DNA from: Macrostomum lignano
Lineage: Eukaryota
Length of the DNA stretch: 64,000 nt
NCBI GenBank assembly: GCA_002269645.1
Contig: NIVC01001883.1
Span: 62,001 to 126,000 of the forward strand
Reading direction: 5' to 3'
Shown here: positions 1 to 64,000 of the stretch, piece after piece
Layout of the letters: the number at the start of each line of letters is the position of its first letter
Numbering within the stretch: the stretch's first letter is position 1
Position numbers and translations under genes: made by a program
The notes under the pieces: generated by a model
Told to the model about the DNA's origin: nothing
What the model saw: the letters and a program-made list of their open reading frames with translations, nothing else
Databases searched by the model: none

Positions 1-888
1 TACATATTGTACACGTACAACAGTACATGTGTTTTTTTGCAGTCGATCAATCATTGCCCTTCGCAAGCCATATTTCATATCCTGGAAAAGCATATTGGAA
101 GATGGCTCATAATCGCGCGGGTTAGAAATACTGCAAGGTCTTGCAAAAACATTTAAGATTTGCCACCAGTAACTTTTCGATGCTTTTAGTTGGCCTCCTC
201 TCACAATTTTCACGATTCCGCTTTAGTGAAGCCCTCGATGGAATGATGAAAAAACACTGCAAAACACGATCAACACTTCAATTTGAAATGAAATTTTACG
301 AGTGAAAGTCCACGACTCGTCCACTACAAGTCGCGATCTTGTATGATAATCATGAGTATTTATGAATATTGTAAGAATTATCTACAATCATTCTCAGTTG
401 ACATCAGGCATCGATGATTTTTGTCACAATGCCAGCTTGTAAGTCCTATCAAAATTAAGAATTTGTACTTCAATTTTCGGCGGCTACGAGATTTATTTTT
501 GCGCGAAGGAAAATGGGGACAGGCCACCTAAAAATATTATAAATTCAGTGCTGAAACTGAAATCACTCGAATTAACTCAGTGCTGAGGGTATAGTTTCAA
601 TATATTTGAAACTTCTAGACAAAAAACTGAATTACAAATTACAAGAGTCCACTGGAGTTGCTTGCTGCAAGCATGTTCGAAAACGATAAGTAGCTGTTAA
701 AAACAGCTGCATTGCTGCTCTTCAGGGTTCCTCCTCCATCAGCATGTCGAATCTCACTTCTGCAAGGTAAATCAAAATAATAAGCACACAAGTAAAAGAC
801 CTCTTAGAAAAAAGACCAGTTATGATCAAGACCAAAATATTGGCGAGAAAAGCCGCCTGCAGACCGCACTGCATTCTCAGTTTACGAA

Positions 889-1358
889 TAGGGATCGCAA
901 TCGAATCCCAGGATAAATTTTTGCGTTTTTTACAAAGTGTTATAAAATGAACAAATTGGGCCCAAAACTACGCTCGTAGTTCATTATTTATACTGCGCTA
1001 ATCTCCGTAGTTGTCTCACATCGTGTGGTGTTTTTTTCAACCCGAGTGACAACTAAAAGTCTGTTAGAATTTTCGTTTTCGCTTTTCAAATTACGAGTAC
1101 TTAATGGCTACACTTGGTATTGGTTGGTAGTTGCTAGTTGCTAGATTTGATGCTGTATGAGAGTGAGAGTAGATAGTCTCAACAGAGTCAATTTAGAGCT
1201 TTAGAAACTTTAACAAAATCTTTTACACTTTTTCTACTCTACTATCAACATTCGACATACAGTACACAATACACACATGTATCTCGCATTACATACAAGC
1301 TTAAAAATCAGTGTTTTTCTGATTACGGAATCGCAAAAACGGGATTTTGCGATCCCTA
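889..1358. mobile_element. hAT-type non-autonomous MITE (470 bp)
   Basis: TIR TAGGGATCGCAA (889-900) and TTGCGATCCCTA (1347-1358); perfect 8-bp TSD TTTACGAA at 881-888 and 1359-1366; no coding capacity. Confidence 0.8.
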
Positions 1359-1661
1359 TTTACGAATTGAATCATTCAAGCCAATCTTGCGAATATAATA
1401 TTGCTAGCAAAAGAAAATTTAAACTTCTAAATGTATTGATCGTATAGGGCTCTGTGGTCTGTGGAGAGAAAGCATTGCGTGTTCACCAAACCAATCAGAC
1501 AGAAGCAAACGGCAGCACCCGCACAGCACAGACCAATAAGTATAGCTAGACTGCGCATCCAGCATTGCTTGCCTTGGACTCGTTTTTTTGACAAAATGAC
1601 AAAGCAAAAAATGGTCCTCTGTACCCCAGCCCAAAACGATCGATATTTATGGCCTGGGGAA

Positions 1662-2237
1662 GGGGGGTTTCGATCACAAACTCGAAATTTCACAACGTCG
1701 AAAGCACCTTTCACTAAATCGAAATTTCACAAGGTCGAAATTTCAGAACATCGAAAACTCAAATAGCAACCACTTTCACAAGGTCGAAACTTCACAAGGT
1801 CGAAACTTCACAAGGTCGAAACTTCACAAGGTCGAAACTTCACAAGGTCGAAACTTCACAAGGTCGAAACTTCACAAGGTCGAAACTTCACAACATTGAA
1901 AACTTTAGCAAGGGACTTCATCGAAAACTCAAATAGCAGCCACTTTCACAAGGTCGAAACTTCACAAGGTCGAAACTTCACAAGGTCGAAACTTCACAAC
2001 ATTGAAAACTTTAGCAAGGGACTTCATAAGGTCGAAATTTCACAAGGTCGAAAACTACTGTATGGTTCTTGTTATATTAATTTTTCGATGTTGTGAAATT
2101 TCGACCTTATGAAGTCTTCTGCTAGAGTTTTCGATGTTGTGAAATTTCGACCTTATGAAGTCTTATGCTAGAGTTTTCGATGTTGTGAAATTTCGACTTT
2201 GTGAAATAATTTACTTTTCGACGTTGTGAAAGCACCC
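1662..2237. mobile_element. Foldback/MULE-like non-autonomous element built of 16-bp tandem units
   Basis: Tandem TTCACAAGGTCGAAAC units on + (about 1720-2050) and inverted related units (about 2080-2230); G-run and C-run ends; flanking direct repeat CCTGGGGAA at 1653-1661 and 2238-2246. Confidence 0.68.
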
Positions 2238-2393
2238 CCTGGGGAAGACTGGCCCTTCTTCAGCTGTCTGCGCTCTGCCTTTTTCTAAATTAACATGTAT
2301 ATTATTGCGGCTTGGGGACCACAATAGCAATGCTATACTAACTTTAAACAGCTAAGCAAAGTTATTAAAAAATTAATAATTGCTCAAAACGAA

Positions 2394-2789
2394 ATGGAAG
2401 AACAACCTGAATCTTCTAAATTGCCGAGGAAAAGAAGGGAAATCACAGCAGCTTTTGCTGCGCTGCTGGCTGCTCGAACAACTCAGCAATGTCTTTGATA
2501 CTCAGGAGTGTCCTTTCATACTTTTGCAAAGGACAAGAAAATAAGGAAAAAGTGGCTGATAGCGCTGAGAAGAAAAGATTTTGAGCCATCGCCATCCACG
2601 CAAGTCTGCTCAATGCATTTTGAGGAATCTTGCTTCAAAGAGCAATTTGCAGGCTTTCTGCCTAGCGTCAAAAGACGGCTATCCAAATGCCGTTCCTTCC
2701 ATCTTCCTGGCGTTCCCTGACCATCTGCAGCTGAAAGCTGAAAAGAAACGGAAGACTGCCAACACGGCCACAGCTCGCGAAGTTGATTT
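2394..2789 (+). pseudogene. THAP zinc-finger N-terminus of a P-element-like transposase, frameshifted
   Basis: CCAAGCSNN ... SFHTF ... RKKWLIAL ... VCSMHF ... AVPSIF across three frames gives the C2CH THAP signature plus the AVP box. Confidence 0.72.
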
Positions 2790-4120
2790 CGCTGCTGTGC
2801 CGTTCCATACTTTGTCCTGGTTCGCGGAGTAGTATGTCAGAGCACCTGAAGTTGACTCAGAAAATACAGCCAGTGAAAGTTTTGGAGACGTCTTCTGGAT
2901 GCTCTTGGGATCCATGACGCTAGAGTTGAGCTTTGGGGCCAGCTTCAATGGCTTCGTTTTCTCCAGTTCGAATAGCTGCCGGATGTGGCTGAAGTCGGCC
3001 ACGATGAAGGCTCCATTTTGCGTCAAGTTTTGTTGGCTGGCAAAGAACTTGGACTCGATATTAGGCACGTAGTTCCAGAATTATTCTCTTTTGGAAATTA
3101 TTATAGATGTTCTTAACCGTGTGGGTCGGATCGAACAGCAGGATTACGTTCAGCATGATAAGGATGAGGAATCGATGCTTGAAGATTGCCACCACAAAGC
3201 TTGTGAGTGAAAAACGCTCGATTTGCAGGGTGATTGTCGACTAGAATGGTGACTACGTTCAAATTAGTGCGCTGAAGCGTTTCCATAACGCTATTATAGT
3301 GTTCAAACAAAACTTCTGCTGTCAGCTTGCTTAATGGAAATAGCGCAACAACGTCACGAAACTTGCCAGCGATGGATTTGACCATGAAACAAAGCAACGT
3401 AGACGCTGTAGTATCCTGCTGCATTCCAACAATCGTTCCGTTAGAGTATTGGATTATTCTGTTGAGATGAATTTCGTCAATGATAAGGTTCACGTTGGAC
3501 TCCATTATTGAGAGATCTTGAGTCCGTAGGTGTAAGTATCGCTCATCAGAGACACCAGAGGTAACTGACAGCGGGCTGGATATCGCTGTTAGCCGCCTTA
3601 CTGATGGGAGAATCAGCACCTCGTGTTCTAACAAAGCCTGATAGCATGCTGTGCTCGCAGACTTAAGAACCATTGCAAACACAATCAAGTCAGGTGAGTA
3701 CCGTAGAGACGACTTGTTTATCGCGCAGGACAGCTTCAGCTGCTCCACGATAAACTGAACTCTTTGACAAAGCGGCTCGGTGGATTCCTCACATTCTTCT
3801 ATCCATCGCTGGAGGCAGGCAACGGCGTCTTCAATTAATTGCGTTCTTTCTCTGCTGCTGCTGATTTGTGTTGCCAACGACTTTATTTGGGCCAGCATGT
3901 TCTGAACCTGGGAAAAGAGGCGGACCTTGCCGCCGTCCAAGAATTGTTGCAGTCTGTTTTGGGGCAGTGATAAGCCCATTCACGCTCACGGCTACTGTCA
4001 TGTCACCGTGAACCTGTAGGGAGCAAAGCAGCATGGGCACGGTTCCGTATTTCACGTGAACAATGCAGAATGTAGTGATTTCGGCACTAGTCACTAATGC
4101 GGGTAAGTTGGAGGCGCAAC
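2790..4120 (-). pseudogene. P-element/THAP9-like transposase core fragment
   Basis: ORFs 3831-4151, 3113-3979 and 2679-3068: RYSPDLIVFAMVLKSAS..LILPSVRRL, LIIDEIHL, ILVDNHPANRAFF, KTSPKLSLAVFS; truncated at both ends. Confidence 0.78.
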
Positions 4121-4124
4121 TTGC

Positions 4125-7045
4125 GAGTCTCCCCTGCCCGGACTCTGGCACAGCAGACTGGCTAGTAAAACAGTTTAAGCTTGATCAGAAAAATCTATCG
4201 AGAGATCAGCAGAGAACCACATTCAAGCTGCTCAATCACTTTCTGGGACAGATCTCGAAGAACGACACAAACTTAGGGAAAACGCATCTTCACGAGATGG
4301 CGATTGAGTTGCAGGACCCAGCGTGCCGTCCCATCTCACAGCCTTCAAAAAGAGCGACGCCTGCTCAGAAAGAATTTATTGACAAGCATATTCAGCAGCT
4401 GATTAACCAAGAGGTCATCGAAGAGTGTGAATCTGAATGGGCATCACCTATTGTGTTAGTTAGGAAAAAGGATGGCTCACAACGCCTCTGCATTGATTAC
4501 CGTCAGGTAAACAAGTTGATTAAGCCTTGTAGTTTCCCCCCTGCCGTTAGTAGACGAATCATTCGACAGTCTTGCTGGATCAAAAGTCTTCTCGAGTTTG
4601 GATCTAACTTCAGCATATTGGCAAGTTGGCATTAGAGAACAGAATCGGGACATAACGGCTCTTTTCTGCCCCCAAGGATTGTTTCGTTGGAAGGTCGTGC
4701 CGTTCGGCATCAAAACGGCACCAGCAAACTTCGCTAAGCTGATGCACAAAGTCTTTCAACCGCTTCTTATGCGCGTGAGTTTGATCTACCTGGACGACAT
4801 TATTGTTAAGGCAAAAGACAACGCGGAAATGATCGTGCACCTAGCTATGGTTCTTTGGCAGTTCAAAAAAGCGAATCCCAAAATAAAAGCGTCAAAGTGC
4901 GAGCTTTTTAAAGACCGAGTCCGTTTCCTAGGTTTAATTGTTTCAGCAAAAGGCATTGAAGCGGACCCCGCTAAGGTTGAAGCGGTTCGAAACTGGTGTA
5001 AGCCAAACGACAAACAGCAGCTGCTTGCGTTTCTGGGGTTCCAAATTAATACAGGAAATTCGTCCCCAGGTTCTCAATCATTGCGGCTCCGCTCTATGCG
5101 CTCGCTAAGGACTCAGCAAACATCTGTCGGCTTGAAACTGATGACAAAGCATTCGAAGAGTTAAAGGCGAGCCTTTGCGCTCCCCCCGTCCTAGCCTATC
5201 CTGACCTCAGCTCAACGGCTGGACTTTTCATATTAAACTGCGATTCATCGCTCGAAGTTATAGGTGGCGTGCTCTCCCAAGAAGGTCCGGATGGACAGGA
5301 ACACGTCGTGGCTTACGCTTCGAAGAAGTTTAGCCAGGCTCAGCGCAACTACTGCGCCACCATGCGTGAGCTACTGGGACTTATCATCATGCTTGAACAT
5401 TTTCGAACATACCTTCTGGACCGCAGGTTCCTGGTGCGCTCAGATGCTGAAGCCTTGCAGTGGCTTTACACAAAAAAGCACACCAAAGGCATGTTGGCCC
5501 AGTGGCTTGCGACCATCGAAGTGTACAATTTTAAGATCAGTCAAACGCCTCTGGAGTGCCTCAATGAGTACGATTTTTCAATCCAGCATCGTGCTGGGGC
5601 CCATCACCTCAACGCTGATGTACTTAGTCGCAACCCGCGTTTCAGAGCAGATCACCATGACTGCCCAACTTGCAGCAAGATCCCGCGTTCCGGGAAAGCT
5701 TTGAGGCTGAGGAATGAAGTCAACCGTAGACAAGTCGTACAGCGGAAGGTAAAAAAGGCTGATACTTCGAGCCAGACGGAGTCTCTCAATGAACCGCCCG
5801 ATACTTCGCCATCGTCGTCCACACACTCTGATGAGATCAAGACAATGTCAGGTAGTACTCAGGCTCCGTGTTGTGTCCAGACGCAGACTCAAGAGTTCTC
5901 TGCGCGTGCACTGCACGTCGAATCAGTCTCATCCGACAGGCAAACAACTGCTTTGTCAGCATCGCCACAGGCTTGTGCTGATTCCAGTGACAGCGACACC
6001 ACACAGATCCAGGCGTCAGATGATTATGCTCAGAGACCAGAGAGTCGCAATTTGCCCAGGCAGTTGCCATCGAAGCAAACAGACAGCTCGGAAGACGAAG
6101 AACTGTCCGAAGCAGCTGAGAATCTTTGGGCCAGAGACGCCCAGGAGACGAGCGTTGATTTGCTGCGACTGATGGAAGCTGTCGAGGGTAAATCTCTAAG
6201 GCTGACTAAAGCAGAAATTCAGGATTGTAAGCCGAGAGGTATGCACACTGTGGGCATTGTTTGACGAACTTGAAATCGAAGATGGGCTGCTGTTCCGCGT
6301 CAAGCTCTCTAACCTGGGCGAACCGATTCGTCAGGTCATAATACCGGAGACAGCAGATATTGACGAGCTGGTTGCTGGCTATCACAAAGACATCAACCAC
6401 TGTTGTGTAAATAGGACAGCTCGAATTTTGAAACAGGGGTTCCAAAGAACGAATTTAGAAGTGAACGTAAAAGGTGTGATAGCCGAATGCGAGATCTGCA
6501 ACCGTACAAAAAAGCCAAGCGCAAAAATAAAGAACCATTACGACCTGTTCTCACGGGCTATTACGGGCTATCACGAATCAAGTTGTCCATGTGGACCATG
6601 AAGGCCCGTTTCCTGAACAAAATGGTCACCGCTACTTGTTCGTCATGGTAGACAACTTCTCTGGCTACGTAGAAATCGTGCCTGTACCAGATGTGACGGC
6701 GGAGACCACAGCCACTACCATCCTGACAGAGAGTGGGTCGTAGGATACGGTACCATGGATCAGTTGGTTTCCGACAACGGCACGGCGTTCATAAATAAGA
6801 CCGTAGCTGAAACTCGCTAGGCTCCTGGAAATTAACATGACACGAATCACAGCTTGCCGGCAACAGGCTAATGGTAAGTAGAAAGAACAATCCAGACGAT
6901 AAAGTCAGTGATTCGTGCTGTACGAGTATGCCTGGAGAGACAAGTAATTTGGCCTTTCGCTGCTCGTTGGGCAGGCCTTTCTATCAGATCAACCATAGCT
7001 GAGTCGAAGGGCTGGTCTCCGGCAAAATCACCGCTACCATTGTCC
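4125..7045 (+). mobile_element. Ty3/Gypsy LTR-retrotransposon pol fragment (RT-RNaseH-integrase), frameshifted, no LTR seen
   Basis: SEWASPIVLVRKKDGSQRLCIDYR; IYLDDIIV; RNase H CDSS..VAYAS..YCATMRELL..HLNADVLSR; integrase Zn finger H..NH..CEIC; rve VHVDHEGP, VSDNGTAF, QANG.VERTIQTIK. Confidence 0.92.
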
Positions 7046-8268
7046 CAATTGAACAATTCATTATTTTTTCGTCACAGTGCAACACAAATTTAGGCTATCG
7101 AGACTTTTTCATGTTCGTGCGAGTCTGCAAAAACAAAAAGCAATGTCCGGATTTCATTCATTTTAGTTAGACTCGGTTAGTCACTCCCAGTCTGCTTCAG
7201 ATTTTTGGTTTGCCGCGAATCTGTACTTTCATTTTGCCAGGCTCGCTTAGTCGCAGCTGAGGATCGCAATCCCGCGGATTTTTTTTGTTTTTTTTTCAAA
7301 ACGTGTCGTAAAATGCTGTAATTTTTTAATTATACTGCTGTAGCAAGGATTTCTCTATAACAAGAAGTTTCTAGTAGCGGCTGTTAACGACTGAAGCAGT
7401 AGGGCTCGTCAACATTGTACCATGCAGCAGACAGATATGGCCAGACCAGCTCATAGTCCACATTTCTATCTAAGTAAATAGGTGAAGGCAGGTGAAAATG
7501 AAAGTCACTAGGAGAACCTTTAGCATGCTGACTGTTGAGAGGCATTTCTCATTATCGGAAACGAAATCCTATTCACAGTCCTATAATTTCATACTTTTCT
7601 TAAAGCAGCTTTATAATTTCTGTAAGCTGTAGTAACTGTCAAAATAATTAAGTTGTACTCCATGCTGTTGAAACAGGTGAGTTTCAAGTTGCTGATTAAT
7701 AAATTTAGAAACGTTAATTTCTACTTAAGACCAGAACTTTCGCATGCACCGAGTAAATTCCTTTTTGCACTGCTATTTGGATTTGTACATTGTGAGAGGT
7801 TGGACTTGGTATAGAAGCCTAGTGTGACAACTGTGAAATTTTTTCTTGTAAATGAATATTTTAGAGGGTGAGGACCCCGAGCGAATTGAATTAGGTTTGG
7901 AGAATGCGTATTGAAAATGGATAATGGGAGGATTGAGCAAGTAGTGAGTATCCATAATGTATATATTAGTATGTTGGTATTTTCGGGGATAAGATCATGA
8001 CGTAAATTTTGCGACTTTTGGAGACCAGCAGATAGTTCAGAAAGCTGCCTTTATATAATCCTACTATTCCTAAGTCAACCCCTTTTATCGATTTCTTCGA
8101 GAATAATCAATATGCGAGCCCGTAGAAACAATGGCATAATGAAGGAAGTGAAAAAAGTTGTCTGAAAAGCCTCATGCCTACTACTATAATCCTAAGTCAA
8201 ATTTCTCATTCTCACAACAGTATTTACTGTTGCTGTGTGTGTGTGTGTCGTTCGGAAAAAGCCGTCCT

Positions 8269-11200
8269 TCAGGCTAGCCATTCAGGGTGACTAGCCCTCA
8301 GGAAGCGTAGTGTCACCAACTCGTCGTGCAAGTTACTCGTGCCATTGAGGCCACACGTGATGCGGATCCAATCCCACTTCGCGCATTCAAACCAATGGTC
8401 CTTGTCGCTAGGCGCGCCGAACTCTGTACAGGTTGTCATTCGCTCCTTGTTGATCTTGTTTTTCCAGTAATCGGTGTATCTACAGTGCCCTGTCCTGAGT
8501 TGGGCCAGGATGGCGGCCTCCCTTCTGGACGTGGCGGACCTGATGATCGGGTGGTTATATACGGATTTCAATCTCTGGTCGTTAGTAGTGAGGGTCTCTT
8601 TTTCGCGTATTTCTCTATTTTGGGGTGTGTTCTTCTATCACGTCCATGGCTAGGTGTAAAGCTTTTCTTTCAGCCACGAGCGAGCTGCAAAGCGCTCCAG
8701 CGGCTGCAGTCCTCGCGATGGTAAGTTCGTTGCTGTAAGCTATACAAGCTGCACCGCCGTTTCTACCTTCACCGCTGACCGAGACATCAGTGTGAATTTT
8801 AAATTCGGCGTTGACGGCCTCCTTAATAGCCTTCCTCGCGGCCTCGGCGAGATCTGTGTCTCCCTTTTTGGCCTCCTGGGAGCTCATGGAAAATCTTGAT
8901 TCTGTCCGCCTGAAATCTTTTCCACGGTGGGTGTCTTTTAATTGCAAACTCTTCTCTTGGTGCGTTGCAGATCATGAGGCAGAGTTCTCTAGTTTGGTCT
9001 CTCCATCCCCTGTTGGCTCTGAGTCTGCGGTTTCCATGCTGCTCCCACATTTTCTTCTAGGGTTCCAGGGTGGGTCTCTAGCCGCTTTTTCCCACTCCAT
9101 CATGCTCTTGATTCTCGCAGAGCTGGTGATAGGTAGGATTCCCGTTTCCAGATATACGGCATCGATCGGGGTAGACTTCATCAGGCCCGCAGTACTTCTG
9201 AGACACTCTCTTTGGGCTCGTTCTAACTTATCGAAGTTGGACTTTGCTATCCAAGGTAGCCAGGCAGCTTCGCAGTACCAGACACAGCTTTCGACGATAG
9301 ATTTATAGACTTTGATCAATTCTTCTTTATTCCATCCCCAATCAGTAGTAGCAAGCACTTTGATCACTCTGCTGCGTTTCCTCATTTTTTCGATGATCTT
9401 ATCAGTGTGGTCTTGAAAGTGGAGGCCGCTGTCAATAGTGATTCCCAGATATTTGAGTGCTCTTCTGGTTTCGATGGGCCTGTTGTTGATGGTGAGTCCG
9501 AGTCTAAGCGTAGCGTCATGAGGTGACCTGCTGTACAGGCACGCCTCGTACAATCTTCAACTTTTTGGCCTAGCTATAGGTTTTGTCTAAAGCGTTCTGG
9601 ATTCTATAGTTTTGACTTCTTCGATCCTCTCCCCGCTGGTCCATATCGCTAGGTCATCTGCAAAGCCTCCGTACTCAACTCCTTCGGTCTCTTTGCCGTT
9701 CCAGTCGTTGACGTACAGGAGGTAGAGAATCGGCGCGCACACTGAGCCTTGAGGGAGACCTTGGTGGAAACGTCGGTATTTACTAATCCGTCTCCAATGC
9801 GGACTCTAGACTGGCGGCCTTCAAGGAAACTGGAGAACCAACGGGTGAGGTGTACAGGAACTCTTTCGTCCATCAGTCTTTCCACCAGTTTGACCCTACA
9901 AACCATTTCGTAGGCCTTGGAGCAGTCCAGGGTCACTGCCAGGGTCTTCTTTGGTTTACGTAATTACCATCCCTCTTGGATGTTCTGCACCAGTCTAAGA
10001 ACTTGCTCCTCCGTGCTTCTACCTCGTTGAAAGCCGGCTTGCCATGGGCGGATCACCCGGTCTTCTTCCATCCAGTACATGAGTCTGTTGCCTGTTGGTA
10101 ACCATACGTTTCATGATCTTAGCGCAGACTGGAGTCAAGATGATCGGTCGGTATGAGTCCCTCTGCATGGGGTCCTTGCCTAGGTATCGGAATGATTTCC
10201 GCTTTCTTTCAAAGTCTCGGGCATAAGTATTCTTCCCAGCTTCGATTGAAAAGACCTAGCCATCTCATTCTCCTTTGGTAGAAAGGTTTTGCATAAATCA
10301 CACTTCCACTCCGTCGACTCCGCCCTTCTTTTCCGGGGCCATGTTTTTGATGGCGTCGATGAGTTCTTCGTCGCAGAAGGGGATCCCGAATTCCGGGGCC
10401 TCCTCATAGATGGTGAGCCTTCTGGCCACTCTGGCCCTTTGATTCCGGTCTTCTTTTTCCATGTTGACCTATTGTTATTAGCGTAGAGGTCTGCGAAGAG
10501 CGTGGCTTTCTCGCGGTCCGTCCAGGCGGTTTTGTGGTCCGCATTGATGTTTTGGTTGAGTGCGTTTTGCGCTCCTCCAGAGTACAGAGATTTGATGGTG
10601 GCCCATGTTTTCCTACCATCGTCCGCTTCCTCCAGGCTTTCAACATGTTCCCTCCAAAACTCTTGCTTTTTGTTTAGTTTTTTCAATAAGTTTTTGGTTC
10701 TGTGAACACCATCTTTCTCTAACTCTCCGGCGAATCTCTGGGTTCTTTGTCTCTGGTTTTCTGTATCTCTGAAAGTTCCTCGTCCCAGAAGGGTTTGTAC
10801 TTGGGACCGGACTTCCTCTTACTAATGCTCGCTTCCGCCGCCTTGATCAGTGCCTCTCCCAGGGCTTTGGCCTCTTGGCTAACCGAGTTAACAGGAATAT
10901 CATCCGCTAGCTCATCGAACGCGGTCTGGAAAGCGGTCCAATCAGCTTTTTTCCAGGCCCACGCGTGGCGGGCTCGGGATTCCCTAACCTCTCTATCCGT
11001 GTTAATCTCAATAATAATCGGGTAATGGTCAGATCCGAGTCCGTTGACCGTCTTCCAAGAGCTTCTCTGCCCGAGATCTCCAGCTGCAAGGAATATATCC
11101 GGGACACTAGTGCGGCCAGTCCTCCAGTCGGTTCTGGTTGGTGAGCCGTCATTCAGTATGTTGTATCCGTACTCGCTGCACCAGTCAATCAGTTCTCGTG

Positions 11201-11981
11201 CCTCCCTTCTGCTCTCGCGGCCCTGGTCGTCGTCGCTGCCCCAATCGGCTGCATGTAGGTTGAGATCTCCTAGTACCAGCTCTCTTCTATCGGATTTCAT
11301 TCAGCTCCAGATGCTGTCCTCCTCGCGGTCATCCACGTTGGTTATCATGACTTTCTCTTTTCTGCTAGCATCGACCAGGACCCGTACGCCCTCAGTAGTG
11401 GTTCCTTTCCAGCTGTTCCAACGTCTGAAGGAGATGTTGTGCCGGATCAAGGTGAGGAGTCCTCCCCCTTTCGAGTGGTCGCTGCGGCGGATTTCCAAAC
11501 GGTCTTTCCGGATCGTAGTGAAGCCGCTAAAGCGGGGGTTGTACTCCGCGCTTCGAGTTTCGATTCCTGAATGACTGCGACATCGATATTTTGGTCGTGG
11601 AGGAATGCTTCGAGTTCAGCTCTTTTGGTTCCGATCCCGTCAGCGTTCCATTGGAGAATTCTGATGGTTTTAGTTTTGGTTTGTTTCCAACTTTCTTTCT
11701 TTCCTGTCGTAGTGTCTTCGGTCTCATGCTCCTCCCTTTCCTTCTTGATAGTATTTAGGCGTTCGAGACAGTCGCCGCAAGTCCACAGGCCTTTCTTCAC
11801 TTCGGTTTCTAGTTGCTTTCTGCTGGCCTGGGTGCATTTCTTATGATACATTCCATCGCACCGTCTACATTTGGATATCGTGGGCGAGACTCTAATGGCT
11901 TTCCCGCAACCTACTCTCCTGCATTTGGTTCCAGCGTTAGTCTCTCTCACCAGCTGTTCTCTACGATTCTTAAATTCTTCT
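8269..11981 (-). pseudogene. LINE ORF 3' portion: PHD2, AP endonuclease, RT, RNase H, C-terminal cysteine motif (many frameshifts/stops)
   Basis: CRRVGCGK..CRRCDGMYHKKC..WTCGDC; ILQWNADG..IQESKL; LGDLNLH..GSDHYPI; TLDCSKAY; GFADDL; IHTDVS..SSLVAERKAL; QLRTGHC. Confidence 0.87.
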
Positions 11982-12476
11982 AGTAGAATGCATGAGGGGG
12001 CTTCTGGGACAAAATTTGTAACGTCCACCATAATCCCATTAAATCCATTCATATTATCCCTGATAGAATCAGAAAAAAGGGGGGTCGCACTCGCTCACAA
12101 AACGTCCTCCATAATCCCATTAAATCCATCCATATTATCCCCGACAGAATCAGAAAAAAAAGAGTGGGTCGCACTTGCTCCGAAAACTTCGGAGTAACAT
12201 GGAGTATGGAGTAACATACGTAAAAGATTACGACAGCTACTATAACTTTGCAGAAATCATTAGGCAATTGTAGAATGTCGTTACAATACGCTATAAGACT
12301 TTTAGACTGCATTAATAGATATTTTTACGCATGGTATTTTGCTGTGTGGCGGGTGGGTGATAGCGGAATGGGTATGGCAGCTGTTTCTTGTCATAGCGCG
12401 AGCGGTGTGTGCAGCATAGAGAAAAAAGCTTTCCCAGCTCAAGCCTTAACTAGCTCAAAGGATCCCTTGCCTAGCT

Positions 12477-12961
12477 TCAGAAACGCCCATTTAGTTCCTT
12501 GTTTAAACCCCCAGCCTTCTCAACCCCCAGCTCTTTCAGCAGTCTTCCTAGTTCTTTACTTGGCGCATGCAATAAAAAGCCCACCCCTTCTCCCAAACAG
12601 CCGCCAAGCCCCAATCCCAACTTTGTCTTACCAAAAATAACAGCTTTAACTAGCTTCCGAGCGATCGATTCCCTCCACCCGCTTGAAGTCCCCATATTGT
12701 CTAATCTCCTAAGCATTTCTTTATCCCAGCGATTCTTCTCCTCAGGATAATCCTTATACTTTTTGTCGTGCCACATGCAGACAGAGTCTAGCTCATTCAC
12801 AGGCTCATGCCCAGGATTTGGATTATTGTTTTTATCTAACTGTTTTTAAGTGGATTCGAAGGCCCGCAATATTTGTAGCCGGGAATTGTCCAGCCTTTGT
12901 TTGGATGAGGAAGCTTTTCAATTAATCCATGTGAATCTAAGTTACCACCATAGCGTTGCAT
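12477..12961 (-). CDS. Parvovirus-type phospholipase A2 (PLA2X-like), one frameshift in an A5 run near 12845
   Basis: ATG 12961: MQRYGGNLDSHGLIEKLPHPNKGWTIPGYKYCGPSNPLK / QLDKNNNPNPGHEPVNELDSVCMWHDKKY..RWDKEML..KTKLGLGL; Ca-loop-like GYKYCGP and catalytic HD. Confidence 0.82.
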
Positions 12962-12989
12962 TATTTATTTAAAATTTTCTTTTTAAAAA

Positions 12990-14016
12990 ATGGCAGAAGA
13001 AAAACTTAAATCTATCTACTACAGCGACAAAGGATTCTTTGTAGGCAAAAATGCAGTCGCCAAACTCGCAGAACTAAGTAATGAATCAAAACAAACAGTT
13101 GAAAGATGGCTCTCCAAGCAAGCAGTCTACCAAGTCTATTTCCCACCAGTAAAATTTGAAAGGCCCCATTTCAGTATTTATAAACCTAATGAGGCGCACC
13201 AAGCAGATCTTCTGTTTCTCCCCAATGACTCAGGCTACAAGTATGCTCTCACAGTTATAGACATTGCCTCCAGATATAAGGAAACGAGACCACTTAAGAC
13301 AAAGAAGTCAGAAGCAGCTGCAGCTGCCCTCCAAGAAATTTACAAAAACTCACCCCTTAGTTACCCTGAAATCTTTATGACCGACCCGGGAAAAGAATTC
13401 CTAGGTGCGTTGAAATCACTTCGACATAAGTATGACACAAAAATTCGCTACGGAAGAACTGAGCTCCACAGAGACCAGGCTTTTGTGGAAAGATTCAATC
13501 TAACTCTAGCCAAGAGACTATTCACTAAGCAGACAGCAGAGGAGCTGAAACTAAAAAGTGGCCAGTACTATACAAAATGGACAGACCGCCTCCCCACTGT
13601 TATAGAGCAACTGAACAATGAAGTAACACGCATGACTGGATTGAAACCGTCCCATGCAATTAAACAAGACACTGTCGAACTTAAGGCATCTCTTAGAACA
13701 GACAACACACACAAAACACACAACACAAAACACACCTCGAACTACCCTAAGCTTCCAGGAGTTGAATCACCATACATTACGGACAAACTCTGAGTTTCTA
13801 CGCTTTTTATATCTACCTGGAGAGCTAGAGAAAGACACCAAAAGAAGAGCTACAGATCCATACTTCAGCCTTGATGTACATAAAATAGACAGACATTTTA
13901 CCTCCGACTCCGGTGACTATTACTTTTTATCTCAAGCCTTTAACCCTAAATCCCCCACGCGGTCATTCACTAGAGCTGAACTCCTAGTGATACCAGCTGA
14001 CACAGAAATTAATTAA
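12990..14016 (+). CDS. Polinton-type retroviral-like (rve) integrase, frameshift near 13785
   Basis: DDE residues present: HQADLLFL, TDPGKEF, FVERFNLTL; C-terminal RFLYLPGELE..RRATDPYFSL..RSFTRAELLVIPADT in ORF 13654-14016. Confidence 0.9.
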
Positions 14017-14032
14017 AATATTAAAATAAAAA

Positions 14033-14574
14033 ATGACAACGGTTGAAACCAGAACCATCAATAAACTCAATAAAACCGCTAGCCTATGATCTCACTGTAA
14101 TGAGAGTGGTCATGCAAGTTCACAAAGATGCGGAGGTTGTTTAAAGATGACACTTGGTATAGGGAATTGGGATTCGAGAAGAAAGTTTATAAGGCAGAAT
14201 CCGCGGCGCGGACCGCCACTCAAACGTCGGGGGCCGTTAGCATGGCCCGTAAGCGTAAGCGTAAAAAAAACGTAAGCGGTTTGTTCTTAGCACCCAATAT
14301 TGCAGACATTGTAAAGGGTTTGAATATTCTAATCAGAAGTAATCTCAGTCTTAATTGGGTATTTAAGGGAAAGCGAACGGATATTTTGTACAACATCTCT
14401 AACTCTGTTGCTGGAGGAAAGATGTTGGTAGAGAAACCAAATCCAGTGAAAAGAGTTGTATTGAGTAATAAGGAGATTCACGAGATTGTGCTACAGTTTG
14501 AGACTGAAGATGGGGTGGGTGTTGATTTTAACGGTGAAGAGTTTGTATTGACGTTGATCATTGAGAGAATGTAA
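14033..14574 (+). CDS. Probable Polinton minor capsid protein (penton), frameshifted N-terminus
   Basis: ATG 14033 after an A-rich spacer; YRELGF, ILIRSNL..TDILY, LVEKPNP..IHEIVLQFETEDGVGVDFNGEEFVLTLII resemble Polinton single-jelly-roll mCP as recalled; not searched. Confidence 0.6.
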
Positions 14575-14615
14575 GAAAAAAATTACAATTGCAAACTACA
14601 AAACAAAACTACAAA

Positions 14616-14855
14616 TTACAACTGCCTTATAACTTCAGCGAAGTTATAGTAGCTGTCGTAATCTTTTACGTAGGTTACTCCATACTTATGAAACCAGTGA
14701 GATTTAAGTGCTTGACTAATATTAGGGACATTGATATCAACGCCGGGCCAATATTTTCTCATGTACTCGCTGCATTCTAGTTTGCATCGGTACTTACTCT
14801 TGTAATTAGGCTCGTGCACTTTGTAATAAGAACCTGGAGAGACAACTGGAAACAT
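14616..14855 (-). CDS. Small hypothetical ORF (79 aa) next to the right TIR of the mini-Polinton
   Basis: ATG after an A-rich leader like the other element genes; its 3' part (YGVTYVKDYDSYYNFAE.IRQL*) is duplicated in inverted orientation at about 12205-12277. Confidence 0.45.
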   Translation of the reverse strand: MFPVVSPGSYYKVHEPNYKSKYRCKLECSEYMRKYWPGVDINVPNISQALKSHWFHKYGVTYVKDYDSYYNFAEVIRQL

Positions 14856-15269
14856 TTTTAGAGAAAATTTAATTTTTTTTTCGGAGGATGAGCACCCTGC
14901 GCTGAGGATTTAAAGTCTTAGGGATCTGATTTCGCGAATTGAATGTGGGGAGAAGAATGCAGATTATTTTCTGATTGTTTCGAAGATGCTATGGGTGGAT
15001 GTTAGTGGATTATGTAGGACACCTGTTATGCTCTGATTCTGGGATAATATGGATGGATTTGGGTGGATTATGGATGACTTTTTGTGAGCGAGTGCGACCC
15101 TCTGATTCAGGGATAATATGGATGGATTTAATGGGATTATATTTGAAGTTTTCAAAGCGAGTGCGACCCCCCTTTTTTCTGATTCTGTCGGGGATAATAT
15201 AGATGGATTTAATGGGATTATGGAGGACGTGAAAAATTTTGTCCCAGAAGCACCCTCATGCATTCTACT

Positions 15270-15526
15270 TCTTCTTCTTCTTCCGTCCTCCATTCCTCCG
15301 CGATGGTACATTTTTTACATTTCCACTGCGTATTACCGGTCTTGATCTTGTCTTGCTTCGCCCGGGTAAGGCCTGTGCAACTGCCATGGTACTGACATCC
15401 GCAGTTAGCGCACTCAATCGGTTTGGTCCCCGTAGCAATTTTCTTGCCGCACCGGTTACACGGTCCGGAGTTCACTTCGACGTCTCCAGCCTGTACAAGT
15501 CTAGCCGCTGTCCACCATTTTTCCAT
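15270..15526 (-). pseudogene. LINE ORF N-terminus: 2A-like peptide and PHD finger 1
   Basis: MEKWWTAARLVQAGDVEVNSGP then CNRC..CANCGCQYHGSC..WKCKKC; in frame with the PHD2-APE portion once the Polinton is removed. Confidence 0.82.
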
Positions 15527-15668
15527 CCTTTTTTATTTGGTTTTCGGGTTCTTTGTTATTTTTGATAGGTTTTTGTCGTTTGAAGAATTCTGAACATTTG
15601 GATCTGGATGTGCGCCGTTTTCCTTCGAACTGCTTAACTAATGCAACGGCTTGGTGACGCTCCGTTTC

Positions 15669-15750
15669 AATCCGAGTGTTCGTGCATCCGACGGTGATCA
15701 GATCGTCGGCTCCCGTCCGCCGCGTAGAGGCCCCCGGATTATAGGACAGG
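15669..15750 (-). ncRNA. HDV-like self-cleaving ribozyme at the LINE 5' end
   Basis: P1 CCUGUCC/GGACGGG; P2 AAUCCGGG/CUCGGAUU; P3 GCC/GGC; L3 UCUACGC; P1.1 CU/AG; P4 CCGACG/CGUCGG; J4/2 CGAA; its first base abuts the TSD. Confidence 0.77.
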
Positions 15751-16293
15751 CTGTTGCTGTTGTTAAGGTCAACAAGACAAGCTGTTGACAAGAGGTTTTT
15801 TGTCTCCCACCTCATCAGTGAAATGAGTTTTCTGATCGGTAAAATTCAGATCACTGAAAAAAGTTTTGTTTTAAAAAGAAAATCAAAGATGGCAAGTGTC
15901 ATCCACATAGCGTTTGTGGTATCTCGGAGCAGTTTCTAACTTCATACGTACATTTTCATATGTCAAGCTTGAATTAAGACCAAAAATACTTGAATTCGTA
16001 TCCATAAAACACAAACCTAGTCTCAATGTTCAACTGCAATACGGCTATTCTAAGTAACCTGACCACATTACGGAACTTCCCTCCCCCTGACATGTCCTCT
16101 TGGATCCTGCAGCCAAATCTTTAGCATTTAATTAAATGTTGAAATATTCCTGTTTCTGTCTAGTTTATTAAATAAAAATTTAAATAAACAGTCAATCGCC
16201 CTGAAAATGAGCAAATGTAGTCCAAATGCATCGGAAATTAATAAATAAATGTTGATAAGATCTATTGAAGATATTTTAACCATTTTATTTTAG

Positions 16294-16698
16294 ATGGCAA
16301 CAAAGGAAATCAAGCAAAGTCAGGATCTCTCGCTCAGTCTAGAAGACGAGCCTATAGAAGACACAGAGCCGCTTGTTTCCTTTCAAAGCAACCAAGAGAA
16401 GCAACTTGCAGTTAACGAACCATTGAAAAAAGCAACTGATTTTGAAAGGCTCACTCCAGGCAGCATCGAGTGGGTGAAGCCCGGTGATGTCTTCAAGATC
16501 AACGGTCAGCTGATTATTGTTGAAGAGGTACAGTGTAACAAAGTCTGTGTGGCTTGCAGAGAGAAAAATCTTCTTAGAGCTGGCCAAGCCTAGCTCTCTC
16601 AATAAATACCAGTATATTTTCCAGCCTGACTAGGCTGACCAATCAGCCGCTACCTCTGGCGTGCTCGCGCTCCAGAGTATGCACATGCGCGAGTACAA

Positions 16699-16750
<52 letters not shown>

Positions 16751-19700
16751 CCCCCCATCCCCCACTCTGCACAGAAAGCGAAACGCAGTCACCACATACA
16801 GCATGCACCCAATAACGTATATGAATTTAAAGCGATTCATTGCACTAAGAACAAGAAACAGTCCAAATTTACACTTTTCAAAGACAAGAGAGTATCAAGA
16901 GAAAATTTCACGGTCAATGTGATCAAATCGAAAAGTACACACCGTCTGCAGCCCGATTGCCAGCTCGCTCTTTTCCCAACGTCCCATTGCCACCCGCCTA
17001 AGGATGTTGTCCAAAGAGCTCGCAGCCGCCTGAACGAAATTCAGAGTGACTCGTCACTTTTCGTCAAGTGGTGCAAGATGAAGGACCCAACCCACTGTTC
17101 CGAGATCCTTGTGCCGATCTTCGTGTCAGACGACCACGAAATCCACGAGGTGAAAGTTAAAGACCACCTGAATTTGCAGCATGTTGCTGGCCCACTTCAC
17201 GGAGAGGTTTCAAATATCGACAACCTGAGTGACGAATCGCTGCTGCTAACGATGCGCATTCAAACTAGCAGGATGCGATCCGTTCCATTGGTTCGAATCG
17301 AAGAGAAGGAGCTTCTCGCCCCCGTTCCGGTAGTAGCGTCAGTTCCCCAGTGCGTGGACGAGGAGGAACTTCTCGCCAGGGTTGAAATCCTGGACAGACT
17401 TGTGTTCAGCAAAGACATCTCTACCCTGGCATTCTGCCGACTGCTTACTAATCCGAATCTTCGTGATAGCGCATGGGGTGAGCAGGTGGCGATGCTCCCA
17501 GACACCGAAGCTAAAGTAAGTCCTCTCTGCAAAAGCACGAGTCCAGAAAGTTTAAAAATCGGCAGCATCATTTCAATCGATGGAGCATACACAGTGGTCA
17601 TCGCAGTTCGCTGTGGTGCTGATAGAGTCCATGTAAAGATGGTGCAGTATGGAGCTCAGTCATTGGATGAAGACGAAACAGAGTGCCAGATCAAGTACAT
17701 AATCAAGAAAAGAGAGACGGACACACAGCTCAGCGTACACAATGAGATTAAAAAGGATTGCCCTCTGTACCACCCTGTTCTTGGGCCACAAGGTTTATAT
17801 GCAGAAGAAGCATTGACGCCTATTTTACTTCAAAGCCTGAAGAAGGGTGATGTGATTCGAATAAGCTCGCGCTGGATCATTGTTGAAGATTCGGAATTCG
17901 CAAATGGCTCGTGCACTGTGGTCGCTATTTTCTACGACAAAATAAAGCTTCTCGAGACAAACAGGGTAATTAGACATACTCTTAACTTTAGGGTTATAAA
18001 CCCTAGTAAGCAAGTTGAACCAGAGGGCTGGCTTTGTCGCTATGCTGAGGCCTGGTGCTTCGACCCAGACATTGTGATCAAAAGAGCTCATAGTCGACTT
18101 AACGAGAGTCAGTACTCACTGATCTCTAATAACGGAGAGCATTTTGTGAAATGGTGCAAGACAAAGTCTTCCAGTCACAGGCCAGAGTGCCTTGTCCCAA
18201 TTTACTTGCCCAATGAGCACACTCACTCGGTGAAAGTTGGAGATCATCTGAACTTCACATGTGATAGTGGTACAAAGCTCTATGGAGAAGTGACTGAGGT
18301 GACAGAGTTGAAGTCGAAGCAGAATATTCTACTCTGCATGAACGCGATAAAGCCGAAGTCAATGTGCTATGTGCAAAAAAGTGAGCTCACTCTTGTCGGC
18401 CCTGTGAGCGTCGTTGTAACGGCCCCACTGTCCGTCAGTGAAGCAGAGCTGTCGCAGCGAGTTCTGTTTATCGATAATTTGGCTTTCAAAGGAACAGAAA
18501 GCTCAATGAATATCTGCCGTTTATCTAACTAAATCAAAACTTGAGCTTGAAGACTGGAAGGACGTAATCTGCCACAGTCAGCCCTTCAAAAATGCAGCGA
18601 CTGAGCAGGCTATTCTCTGCCGCCAAAGACGTCCAGATCAGTTGAAAGTTGGCGATATAATATTTCTGGATGGTGTGTACCGAGTTGTTGCCGAAATCCA
18701 CCTTTGTGATGCTGAAGCAGCTGGACGAGTCAAGATCGTGACTGTTCAATATGACTTGAGTCTGACAGAGAGTGGTGTGTCAAAGCTGAAGTACGCGATT
18801 CGAGCAGAGGAGACGGAAGCCGTGCTGTGCGTTCACAACAATCCAAGTTTGGACTGCCTCTTACACGGTGCTGGAAGAGATATGCCAATGTATACATCTA
18901 ATAAAGTTTACGATGTACGAACCATTTCACAGGGCTGTGTCATTTCGATGAGAAGAAGGTTTCTGCAGTATCAGCATTCCGTGGTTGTCAGTGATCCTAC
19001 ACTGGAAGGAGATAGCGGATCAGCTCAGTCCTGTGCTTCATTGGAGGTTATTGAATACGCGATGAAGCTTACTAGCAGAAATAAAGCTGTGAAATATAAA
19101 ATTCGAGTCGATGTTTCAAAGCAGGAAGTCTACCTCGTCGTGTATGATAAAACCGGTGAAGAAAAGAAATACTCTCCAGACAAAGTGATTGAGAGAGCCC
19201 ACTCAAGGCTGGGGGAAAAGCAGCACAACACACAATGGAACAACAGTCGGGATTTCGCTCGCTGGTGCAGCCTTCAGCACCCAAGCAACAGGGAGCAGTG
19301 CAGGATTCCAGTTACATCGGCTCAGCAGCTGGTCGATTTCAAAAGAGGTCCCGTTAAGTTTCGTAAGTCGCCAGAAATTTATACCCACGACGCTGTAATG
19401 AGAGACTGCACAGCAGTTGAAGGTTGCAGCGACATCGTCAGGGTTACTCTGTATGAAAATAACCATGAGCAGCGTAGAGTGAGGCTCGAGGACTTAACCA
19501 TCGATAAAGGTGAGAGCTTGATTCGTCGGGTGAATTACGAAGGCAATAAGGAATTCGCCACCGATGAGTTCAGCATCTTGAAGGACCTGATTGATTGCAC
19601 TTTTCTGAATGCCGATGATGACGTTAAAGGATGGACGGGGAAAGAGAAAAAGTGTGGCAGTCGAGTCACCAGCCGAGACTTCTGTTATTGGCTCAAAACT

Positions 19701-20666
19701 ACGAAAAAAGAACTCTGCAGCATTAAATACTTGTTTGAAAAAAACCTTGAAACCATGCAGAAAAAAATGGCGAAACTGTGCTGCGAAGGCGTCCTATATG
19801 ACAATACGGATGAGCAAAGACGTCTGAGAATCGAAATCGAGCATGGAGTAGACAGGCGCGACTTAAGACTTCATGACCACATCATTCTGAACCGTACGGT
19901 AGATGAAAAAGTAAAAGAAGTTCATTTTATCCTAGTTGAGTGGAACGAGGAGACACACACTGGTGTCGGTGTGACGTACGAGTTTCCACCAGAACCTACT
20001 GGAATTGGATTTATGAAGTTCAATGGATTTCTTCGAGTGAGCGGCCCTAATCAGATGGATAAGGTCGTTCACAACTCGGAGCCTGACTGGAATGAGATTG
20101 ATGACAGGTTCAACACCCTAAGGGGCATCAAGGAGTACCACCTCTTGCGCAACAATTGCGAGCACTTTGTAAATTTTTTGATTTATGGCCGCGGTAGCTG
20201 CCTTCAGCTGAGCAAGCGGGTCTGGCAGATCGCCCACACGTTACCGAGCGCTATTCAAAACCTAGCTTCCTCCGTGACTCGAGTACTGCGAATGGCCGTC
20301 GCTGTAGTGCTGAGAGCGAATCCAACCATGGGAGAAGCATTTTCGTTTATTCCAGACATCCTCGCAGCCGAAGGTGGAAGCATCGCTTTGATCGGCATTG
20401 TGAATTTTGTTGCCTGGCTACTGCTTCGACATCGCCACGCAAACAGTGGGATGTCCCTTCAGGAGTACCAGGAGAGAAGGCTGGGCATCCTGTGCCGCGC
20501 ACTTATTCCCATCGCGGGGAGCATCGCAGTAGCACTCATCACATTCTTCAACCCTTTCTCGGCAGGCCTGACTGGCGCAGGTGTCGGTGTTGGTGTCACG
20601 ACCTTCGGAATTGCCTGTGCCATACCGAAGCTGCTGGTTATTATCAAGGCCTGGAGGCATCCGTAG
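16294..20666 (+). CDS. Large tandem LRAT-like (permuted NlpC/P60) domain protein with C-terminal hydrophobic helices, about 1350 aa
   Basis: Putative exon 16294-16467, intron 16468-16774, long exon 16775-20666 with a 1-nt frameshift at about 18521 (restores CRYLTKSK, aligning with CRLLTNPN). Repeated RA.SRL.E..NN.EHF/RDF..WC motifs; canonical YHLLRNNCEHF at 20136-20168. Confidence 0.75.
16702..16747. repeat. (GA)n microsatellite
   Basis: Direct reading; lies in the putative intron. Confidence 0.97.
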
Positions 20667-22702
20667 GCTCGCTAACCCCATGCTTCCAAAGTAGTGACAA
20701 GTCGACTCAAGCTGAAACATCAAAAGCTGAAGACTAAAACAGTGCTGCCATTTGCCACTCATCTGCGAGGCCTGCCGCGTGCTAATTTACTTTAATTGTG
20801 GTTTGCGCTTGCACTTTTGGCTTGTGCACCTGGTTCGTATCTTTCCTGTTTACACGCTCCAGTGTACAGCACGGTCTTTTTTATCCTGGGTTTGTGGGTT
20901 GGTGTTTGCTTGTGCTTTCGATTACTTCGTGCAGTGCATAAAAAAGATTCAGATATTTCAGATCATCTTTTCAGCCTTCTGCGTGACACTACGCTCGTAT
21001 ATTGTACTCGAGAACACAATGTGACGGTTTTATAATTCTGTAATTAGAAGAAAATGTATGTAAAAAAACTATGTGCTTAATCTATTCTAGGTTTCAAATA
21101 ATATGTTACTTTGTTTAATTGGATTCCGTTTCCAAGAAATTCGACTCGTATTTAAGCATGCTACTTATCCTCTTCTGTAAGCGTGTGGCAGCCTTGGACG
21201 TAGATCAATCAGTTTAACATTTTAAAACCGCAGCACGTTGTGATAAATAATCAGAGTCGATCAAAATAAGAACTATTTCTTATACAATAGCGAATCGTCC
21301 GGGCCTGACAGGCGTAGCTACTTAAACATACGCTACTAATAGTAGCGCACTCTAGTCTCCTTCGCTAAGTACATTGATTTATTTGTTTAATCCTAAATAA
21401 TATCAAAATCACCATATTACTATTAGTACTAAATTAATCATAAGTATACTAGATTAGCATATTTTTGAAAATGTACCCTGTCAGTTTGACAGACTTCCCG
21501 CCTCTTGCTTGTTCTGTGTACGAGTTACCAGCCTGGATTGTAGGTGATTTTTTGTTTCGTTATCATTCACTAATTTTGAATTCTATATCTTTTATCCAAA
21601 ATTATTTTAATAATTAGTAGACTATAAATTTTAGTAATCACTAACTTACAATGTGACAGCAATTGACTGAAATTTCAATGAAATAAATTGTATAATCCGC
21701 TTTTACCTGATAAATGAGATTTGTAATCAGCTGATTTGTGCTAGCCGTCTTAGGAACTCAAGAACCCTGCCTTGCTGTGGACATCACCCCAGCAAGGCAA
21801 ACTATTTGCACATTCAGCACAATTAGTTTTGGTCATTGTTCCACAACATATAGTTATTACCCCATGTAGAAATGTCATAACGTGACTGCTTTTTATAATT
21901 ATTATTTATTCTCGCCTCCCTGTCTTTGCATTTAGAACGAAAAATGGTGAAATAATGACGTCTGTGCTGGGCAAAGTACACACAGTACTCGTATTTTTTC
22001 TGCCATTATTCAAACTCTGCTACCATGCTAAACAATCTGCCATTGCAAAGTACTCAGCGTAATTACCAATCAGGAGCGGCTCCTTGCTTTTGTCCTTGAA
22101 CTCCAGAATCAGCGGCAGCGTCCTGTCTGCGGGGCTCAGGCGTCTGGTATAGTTGATCATCCGCAGGGCGTCCTCCAGTGGCTGTTTCTGCATTGGAAAG
22201 AGTGGCTGTTGTATTCTGGAAGTCCACAAGTACAGCAAGTTGTCTCTGGCGGAGTGGCCCATGCTTCAATCTTATTACGCAAACGAATAAACTTCAAAAG
22301 TAGGCGACATTTGGTACCTGAAGTCGCTTCATACCGGCCAAAAGTTCACAACGTCAGAATGAGCAAAATGTCGGCCCCTTGATTACTCAAAATGCCGACG
22401 CTTCGCATTGTCAAAATTTTGCATCTTCAAAGTTCCACAAAATCGAAACTTCAAAAGTCGTGCCCTTTTTGAACTATCGACGCTTATGAAGGGGCCGACA
22501 TGCTCGCTTTTTCGACGATGCGAAAGAAAGTATCATTCGACGTTATAGAATTTGGAGGATATGATCAGGCGAGGCCCGGTACATCACTGGCCTACATAAG
22601 CCTTGTCAGATAACTTCACAGGCATTTAAAAAATTATGAAACTACAAAAACTATCAGTTCTACAAAGCTTAAAGTTCTGAATCGTTGAATCTAGAAAGCG
22701 AT

Positions 22703-23002
22703 AATACACCTGCTCCGATTGGGCCAGATGTGCAACTGACAGCTCAGCCGCAGCTATTGCGTGGCGCATCTGACGGCTGCATACGGCTATTCAGTCCACG
22801 GACTGGAGGTCGCCACACACACTCTCTCAATTACCCCAGCTAATGCTGGCACCCATTTTACAGCAGGGTGAACTCAACTTCTGAGGCAATGCAGAGTTAA
22901 ATGTCTTGCTTAAAGACACAAATTGTTCCAGTGAGATCGAGAATCGAACCGACGACCTACAAGTCGTGAGTCCGACGCTCTAACCACTAAGCTACAACCC
23001 CC
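22703..23002 (-). mobile_element. tRNA-derived SINE (copy 1)
   Basis: Head GTAGCTTAGTGGTTAGAGCGTCGGACTC..GGTTCGATTC (A/B boxes); body TGTGTCTTTAAGCAAGACATTTAAC..CTGTAAAATGGGT; homologous to 54064-54312. Confidence 0.8.
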
Positions 23003-23862
23003 TAAGGCATAGAATTTGGAGGTTTTGAGGCGACACCCGGTACTTCACTGGCCTGCACAAGCCTCAAACGAGTTCACACAGTCACAGGTATTGAAGATTT
23101 ATGAAACTGCAGAAAAATATCATTCTAACAAAGCTTAAAACCTCTGAATCTTTGAATCTAGGAATAAAGCGTATTCCACAAACCAAATATAATACTGGCT
23201 CGACCCGAGGATCCCAAGCTGACTGTATTTGCGTCCCGAAGCTGAATCTCCCGACGAGGAATGCGAAGCCTCTCAGCAATCTTCAGCTTCAGATTGCCAA
23301 CGTAGAACCAATTGCACAACTCGGAAATGCGAAAGTCGCTTGCTGGTGCAGCCTTATGGTCAATTTTAAATGGAATTGCAAAGCAGAACTAGCTCGTAAT
23401 ATATTGAAAGCTGACTATATCAATGAATTATACACTCGTATGTGCAGATGTGTCGATTTGGAAAAAAGTATAAAGGGGCAAGCAAATTTTAAACCGACTA
23501 TGAAAGATGGTGCCGGGTGGGGGCATAGACATCATGCAACTTTCTCAATGAAAATCACTTGAGGGACACATCCGGACCTTATTGTTCCTCTTTCTTTCTA
23601 AAAATTCTGAATCCATAATTAACAGTCCCGATTTTTTACGAATAACGATTGCCAATTGTTATACCAAATCTTAGAGCTGTACTCGTACGGTAGAAAATAT
23701 TGCTATAAAAGACCGCAAGGACACGTACCGATTCAATGAAATTTTTGAAGGGTTTCGAAACATTATTCATGGAACTGAAAAAAGGATTGTAATGTACGCA
23801 ATGCTTGCATGTGTAGTAACGTTTGATTTAATGCCAATTTTCCAATTTTTATTGTTGCTGTC

Positions 23863-24064
23863 CAGGGGCGTAGGCAGGGGGATAGGGGGGGTGTATCCCC
23901 CCCCCCGGAAAGCCTGACCAAAACTTTTTTGTTGCCCTTTGTTGCTATACATGCTACCAGTACCATGTGACTCTGTCATAGCAGTTTTACCTTGGTGTAT
24001 CCCCCCGTAGAAAATTCACCTTGGTGTACCCCCCCCCCGTAGAAAATTCCTGGCGACGCCCCTG
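23863..24064. mobile_element. hAT-type MITE (202 bp)
   Basis: TIR CAGGGGCGTAGGCAGG / CCTGGCGACGCCCCTG; 8-bp TSD TTGCTGTC at 23855-23862 and 24065-24072. Confidence 0.82.
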
Positions 24065-25174
24065 TTGCTGTCATGCTATATGTCCACTTTGTAATTTGAA
24101 TAATTGGTGCATGTAAAATAATAACATTGCAGATGCACTGTTAAGAACGTATAATAGCATATTGTAGTGGCCCTGCTGGTCTGCGATTCGTGCAGTACAA
24201 ATGCACCAGAAACAATCCCAACCCAACTATAAAGCTTGAAGGGGGGTGCACGCAGCCCAATGACTGATCACGTCATCAATTACTAGCTGCAGACAGCACC
24301 TCCCCCGGCCACACTGTCTGGCTACAGAATAGATAGACTCTGCGTTCGGCGTACGCTGCGGCCTGGGCACGGAGTCCAACGTCGCGCTCTTCGCGCTAGG
24401 GTGGCCACGTCATCCTGACGTGGAGAGTCGGAGAGTCGGAGAATCGCTGCGCCGCGAGAGCCGTTACACGACCTGCTGTTGTGGACGACGCAGGATCCGC
24501 GGAGACGAGACCATAGGACGAACGATGCGCTACACCGAGCTTCTTATGAGGGATGCGAGAGCCCGCCGCTCTGATTGCAGGGGTCCGGTGGGAAAGCAAT
24601 AGTGGGCCCAGGGCGGGCCGCTAGCGATTGCTGCTAGACAAGCGACTTTTCATTTTTTTGGTTATAACCTTTTTTTACAACAAAAGAATCAACTCATTGA
24701 CGTGGTTCTGCATACATGTAGTTCTTCTCAAACCTTTTAGTGGGCTCAGTAAAATGGTTTTCGAAAGAATAAATCAAGTAGCAAATGAGTGGCATGAGTG
24801 GCAGCTATATTTGGGTGGCATTACCGGCTACCACTGGCGGGCCACAATGGCGGGCCGCTAGCATTTCGTGGCGCAACCCGACCAGTGGTCGACAGCGACA
24901 ACGCTGGTGGGCCACCAACTTTTTTCCCACCGGGGGGAGCTGAATTTTGAGATGTGCGGCCCAAAGGCGTGTTCTGACACCTCTCCCTCTGTGGGTGCGA
25001 GGTGTATTTTGTTGCTGTTATGAATACGTGTAATATTGCATATAATCACACCACTTCTAACGATTCAACTTTGGCCTCGCCCCATTCCATGTGCGAGTCG
25101 CTAAAATATAAAAAATCTTTTTTTAACATGTAAAATGTCAAAAAATTTCTGAAGTTTTTAATTTCTAACTTAGA

Positions 25175-27845
25175 ACACAACAACAAACTACAGCAACCCT
25201 GAGCAAGCCAAATTAGGTTGCTGTCAAATGGCGCGCGCAAGCGCAGATTTGCGCAGAATAGCGAGTCCGCGGGGGTCGGAGATTTGATCGTCTCTTAAAA
25301 TCAGGTCGACGAAACGCAGACTACTCGCCTGACCAAGCCGCCGCGGCACGTCTTGCAGCAGCAGCAGCACGTCTTGAAGCGGCTCAGGGCAGTACTGCTC
25401 TGCCCGGATGACGTGGCCGGCCAGCTGTAGGCGCCGGATTCGCAGCAACTGGCTGGGTCGGGAGAGCTTAGCCCGTCGGTATAACTCGTCATTACTGGTG
25501 TTGGTGGTGGCGGTCGGCGAGTATTGGACACCGAAGGCGGCTCTCAGGAGTCCAGCGTGAACGGCGTCGAGTTGCCGCTCCTGCGGGCCGGTCGGTGTCA
25601 ACGTTTCAGTGATCCGGCAGCGCGGGGCTCTGCAGGACAGTCCGCACGGTGCGGAATGCGCCCCAGGTAAGCGCCCTGCGCCGTGCCATGTCCTCCGTGA
25701 TGCTTGGCACCAGACCACCGAGGTAGACGAACTCTTTGCAGCGGGGCAGCAACGCCACCTGCCCGTTCGTGCAGCGGCAGTAGATCTCAGCTGGGAGGTC
25801 CGTCGGCACGGTCAGCACCATTGTCTTTTTGGTATTCACGGACAGTCCGATCGCAGCGGCCGCCGCCGTCAGCTGGTCTAGCAGGCGTTGAGCTCCTTCA
25901 GCTGTGCTAGACAGCAGCGCTAGATCGTCCGCGTACGCTAGGACGGAGAGTCGCTTCTCGGGGTGCCGCTTGCTTGTTCTGCGGCAGAGCAAGAATCCTT
26001 TGGAGTCGTCAGGGAAGCCAGTGCGCAGTACCCAATCCAGGACCAGGACTAATAGAAAAGGAGCCAGGGTGTCCCCTTGGAGAACGCCGGAAGACGTGTC
26101 AAAGAAGTCGGAAAGGCCATCCGGTGTCACAACTGCCGCCCTAGTCTCCTGTCTCCTTGTACAGAGCTAACACAGCCGTCACCAGCTGCTCGGGTACGTG
26201 ATACGCGCGCAGGATGTTCGCGATGACCCGCCTCGACACCGAGTCAAAGGCCTTCAGGAAGTCTACGAAGATGCAGATGATGGTCGACTGATGAACCTGG
26301 GTCACCCACCAGGTTCAGAGCGTTGCGTCTCTAGCGGCCTGTCAGCTGATTGACGACCGACCAGACGACACGCGGTTTCTTGTCGGGACCGGCGTCCGTG
26401 ATCTCCTGAATAGCGGTCTCTACCGCGGCGCGTTGCCGGGCTTTAAATGTCTCCGCTAGAGTCTCCTCTTCCTTCTCCGCGGGCTGTCCGCTCCTCCGCA
26501 GTCTCTCCACTGTCAGCTGGGCCTGCCGCAGCACTTCGTCGTTCTGCCACACTGGCCGACTCCTTTCTGCTGGCTTCACCAGCGGTAGAGTTTTCGTAGG
26601 GGCGGCGGCTTGGATGGCGGCACTGTGGCTGGGGTTGTTGTATCCGGCCGTTCTTCAAGCGCCTCGGCAGACAGAAGCGGCCACTTGTAACCGGGTCGCG
26701 TAGGGCGCGGAAGTAGCGTTTTGGCTGTTTTTTCGGTGGTCGATATAGCGGGTCCTTCAGGTGCAGGTCGCAGTAGAGCAGCCTATGGTCTGACCGCACT
26801 GCCAACGGAGCCACCGTATCGCAGTTAGTCACTCGTCGTCGTTCTCGCTGGCGAAGCAGCACGTGGTCGTGCTGTGCGAGTCTCTTCCTATCAAATTTTC
26901 CAGACGCTTTCCGACGTGGCCGCTTACAGCCAGCAAATGTTGCCAATCTGTGAAGCGGCTTCCTGAACAGCGTGTTTGCTGAGACCAGGTCATGGCGGTC
27001 CATGAAATCCACTAGGGCATTAGTATTGTTGTTTTCGCGTGGCGTTACAAAGCGAGCGCGCTCGGACCTTCGCATGACCACGTTGAGGTCTCCGAGTACC
27101 AGTACAGTGTCGCGTTGAGCGGTCTTCTCCAGCTGCGCTGACAGGAACTCCAAAAACTGTCGGTGCTCCTCAGGGCGCGCAGCCGTGGGTGCATAGGCAT
27201 AGAAGAGCCGCATGTTACGCTTGCGGAGTCGGATGTCGACGCGCAGAAGCCGCGGCGAGAGGCTTCTCAAAGCGTGTACTTTGCTGAAGCCTCGGCCCGG
27301 TTAGAACGCCAATTCCTCCCAGACCTTTCGAGTCTGCTGATGTGTATTGCAGCAGCCAGCCACCGCCTACTAGGTGCTCCTTGTGAAGCCCAGGTTCGGC
27401 CGTGATGGAGAGCTCCTGCAGCATAATTATACATGTATCAAGTTGTAGGTCACCTGCAAGCTGGGCCAAAAGATGTTGTCTCCACTTTGCTCGCAAAGTT
27501 CGGCGGTTCCAGGTAGCAATTCTGAGCTGTTGCTGTGCGCATTTTGGTTCGGCTGGGGTCCGGTGATTTTGAACCTCACGGTCCCTGGCGCCACCCAAGC
27601 GGATCTGTACCACCAGTTGGCAGGTGCCGGCTGCCTGTGGCTCGTCGCTCGCGTCCCCGAAGTCGGCCACGGCGATTTCGCTCACGGCGGCGCCGTTCTT
27701 TGCGTCGACGCTCACTTCAGCGGCCCCGCTGAGTGGATGGTGTACCGCTCTTGGCAGCCGCAGCAGAAGCGCGGCTCTACGTTGAGGCCTTGGAACGCAC
27801 CGCTAGCATGCTTGGCGGCGGCACCAGGAGGCGGCGGCACTATTT
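25175..27845 (-). mobile_element. RTE-clade non-LTR retrotransposon, internally deleted and frameshifted
   Basis: APE: IATWNRRTL..LQEL, YAYAPT, LGDLN, RSDHRLL; RT: SGVLQGDTLAPFL, AYADDLAL, FVYLG; C-terminal RRLQLAGHVIR; N-terminal RT subdomains missing near 26300; boundaries approximate. Confidence 0.85.
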
Positions 27846-29463
27846 AAAGGCTCAGCGTTTAAATATTTATACTATATTTATAATTCTTACTTAGTATTGA
27901 CAAGAAGTTAAAGAACTAGCTAGTATAAAACATAGAGGGATATACGTGCTATAAAGTTGTAATTATTGAATTGGAATAGCCAAGAAAAAAGTGAAAAATC
28001 GTGCAAAGTGAGGCAGGCTGTTAAGGCAGTCAAAATTCAACAAAGTTAAATAGTTTTAAATTACTGCTTTTTGTCTGGGAAGATCGGAAGTGATTCTGGT
28101 TCTGGAATCGCGCGGTAATATGAAAGGCTAGTTGAAAAACGGCATGCGTGAACCATGTAATTTACGAGCGTACTTGTAATTCCAAGAAACAAGTTCCCAC
28201 TACGGTTCACTAATTATCTTACTAGCTAGAGGCCAGAGGCTAGGTCTAGGATATGTCTAATTCTACTTTTTTTGCTCTGTTACTCCAATACAATAGGATG
28301 ATGCCTATATAGTCTATATGTGGTGTAGATTTACTAGTCAAGTTATCTATTATAGAGATAGGCCTAGGCTAATATAAAGCAATTTTGTGCTCGTGTACTA
28401 CAGAACATAATAAGCTATAAGCAATAAGCATTAAACTGCATATGGTGGCTGTGGGTAGAAAATGCATTTATTCTACAATTTCAAGGTTGTAAATTGTTTG
28501 ACTTGCTCTGCATCGCCTATAACTATAGGCCTAATGACATCATCAAAAAATTGAATCATTTGCAAATAGGATTTATAAACTTTATTACTTTATACTTACA
28601 TAGCCATTCATTGTCATGACATTCATTGTCAAAGATCTTATTATGGGCATTGAAACTCTGGGTCTAGATTAAAATGGCCAAAGCGAAATGCTACTAGGAT
28701 AATTGGCTAATAGGATTAGGATAGGAATCTTACGTTTAACATGTCATTTAACTTATTATCTATCAAAATATCAAAGTTATTTTTATAACGTTTGCCTTTC
28801 CTTTAGCTTTATTAATGTAAACCAACAAAGAAGATCTATATTTCCTAGCTACTATTGTGATTTGGAATTTGATTTAATTTTAGCTATTGATGAAAGAAAA
28901 TACTTTATTATGCAAAATGAATAGGCCTATTTAATTCATTAGCAATAAGCTAGGCCCTATAAATTTGGTCTTTTACATATAGAATTAATATACTATAGAT
29001 TGGCCTATAGGCCTAGATATCTTGAGGTATTTAATTTAGCTTAAGCTAAAAGCTTAGATTTAATTTAAATCAAGTCAAGCATTGCTTCTCTATCGGAAAA
29101 AAAGTTGCTAAATAATAGATGTCTATCCAGTGCATTTTCTATAAGTTAGTACTTGGAATGTATATTAAAACAACCATATATAAAATGGCCTAAATGTCAA
29201 AAGTTATCATGCTTTGTGTGGTCTTCTATTGTCATAATTATAAAAAGGTCTTTTATTGTTGCAATACTTCCTAGGCCCTAGGGTACACTTGGTACCCCTA
29301 ACCCTTTGATGTGGTCTATGTACTTTGGAGATTGCTTTAAAAATGCTTTAAAGTTGGTTAAAAAATTGTGCATATATTGTAACTAGGCTTTGTATACAAG
29401 CCATTATAATGGCAAATCCATATTTCCGAATATCTGCCACTGACTCATGCATGCAGCCAGAGA

Positions 29464-31723
29464 ATGCCACCCAAGAAGAGGCAGTCAACATCCAAGCCAA
29501 AGGCTGCTGGCAGCAAGCGGGCAAAGCTGGATGAGGCTGCATCAGAAAGTTCAGCTGGCAAGGAAAAGAAGCCTGCCAAGGCTGCTGCTAAGAAGGAATC
29601 AGATGCACCTGGAGCTGTGGCTGCTCCCAGCACTGCGGCAGCTCCCAGCACTTCAGCCACATCGCTGGAATGCCCCGCTGCCAAGGACGCTGAAGGCCGG
29701 CCCTGGAGTCTGAAGCTGGCCTCCTGGAATATCAACGGCCTGCGCGCCTGGCTGAAGAACAATGGCACTCGTTATCTGCTTGAGGAGGCGCCCTTCATCA
29801 TTGGAGTCCAGGTGCGAATGTGTATTGATTAGTCCTTTTTGGATTATCTCCATTTGACCCAGTTTGCTTCTCAATGGAATATAATATCCCATGTATCAAT
29901 TCTAATGGATTATCTTCATTGATGCGGTTGGATTATCCTGTGTGGATGCCATGCCGACTGGATTATCACAAGTTATCCCATTGGATTATCACAAGTGATC
30001 CCATTGGATTACCACAAGTTATCCCATTGGATTACCACAAGTTATCCCATAGAATTATCCCATCTATATGTTGTGATTGACAATGCTCGCGCAATGAATT
30101 GACTACTGACAATGAACTATTGGCCTTATTGAATGCATGGGCGTATAATGTACTCAGACTAGAATGAGTAGGAGATTGCGTAACACTGTTGTCAACGTGC
30201 ACATGAGTATAAATATATTGTGAGCGAGATGTATATCTCTTAGCTCAAAAAGCTTTAATCAAACGAAACTCTCTGTGTCAATTAGAACACAACACTATAC
30301 AGACTGGATTATCACAATTATCCCGTAGGATTATCCCATCGATACAGATTGGATTATCACAGTTATCCCATTGGATCCCATAAGGATCATAGGATACAGA
30401 TCCCATTGGATTATCTAGATCTCTTAAGTTATTCGATAAGATCATCACATTGATACCGTAAATCCTAATCCATAATCCCACTGCTCCCTGCCCGGATCAT
30501 CCCAGGAGATCAAGTGCCCCTCGGCCAAGGTGCCCCCGGAAGCCAGCATTCCCGGCTACCACGCGCTGTTCAGCTCGGCGGACAAGGACGGCTACGCGGG
30601 CACGGGCATCTACAGCCGCGACAAGCCGCTGTCCGTCAAGGAGGGCATCGGCGCCGCCAAGCACGACGGCGAAGGCCGGGTGATCACGGCGGAGTTCGAG
30701 AAGTTCTACTTTGTGACCGCCTACGTACCGAACAGCGGGCGCCAGCTGGCCAGGCTAAAGTACAGAGTGTCCGAATGGGACAAAGACTTTGCCGCCTACC
30801 TGCGCGGCCTGGACGCTGTCAAGCCGGTGATTGTCTGCGGCGACCTCAACGTTGCGCACCTGGAGATCGACCTGGCCAATCCCAAGACCAATCAGCGCAC
30901 GGCGGGTGAGGAAGCTGCGGCTTGGCTGAAGGACAGTCAGCATTGGGCACAGTTGGAGACAGGGAGGCTGGATTGGTAGGCGGAGCCTGGTTGCTGGAGG
31001 GCAGCACTGATAAACATGGCGAGTTACCTAATCTGGTGTATAAGGCACACAGAAAGGACTTGAACTAATATAGGGGTGATTTGGGCAGTAAGATATCGAT
31101 ATGCTAAAATAGATGGGGTTTGTGAGGCAGAAAGATGAGGTAGACAGGGAGGGAGAAGGTGAGATAGTGTCGTGGTGAGGTGGCCAGAAGATGATCAGGT
31201 AGGAGATAGTAAGGTAGACAGGAGATAGTGAGGTAGGCAGGAGATGGTGAGGTAGGCAGGAGATGGTGAGGTAGACAGGAGATGGTGAGGTAGGCAGGAG
31301 ATGGTGAGGTAGGCAGGAGATAAGTGAGGCAGACAGGTTATAGGGAGGTAGACAGGAGATGGTGAGGTAGATAGGAGATGGTGAGGTAGGCAGTAGATGG
31401 TGAGGTAGGCAGGTAGATGATGAGGGACTCAAATGTTAAATTGGCAACTCCCCGCAGGCTTCACCAAGGAGGAGCGGGACAGCTTCTCGTCCATGCTGAG
31501 CTCCCTCGACCTGGTGGACACGTTCCGGCAGGTGCACCCGGACCAGACCAAGGCGTACACCTTCTGGTCCTACATGCGCAACGCCAGGGCGCAGAACATC
31601 GGCTGGCGGCTGGACTACTTCCTGGTGTCCAAGCGGCTGGCCGGCCGAGTCTGCGACAGCCTCATCCGGTCAAGCGTGATGGGCAGCGACCACTGCCCCA
31701 TTGTGCTGCTGCTGAGCCTGTGA
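29464..31723 (+). CDS. APEX1: DNA-(apurinic/apyrimidinic site) endonuclease 1, 337 aa, 3 exons
   Basis: Exons 29464-29811, 30506-30905, 31458-31723, all GT-AG and in phase; SWNINGLRAW, QEIKC, YVPNSG, CGDLNVAH, YTFWSY, GWRLDY, SDHCP. Confidence 0.95.
29955..30060. repeat. About 23-bp tandem repeat (GGATTATCACAAGTTATCCCATT) in APEX1 intron 1, with related copies at 30300-30480
   Basis: Direct reading. Confidence 0.8.
31190..31415. repeat. 19-bp tandem repeat (GTGAGGTAGGCAGGAGATG) in APEX1 intron 2
   Basis: Direct reading. Confidence 0.9.
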
Positions 31724-32101
31724 CCTGCCGGGAACTGTTGGCTGCCCAGCAATGCATTGCACTTTATTTACTGTTAAACAGCTTTAGCTACTTATAAAAT
31801 CATAGCTATATCTATGTCAATATTTTATGTGCTTTTAAACTTGACTCTGCATAGCAACTAACAGTTCGAGTTCCGGTCTATTTTTATAACCATTTTCTCT
31901 TCATTTTCTAGTTTAAGTTCTCTGGTTGTTTTTACAAGAATAAATAATTAAAAAACCGGAAATTCCTTCGGGTTGGCGCCGCCGCTTGTTGTGCCAATTT
32001 CTGTACTTTTGCCTTCTATTTCTCATCTGCTGAATCATATTTAAGCACTAATATTCGAATTTCCAACACCGCAGCTTTGGAACTCGATTTCCCAATCCCA
32101 C

Positions 32102-33310
32102 TTGCAGCCGGCCTCCGTCTCCGCAGTTTTCTGGCGGCGCAGCCGCGCCCTCTTGGCGATTGGCGCCGGCTGCCGGTTGGCGCCGCCGTCTGCCGCCGCC
32201 CACGTGCGGTCCGGCCGGCACCTGGAGCACGTGCTCTACCCCGCCCGCCTGCGGCCAAAGCGGCCCCAGCAGGCCGCGGAAAAGCGGCAGCAGCAGCAGC
32301 GGCTCCCGAGCGCGCAGTCGTCGCTGGTGACTCGCGAGGATCTGGAGGCCGCCTGGAATTGGCAGGCCGAAGGCACCGACCCGGCTGCTGCCACCAGCCT
32401 CATCCTCAGCGTCGACTGTCGCGCCATGAGCTCCGAGGACCTGGCGCTCAGCCTCCGCGCCATCGCAGCGCCATACCATGCGCGCCACCTTGGGGCCGGC
32501 GGTGAGACTGCGCTAGCGGCACTGCGCGCCGATCCCCGCCTGACGCTGCTCGAGTGCGCGGCCGCGGCGCGCGCGCGCCACCTCGGCCCGGCGCAGCTGT
32601 GCCACCTCGTTCGAGACCTCTGCGTTGCGCTGCGCTCCGACCCGCGCGTCACCGCCGCGCCGCTGATGCTGCTCAACTCCGCCGTGAACGACCTGCCCTT
32701 GGCACGCTTGCTGGAGACGCTGTGGCGCCTGACGCAGGCGACCGCGCCGCCGCCTGGCCCTGAGCCCGCGCTCCTTCGGCGCCAAGCTCTGGTGCATCTT
32801 CGCGCGCGCCTGTTTGAGCTGGAGGCGCCGGCGCCAGATTGCGCGGCTGCAGCTCGAGCGGCGCTTCTCTTCCCCGGCGAAGGCGAACTGGAGCCGTACC
32901 AGACGGCGCGCCTTTTGTCCGCGGCCCGGCGTGGCGCCGCTCGCGCCTCCGCTCTGGACCCCGCGCTGGTTGGCGACGCGGCTCTGGGCTGGCGGCCCCT
33001 CCTGGCCTGGTCGCTGCCGCCGGCGTGCCGACACCTGAGCGAGTGCGCCGAGGGCATGTTCGAGCTGGGCGCCGAAGACATGGACGGCCTGCTGAACTCC
33101 CAGGAGGCCCTGCTGGCCGCCCTGACTCAGCCGGTGCCGCCGGACGAGTCCGCGACCGAGGCCGCCGCGGTGGCCGGCGGGCTGCGCGACTTCTGCGAGC
33201 TGGGGCCGCGCGTCCTTGAACGGCTGCCCTCGGCCGCCCGGCCGGACGACTTGGCAACCAAATTTCACTCTGACCGGCGGCGCCTCCTACCGCTGGCCAT
33301 CGCTGACTAG
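32102..33310 (+). CDS. Hypothetical 402-aa helical protein with a mitochondrial-presequence-like N-terminus (possibly FASTK-like)
   Basis: Long GC-rich ORF with host-like codon use; Arg-rich, acid-free N-terminus; Leu/Ala-rich helices (DPRLTLLE..LCHLVRDL). Starts at TTG; product assignment weak. Confidence 0.5.
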   Translation: MQPASVSAVFWRRSRALLAIGAGCRLAPPSAAAHVRSGRHLEHVLYPARLRPKRPQQAAEKRQQQQRLPSAQSSLVTREDLEAAWNWQAEGTDPAAATSLILSVDCRAMSSEDLALSLRAIAAPYHARHLGAGGETALAALRADPRLTLLECAAAARARHLGPAQLCHLVRDLCVALRSDPRVTAAPLMLLNSAVNDLPLARLLETLWRLTQATAPPPGPEPALLRRQALVHLRARLFELEAPAPDCAAAARAALLFPGEGELEPYQTARLLSAARRGAARASALDPALVGDAALGWRPLLAWSLPPACRHLSECAEGMFELGAEDMDGLLNSQEALLAALTQPVPPDESATEAAAVAGGLRDFCELGPRVLERLPSAARPDDLATKFHSDRRRLLPLAIAD

Positions 33311-33480
33311 CCAGCCTGCCACTGGCCGCTGCAATGGCGTACTGTCCCACAGCATTTTCTTGTGTTATTGAACCGTAATAAAATATAGCAAACAGAAATA
33401 GCGCTTAGATGCGCTAAGATGTACAAAATATTTCATGGCGAATCGTTACTTCCTGTTTCTTTATTGTCCTTGGGTTGGGT

Positions 33481-36400
33481 TGTAGATCTTCAATCTGGAG
33501 TATCGCCTCCTAGATCTTCAGGCTGGATTATCGCCTCCTAGATCTTCAGGCTGGATTATCGCCTCCTAGATCTTCAATCTGGAGTATCGCCTCCTAGATC
33601 TTCAGGCTGGATTATCGCCCCCTAGATCTTCAATCTGGAGTATCGCCTCCTAGATCTTCAGGCTGGATTATCGCCTCCTAGATCTTCAATCTGGATTATC
33701 GCCTCCTAGATTTTCAGGCTGGATTATCGCCCCCTAGATCTTCAGGCTGGAGTATCGCCCCCTAGATCTTCAGGCTGGATTATCGCCTCCTAGATCTTCA
33801 GGCTGGATTATCGCCTCCTAGATCTTCAGGCTGGATTATCGCCCCCTAGATCTTCAATCTGGAGTATCGCCCCCTAGATCTTCAGGCTGGATTATCGCCT
33901 CCTAGATTTTCAGGCTGGATTATCGCCTCCTAGATCTTCAATCTGGATTATCGCCTCCTAGATCTTCAGGCTGGATTATCGCCTCCTAGATCTTCAATCT
34001 GGAGTATCGCCCCCTAGATCTTCAGGCTGGATTATCGCCTCCTAGATCTTCAATCTGGAGTATCGCCTCCTAGATCTTCAGGCTGGATTATCGCCTCCTA
34101 GATCTTCAATCTGGAGTATCGCCCCCTAGATCTTCAGGCTGGATTATCGCCTCCTAGATCTTCAATCTGGAGTATCGCCCCCTAGATCTTCAGGCTGGAT
34201 TATCGCCTCCTAGATCTTCAGGCTGGATTATCGCCTCCTAGATCTTCAGGCTGGATTATCGCCTCCTAGATCTTCAGGCTGGATTATCGCCTCCTAGATC
34301 TTCAGGCTGGATTATCGCCCCTAGATCTTCAGGCTGGATTATCGCCTCCTAGATCTTCAGGCTGGATTATCGCCTCCTAGATCTTCAGGCTGGATTATCG
34401 CCTCCTAGATCTTCAGGCTGGATTATCGCCCCTTAGATCTTCAGGCTGGATTATCGCCTCCTAGATCTTCAGGCTGGATTATCGCCTCCTAGATCTTCAG
34501 GCTGGAGTATCGCCCCCTAGATCTTCAGGCTGGATTATCGCCTCCTAGATCTTCAGGCTGGATTATCGCCTCCTAGATCTTCAGGCTGGATTATCGCCTC
34601 CTAGATCTTCAGGCTGGATTATCGCCCCCTAGATCTTCAGGCTGGATTATCGCCTCCTAGATCTTCAGGCTGGATTATCGCCTCCTAGATCTTCAGGCTG
34701 GATTATCGCCTCCTAGATTTCAGGCTGGATTATCGCCCCTAGATCTTCAGGCTGGAGTATCGCCCCTAGATCTTCAGGCTGGATTATCGCCTCCTAGATC
34801 TTCAGGCTGGATTATCGCCTCCTAGATCTTCAGGCTGGATTATCGCCCCTAGATCTTCAGGCTGGATTATCGCCTCCTAGATCTTCAGGCTGGATTATCG
34901 CCTCCTAGATCTTCAGGCTGGATTATCGCCTCCTAGATCTTCAGGCTGGATTATCGCCTCCTAGATCTTCAGGCTGGATTATCGCCCCTAGATCTTCAGG
35001 CTGGATTATCGCCTCCTAGATCTTCAGGCTGGATTATCGCCTCCTAGATCTTCAGGCTGGATTATCGCCCCTAGATCTTCAGGCTGGATTATCGCCTCCT
35101 AGATCTTCAGGCTGGATTATCGCCTCCTAGATCTTCAGGCTGGAGTATCGCCTCCTAGATCTTCAATCTGGAGTATCGCCCCCTAGATCTTCAGGCTGGA
35201 TTATCGCCTCCTAGATCTTCAGGCTGGATTATCGCCCCCTAGATCTTCAGGCTGGAGTATCGCCTCCTAGATCTTCAATCTGGAGTATCGCCCCCTAGAT
35301 CTTCAGGCTGGATTATCGCCTCCTAGATCTTCAGGCTGGATTATCGCCCCCTAGATCTTCAGGCTGGATTATCGCCTCCTAGATCTTCAATCTGGAGTAT
35401 CGCCCCCTAGATCTTCAGGCTGGATTATCGCCTCCTAGATCTTCAGGCTGGATTATCGCCCCCTAGATCTTCAGGCTGGAGTATCGCCTCCTAGATCTTC
35501 AGGCTGGATTATCGCCTCCTAGATCTTCAATCTGGAGTATCGCCCCCTAGATCTTCAGGCTGGATTATCGCCTCCTAGATCTTCAGGCTGGATTATCGCC
35601 CCTAGATCTTCAGGCTGGAGTATCGCCTCCTAGATCTTCAATCTGGAGTATCGCCCCCTAGATCTTCAGGCTGGATTATCGCCTCCTAGATCTTCAGGCT
35701 GGATTATCGCCCCCTAGATCTTCAGGCTGGAGTATCGCCTCCTAGATCTTCAATCTGGAGTATCGCCCCTAGATCTTCAGGCTGGATTATCGCCTCCTAG
35801 ATCTTCAGGCTGGATTATCGCCCCTAGATCTTCAGGCTGGATTATCGCCTCCTAGATCTTCAATCTGGAGTATCGCCCCCTAGATCTTCAGGCTGGATTA
35901 TCGCCTCCTAGATCTTCAGGCTGGATTATCGCCTCCTAGATCTTCAGGCTGGATTATCGCCTCCTAGATCTTCAGGCTGGATTATCGCCTCCTAGATCTT
36001 CAATCTGGAGTATCGCCCCTAGATCTTCAGGCTGGATTATCGCCTCCTAGATCTTCAGGCTGGATTATCGCCTCCTAGATCTTCAGGCTGGATTATCGCC
36101 CCTAGATCTTCAGGCTGGATTATCGCCTCCTAGATTTCAGGCTGGATTATCGCCTCCTAGATCTTCAGGCTGGATTATCGCCTCCTAGATCTTCAGGCTG
36201 GATTATCGCCCCTTAGATCTTCAGGCTGGATTATCGCCCCTTAGATCTTCAGGCTGGATTATCGCCTCCTAGATCTTCAGGCTGGATTATCGCCTCCTAG
36301 ATCTTCAGGCTGGATTATCGCCTCCTAGATCTTCAGGCTGGATTATCGCCCCTTAGATCTTCAGGCTGGATTATCGCCCCTTAGATCTTCAGGCTGGATT

Positions 36401-39400
36401 ATCGCCTCCTAGATCTTCAGGCTGGATTATCGCCCCTAGATCTTCAGGCTGGATTATCGCCTCCTAGATTTCAGGCTGGATTATCGCCTCCTAGATCTTC
36501 AGGCTGGATTATCGCCTCCTAGATCTTCAGGCTGGATTATCGCCCCTTAGATCTTCAGGCTGGATTATCGCCCCTAGATCTTCAGGCTGGATTATCGCCT
36601 CCTAGATCTTCAGGCTGGATTATCGCCCCCTAGATCTTCAGGCTGGATTATCGCCCCTAGATCTTCAGGCTGGATTATCGCCCCTAGATCTTCAGGCTGG
36701 ATTATCGCCCCTAGATCTTCAGGCTGGATTATCGCCCCTAGATCTTCAGGCTGGATTATCGCCCCCTAGATCTTCAGGCTGGATTATCGCCCCTTAGATC
36801 TTCAGGCTGGATTATCGCCCCCTAGATTTTCAGGCTGGATTATCGCCCCCTAGATCTTCAGGCTGGATTATCGCCTCCTAGATCTTCAATCTGGAGTATC
36901 GCCCCCTAGATCTTCAGGCTGGATTATCGCCTCCTAGATCTTCAGGCTGGATTATCGCCCCCTAGATCTTCAGGCTGGATTATCGCCTCCTAGATCTTCA
37001 ATCTGGAGTATCGCCCCCTAGATCTTCAGGCTGGATTATCGCCTCCTAGATCTTCAGGCTGGATTATCGCCTCCTAGATCTTCAGGCTGGATTATCGCCC
37101 CTAGATCTTCAGGCTGGATTATCGCCTCCTAGATCTTCAATCTGGAGTATCGCCCCTAGATCTTCAGGCTGGATTATCGCCTCCTAGATCTTCAGGCTGG
37201 ATTATCGCCTCCTAGATCTTCAGGCTGGATTATCGCCTCCTAGATCTTCAGGCTGGATTATCGCCTCCTAGATCTTCAATCTGGAGTATCGCCCCTAGAT
37301 CTTCAGGCTGGATTATCGCCTCCTAGATCTTCAGGCTGGATTATCGCCTCCTAGATCTTCAGGCTGGATTATCGCCCCTAGATCTTCAGGCTGGATTATC
37401 GCCTCCTAGATTTCAGGCTGGATTATCGCCTCCTAGATCTTCAGGCTGGATTATCGCCTCCTAGATCTTCAGGCTGGATTATCGCCCCTTAGATCTTCAG
37501 GCTGGATTATCGCCCCTTAGATCTTCAGGCTGGATTATCGCCTCCTAGATCTTCAGGCTGGATTATCGCCTCCTAGATCTTCAGGCTGGATTATCGCCTC
37601 CTAGATCTTCAGGCTGGATTATCGCCCCTTAGATCTTCAGGCTGGATTATCGCCCCTTAGATCTTCAGGCTGGATTATCGCCTCCTAGATCTTCAGGCTG
37701 GATTATCGCCCCTAGATCTTCAGGCTGGATTATCGCCTCCTAGATTTCAGGCTGGATTATCGCCTCCTAGATCTTCAGGCTGGATTATCGCCTCCTAGAT
37801 CTTCAGGCTGGATTATCGCCCCTTAGATCTTCAGGCTGGATTATCGCCCCTAGATCTTCAGGCTGGATTATCGCCTCCTAGATCTTCAGGCTGGATTATC
37901 GCCCCTAGATCTTCAGGCTGGATTATCGCCCCTAGATCTTCAGGCTGGATTATCGCCCCTAGATCTTCAGGCTGGATTATCGCCCCTAGATCTTCAGGCT
38001 GGATTATCGCCCCTAGATCTTCAGGCTGGATTATCGCCCCTAGATCTTCAGGCTGGATTATCGCCCCTTAGATCTTCAGGCTGGATTATCGCCCCCTAGA
38101 TCTTCAGGCTGGATTATCGCCTCCTAGATTTTCAGGCTGGATTATCGCCTCCTAGATCTTCAGGCTGGATTATCGCCTCCTAGATCTTCAGGCTGGATTA
38201 TCGCCCCTTAGATCTTCAGGCTGGATTATCGCCTCCTAGATCTTCAGGCTGGATTATCGCCCCCTAGATCTTCAGGCTGGATTATCGCCCCTTAGATCTT
38301 CAGGCTGGATTATCGCCCCTAGATCTTCAGGCTGGATTATCGCCTCCTAGATTTCAGGCTGGATTATCGCCTCCTAGATCTTCAGGCTGGATTATCGCCT
38401 CCTAGATCTTCAGGCTGGATTATCGCCCCTTAGATCTTCAGGCTGGATTATCGCCCCCTAGATCTTCAGGCTGGATTATCGCCTCCTAGATTTTCAGGCT
38501 GGATTATCGCCTCCTAGATCTTCAGGCTGGATTATCGCCTCCTAGATCTTCAGGCTGGATTATCGCCCCTTAGATCTTCAGGCTGGATTATCGCCCCCTA
38601 GATCTTCAGGCTGGATTATCGCCTCCTAGATCTTCAGGCTGGATTATCGCCCTAGATCTTCAGGCTGGATTATCGCCTCCTAGATCTTCAGGCTGGATTA
38701 TCGCCTCCTAGATCTTCAGGCTGGATTATCGCCTCCTAGATCTTCAGGCTGGATTATCGCCTCCTAGATCTTCAGGCTGGATTATCGCCTCCTAGATCTT
38801 CAGGCTGGATTATCGCCTCCTAGATCTTCAGGCTGGATTATCGCCCTAGATCTTCAGGCTGGATTATCGCCTCCTAGATCTTCAGGCTGGATTATCGCCT
38901 CCTAGATCTTCAGGCTGGATTATCGCCCCTAGATCTTCAGGCTGGATTATCGCCCCTAGATCTTCAGGCTGGATTATCGCCTCCTAGATCTTCAGGCTGG
39001 ATTATCGCCTCCTAGATCTTCAGGCTGGATTATCGCCTCCTAGATCTTCAGGCTGGATTATCGCCTCCTAGATCTTCAGGCTGGATTATCGCCTCCTAGA
39101 TCTTCAGGCTGGATTATCGCCTCCTAGATCTTCAGGCTGGATTATCGCCTCCTAGATCTTCAGGCTGGATTATCGCCTCCTAGATCTTCAGGCTGGATTA
39201 TCGCCTCCTAGATCTTCAGGCTGGATTATCGCCTCCTAGATCTTCAGGCTGGATTATCGCCTCCTAGATCTTCAGGCTGGATTATCGCCCCTAGATCTTC
39301 AGGCTGGATTATCGCCCCTAGATTTTCAGGCTGGATTATCGCCCCTAGATTTCAGGCTGGATTATCGCCCCTAGATTTTCAGGCTGGATTATCGCCTCCT

Positions 39401-41988
39401 AGATCTTCAGGCTGGATTATCGCCTCCTAGATCTTCAGGCTGGATTATCGCCTCCTAGATCTTCAGGCTGGATTATCGCCTCCTAGATCTTCAGGCTGGA
39501 TTATCGCCCCTTAGATCTTCAGGCTGGATTATCGCCCCTTAGATCTTCAGGCTGGATTATCGCCTCCTAGATCTTCAGGCTGGATTATCGCCCCTAGATC
39601 TTCAGGCTGGATTATCGCCCCTTAGATCTTCAGGCTGGATTATCGCCTCCTAGATCTTCAGGCTGGATTATCGCCCCTAGATCTTCAGGCTGGATTATCG
39701 CCCCTTAGATCTTCAGGCTGGATTATCGCCTCCTAGATCTTCAGGCTGGATTATCGCCTCCTAGATCTTCAGGCTGGATTATCGCCTCCTAGATCTTCAG
39801 GCTGGATTATCGCCTCCTAGATCTTCAGGCTGGATTATCGCCTCCTAGATCTTCAGGCTGGATTATCGCCCCTAGATCTTCAGGCTGGATTATCGCCCCT
39901 TAGATCTTCAGGCTGGATTATCGCCTCCTAGATCTTCAGGCTGGATTATCGCCTCCTAGATCTTCAGGCTGGATTATCGCCCCTTAGATTTTCAGGCTGG
40001 ATTATCGCCCCCTAGATTTTCAGGCTGGATTATCGCCTCCTAGATTTTCAGGCTGGATTATCGCCCCCTAGATTTTCAGGCTGGATTATCGCCCCCTAGA
40101 TCTTCAGGCTGGATTATCGCCTCCTAGATCTTCAGGCTGGATTATCGCCTCCTAGATCTTCAGGCTGGATTATCGCCTCCTAGATCTTCAGGCTGGATTA
40201 TCGCCTCCTAGATCTTCAGGCTGGATTATCGCCTCCTAGATCTTCAGGCTGGATTATCGCCTCCTAGATCTTCAGGCTGGATTATCGCCCCCTAGATCTT
40301 CAGGCTGGATTATCGCCCCTTAGATCTTCAGGCTGGATTATCGCCTCCTAGATCTTCAGGCTGGATTATCGCCTCCTAGATCTTCAGGCTGGATTATCGC
40401 CCCTTAGATTTTCAGGCTGGATTATCGCCCCCTAGATTTTCAGGCTGGATTATCGCCTCCTAGATTTTCAGGCTGGATTATCGCCCCCTAGATTTTCAGG
40501 CTGGATTATCGCCCCCTAGATCTTCAGGCTGGATTATCGCCTCCTAGATCTTCAGGCTGGATTATCGCCCCTAGATTTTCAGGCTGGATTATCGCCCCCT
40601 AGATTTTCAGGCTGGATTATCGCCCCCTAGATTTTCAGGCTGGATTATCGCCTCCTAGATCTTCAGGCTGGATTATCGCCCCTTAGATCTTCAGGCTGGA
40701 TTATCGCCCCTTAGATCTTCAGGCTGGATTATCGCCCCTTAGATCTTCAGGCTGGATTATCGCCCCTTAGATCTTCAGGCTGGATTATCGCCCCTTAGAT
40801 CTTCAGGCTGGATTATCGTCCCTTAGATCTTCAGGCTGGATTATCGCCCCCTAGATCTTCAGGCTGGATTATCGCCCCTTAGATCTTCAGGCTGGATTAT
40901 CGCCCCCTAGATCTTCAATCTGGATTATCGCCCCTTAGATCTTCAGGCTGGATTATCGCCCCTTAGATCTTCAGGCTGGATTATCGCTCCGTAGATCTTC
41001 AAGCTGGATTATCGCCCCCTAGATCTTCAATCTGGATTATCGCCCCCTAGATCTTCAATCTGGATTATCGCTCCCTAGATCCTCAGACTTGGTTTTCGCC
41101 CCTGTAGATCCTCAGGCGGGTTTTCGCCCTCTAGATCCTCAGGCGGGTTTTCGCCCCCTAGATCTTCAAGCTGGATTATCGCCCCCTAGATCTTCAAGCT
41201 GGATTATCGCCCCCTAGATCTTCAATCTGGATTATCGCTCCCTAGATCCTCAGACTGGGTTTTCGCCCCCTAAATCTTCAATCTGGGTTATCGCCCCCTA
41301 GATCTTCAATCTGGATTATCGCCCTAGATCTTCAGTCTGGATTATCGCCCTAGTTCCTCGGTCTGGATTATCGCCATAGATCTTCAGTCTGGATTATCGC
41401 CCTAGATCTTCAGTCTGGATTATCGCCATAGATCTTCAAGCTGGATTATCGCCCCCTAAATCTTCAATCTGGGTTATCGCCCCCTAGATCTTCAATCTGG
41501 ATTATCGCCCTAGATCTTCAGTCTGGATTATCGCCCTAGATCTTCAGTCTGGATTATCACCCTAGATCTTCAGTCTGGATTATCGCCCTAGATCTTCAGT
41601 CTGGATTATCGCCCTAGATTATTCAGTCTGGATTATCGCCCTAGATCTTCAGTCTGGATTATCGTCCTAGATCTTCAGTCTGGATTATCGCCCTAGACCT
41701 TCAGTCTGGATTATCGCCCTAGACCTTCAGTCTGGATTATCGCCCTAGATCTTCAGTCTGGATTATCGCCCTAGATCTTCAGTCTGGATTATCGCCCTAG
41801 ATCTTCAGTCTGGATTATCACCCTAGATCTTCAGTCTGGATTATCGCCCTAGATCTTCAGTCTGGATTATCGCCCTAGATCTTCAGTCTGGATTATCACC
41901 CTAGATCTTCAGTCTGGATTATCGTCCTAGATCTTCAGTCTGGATTATCGTCCTAGATCTACAGTCTGGATTATCGCCCTAGATCTTC
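33481..41988. repeat. 8.5-kb minisatellite, 28-bp unit CTAGATCTTCAGGCTGGATTATCGCCTC (about 300 copies), ending in a 26-bp variant sub-array
   Basis: Direct reading; stop codons in each unit on both strands and no ORFs. Confidence 0.98.
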
Positions 41989-42166
41989 AGGCCGGCCATT
42001 GTCAGCCTACCAGAGCCTCACACTGACCCATGGATGTAGTGGCCGTATAACCTGCTCAGGGGAGTCGGCGGAACGGGCAGTAGTTCTAATAAAAAAGATA
42101 AACCTTCGCATATCGTCTCACCTCGCACTGCCAGTTGCCCTTTATGCGTCCCTGTTTCAGCCCAGA

Positions 42167-42841
42167 ATGTCAGCCGAAGTCACAGAGCCGCCGCAGCAGC
42201 AGCCTCCGGAGCAGCCCGGCAGCCAGCAGGGATTCTCCCTGGCCGAGCTGACCGCCAGCTTCAACCGCTGCCGCGCCCAGCCCGGCCTCGGCCTCGCCGC
42301 CTATGCCGACGGCTACGACCAGCTGCTGCACTTCCTGCGCAGCCTCAACAAGGCCTTCTACTTCGTGGTGCAGGACGTGGACTCGAAGCTGCGCATCCTG
42401 CGCTCCCATATCGTCGGCCCGGAGGCCGCCAGCTTCTCCAGCATCGCCGGCATGCTGCAGTTCGAATCGGCCGGCGGCTTCGCTGGCAAGGAGAACGGCT
42501 CCCGCACTCTGCTGCGGCTGCACCGGGCGCTGCTCTTCCTTGTGCTGCTGCTGGACCGGCTGGTCAGCGCGCCAGCTGACAAGTCCATCTCCAGCATCGC
42601 CGGCGAGTCCTACAACGAGTCGCTGGCCAATCACCATCCCTGGGCGGTGCGCAAGGCGGTCGGGCTGGCGCTTTACCTGCTGCCATCGCGCGAGACCCTG
42701 CTGGCCAACATGGCGCAGCAGAACGCCTGCGATGCTGCTGGGGTGCGCCAGCTGGTGACCGAGGCCGTGCCCTGTCTGAAGGATGTCTACGACCAGACCC
42801 AGCGACTGTACAGCGAAGCCAAAGCTCTGGAGCTGCCTTGA
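42167..42841 (+). CDS. CPTP: GLTP-domain protein, ceramide-1-phosphate transfer protein-like, 224 aa, single coding exon
   Basis: FYFVVQDVDSKLRIL, GSRTLLRLHRALLFL, LANHHPWAVRKAV..LPSRETLL; ATG at 42167 just after a 3' acceptor TTTCAG. Confidence 0.82.
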   Translation: MSAEVTEPPQQQPPEQPGSQQGFSLAELTASFNRCRAQPGLGLAAYADGYDQLLHFLRSLNKAFYFVVQDVDSKLRILRSHIVGPEAASFSSIAGMLQFESAGGFAGKENGSRTLLRLHRALLFLVLLLDRLVSAPADKSISSIAGESYNESLANHHPWAVRKAVGLALYLLPSRETLLANMAQQNACDAAGVRQLVTEAVPCLKDVYDQTQRLYSEAKALELP

Positions 42842-42899
42842 ACTGCATTGCTGTAGTCTAATAGCTGTTCTTCATGCTTTCATAGACTCTGAACTAAGC

Positions 42900-44000
42900 A
42901 AACTGCTTCTAAGCACACTGTCACTCAAGCACACTGTCACTGAAGCACACTGCTTATGAAGCTTAGCCCCTGAAGCACACTGCTTCTGAAGCTTTGCCCC
43001 TGAAGCACACTGCTTCTGAAGCTTTGCCCCTGAAGCACACTGCTTCTGAAGCTTTGCCCCTGAAGCACACTGCTTCTGAAGCTTAGCCCCTGAAGCACAC
43101 TGCTTCTGAAGCTTAGCCCCTGAAGCACACTGCTTCTGAAGCTTTGCCCCTGAAGCACACTGCTTCTGAAGCATTAGCCATGAAGCACACTGCTTCTGAA
43201 GCATTAGCCATGAAGCACACTGCTTCTGAAGCTTAGCCCCTGAAGCACACTGCTTCTGAAGCTTAGCCCCTGAAGCACACTGCTTCTGAAGCTTAGCCCC
43301 TGAAGCACACTGCTTCTGAAGCTTAGCCCCTGAAGCACACTGCTTCTGAAGCTTAGCCCCTGAAGCACACTGCTTCTGAAGCTTAGCCCCTGAAGCACAC
43401 TGCTTCTGAAGCTTAGCCCCTGAAGCACACTGCTTCTGAAGCTTAGCCCCTGAAGCACACTGTTTCTGAAGCTTTGCCCCTGAAGCACACTGTCCAAATG
43501 CATTAGCCCTGAAGCATATACTGTTTCTGAATCATTAGCCCTGAAGCATATACTGTTCCTGAATCATTAGCCCTGAAGCATACACTGTTCCTGAATCATT
43601 AGCCCTGAAGCATATACTGTTTCTGAATCATTAGCCCTGAAGCATATACTGTTCCTGAATCATTAGCCCTGAAGCATACACTGTTCCTGAATCATTAGCC
43701 CTGAAGCATATACTGTTCCTGAATCATTAGCCCTGAAGCATACACTGTTCCTGAATCATTAGCCCTGAAGCATATACTGTTTCTGAATCATTAGCCCTGA
43801 AGCATATACTGTTCCTGAATCATTAGCCCTGAAGCATACACTGTTCCTGAATCATTAGCCCTGAAGCATATACTGTTCCTGAATCATTAGCCCTGAAGCA
43901 TACACTGTTCCTGAATCATTAGCCCTGAAGCATACACTCTTCCTGAATCATTAGCCTTGAAGCATACACTGTTCCTGAATCATTAGCCCTGAAGCACCGA
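42900..44000. repeat. Composite minisatellite: 30-bp unit (TGAAGCACACTGCTTCTGAAGCTTAGCCCC) followed by a related 32-bp unit
   Basis: Direct reading; the switch occurs at about 43495. Confidence 0.95.
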
Positions 44001-44514
44001 TGCCCGCTGTATCCAAAGCAGATGACGGACAAAAAGTACTATTACAATACTTACTATTTTCATAGACTTACTTAAACTCAGTTTATCATTCTGCTGTTTC
44101 TATTAGATATTTATGCATTGATCTGGTCCCAGTCGGACCGTCCCAAACTTCTTAATTCCCTTCTCTATGCTTTGTCTTTCCTTTAGTTCAGAAGCGGACA
44201 CTTAATTTAAGCGCTTTGTCTGTTTTGTTAGTTCATTACGCCAATCTAAAAATAGCCACTGATGTTCTAAAAAAGATTATTTAACGCACTGCTTACTACT
44301 GCTGATTTGTTGATGTTATATTAACTTAATAATAGAAAAGAGCGCATTGAGATGTGTTCCTGGATTATCCCACCTAGTCATAAGCGGCGCTACCTGATGC
44401 AAATTCTACTATTAAAGTCATTGCCCTGTGGACTGCGCGGAATTTGCTCTCAGCTTGTATGCTTAAACAGCTTCTGTGTTCTATTTTCATTGCTCACTTG
44501 AGCACTGCTCTAGG

Positions 44515-44890
44515 CAAAATCCAGACTTGAGCTCTAGATCTCCTTGGCAGTCAGTTCATGCTGTGCCGCCTGCTCACCCACCCCAAGTTTCCCAAATCCA
44601 GGCTTGAGCTCTTGATCTCCTTGTCAGTCAGTTCATGCTGTGCCGCCTGCTCACCCACTCCAAGTTTCCAAATCCAGACTTGAGCTCTAGATCTCCTTGG
44701 CAGTCAGTTCATGCTGTGCCGCCTGCTCACCCACTCCAAGTTTCCCAAATCCAGACTTGAGCTCTTGATCTCCTTGGCAGTCAGTTCATGCTGTGCCGCC
44801 TGCTCACCCACTCCAAGTTTCCCAAATCCAGACTTGAGCTCTAGATCTCCTTGGCAGTCAGTTCATGCTGTGCCGCCTGCTCATCCATCC
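44515..44890. repeat. About 77-bp tandem repeat, about 5 copies
   Basis: AATCCAGACTTGAGCTCTAGATCTCCTTGGCAGTCAGTTCATGCTGTGCCGCCTGCTCACCC recurring at about 44518, 44596, 44671, 44747 and 44825. Confidence 0.9.
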
Positions 44891-44908
44891 CCAATTTTCC
44901 GGCTCAAG

Positions 44909-46310
44909 GCGAGGCCGGCCGCCGATCCCTGGGCGAGCAGCTGCTTCGGCGAAGACGAGGAGCCGGCGGCGGCGTCAGCGGACTCCGACGAGCTGTATCT
45001 GCTGCCCCGTCTGGAGGTCGAGCGGCTCTGCGACTCCCGGCTGGACCCGCCGCCCGACGCCTCTTCGACTGCGCAGCCGTCGGCGGATTCGGCGACCGCC
45101 TCGACTGCGGCGCTGTTGAATCGCCGTCGCAGGCTGGTGCGCGCCGACTCGCTGATTCTGCGCGATCCGCAGGCACGGCACGCCATCGACATGCTGGCGG
45201 CTGTGCGGCGCCTCCGGCCGCTGCAGCGGCGCCAGATGAAGCGGCGTCGGCAGCGCCTGCAGCAGCAGCGACAGGTGAGTAGCGATGGTCTGCGTTGTAG
45301 TGTGACATTTGTGTGTCATTTGTGCGACATTTATGTGTGCCCTGTGTGACATTGTGTGTGTGACTTGTGTGACATTTTTGACATCGAGCCCCTGCAAAAA
45401 GGTTGGAGACCATCTGTGATTGCGGCGGCGGCCCTGGCGACAGCTGCCTGAGGATCTGAAGGGCTGTGCAGCATGAGAATCCCAGTCGTATAAAAATCGC
45501 GGAAATCCAATATTTTTAGGCCGGACTGGCTGCTGCGCCGCCCCCGCCGTCGCCTCCACCGATCTCTTCGGAGGAGGCGGCCCGCCTGCGCGACCTGCTG
45601 TCCGTGCCGGCGCACACCGCCGATCCGCGCGTCCCCCTGCTGCTTGGCGCTACCTCCGCCGAGGACTGTCGGCGCCTCCTGCTGAGCAGTGCGGCCGCCA
45701 CGGCGCTGCTGGCCGGCTTCGACACCGTCTCGGACGCGGCGCTGCGCTCGCTGGCTCACGCGCTCGACCTGTTCCTGTCTCAGGTAGCGGCCAGGATTCA
45801 TGCCAGTTGGGATTCCCGTCAATTGGGATTCCCGTCAGTTGGGATTCCCGTCAGTTGGGATTCCCGTCAATTGGGATTCCCGTCAATTGGGATTCCCGTC
45901 AGTTGGGATTCCCGTCAGTTGGGATTCCCGTCAATTGGGATTCCCGTCAGTTGGGATTCCCGTCAGTTGGAATTCCTGTCAGATCCCACCCAGATGGCAG
46001 AGTCTCCATTCTCCTATTCAATTTTCTGCAGGTTTGCCAGCGCATCGCCGACCAGCCGAGCGTCAGCGACTATCCAGACGGTCTGCACAAGGCGCTGGCC
46101 GACTTCGGCATCACGGAGGCCTGGCAGCTGCGCCGCTGCTACGACCGCCTCATCACCGGCGGCCGGCGCCGGGCGCAGGACCGACTGGCCGCTCTGCTCG
46201 CCCAGCTGGCGCCGGCAACGCCTTCCGCCGTTTCGGCTGCTCCGGAGGCGGTAGCAACCGCGGAGGTGAAGGCGGAGCCGGAGGATTCGGCTGCGGGCCA
46301 GGGGCTGTGA
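44909..46310 (+). CDS. SUPT7L: SAGA subunit SUPT7L/STAF65gamma-like histone-fold (bromodomain-associated) protein; start uncertain
   Basis: Exons ?-45274, 45520-45783, 46032-46310 (GT-AG, phase 0); RHAIDMLAAVRRLR, ALLAGFDTVSDAALRSLAHAL, YPDGLHKALADFGI resemble SUPT7L. Confidence 0.6.
45808..45970. repeat. 16-bp tandem repeat TTGGGATTCCCGTCA(G/A) in an intron
   Basis: Direct reading; internal dyad GGGA-T-TCCC. Confidence 0.93.
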
Positions 46311-46534
46311 GACTCGCTCATCTCGCTGCTGTTGTGTACAGAATTGACTTGAGATCCCCCAGTTTGCTGTTCATTGCTTTGTTACGCAATACATTTGTAT
46401 AAAATATACCGGCTCTGCTGGCGTTAGCCAAACTGCTGCCTGCGTGTGCGGTCCCATAAACTCTGCTGACACTGACGGCTTTCTCGTTTGTGACGCCATC
46501 CTGCCTGCTGTTTCCATCTGTCTGGATGGCAGAC

Positions 46535-47186
<652 letters not shown>

Positions 47187-47461
47187 CCCTCTACATGTAT
47201 ATGCCTATTTATTTTCATCCTGTAGTATCGGCCTGCAAAAGTGCCTGCAGGGGGGCGTCAGGAAGTCCAGATTAGTTAGTGAAGCATTTTGCCCGGTTTG
47301 ACGTTTTTTAAACGCGCAGCCAAATGTGAAGGCGGAGACACTCGGTGATTAAAATCGATTTCAAAATGAAAGTTTCTGAAAGGCCTTCGCTGCAGCTGAC
47401 TGCACTGGCAATCCTGCATTGACCTGCGCCTGCCAGGGTCTATCGGGGAGCTGAGGAGGCC

Positions 47462-50324
47462 TCAGGCGGGCAGCGCCACGGACTTCAGGGCTTCCCGGAT
47501 TTTCCGTCCGAGCTGGTCGGCCACGGTCAGGCGGATCTGCTCCCTGACGGCCTCGACCTGCAGCGCCTTGGACACCAGGTCGCCCACCAGCCCGTTGTTT
47601 GTCACCTGGATGGGGCTCAGCCAGGCGTCGAAGTATTTCAGGCTGATGGCGCCGCCAGGGCTGAGGTCTGCTTGCAGCGTCACGCGGGCGCGGAAGTCCG
47701 CGATGTGGATTTTGACGAACACGAGCGGCTGGCCCAGCAGCTTCACCTGAAATTGCATTGAGGCAATTGTGGGGTATTCAGTGTGGCGCTCTGGAGGAAT
47801 TGTGGGGTATTCAGTGTGGCGCTTTGGGGGAATTGTGGGGTATTCAGTGTGGCGCTCTGGAGGAATTGTGGGGTATTCAGTGTGGCGCTCTGGAGGAATT
47901 GTGGGGTATTCAGTGTGGCACTCTGGGGGAATTGTGGGGTATTCAGTGTGGCACTCTGGGGGAATTGTGGGGTATTCAGTGTGGCGCTCTGTGGGAATTG
48001 TGGGGTATTCAGTGTGGCGCTCTGTGGGAATTGTGGGGTATTCAGTGTGGCGCTCTGGAAGAATTGTGGGGTATTCAGTGTGGCGCTCTGGGGGAATTGT
48101 GGGGTATTCAGTGTGGCGCTCTGGAGGAATTGTGGGGTATTCAGTGTGGCGCTTTGGGGGAATTGTGGGGTATTCAGTGTGGCACTCTGGGGGAATTGTG
48201 GGGTATTCAGTACGGCACATTGGGGAATTGTGGGGTATTCAGTGTGGCGCTCTGGGGGAATTGTGGGGTATTCAGTGCGGCACATGGGGGAATTGTGGGG
48301 TATTCAGTGCGGCACATTGGGGAATTGTGGGGTATTCAGTGCGGCACATTGGGGAATTGTGGGGTATTCAGTGCGGCACATTGGGGAATTGTGGGGTATT
48401 CAGTGCGGCACATTGGGGAATGGAGACTGTGCGGCACCTGAGCGCACCTGGAAGGCGCCCCGCACGCTGCGGATGTGCACGCAGGTCTTGGCCTCAGCCA
48501 GGCTGCCGCCCAGCGGCTTCAGCTGCAGGCTGCAGCTGCGGCTGACATTGTCCAGGCCGGCCACGTGCAGGTTGACGATCTTGATGAAGCCAGGGAGGCT
48601 GATCTCGGCCGGCAAGTCAACCTCGGCGAGCGCCTTGAACAGGTCGGTGCGCAGGATGTAGTCGGCGGCCAGGTTCACCGCCGCTGTGGCGTCTTCCGAG
48701 GACTGGGAGGCTGCGGGCGCGGTGCAGGGCTGGGCGAGTCGGATGGAACTGGGCGATTCCTTGCCACTGACCCCTGGGTGTACCGTCGCACTGCCCTGAC
48801 ACTCACTGCCCTGATACTCACTGCCCTGATACTCACTGCCCTGATACTCACTGCCCTGACACTCTGCCCTGATACTCACTGCCCTGATACTCACTGCCCT
48901 GACACTCACTGCCCTGACACTCACTGCCCTGACACTCACTGCCCTGACACTCACTGCCCTGACACTCACTGCCCTGACACTCACTGCCCTGACACTCACT
49001 GCCCTGATACTCACTGCCCTGATACTCACTGCCCTGATACTCACTGCCCTGACACTCTGCCCTGATACTCACTGCCCTGATACTCACTGCCCTGACACTC
49101 ACTGCCCTGACACTCACTGCCCTGACACTCACTGCCCTGACACTCACTGCCCTGACACTCACTGCCCTGACACTCACTGCCCTGACACTCACTGCCCTGA
49201 CACTCACTGCCCTGACACTCACTGCCCTGACACTCACTGCCCTGACACTCACTGCTCTGACACTCACTGCCCTGACACTTACTGCCCTGACACTCACTGC
49301 CCTGACACTCACTGCCCTGACACTCACTGCCCTGACACTCACTGCCCTGACACTCACTGCCCTGACACTCACTGCCCTGACACTCACTGCCCTGACACTC
49401 TGCCCTGATACTCACTGCCCTGACACTCACTGCCCTGACACTCACTGCCCTGATACTCACTGCCCTGATACTCACTGCCCTGACACTCTGCCCTGACACT
49501 CACTGCCCTGACACTCACTGCCCTGACACTCACTGCCCTGACACTCACTGCCCTGACACTCACTGCCCTGACACTCACTGCCCTGACACTCACTGCCCTG
49601 ACACTCACTGCCCTGACACTCACTGCCCTGACACTCACTGCTCTGACACTCACTGCCCTGACACTCACTGCCCTGACACTCACTGCCCTGACACTCACTG
49701 CCCTGACACTCACTGCCCTGACACTCACTGCCCTGACACTCACTGCCCTGACACTCACTGCCCTGACACTCACTGCCCTGACACTCTGCCCTGATACTCA
49801 CTGCCCTGACACTCACTGCCCTGATACTCACTGCCCTGATACTCACTGCCCTGACACTCACTGCCCTGATACTCACTGCCCTGATACTCACTGCCCTGAC
49901 ACTCTGCCCTGACACTCACTGCCCTGACACTCACTGCCCTGACACTCACTGCCCTGACACTCACTGCCCTGACACTCACTGCCCTGACACTCACTGCCCT
50001 GACACTCACTGCCCTGACACTCACTGCCCTGACACTCTGCCCTGACACTCACTGCCCTGACACTCACTTCCCTGATACTCACTGCCCTGACACTCACTGC
50101 CCTGACACTCACTGCCCTGACACTCACTGCCCTGACACTCACAGCCCTGACACTCACTGCCCTGACACTCACTGCCCTGACACTGCTAAAGTTCCTACTC
50201 TGCTCTGTCAGCGGGAGTCAGAGCCGGAGCCGAGAGTCAGGCCAGACTCACTGGCAGCCTGCAGCCGCGGTCCCAGCAGGAGCAGCAGCAGTCCGAAGGC
50301 GGCGGCAGTCGGCAGTCGGGGCAT
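47462..50324 (-). CDS. Secreted protein, 227 aa, possibly a single TULIP (BPI/LBP/Der p 7-like) domain
   Basis: Exons 50324-50252, 48773-48448, 47746-47462 join in phase via GT-AG; signal peptide MPRLPTAAAFGLLLLLLGPRLQA; helix, long beta strands, terminal helix pattern. Fold call is inference. Confidence 0.7.
47765..48420. repeat. 33-bp (later about 31-bp) tandem repeat in an intron
   Basis: AATTGTGGGGTATTCAGTGTGGCGCTCTGGAGG; source of the spurious HTEYPTIPPER ORFs. Confidence 0.95.
48790..50185. repeat. 15-bp tandem repeat CACTCACTGCCCTGA in an intron
   Basis: Direct reading. Confidence 0.97.
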
Positions 50325-51419
50325 TTCTGCAATCGCTTGAGCTCGGGAAGGATCAAGTCCAGCTTGTCGGGCGCTCGCATGGCTGGTTTGGCTAAACAGC
50401 TGCACTTTTATGCCGAGCTGCGGGCGTGGGGCCTGCCGGGATTATCGGCGTGAGACCCCGCCAGTCTGCCCAGGCGGAGGGACCGTCTGGCGCGTGACTC
50501 CCTGCATGGCCTGCGCTGAGCTGCGCACCAACCGAGCACGTCGGTGGAAAGTACACGCACTGCATGCAGCCACAGCATACACCACCCACATTTTCCCACA
50601 TAACAACATTTAACACACAAATCTGAAGCCCGACATAACAAGCGCATGTGTACCTTGTAGGTCGGCCTTCAGATGCTCATTTCAGCACTGAGTGAAGCTA
50701 AACGAAAACTAGTCTCTGGTCATTGTGACGGTCTGACAGTCCGGAGAAAACAAGTGCACGGCGTCACTGAGTTTCTTGTGCGCCACTGTGAAGAGTGGTC
50801 TGCGTGTAAAGTCAGCATCTCAATTTCGGAAGAAAATTCAATAATTCTGTAATGACTTAGAAGTAAGTCTTGACGTTTAGTCCAAAGCTCTGCCTGGGAG
50901 CGGATCCCGTGAGCAGGCAGGCAGTCAGTAAAAGCGTGGAGAGACCGAGGGGGTCGTGTTTGCCGTTATATTTCTGGGCTCTGGGGCCCGAACCGCATAG
51001 GCGTGCTGTGGCACGAACACGAACGTACAGGGGATGCGTAGCATGAAGTAATGAATTTAGAGGATCATAAAAATTGGATACGTATCAAGGACGTTCCTGC
51101 AACCAAGTTACGTATCGGAGACGTCCCACTTTCTATTGGATACGTAATTTTGCTATGCGGGTGAGGAGCGTGCAGTAGGGGTGACTCGGGTGAGTCAGTG
51201 AGGGGAACAATCGGTGCTGCTTAGTCAGTGGGAGAACGCATACTGGCCCTGCTGCGGAGGGTCCGCAGCCCAGGCCAGGACAAATTCGTCAAAAATATAT
51301 TTATCAATGAGAAGAATTCAATCTTTTTGTTCCTCAAACTGCAGCTCAGCTCCTCAGCCCTCTCAGCCAGCACCTCTTTGAAATACCACTCTCATTCTGT
51401 GTCCTCTTGACCGCACTGA

Positions 51420-51680
51420 CCCACGGTAAAGAACTGACCCATCCTGAGCAACCCTGACCCATCCTCAACAACCCTGACCCATCCTCAGCAACTCTGACCC
51501 ATCCTCAGCAACTCTGACCCATCCTCAACAACCCTGACCCATCCTCAGCAACTCTGACCCATCCTCAGCAGCCCTGACCCATCCTCAACAACCCTGACCC
51601 ATCCTCAGCAACCCTGACCCATCCTCAGCAACCCTGACCCATCCTCAGTAACCCTGACCCATCCTCAGCAACCCTGACCC
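51420..51680. repeat. 20-bp tandem repeat CTGACCCATCCTCAGCAACC
   Basis: Direct reading. Confidence 0.93.
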
Positions 51681-51772
51681 ATTTCGACCCTCAGGATCTG
51701 GTTGGTCTCATCTTCACCAACCGAAGCAATGCAAGCAAGGTGAGCGCGCTCAGCAGAGGGGGGGGGTGTCAG

Positions 51773-53086
51773 TCATTTCAGAATGCCAAATGGCAGCTTC
51801 CTCGCCACCGGCTGGCAGTCGGCCGCCACCGCGGCAGCCCCGCCGCACTCCGCCGCCATCAGCTGCAGCAGCAGCGGCGGCGTCGGCTCCGCCATCTGCT
51901 GCTTCATCGCCTTCCCAGCCAGCTTCTTTTTTGATTTCGTTGATGCCTCATCGCGTCGGGTCGCCGCCGCCTGCCGTCTGAAATGAGAGAAAATCGACTG
52001 GCTTTGCCGTCTTTCTTGACCCACTATGACCTACATGACCTACCCCTGACCCACTATGACCTGCATGACCTACCCCTGACCCACTATGACCTACATGACC
52101 TACCCCTGACCCACTATGACCTGCATGACCTACCCCTGACCCACTATGACCGGCATGATCTACCCCTGACCCACTATGCCTCAGTCTCACCCACTGACCC
52201 ACCAAAAACTTGACCCATCCTGACCCATTTAATTTTGGCCCATTTCTACGCACTCAGCGGCTCACCTGCAGTCGCTCAGGTCGGCCATCGGCGGCCCCCA
52301 GGCGGCTCCCAGCCGGCAGCCGATGCCGTAGACGGTCAGCACCGCCCTGGCCGCCGCGGCCGCCTCTGTAGCCATGTCGAGCGTCAGGGGCCGGCGCTGC
52401 CAGTAGGCGTGGCCCGCCGCGTCCTCCTCCACGACGGCAGGCGACGCAACCGAGCCCGCAGCCGCCGCAGTCAGCTGCAGCAGGGCCCTGAGGCTGACCC
52501 GGCGCCGAGGCAGCCCGCTCCTCTCCAGAAGGGTTTCGAACCCCAGACCGACGTCGCAGACTCGGCGCCACCGGCTGAGAGCGAAAGTGTCGGACAGCTC
52601 GGCGGCGTCATTGGTTCCGTAGTGGAAGACCTTCGTGATCTCGGCGGACTGGAAGAGTCGGGCGAGGCCGCCGCGGCTCAGCACCTGCGGCCGGCGGGCC
52701 AGGTCGATCAGGTAGGTCGGCGCGGCAGCGGCGGCCGAGGCGGAGGCGCCCTCGCGACTTACCGCTACGGCCAGGAGGACCGGCGGGTGCCTCGGCGGGC
52801 CGCCGCGTCGGCAGCTGACAGCCAGCAGTGGCGGCCCTCCGCCGTCGCCTCCGACAGCTTTGCAAACTTCGTCATCCTCGGTGTCGAATCCGTTGCCTAG
52901 CAACAGGAGCGCGTCGACGAGGTGCCCGCAGGCGGCCGGGGACTCGAGCAGGCGGACTCCGGCCTGGGCCAGCATCGCCTGCCTGACAGCCTCGGAAGCA
53001 GCCGCCGACGACTGCACGGCGACGACGGTGGCTGCAGCCGCTGCGGCCTCGGCTTCTTCGGCAGCTGGGCAGTTGGCGCGCCTCAT
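51773..53086 (-). CDS. 3'-5' exonuclease-domain protein (EXD1/Egalitarian-like), catalytic residues degenerate
   Basis: Exons 53086-52266 and 51977-51773 (phase 2, GT-AG); YLIDL..GGLARLFQSAEITKVFH..DAAEL..DV, YWQRRPLTLDM. Confidence 0.72.
52015..52180. repeat. 30-bp tandem repeat in an intron (TGACCCACTATGACCTACATGACCTACCCC)
   Basis: Direct reading. Confidence 0.9.
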
Positions 53087-53555
53087 CACTTGAGAAGCCG
53101 ACCGGCCCTCTACTGCTTTTTGCAATTTTTCTAAGCTTGCGCTGTGTGCCTTTTATATCAGAGTAGTGTCTTGAATAGACCGTGCAGCTGCGCTCACAAT
53201 GGAGCTCATTCTCTCTCCTCTGCCGCCTCGGCTCTGTTCAGCACCTGGGCGCCTCGCGGCGGAGTCTCACGCAATATTTTCAATGGCTTTTGGGGTTTGT
53301 TTAATTTCCGCTCTGCTGTCTGCGCAGATTCAATTTTTCTGGCTGTCGCAGCAGCTTACTTTCAGTAGAAATAAGCGAATTTGTTACGGCAGTGCCTGCT
53401 GGGCGTGCCTTTGCTTATTAAGGCCCCCATGGCCCCTCTGTAGGGTCTAATTATGCCACTCAAGTTTTTTAGGCGCCCCCGCCGCCCTCTGCTGCACTTC
53501 AAAGCTCTTCTTCAAGTTCTTCTGCAGCTTCTTTTGCGTTTCTTGTTTGTCCCGT

Positions 53556-53712
<157 letters not shown>

Positions 53713-54063
53713 ATGTAGTTGGGGCGCTGTTTGAGTAGCTTAGCTGAGCTCTTCAAACACAGCGGGCGGGGACGCTGATTCGTCTGTTTTGATGTCTGCG
53801 CAAGTTGGCGGGCCATCAGGGTGCGGGCGCGTGAGCTGCTGCCGACTCCGCCGCGCTGGACAAACAAGTCGCCAGAAGGTGGGGGCGCAGCGTCATTGAG
53901 CGCAAGCAGCTCTACTGAGCTTTGATCTGTCAGAAACTCTGGAAGTCATTCAGACCATCCAAGGAATGCCAGCAAAAATGAGGCATATGAAAATGCTCTC
54001 TCTCAGACTCTTCTAGCTGTTCTTCGTGACGGAGAACTGATGAACTCAGAGCTGTCAACTGCT

Positions 54064-54312
54064 GGGTTTTAGTCTAGTAGTTGGAGCGTCGGACTCACGA
54101 CTGAAAGGTCAGGGGTTCGATTCTCAACCCAACTCGGAACAATTTGTGTCCTTGAGCCAGCCACTTAATTCTGCATTGCTTCAGTTTATCCATTGCGGTA
54201 AAATGGGTGCGGAGTAATTGAGGTTGTGTGTGGCGACCCCGGTCCTTGAACTGAACAGCCGTACGCACCTTCAGTTGTTGGTTGTACATCTGCCCAATAG
54301 GGCAAGGTGTAA
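54064..54312 (+). mobile_element. tRNA-derived SINE (copy 2)
   Basis: GGAGCGTCGGACTCACGACTGAAAGGTCAGGGGTTCGATTC head; TGTGTCCTTGAGC..GTAAAATGGGTG body; collinear with 22703-23002. Confidence 0.8.
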
Positions 54313-54934
54313 TCAATTGTTGTTATGTCAATCATGTAAATATCGAATCCCCTGGAGATTTAAGCTCGCTGTTTAATTTCTAAAATACGAACTTCACGAT
54401 GGACAATTTCTCAAGTTCCTGTTGTTTTCCAAAGTAACCTGGTAAGGAAGGAAACCTTCAAATATAACACAGCAGTTTTTTTAGTTTCTGCTCAACTAGC
54501 CCTCAGGCTCAAGACATCGCACCATCCAGCCATGCAGAGCAAAGCTGTATTCACAACACACACAGTGAGTCGGCATCTGTGACCATCATCGAGTTTCGCT
54601 TCTGCGCTGCACTCAATAAAAGTGTGAGAACGAGTCGCATTCCCCAGCCCTGTCTGTCCTCGCGAGCGCTGCACTCAGGTAACAATAAAAATGTTCAGTA
54701 GGGCGAGGCTCGGTGAGACGAGTCATGAGAATGGACTGACGAGCCGAGTGTCTGCGCGCCCGCCCCCCTCCGCTGCCCCCCTGCGGCGGGCCCGCCCGGC
54801 CCATTGGTGGCAGCTAGCCCCTGCCCACGCGCCTGGGCAGCTGTGCCGCCGCATTTCAGTGTCCGCTCACGGCTCTGCAAGGACAAGCGCATTGGAACTG
54901 ATCTGTTCTGCTCTTCTGCTCAGCAGCTTTCAAC

Positions 54935-55826
54935 ATGGCTGATTTTCTCAAAGCGTTCGAGGCAATTGACACCGACTTCAGCGGTGAGATCACTAAACAG
55001 GAGCTGGAGGAGTATTGCAAAAAGCAGGAGTTTGACGATCGGTTCATTCAGGTGAGTTTACTGTTCATCTTGGTTGCCAAAGCTCAAAAAGTGCAACCCG
55101 TTCAACTGAACCTTTGTCGCCTTTTGCTAGAAATGGCTGGACCTGTTCGACGCCGACAACAGCGGCACAATCACGGTTGAGGAGTACTGCGAGACCTTAG
55201 GACTCACGCCCAACACTGACTACATGTGAGCCTGCCGTTGTATGCAACTCAGTTGAAATAGATATTGCATTCATAGTATAGGAATAGGGATATGAAGAGG
55301 TACTTACATGTACATGCGTTGGCACTTGTGTCATGCAATGAAAGCGTCGCTTGGGGAAGAGATTGAATGGAGTGAGGTGGGCGGAGGAGTGTCGTCCATA
55401 AATTAGCAGCAAGCAACGAACCCTGCTGCACACAGAGAGAAAGTGGAGACCCGCCGAGTGAACGCCGGGCCTCCAGGCACAGGAGTCGATGAAGCCGACC
55501 AATACGCGGTTCAATCCAGCGGCAACGATGGCGAAATTGACGACAGTCTGGACAATGTTCAAATCTTGGCCGTGGACGATCAGCTGCCGGAGGACCTGAT
55601 GCGCACTATTGTCCGACTGGCTCGAGAAGGCCAGGCCGTCTACAGCCTGGAGAAGGACATCGCCAAGCACATCAAGGCCGGGCTGGATGATCTGGACGGG
55701 CGGGCCTGGCACGCCATCGTTGGCCGCTTCCAGTACGGCTCGTTCTGTACGCACGAGGTCGGTCGCATGCTGCACTGCTTTGTTGGCCGGTTTGCGTTCC
55801 TAGTGTGGCGCACCCCGGACTATTAG
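54935..55826 (+). CDS. Tegumental-allergen-like (TAL) protein: two EF-hands plus dynein-light-chain-like domain, 200 aa
   Basis: Exons 54935-55051, 55131-55225, 55436-55826 (GT-AG, in phase); AFEAIDTDFSGEITKQEL, LFDADNSGTITVEEYC, IAKHIKAGLD..GRAWHAIVG..FLVWRTP. Confidence 0.87.
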
Positions 55827-58121
55827 AAGATGTGAATTCTTGAGAATATACGGTAGTGCATTGGTTGCTTTTTAGCTCCCTTTATTAATGATCTCCGCTC
55901 GCCTTGTTAACTCAGTTGCCCTTACGTTGTAAATGTACAAGTGGCATAAACCAGTTTTGTGTGGAACAAAGCTTTTATTTAAACTTAACGTACATAGAAA
56001 TAATTCTGTTAGGCAAGCAAACTCTTTAGCTAAATGTTTAATTATTTTCACTGTTTCTCTTATCGCGTGCTGTGCTGACGACGTTCACTATGAAAAGTTT
56101 TGAAATTTTAATAAAGACCAAGTTACACGAGTATCCAATTCATTTTTTTCGCTTCACTTGAACAGCAAAGTGTAGCTGAGTGATATGTATTACTCGATTC
56201 ATTTGAACCAAGAATGTTTTTATTATTAATACCGAAAATACTCGCTAATCGTTTGATGAGGTATAACAAAATCTTTTGAAACCGAAAAGTTTCTAAAAGT
56301 TAAAAAAATAGAAAGCAAAAACTTTGAGTTTTATTGTATTCTATGTCTTTATTTCTTTGAATAAGCCTTAAGAAAAGGAGCAAATATTTATCGAGAATAC
56401 TAAATTCATAAAATCAAATTCATTTTTCGACTGGAAAGCGCGCAACGCAACTCATTCTTTTTACTTCGTACTGTATAAATATAACTGAACTTCTACTCAG
56501 ATTCTTGATAGCTCCCGTTTGACGCAAAAAGCTCGTGAACTATCCTTTATCGATTTATATCTGACAGGCAACAAAACTAATTAAAAGGTAAACACAAGCA
56601 TAAAATTATGAAAGCTCATGATTTGGCCTTTTGCATAGCATTGAATTAATTTTTAAGGGTCTTTTTAGCCTCTAAATATACAGCTTAAATATTAAATGAC
56701 AAGAATGAATAAAATTAACTACTACACAAATATCATAAGATAAGATGATCACACTAGCTAAATAAGATAAAACATGCAGATATGTGCTATACAATGTAGC
56801 TTTGTATTGCTTTAATCACAGGTTCAAAGAAAGAAATGCAGAGGCTAAAAAAATCGATTATTTGTAGTTAACCTTTGCTCAAGTTATAACTAAAATATAT
56901 GCTTACAAAAGTTCTCTATTGTTTGTTTGGTCTAGAGTCAATTATTTTGCCAGTTATATACTTAGCTTAGTCTGCTCATCAACAATAACATCTTGTATTA
57001 TTATGTAAATTGGGGGAACATTAAAAATAGAGAAATTGACAATAAAATAGACACTTTTTAATATGCATTGCTGTTTACATGGCTGTAAATCATTAAATTC
57101 AATTTAACTCCATATTAAAGATTTTTAATTATCTGTATTGTGTTCTATTTTTTATAACAGATCTTGGATTATTGAAATTGAAATTCGAATAGAATATTAA
57201 AATAAACCAGTTATTGCATAATTATTGTATGCATCTGATTTATTACTGACATGGTCCGCTTGTGATTTAGCTTGCAGGAGCACAATTTTTCAAAATTTAG
57301 GTAGATTTTTCTGTCGAATGCTGCTTTGTAGTTTAACATTGATTTTTTGCCTGAATGATTGAATTTCTCTTCAATGAAAGCATATATTTACTTTATATTT
57401 CTTGGGCACATTATTAACGTTTGAATGAAATTGAAGCTATAGTTTGTCTTGGACAAGAAATGAGATCTCAATTTTTCCACCCTTTCAATCTCTGATGCCT
57501 AATTACGAGTACTTAGGCATTTTTGCCTAATTTTTGTTGCCATTGGTTACGACTCCGGTTTTCGCATGAAATCTCCTTGAGGCTCAACATTAATTTTAAA
57601 AAGTCAGCCGCAAAACGGTAATGTTTATCCAGTTAAAATCTCAGTCAAACACAGTGAGAGATGAATGATCTGAACCTGCTTGAAGCTGCAGCCACTGCGG
57701 ACTTCCCTGTGCCGATCTGATCCACTCCAACCTCAGTCAGCAAAATCCCGCCCGTTAATCTAATTCAGCCCCGTCAGGAGCTGAGCAAACCAATACTTAA
57801 TCCCTGGATTTCATGAGCTCGGCGCTCGTCTGGGGAGCGGGCGGGCAGTACTGGGGAGGAGGCTGGTAGGGTCCGGGGGGGGGGGACGCGGATTCGCCCG
57901 TCTCTAAGCTGAGGCCGGGTCTCCCCTGGGGCCGTCTGCCAATACTGCTGTATGATTTTATTAGCCAGCCGATACTCATGGGCTCGTATACAATAAGGCA
58001 GTAGCACGCTGTGTTCCCGAATGCTCTTTCTTATCCTACAGTTTTATGCAGCACCGGCAGCATTCAGCAATTTCTCTGAGCACTCGAGGCCAACCCCCCA
58101 ATTCTGCACCTTCCAGACAGC

Positions 58122-61100
58122 ATGAGCGCCCCGGAACAGCCAGCGCAGGAGGTGCCCCGCACCGAGCTGGAGGAGATCCAGCTGCTCATGAACCAGAAGA
58201 CCGATGAGGTGCGCAAGCTTCGTCTGTTAATTTTTATGATTTACAAATTACCTGCAGTTTGAGACTCAACTTATAAAAAAATAGTGCTAGTTAGATGCCG
58301 ACGCATTGGTCTATCTGATTGTAGTTATAGTTACTCTGCCTGTCTACCCCGTAGACAAATACTTTAATCCGGTTCCCGAGGCGATGCAAAACCTCAGCCG
58401 GAGATTGATCCCCCGAATCGATAGGACTCGCAGTGGGAGAATTCTGTGGCTGGGGATGCCAGATTCTGGGTGCGCTCCGATACCCCCCCCCCTAGCTGTT
58501 CGAACCCTGCCGGTCAGTCGGGAGGCTGCAGACAAGCTCATTCCTTCGCTGCCTTTCTCTTGCGGGCCGCTGCAACTGGCGAACACGGGGAAGGGAGATG
58601 ATGAAGCTAGAAGGAAGCTGCAGCTGCCGGGGAGCTGTGGACCAATAAAGAATATACATACCGGGGAGGCTGGGGTGGAGTATTAAGCATTGATTTTGCT
58701 AAAGGGGCGGCAGTGCTGAGCCCGGCCTGCCCGCTCCTCATCCCCAGCCTCCCCGCTATTCACTGCTCGGCATGTTTTTAGGACTGAGCCGGGTAAGGAG
58801 AGGAGAGAAGAGAGATGAGGCAGGCGGGGAGCCCAGCCTCTCGGGGGAGCTGAGCACGCATGGCCGTCCCCTTCTCATTTTTGCGCCGCCGCGGGCCACC
58901 CCGCCTGCCCAGCCCGGACGGACAGGGAAATTGGGGGAGCGGAGAGTGAGGGGAGAAATGGGGACGCAAGATGGCGGGAGAGGCGAGCAGCGGGTGAGCG
59001 GCGGTTCGTCCTGTGAGCTGCCGGGCCCGCAGCTCCGCACTCTCCGATCCCTCGCTCTCTTCCACAGCGGCCGAGGAAAGTGGGGATTAAAGTGCATTTG
59101 AAGGTCCGAGATCGGGCTCAGAGCCCCTCTTCCCCCGCCCCTTGGCCTTCCTAGCTTGGCTGGCAGCCAATTTCTGTAGAAGATGGAGAAGCGGAGGCTG
59201 GGGTGGCTGAGTTGGAACCGGTTCCAACTGGTCTTCGAACGCCCGCAGAGGAAGAGCTTGTCATGATGAGGCATCTATTTTTGTGTCGGCTCTCTCCGGG
59301 TGCGAGTTCGAGTCCCGGGAGGTCGAGTCTCCTCCGGCATTTCCCAGACTTGCCGACCCGGCGAGAAGGCGGGGCAGAGTGACTGACAGCTGGCCGGGAA
59401 AAGGGCTCTGAGCACCTTTTCATCCCCCCAGCCATGCAGACAGCCTCACCGGTCCCGCCAGCTTACTAAATCCCTACCTCGCTTCCTCATTCTGCGGCAG
59501 TCCCGCGGGAGCCCGAAGGGGCAGGCCGTTTTGCACTCTTCCTTCCGTCAACTTCTGCGGCTTGTTGAGGCTCCGCGCGGCTGGAGAAGGATGAAGAAGG
59601 ATCTCGTGACTGGGGAAAACGAGAGAGAAAGAAGAGGGAATGAGAGCTGGGAGAGGGGAAGGGGGTGCCCTGGCCATTAGCTAAACGGTGCGGACACCCC
59701 ACGGCTCAAGGAGGAGGCGCGGAGGCTGGGGAAGTCGGCAGCCCGGAGAAGAGACAGCGCAGGGATGAAGCTGGACAAGAAAGGAGAGGCGAGGCTGCCT
59801 GAACCCCATCAACCAAGCTACAAGAGGCTCTGGGGGACTCCGCCTTCCCCTCCTCCCCCCGTCTTGCATTCCTGATGAGACCTGGCTGTGGGACGGGGAT
59901 GCGAGCCCAATATAATATAATAGATGCCCTCAGTTCCTCGGAGTTCACCGGGCAGGGGGCGAAGGGAGAGGGGAGAGAGGGGAGAAAGGGGAATTTGACT
60001 CGCCGCGTTGAGAGGCTGCGCCATCGCGGGCCCCCCCCCGCTTTCTTGTTTATCTCCACGGCGTCGAAAAACTGCTCCGTTCGGGCAGCCTCGCCCCGAT
60101 CTCGCTACTAGCAGTAGGCGGGAGCGCGCGCGACACAATTCCAGCTGTGAGTGCGCGCGGCCACCTGAGCTCCTGCATTCAGATCCCACCAGCCTTGGCA
60201 GCGGCAGGCCAGCAGGCCAGTTCATTGTTGAGGCCGGCCAGCATTTGTTGACCGTGAGCACAGGGCAGAGAGCGCTGGCGGACCAGCAGGGGGGGGGGGC
60301 AGGGAGGGCCACAAACAAATGCCTCCCGCTGCCAGAAAAAACATTGCAGCGATCCCACAGCGTACGCTGCTGCCGGGGAGGTGCGGGAAGGGAAGGAGAA
60401 GGAGTCAGAGGAACTCATCAGCTCTGCGCCACCCCGCTAGGCATTTTAATGTATCCGGGCTGTATATTATTAGGGAGCAGAGCGGCCCCGCCCCCAGCCC
60501 GTGCCAGCGGCTGCCAAAGACCTTCCTGACCGACTGCCCCTGACATGGCTGGAGCCGAAGAGCCAGCGGACGCCACCGCGCCTCCTCTGACTGAGGCGGA
60601 CGAGATCATGCTGCTGGTGGACCGGGCCCAGACTGAAGTAAACCAGGGGGAGTGGCTGCTTGATAGTTGAGAGTGGCTGCTTGATAGTTGAGAGTGACTG
60701 CTTGATAGTTGAGAGTGGCTGCTTGATAGTTGAGAGTGGCTGCTTAATAGTTGAGAGTGGCTGCTTGATAGTTGAGAGTGGCTGCTTGATAGTTGAGAGT
60801 GACTGCTTGATAGTTGAGAGTGGCTGCTTGATAGTTGAGAGTTGCTGCTTGATAGTTGAGAGTGGCTGCTTGATAGTTGAGAGTGGCTGCTTGATAGTTG
60901 AAGGAAAGTGACTGCTTGATAGTTGAGAGTGGCTGCTTGATAGTTGAGAGTGGCTGCTTGATAGTTGAGAGTGGCTGCTTGATAGTTGAGAGTGGCTGCT
61001 TGATAGTTGAGAGTGGCTGCTTGATAGTTGAGAGTGGCTGCTTGATAGTTGAGAGTGGCTGCTTGATAGTTGAGAGTGGCTGCTTGATAGTTGAGAGTGG

Positions 61101-62899
61101 CTGCTTGATAGTTGAGAGTGGCTGCTTGATAGTTGAGAGTGGCTGCTTGATAGTTGAGAGTGGCTGCTGATGGCTCAGTGCATTCACCAAAAGCTCTGTA
61201 GAGTTAAGCTGTGCTGGTCTGGGCTGCTTAGTACTCAGCTGAATGGGCTGATTGCACCACACCATCAAAGGCAGCCACCATGAGCGAGTGGCAAATTAGG
61301 CTGAGCTCCAGCTACCCTGCTGTGATTGGTTGGCAGCTCTGAGCTCCAGCTATCCTGTTGTGATTGGTTGGCAGCTCTGAGTTCCAGCTATCCCTCCTGT
61401 GATTGACTGGCAGCTCTGAGCTCCAGCTATCCCTCCTGTGATTGGTTGGCAGCTCTGAGCTCCAGCTATCCCTCCTGTGATTGGTTGGCAGCTCTGAGCT
61501 CCAGCTATCCCTCCTGTGATTGGTTGGCAGCTCTGAGTTGCGGCAGTGATACAAAGTGCTGCAACCCCTACAGCCTCAGCGGCAAGTACCAGCTGTACAC
61601 AGCTCCAGTTCAACAGACCGTTAATTAAAAAAATAAAAACACTGCTCTGAAGTGCACTCAATCTCTCACCCCCCCCCCCAATTTCAGTCGCTGGAGTCAA
61701 CCCGACGAATGGTGTCCATGTGCGAAGCGGTGAGTGAGGCGCCTGGCTGATGTGCCTTCACCTTATTGGCCGCTGCGAGAGAAAGGGAGGGTGACTGGGA
61801 GAAACAGGTAGATAAGGGCACAGGTGTGCACAGTTGTGCCAACCCACTGCTTACAGCGCACCGTGTCTCGCCGTCCCACTCTGCCGGTGGAATTCTGTGC
61901 TGTCTGTTTTTTGTCTTGTCTGCTATCAAACTTGTCAATCCATCAATATTGTTGGTGACACCTTCATAGCTTACTTTCAAGGTGAAGGGTGCTGAAAGTT
62001 CCCTTATCGCCTGACTCTCCCACTCCCTGACTCTCCCACTCCCTGAATCTCCCACTCCCTGACTCTCCCACTCCCTGACTCTCCCATTTCCTGACTCTCC
62101 TACTCCCTGACTCTCCCACTCCCTGACTCTCCCATTTCCTGACTCTCCCACTCCCTGACTCTCCCACTCCCTGACTCTCCTACTCCCTGACTCTCCCACT
62201 TCCTGACTCTCCCACTCCCTGACTCTCCCACTTCCTGACTCTCCTACTCCCTGACTCTCCCACTCCCTGACTCTCCCACTTCCTGACTCTCCTACTCCCT
62301 GACTCTCCCACTCCCTGACTCTCCCACTTCCTGACTCTCCTACTCCCTGACTCTCCCACTCCCTGACTCTCCCACTTCCTGACTCTCCTACTCCCTGACT
62401 CTCCCACTCCCTGACTCTCCCACTTCCTGACTCTCCTACTCCCTGACTCTCCCACTCCCTGACTCTCCCACTCCCTGACTCTCCCACACTCCCTGACTCT
62501 CCTACTCTCTGACTCTCCCACTCCCTGACTCTCCTACTCTCTGACTCTCCCACTCCCTGACTCTCTCACTCCCTGACTCTCCCGCTCTCTGACACTCCCA
62601 CTCTCTGACTCTCCCACTCCCTGACTCTCCCACTCTCTGACTCTCCCACTCCCTGACTCTCCAATTTTCACGCATCAGAATTTCAAGTAAATTTGGTATT
62701 TGCAGGTTGAGTTTCACTATTGGTACTCGTATAAGTTTTTCCCAACGTTTGTAGTCCAGTGATCCCGTGGATAAAATGCTCTTCATATCCGTCAACCTGT
62801 TCAGTTTACTTAATCTGTTTATTCCCCACCGCCCGCCTTCGCCTCTTCAGGCTAAGGAGGCCGGCATTTCCACTCTCGTGATGCTTGACGACCAAGGCG
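58122..62899 (+). CDS. SNAP25: SNAP-25 (partial; first three coding exons, continues beyond the window)
   Basis: Exons 58122-58208 (MSAPEQ..TELEEIQLLMNQKTDE), 61688-61729 (SLESTRRMVSMCEA, 42 nt) and 62851-62899 (AKEAGISTLVMLDDQG, 49 nt). Confidence 0.92.
60545..60637 (+). CDS. Putative alternative first coding exon of SNAP-25
   Basis: ATG..MAGAEEPADATAPPLTEADEIMLLVDRAQTE|GTAAAC; phase 0; similar to exon 58122-58208. Confidence 0.68.
60650..61170. repeat. 21-bp tandem repeat TGATAGTTGAGAGTGGCTGCT
   Basis: Direct reading. Confidence 0.96.
61305..61535. repeat. 39-bp tandem repeat (CTGAGCTCCAGCTATCCCTCCTGTGATTGGTTGGCAGCT)
   Basis: Direct reading. Confidence 0.92.
62010..62662. repeat. 16-bp tandem repeat CCCTGACTCTCCCACT
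   Basis: Direct reading. Confidence 0.96.
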
Positions 62900-63039
62900 G
62901 TGAGGCTCGCTTCCGTGTTGTGCTCTGATAATGCTAGTGGCTTCTTTCCTGCTGTAGCAATTAATGTTGTGTGAGACTGATGTCTGCTTTTCTGCACTTT
63001 TAGTTTTTTATTGATTTTTACCTGTTCAACATGATTGGA

Positions 63040-64000
63040 TGATTGGTCAGCTGGGATAATTGATCAGTTATGATAATTGGTCAGCTGGGAGATTTGGTCA
63101 GCTGGGAGAATTGGTCAGTTGGGATAATTGGTCAGCTGGGATAATTGGTCAGCTGGGATAATTGGTCAGTTGGGAGAATTGGTCAGCTGGGATAATTGAT
63201 CAGTTATGATAATTGGTCAGCTGGGAGATTTGGTCAGCTGGGAGAATTGGTCAGTTGGGATAATTGGTCAGCTGGGAGAATTGGTCAGTTGGGATAATTG
63301 GTCAGCTGGGATAATTGGTCAGCTGGGATAATTGGTCAGTTGGGATAATTGGTCAGCTGGGAGAATTGGTCAGTTGGGATAATTGGTCAGCTGGGATAAT
63401 TGGTCAGCTGGGATAATTGGTCAGCTGGGAGAATTGGTCAGTTGGGATAATTGGTCAGCTGGGATAATTGGTCAGTTGGGATAATTGGTCAGTTGGGATA
63501 ATTGGTCAGCTGGGATAATTGGTCAGCTGGGATAATTGGTCAGCTGGGAGAAATGGTCAGTTGAGATAATTGGTCAGCTGGGAGAAATGGTCAGCTGGGA
63601 TAATTGGTCAGTTGGGATAATTGGTCAGCTGGGAGAATTGGTCAGTTGGGATAATTGGTCAGCTGGGATAATTGGTCAGCTGGGATAATTGGTCAGCTGG
63701 GAGAATTGGTCAGCTGGGAGAAATGGTCAGCTGGGATAATTGGTCAGTTGGGATAATTGGTCAGCTGGGAGAATTGGTCAGTTGGGATAATTGGTCAGCT
63801 GGGATAATTGGTCAGCTGGGATAATTGGTCAGCTGGGAGAATTGGTCAGTTGGGATAATTGGTCAGCTGGGATAATTGGTCAGTTGGGATAATTGGTCAG
63901 TTGGGATAATTGGTCAGCTGGGATAATTGGTCAGCTGGGATAATTGGTCAGCTGGGATAATTGGTCAGTTGGGATAATTGGTCAGCTTGGAGAAATGGTC
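63040..64000. repeat. 17-bp tandem repeat TGGTCAGCTGGGATAAT, running off the window end
   Basis: Direct reading. Confidence 0.96.

What the first reader, a model, noticed from the sequence alone, without database searches (positions are those of the whole stretch)
16294..20666. Giant tandem-LRAT protein with a catalytic gradient and a C-terminal Gly-rich membrane segment
Seen: roughly nine related modules, each starting with a (L/V)K.GD.I-like strand, in an A-B-C-A-B-C-A-A'-LRAT pattern. Early modules lack the catalytic residues (SDSSLFVKWC, NNGEHFVKWC). Two late modules keep the His (YQHSVVV, YTHDAV) but have Ser instead of Cys (NNSRDF, TSRDF). Only the last has His plus NNCEHF, followed by hydrophobic GxxxG-rich helices. 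Known: LRAT/PLAAT (HRASLS) enzymes normally have one H-box/NC domain plus a TM tail. Inference: an array of pseudo-enzyme lipid- or ligand-binding modules coupled to one active acyltransferase/phospholipase or protease, possibly an immune or membrane-remodelling effector. The single-T frameshift at about 18521 is probably a sequencing error.
Basis: partly seen in the sequence, partly recalled or inferred. Interest (0 to 1): 0.7.

Follow-up and report, generated by a model that had tools for sequence, protein, structure and literature searches.

The report
Flatworm tandem LRAT-domain membrane protein
This is an unannotated copy of a Macrostomum flatworm gene for a very long membrane-anchored protein: one apparently working lipid-modifying (LRAT/PLAAT-type) domain sits next to the anchor, behind several dead copies of that domain. 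The family is real but unstudied, and this copy has a one-base frame break that may make it a pseudogene.

Summary
The sequence features are real. Window 16294-20666 (+) encodes about 1,365 codons in three frames. The pieces are a 78-codon first exon, a 274-nt GT-AG interruption, 572 codons, a +1 frame break at about 18516-18520, then 715 codons to the stop.

The product is colinear end to end with an intact, intronless 1,379-aa Macrostomum lignano paralog (PAA65928.1, 45% identity). The window itself is M. lignano or a very close relative.

Order of parts: leader-A1-B1-C1-A2-B2-C2-A3-A4-A5-hydrophobic tail.
- A1, A2, A3 and A5 are LRAT/PLAAT-like.
- A4 is only weakly LRAT-like.
- C resembles the N-terminal beta half of A.
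- B is a confidently modelled beta-plus-helix module with no detectable relative.

Only A5 has His plus NNCEHF. It lies about 70 residues before three hydrophobic segments. That cassette (the only NCEHF-type domain, then 23-75 residues, then hydrophobic segments) recurs in 11 of 13 flatworm and bivalve relatives checked; two bivalve relatives have no such motif.

Most likely this is a cytosol-facing, membrane-anchored acyltransferase/phospholipase carrying a non-catalytic array. Function is inferred, not shown.

Whether this copy is live cannot be decided. It shows no decay of conserved positions, but no protein is annotated for it. The family is a new architectural variant of a known enzyme family. 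Interest is moderate.

The parts
16294..16527 (+). Exon 1: hydrophilic acidic leader plus the first two strands of module A1 (LTPGSIEWVKPGDVFKINGQLIIVEE). A pyrimidine-rich ...ttttattttag lies directly before the ATG.
   Evidence: It aligns to the N-terminus of the M. lignano paralogs. No strongly hydrophobic N-terminal segment, so no signal peptide.
16528..16801 (+). A 274-nt interruption with GT...AG ends in compatible phase. It contains a (GA)n microsatellite at 16702-16747. It is either an intron or a disrupting insertion.
   Evidence: It is absent from the intronless paralog in L002. Only the microsatellite part recurs elsewhere. A second in-phase acceptor exists at 16774/16775.
16802..17095 (+). 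Rest of module A1, an LRAT-like pseudo-domain. His1 is replaced by Gln, His2 is kept, and Cys is replaced by Ser (SDSSLF, Ser codon at 17054).
   Evidence: The A-module profile matches a canonical LRAT profile at 99.5%, E 3e-22. Residue table.
17096..17497 (+). Module B1: a beta-rich core followed by three helices, with invariant VP and two His.
   Evidence: AF2 pLDDT is mostly 73-93 across the structured core of B1. Alignment A7. No Pfam, PDB or Foldseek relative.
17498..17824 (+). Module C1: a beta-only module resembling the N-terminal half of A. It ends at the VHN strand and lacks the helix that would carry the Cys.
   Evidence: hhalign A~C 82.8%, E 9e-6. MAFFT places the N-halves of A modules on C1. 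pLDDT 84-92.
17825..18178 (+). Module A2, an LRAT-like pseudo-domain. His1 is Arg, His2 is Phe, and Cys is Gly (NNGEHF, Gly codon at 18134).
   Evidence: Pfam PF04970 E 1e-9, 39.2 bits..
18179..18578 (+). Module B2, which contains the frame break.
18516..18520 (+). +1 frame break in ...TGCCGTTTATCTAAC.... There is one base too many beside a TTT run. A TAA stop follows at 18530-18532 in the upstream frame.
   Evidence: tblastn and blastp junctions with P0004 and P0006 are contiguous to the residue. Sequence. The paralog copy in L001 reads through this point in one frame.
18579..18914 (+). Module C2.
   Evidence: Low-confidence three-strand model.
18915..19289 (+). Module A3, an LRAT-like pseudo-domain. 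His1 is kept (codon 18975), His2 is Glu, and Cys is Ser (NNSRDF, codon 19245).
   Evidence: Pfam PF04970 E 1.9e-7. hhalign against the canonical LRAT profile 99.2%..
19290..19703 (+). Module A4 (A'), a possible highly diverged LRAT-like module (YTHDAV ... TSRDF).
   Evidence: The strand-then-helix pattern resembles A3 and A5 in the AF2 model, pLDDT about 70-80. hhalign against canonical LRAT gives only 34%, with the His aligned. No Pfam or PDB sequence hit.
19704..19853 (+). Helical linker between A4 and A5.
19854..20198 (+). Module A5, the only module with His (VHFILV, codon 19923) plus NNCEHF (Cys codon 20157).
   Evidence: Pfam PF04970 E 5.9e-7. The profile hits PLAAT2/3 and the LRAT chimera, with the Cys aligned to their NCEHF. 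hhalign 96.6%. Foldseek finds PLAAT3 4fa0/7zom at prob 1.0/0.99, TM 0.62, for some LRAT-like module of this piece; the output gives no query range, so it cannot be assigned to A5.
20199..20666 (+). Tail: amphipathic helices, then three hydrophobic segments (20373-20426, 20481-20549, 20565-20645). The last is Gly/Ala/Val-rich. A basic loop (RHRHANSGMSLQEYQERR) lies between segments 1 and 2. The stop is at 20664-20666.
   Evidence: The layout is conserved in the paralogs.

Best explanation
This locus is an unannotated paralog of the Macrostomum lignano 'Mlig000580-type' LRAT-domain gene family.

**Shown**
- The conceptual product is about 1,365 aa with no N-terminal signal sequence.
- It has an internally duplicated A-B-C block.
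- Four clear LRAT-like modules are present (A1, A2, A3, A5) and one doubtful one (A4).
- Only the last module (A5) has the His and the NCEHF cysteine.
- A5 sits about 70 residues before three hydrophobic segments.

**Inferred, by analogy with PLAAT/HRASLS enzymes**
- In PLAATs the Cys-His pair forms an acyl-thioester, and the C-terminal hydrophobic domain places the cytosolic catalytic domain on endomembranes.
- By that analogy the bulk of this protein is cytosolic and the tail inserts into a membrane, possibly as helical hairpins.
- A5 would act at the membrane surface as a phospholipase A1/2 or an O-/N-acyltransferase.
- The dead LRAT modules, the C half-modules and the B modules would be non-catalytic. 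They might serve as binding, spacing or regulatory parts.

**Status of this copy**
As assembled, this copy cannot make the full protein, because of a +1 frame break inside B2. Either it was disabled very recently or the extra base is an assembly error.
For: **Gene and architecture**
- The window protein is colinear with the intact 1,379-aa paralog across the frame break. That paralog is one open 1,379-codon ORF in L002.
- The doubled A-B-C is shared by both paralogs.
- Profile tests support the LRAT nature of A, A3 and A5 and so does the fold match.
- The residue table shows His+Cys only in A5.

**Anchor**
- The strongly hydrophobic segments are in the tail.
- In 11 of the 13 flatworm and bivalve relatives checked, the only NCEHF-type motif lies 23-75 residues before 2-4 hydrophobic segments. 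Two bivalve relatives, P0016 and P0022, have hydrophobic segments but no such motif.

**Constraint**
- The window copy keeps 165 of 184 (90%) of the columns that are invariant in four paralogs. Intact annotated paralogs keep 81-89%.

**PLAAT mechanism and anchor role**
- From PMC4624172.
Against: - No enzymatic or expression data exist for any family member.
- No protein is annotated for this locus in the 15-billion-protein collection, although neighbouring genes are annotated.
- The ORF is interrupted twice: by the 274-nt GT-AG insert and by the +1 break.
- The closest paralog has Asp at the A5 His position. So catalysis may not be essential to the family.
- The third triad residue in A5 is Thr, not His or Asn. 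I read this from the module sequences against the motif columns.
- The N-terminal half of A5 was not aligned to PLAATs by sequence methods.
- The tail has three segments rather than the single PLAAT helix, and AF2 confidence there is below 50.
Confidence: 0.55

Rival explanations
1. This copy is a recently inactivated pseudogene in a birth-and-death multigene family. The +1 base at about 18518 is real, and the 274-nt GT-AG insert in A1 may be a second lesion. No full-length protein is made, and function resides in intact paralogs such as Mlig000580g1.
For: - There is a frame break with a stop 4 codons later.
- The insert is absent from the intronless paralog.
- No annotated protein matches this locus, although the annotation of this species is RNA-seq-driven.
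- Another family copy in L001 is disrupted by a frame-changing indel of a few codons and is also unannotated.
- L002 holds a partial, frame-shifted tandem duplicate.
- The published assembly was Pilon-polished with Illumina and RNA-seq reads, which removes most single-base errors.
Against: - Only one frame error occurs in about 4.1 kb.
- There are no in-frame stops in 572 + 715 codons.
- Retention of family-invariant residues (90%) equals that of intact paralogs.
- The extra base sits at a T-run.
- Polishing is unreliable in this neopolyploid, duplicate-rich genome (inference).
- The window is not identical to the deposited contigs that I could compare, at 91-98% identity. Its assembly history is therefore unknown.
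Confidence: 0.45
2. The frame break splits the locus into two separately expressed products. One would be a soluble N-terminal scaffold (A1-B1-C1-A2-most of B2). The other would be a shorter membrane protein starting at an internal Met (MPMYTS..., A3-A4-A5-tail), for example through spliced-leader trans-splicing.
For: - M. lignano transcripts are frequently trans-spliced, and about 7% of assembled transcripts are polycistronic precursors.
- Shorter annotated family members exist, such as P0023 (592 aa) and P0029 (377 aa).
Against: - The break falls in the middle of module B2, not between modules.
- Every residue is colinear with single-chain paralogs.
- The first ATG of the downstream frame lies at the end of C2, so it would discard most of C2.
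Confidence: 0.08
3. A5 is catalytic but does not act on lipids. It would act as an NlpC/P60-type peptidase, amidase or thioesterase on a protein or small-molecule substrate that the upstream modules recruit.
For: - The LRAT family belongs to the papain-like NlpC/P60 superfamily.
- There are weak Pfam side-hits to Peptidase_C97 (A5, E 0.026-0.045) and to Amidase_6 in bivalve relatives.
Against: - The best sequence and fold matches are PLAAT2/3 and LRAT, not peptidases.
- The NCEHF motif and a membrane anchor right after the domain are PLAAT hallmarks.
Confidence: 0.1

Closest known systems
PLAAT1-5 / HRASLS enzymes (human PLAAT3 = AdPLA, PDB 4fa0, 7zom; PLAAT2 4dpz)
   Same: - The fold is the permuted NlpC/P60 type, and some LRAT-like module of the C-terminal piece matches PLAAT3 at TM 0.62 (the match cannot be assigned to A5).
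- A5 has an NCEHF motif with the Cys aligned.
- A His lies on the second strand.
- The catalytic domain is followed by a C-terminal hydrophobic membrane anchor.
   Different: - PLAATs are about 160 aa with one domain and one TM helix.
- Here about 1,190 residues of non-catalytic modules precede the domain.
- The anchor has three hydrophobic segments after a linker of about 70 aa.
- The third triad residue is Thr.
- Sequence similarity is limited to the C-terminal 40 residues of the domain.
Macrostomum lignano PAA65928.1 (BOX15_Mlig000580g1, 'LRAT domain-containing protein', 1,379 aa), together with PAA paralogs P0001-P0005 and P0007
   Same: - PAA65928.1 has the same module order, including the doubled A-B-C, and the same tail.
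- It is 45% identical and colinear end to end.
- The shorter paralogs equal the window's A2-to-tail portion.
   Different: - PAA65928.1 is an intact, intronless ORF and has Asp in place of the A5 His.
- The window copy has His+Cys in A5 but carries an insert in A1 and a +1 frame break.
- All of these proteins are uncharacterised.
Bivalve tandem-LRAT proteins (Potamilus streckersoni KAK3603616.1, Mercenaria XP_053378500.1, Mytilus XP_076105740.1, Ruditapes XP_060572676.1)
   Same: - They carry arrays of up to 10 A-type LRAT-like modules that lack the Cys.
- Most of those checked also have one NCEHF domain lying 23-75 residues before 2-3 hydrophobic segments; the Ruditapes protein and one other have no NCEHF-type motif.
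   Different: - The order is reversed: the active domain and anchor are N-terminal and the dead array is C-terminal.
- No B or C modules were recognised.
- Tail sequences are not detectably homologous.
LRAT-family proteins thought to be non-catalytic or atypical, such as vertebrate LRATD1/2 (FAM84A/B) and C. elegans EGL-26 (from my own knowledge; not tested here)
   Same: They are LRAT-fold proteins in which the catalytic residues are altered and a non-enzymatic role is suspected.
   Different: They are single-domain proteins, not arrays fused to an active domain. No comparison was run here.

Membership tests
LRAT / PLAAT (Pfam PF04970, permuted NlpC/P60) | Significant match to the family model | tested here: met
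   A2 scores 39.2 bits, A3 31.9 and A5 30.2, against a cut-off of 24.3. A1 qualifies through the A-module profile (99.5% against a canonical LRAT profile). A4, B and C have no Pfam hit.
LRAT / PLAAT (Pfam PF04970, permuted NlpC/P60) | NCEHF(V) motif with the nucleophilic Cys at the start of the C-terminal helix | tested here: met
   Met for A5 only. NNCEHFVNF aligns to the NCEHFVN of PLAAT2/3. At that position A1 has Ser, A2 Gly, A3 Ser and A4 probably Ser (weak alignment).
LRAT / PLAAT (Pfam PF04970, permuted NlpC/P60) | First His (general base) on strand 2, about 80-90 residues before the Cys | tested here: inconclusive
   The His is clearly aligned for A3 and for paralog A modules. For A5, the His of VHFILVEW lies 78 residues before the Cys on a predicted strand. 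However, HMMER and hhalign aligned only the C-terminal 39 columns of A5.
LRAT / PLAAT (Pfam PF04970, permuted NlpC/P60) | Second polar triad residue (His35 in PLAAT3, Asn in PLAAT1) | tested here: inconclusive
   By motif alignment the position in A5 is Thr (GVTYE), and it is Thr in six of the seven family members compared; the most divergent (P0007) has no GVTYE motif. Whether Thr can play this role is unknown.
LRAT / PLAAT (Pfam PF04970, permuted NlpC/P60) | Fold: antiparallel beta-sheet packed on helices, with the Cys helix last | tested here: met
   Foldseek finds 4fa0 and 7zom at prob 1.00/0.99, TM(target) 0.62, over 120 columns. The output does not say which module matched. A3, A4 and A5 all show strands followed by two helices.
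LRAT / PLAAT (Pfam PF04970, permuted NlpC/P60) | C-terminal hydrophobic membrane anchor after the catalytic domain | tested here: met
   Three hydrophobic segments begin about 70 residues after the Cys. PLAATs have a single segment.
LRAT / PLAAT (Pfam PF04970, permuted NlpC/P60) | Phospholipase A1/2 or acyltransferase activity through an acyl-thioester | not testable with these tools
   This needs biochemistry.
Macrostomum Mlig000580-type multi-LRAT family | Colinear leader-A-B-C-A-B-C-A3-A4-A5-tail architecture | tested here: met
   Piece 2 aa 27-573 maps to P0006 aa 106-668, and piece 3 aa 3-715 maps to P0006 aa 669-1379. Alignments.
Pseudogene | Disrupted reading frame | tested here: met
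   A +1 break lies at about 18516-18520, with a stop at 18530-18532. The 274-nt insert in A1 needs splicing.
Pseudogene | Relaxed constraint: loss of family-invariant residues and accumulation of stops | tested here: not met
   165 of 184 invariant columns are kept (90%), against 81-89% for intact paralogs. There are no in-frame stops in 1,287 codons.
Pseudogene | No transcript or protein | not testable with these tools
   The only evidence is indirect: no annotated protein in the collections searched.

The most novel reading that the evidence does not exclude
Flatworms and bivalves may share an undescribed class of membrane-anchored PLAAT-like enzymes. In this class an array of dead LRAT domains, plus the unclassified B module, would act as a sensor, oligomerisation platform or autoinhibitory stack. 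It would control a membrane-proximal phospholipase, for instance one that ruptures organelle or pathogen-containing membranes on demand, as vertebrate PLAATs do in the lens. The lineage-specific expansion would then reflect immune or cell-clearance roles.
Probability: 0.12. Interest if true: 0.7.

Novelty: new variant of a known kind. Interest (0 to 1): 0.42.

Why it matters
PLAAT/LRAT enzymes are known as small, single-domain, tail-anchored proteins. This family shows the same catalytic cassette fused to long arrays of inactivated copies of itself. The arrangement recurs in two spiralian phyla, in opposite orientations, and none of these proteins has been studied.

Macrostomum lignano is a tractable model with RNAi and transgenesis. 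If the family is functional, it offers a natural system for asking what pseudo-LRAT domains do: lipid binding, scaffolding or regulation.

Module B is confidently modelled but has no structural relative, so it may be a new domain.

For genome annotation, the result flags an unannotated family member and at least one clearly broken copy in a tandemly duplicating cluster.

Tried and rejected
- **Apparent active site in the paralog's A2.** The closest paralog's A2 seemed to have an intact triad (KWH..., AIHYG, ANCGTRF). In the multiple alignment the Cys is one position off, and Gly occupies the nucleophile column, so I dropped the idea.
- **Intron as a transposon.** Only its (GA)n microsatellite recurs elsewhere.
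- **Checking the frame break in other genome copies.** I tried to reach the homeologous copies of this locus in the deposited M. lignano assembly. The GLTP neighbour gave two contigs (L003, L004), but its 10-kb flanks stop short. The APEX1 neighbour was not returned by the last homology search. The window's own APEX1 protein differs by a few residues, so an exact look-up was pointless.
- **B and C fold.** Foldseek against the PDB gave only meaningless two-barrel hits, with rmsd 17-20 Å. HMMER against the PDB gave nothing for B or A4.
- **Tail homology.** Neither Pfam nor a comparison with the bivalve anchor region detected any.
- **Conserved 300-bp element downstream.** Rfam found nothing there.
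- **Literature.** I found nothing on LRAT in Macrostomum or bivalves, or on the Mlig gene identifiers.
- **A short intron as a cure for the frame break.** Rejected, because homologous residues abut on both sides of a single extra base.
- **Programmed +1 frameshifting.** Rejected for lack of any known slippery or stop context (my own reading of the sequence).


Full report
**What is in the sequence**

On the + strand an ATG at 16294 opens a 99-codon ORF. Two very long ORFs follow in other frames: 16661-18532 (623 aa) and 18642-20666 (674 aa). They are the longest ORFs in the 64-kb window; the next longest is 402 aa.

The three-frame translation and homology to paralogs give this model:
- Exon 1 runs 16294-16527 and ends ...IIVEE|GTACAG.
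- A 274-nt interruption ends ...CATACAG| at 16801. It contains (GA)n at 16702-16747. A second in-phase acceptor exists at 16774/16775.
- 572 codons follow, 16802-18517.
- One extra base lies beside a TTT run at about 18516-18520.
- 715 codons follow, 18519-20663, then the stop.

The frame break is exact. P0004 aa 319 ends at 18517 in one frame and aa 320 starts at 18519 in the next. PAA65928.1 aa 668 and 669 behave the same way. No residue is missing, so an intron cannot explain it.

I kept an X at the break in all conceptual joins and searched the pieces separately.

**Source organism and family**

A neighbouring GLTP ORF (about 42160-42838) is 100% identical to M. lignano BOX15_Mlig000594g4. 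The DNA is only 91-98% identical to the two deposited contigs carrying that gene. The window therefore comes from M. lignano or a very close relative, but from a different copy or assembly.

The word-indexed search with the C-terminal piece found only five proteins, all M. lignano 'LRAT domain-containing' proteins of 826-1,132 aa at 37-43% identity.

The exhaustive profile search found 989 proteins at E <= 1e-3. Among them is PAA65928.1 (Mlig000580g1, 1,379 aa). It is 45% identical and colinear with the whole window product. It is encoded by one uninterrupted ORF in L002.

The shorter paralogs correspond to the window's A2-to-tail portion. The window gene and Mlig000580g1 both carry an extra leader-A-B-C block, which is an old internal duplication.

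The family sits in tandem clusters that include broken copies. L001 holds an unannotated copy 89-94% identical to PAA65928.1, with a frame-changing indel of a few codons in A2. L002 holds a partial, frame-shifted tandem duplicate.

No protein matching the window copy exists in the collections searched.

**The modules**

- **Pfam.** LRAT (PF04970) passes its threshold on A2, A3 and A5 only.
- **Profile-profile comparison within the family.** A~A3 scores 98.9% (E 3e-17) and A~C 82.8% (E 9e-6; N-terminal 62 columns). Nothing is significant for B, A4 or A5 against A.
- **Against a profile of canonical single-domain LRAT proteins.** A scores 99.5% and A3 99.2%, both over the full domain. A5 scores 96.6% over the C-terminal 39 columns only. 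A4 scores 34%, B 30% and C 31.5%; in those three only the first strands align.
- **AF2 model of the C-terminal piece.** Mean pLDDT is 52.9, but 60-89 over A3, A4 and A5. All three show five or six strands followed by two helices, with the NC-type motif on the last helix.
- **Foldseek on that model.** The top hits are human PLAAT3 (4fa0, 7zom) at prob 1.00/0.99 and TM 0.62. The output does not say which module matched.
- **A5 profile against the PDB.** It hits PLAAT2/3 and the LRAT chimera, with the Cys of NNCEHF on their catalytic Cys.
- **AF2 model of A1'-B1-C1.** It is confident over B1 and C1, with pLDDT mostly 73-93. B is a beta core plus three helices, and C is an all-beta module.
- **Foldseek on that model.** Nothing was found: prob <= 0.15 and rmsd 17-20 Å.
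- **Module B.** It has invariant VP and two invariant His residues, and no Pfam or PDB hit.
- **Module C.** MAFFT spontaneously aligns the N-terminal halves of A modules onto C. C ends at the VHN strand that precedes the helical half in A and A5.

In short, A1, A2, A3 and A5 are LRAT-like. C is a half LRAT-like module. A4 is possibly LRAT-like. B is unclassified.

**Catalytic residues (coordinates)**

| Module | His1 | His2 | Cys position |
|---|---|---|---|
| A1 | Gln | His | Ser |
| A2 | Arg | Phe | Gly |
| A3 | His | Glu | Ser |
| A5 | His (VHF) | Thr | Cys (NNCEHF) |

The A5 His1 and His2 assignments are my motif reading of the module sequences against the columns; A5 itself was not in that alignment. 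A4 has YTHDAV and TSRDF at the equivalent places, but its alignment is weak.

The 'gradient' is not conserved, however:
- The A3 position is S/D/R/G among paralogs.
- The A4 Ser is Asp in one paralog.
- The closest paralog has Asp instead of the A5 His.

**The anchor**

Three hydrophobic segments lie in the last 100 residues. Elsewhere only one short stretch in C1 just passes the hydropathy cut-off. The tail has two overlapping GxxxG motifs and 8% Gly.

A basic loop between segments 1 and 2, and the segment lengths, are compatible with hairpin insertion. That is my inference; AF2 confidence in the tail is below 50.

I checked 13 family members, flatworm and bivalve. In 11 of them the only NCEHF-type motif lies 23-75 residues before 2-4 hydrophobic segments. 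Two bivalve relatives (P0016, P0022) have hydrophobic segments but no such motif.

In the bivalves Potamilus, Mercenaria, Mytilus and Ruditapes, up to 10 dead A-type modules follow the anchor instead of preceding it.

**How it most likely works**

PLAAT/HRASLS enzymes use the NCEHF Cys, deprotonated by the first His, to form an acyl-enzyme. They need the C-terminal hydrophobic domain for endomembrane localisation (PMC4624172).

By analogy, A5 is a membrane-surface phospholipase A or acyltransferase, and the 1,190 upstream residues are a cytosolic, non-catalytic array. That analogy is the whole basis for the functional claim. No member of the family has been studied.

**Is this copy alive?**

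For decay:
- There is one frame break.
- The insert must be spliced out, and the intronless paralog lacks it.
- No protein is annotated for the locus.
- Genuinely broken copies occur in the family.
- The published assembly was polished with Illumina and RNA-seq reads.

Against decay:
- There are no stops in 1,287 codons.
- 90% of family-invariant columns are retained, the same as in intact paralogs.
- The extra base lies at a homopolymer, in a duplicate-rich neopolyploid genome.

I could not reach the homeologous copies to compare them. I put the pseudogene reading at about 45%.

**Verdict**

The family is an undescribed architectural variant of LRAT/PLAAT that is already present, unnamed, in databases. 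This particular copy may be dead. Interest is moderate.

Noticed in passing
window 33483-41992: A giant minisatellite: a 28-bp unit (TAGATCTTCAGGCTGGATTATCGCCTCC) repeated 307.5 times at 94% match, directly upstream of the GLTP gene. More arrays follow at 42940-43997 (30 bp), 46537-47185 (ATCT)n, 47765-48409 (33 bp) and 48789-50000+ (15 bp). They explain the strong AT/GC skew seen at 34-50 kb.
   Followed up: partly
window 21060-21360; L001 280-620; L002 6290-6620: A non-coding element of about 300 bp lies about 400 bp downstream of the gene. It is 77% identical to elements flanking LRAT paralogs on two other M. lignano contigs, which is more conserved than the coding sequence (64%). Rfam found no hit. 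It may be a dispersed repeat or a family-associated regulatory or UTR element.
   Followed up: partly
window 29464-31723 (+): A three-exon APEX1-like AP endonuclease gene of 337 aa. Its exons start at 29464, at about 30509 and at about 31456. It is 95-100% identical per exon to the copies on L003 and L004.
   Followed up: partly
window ~42160-42838 (+): A GLTP / ceramide-1-phosphate-transfer-protein gene, 100% identical to M. lignano BOX15_Mlig000594g4. This identifies the source organism.
   Followed up: yes
window 3113-6264, 12990-13793, 25224-27715: Retroelement remnants. They comprise a TNP-like RNase H ORF (-), LTR-retrotransposon RT/RNase H ORFs in shifting frames (+), an integrase core (+), and a non-LTR endonuclease/RT on the minus strand.
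   Followed up: no
window 15218-15526 (-): An ORF just upstream of the gene has a Cys/His-rich motif resembling a PHD or zinc finger (CNRCGKK...CANCGCQYHGSC...WKCKKC). It is probably part of a mobile element.
   Followed up: no
window 22932-23001 (-): A borderline Rfam tRNA match (30.7 bits against a gathering score of 29) that ARAGORN did not confirm.
   Followed up: partly
L001 ~4788-8899 (M. lignano NIVC01004522.1): An unannotated, frame-disrupted copy (89-94% identical to PAA65928.1) lies immediately upstream of the annotated paralog P0004. The disruption is a frame-changing indel of a few codons inside A2.
   Followed up: partly
L002 14848-17098 (M. lignano NIVC01001606.1): A partial tandem duplicate of the 3' half of Mlig000580g1 (aa 631-1379, 93% identical, with its own frame shift). 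The annotated gene range (10001-17101) spans it, although the full protein is encoded by 10001-14137 alone.
   Followed up: partly
protein P0002 (M. lignano Mlig032532g1), aa ~95-175: A perfect-looking 12-aa tandem repeat (VEGVRTLPDTPA, about 7 copies) is inserted in the same A-module loop where the window gene has its 274-nt insert. This loop seems to tolerate insertions.
   Followed up: no
module B (window 17096-17497 and 18179-18578): B has an invariant VP and two invariant His residues (H..H.VK.GDH) across nine copies. It follows directly after the conserved WCK...H of module A. This could be a metal site or another functional site. The module has no detectable structural relative.
   Followed up: partly
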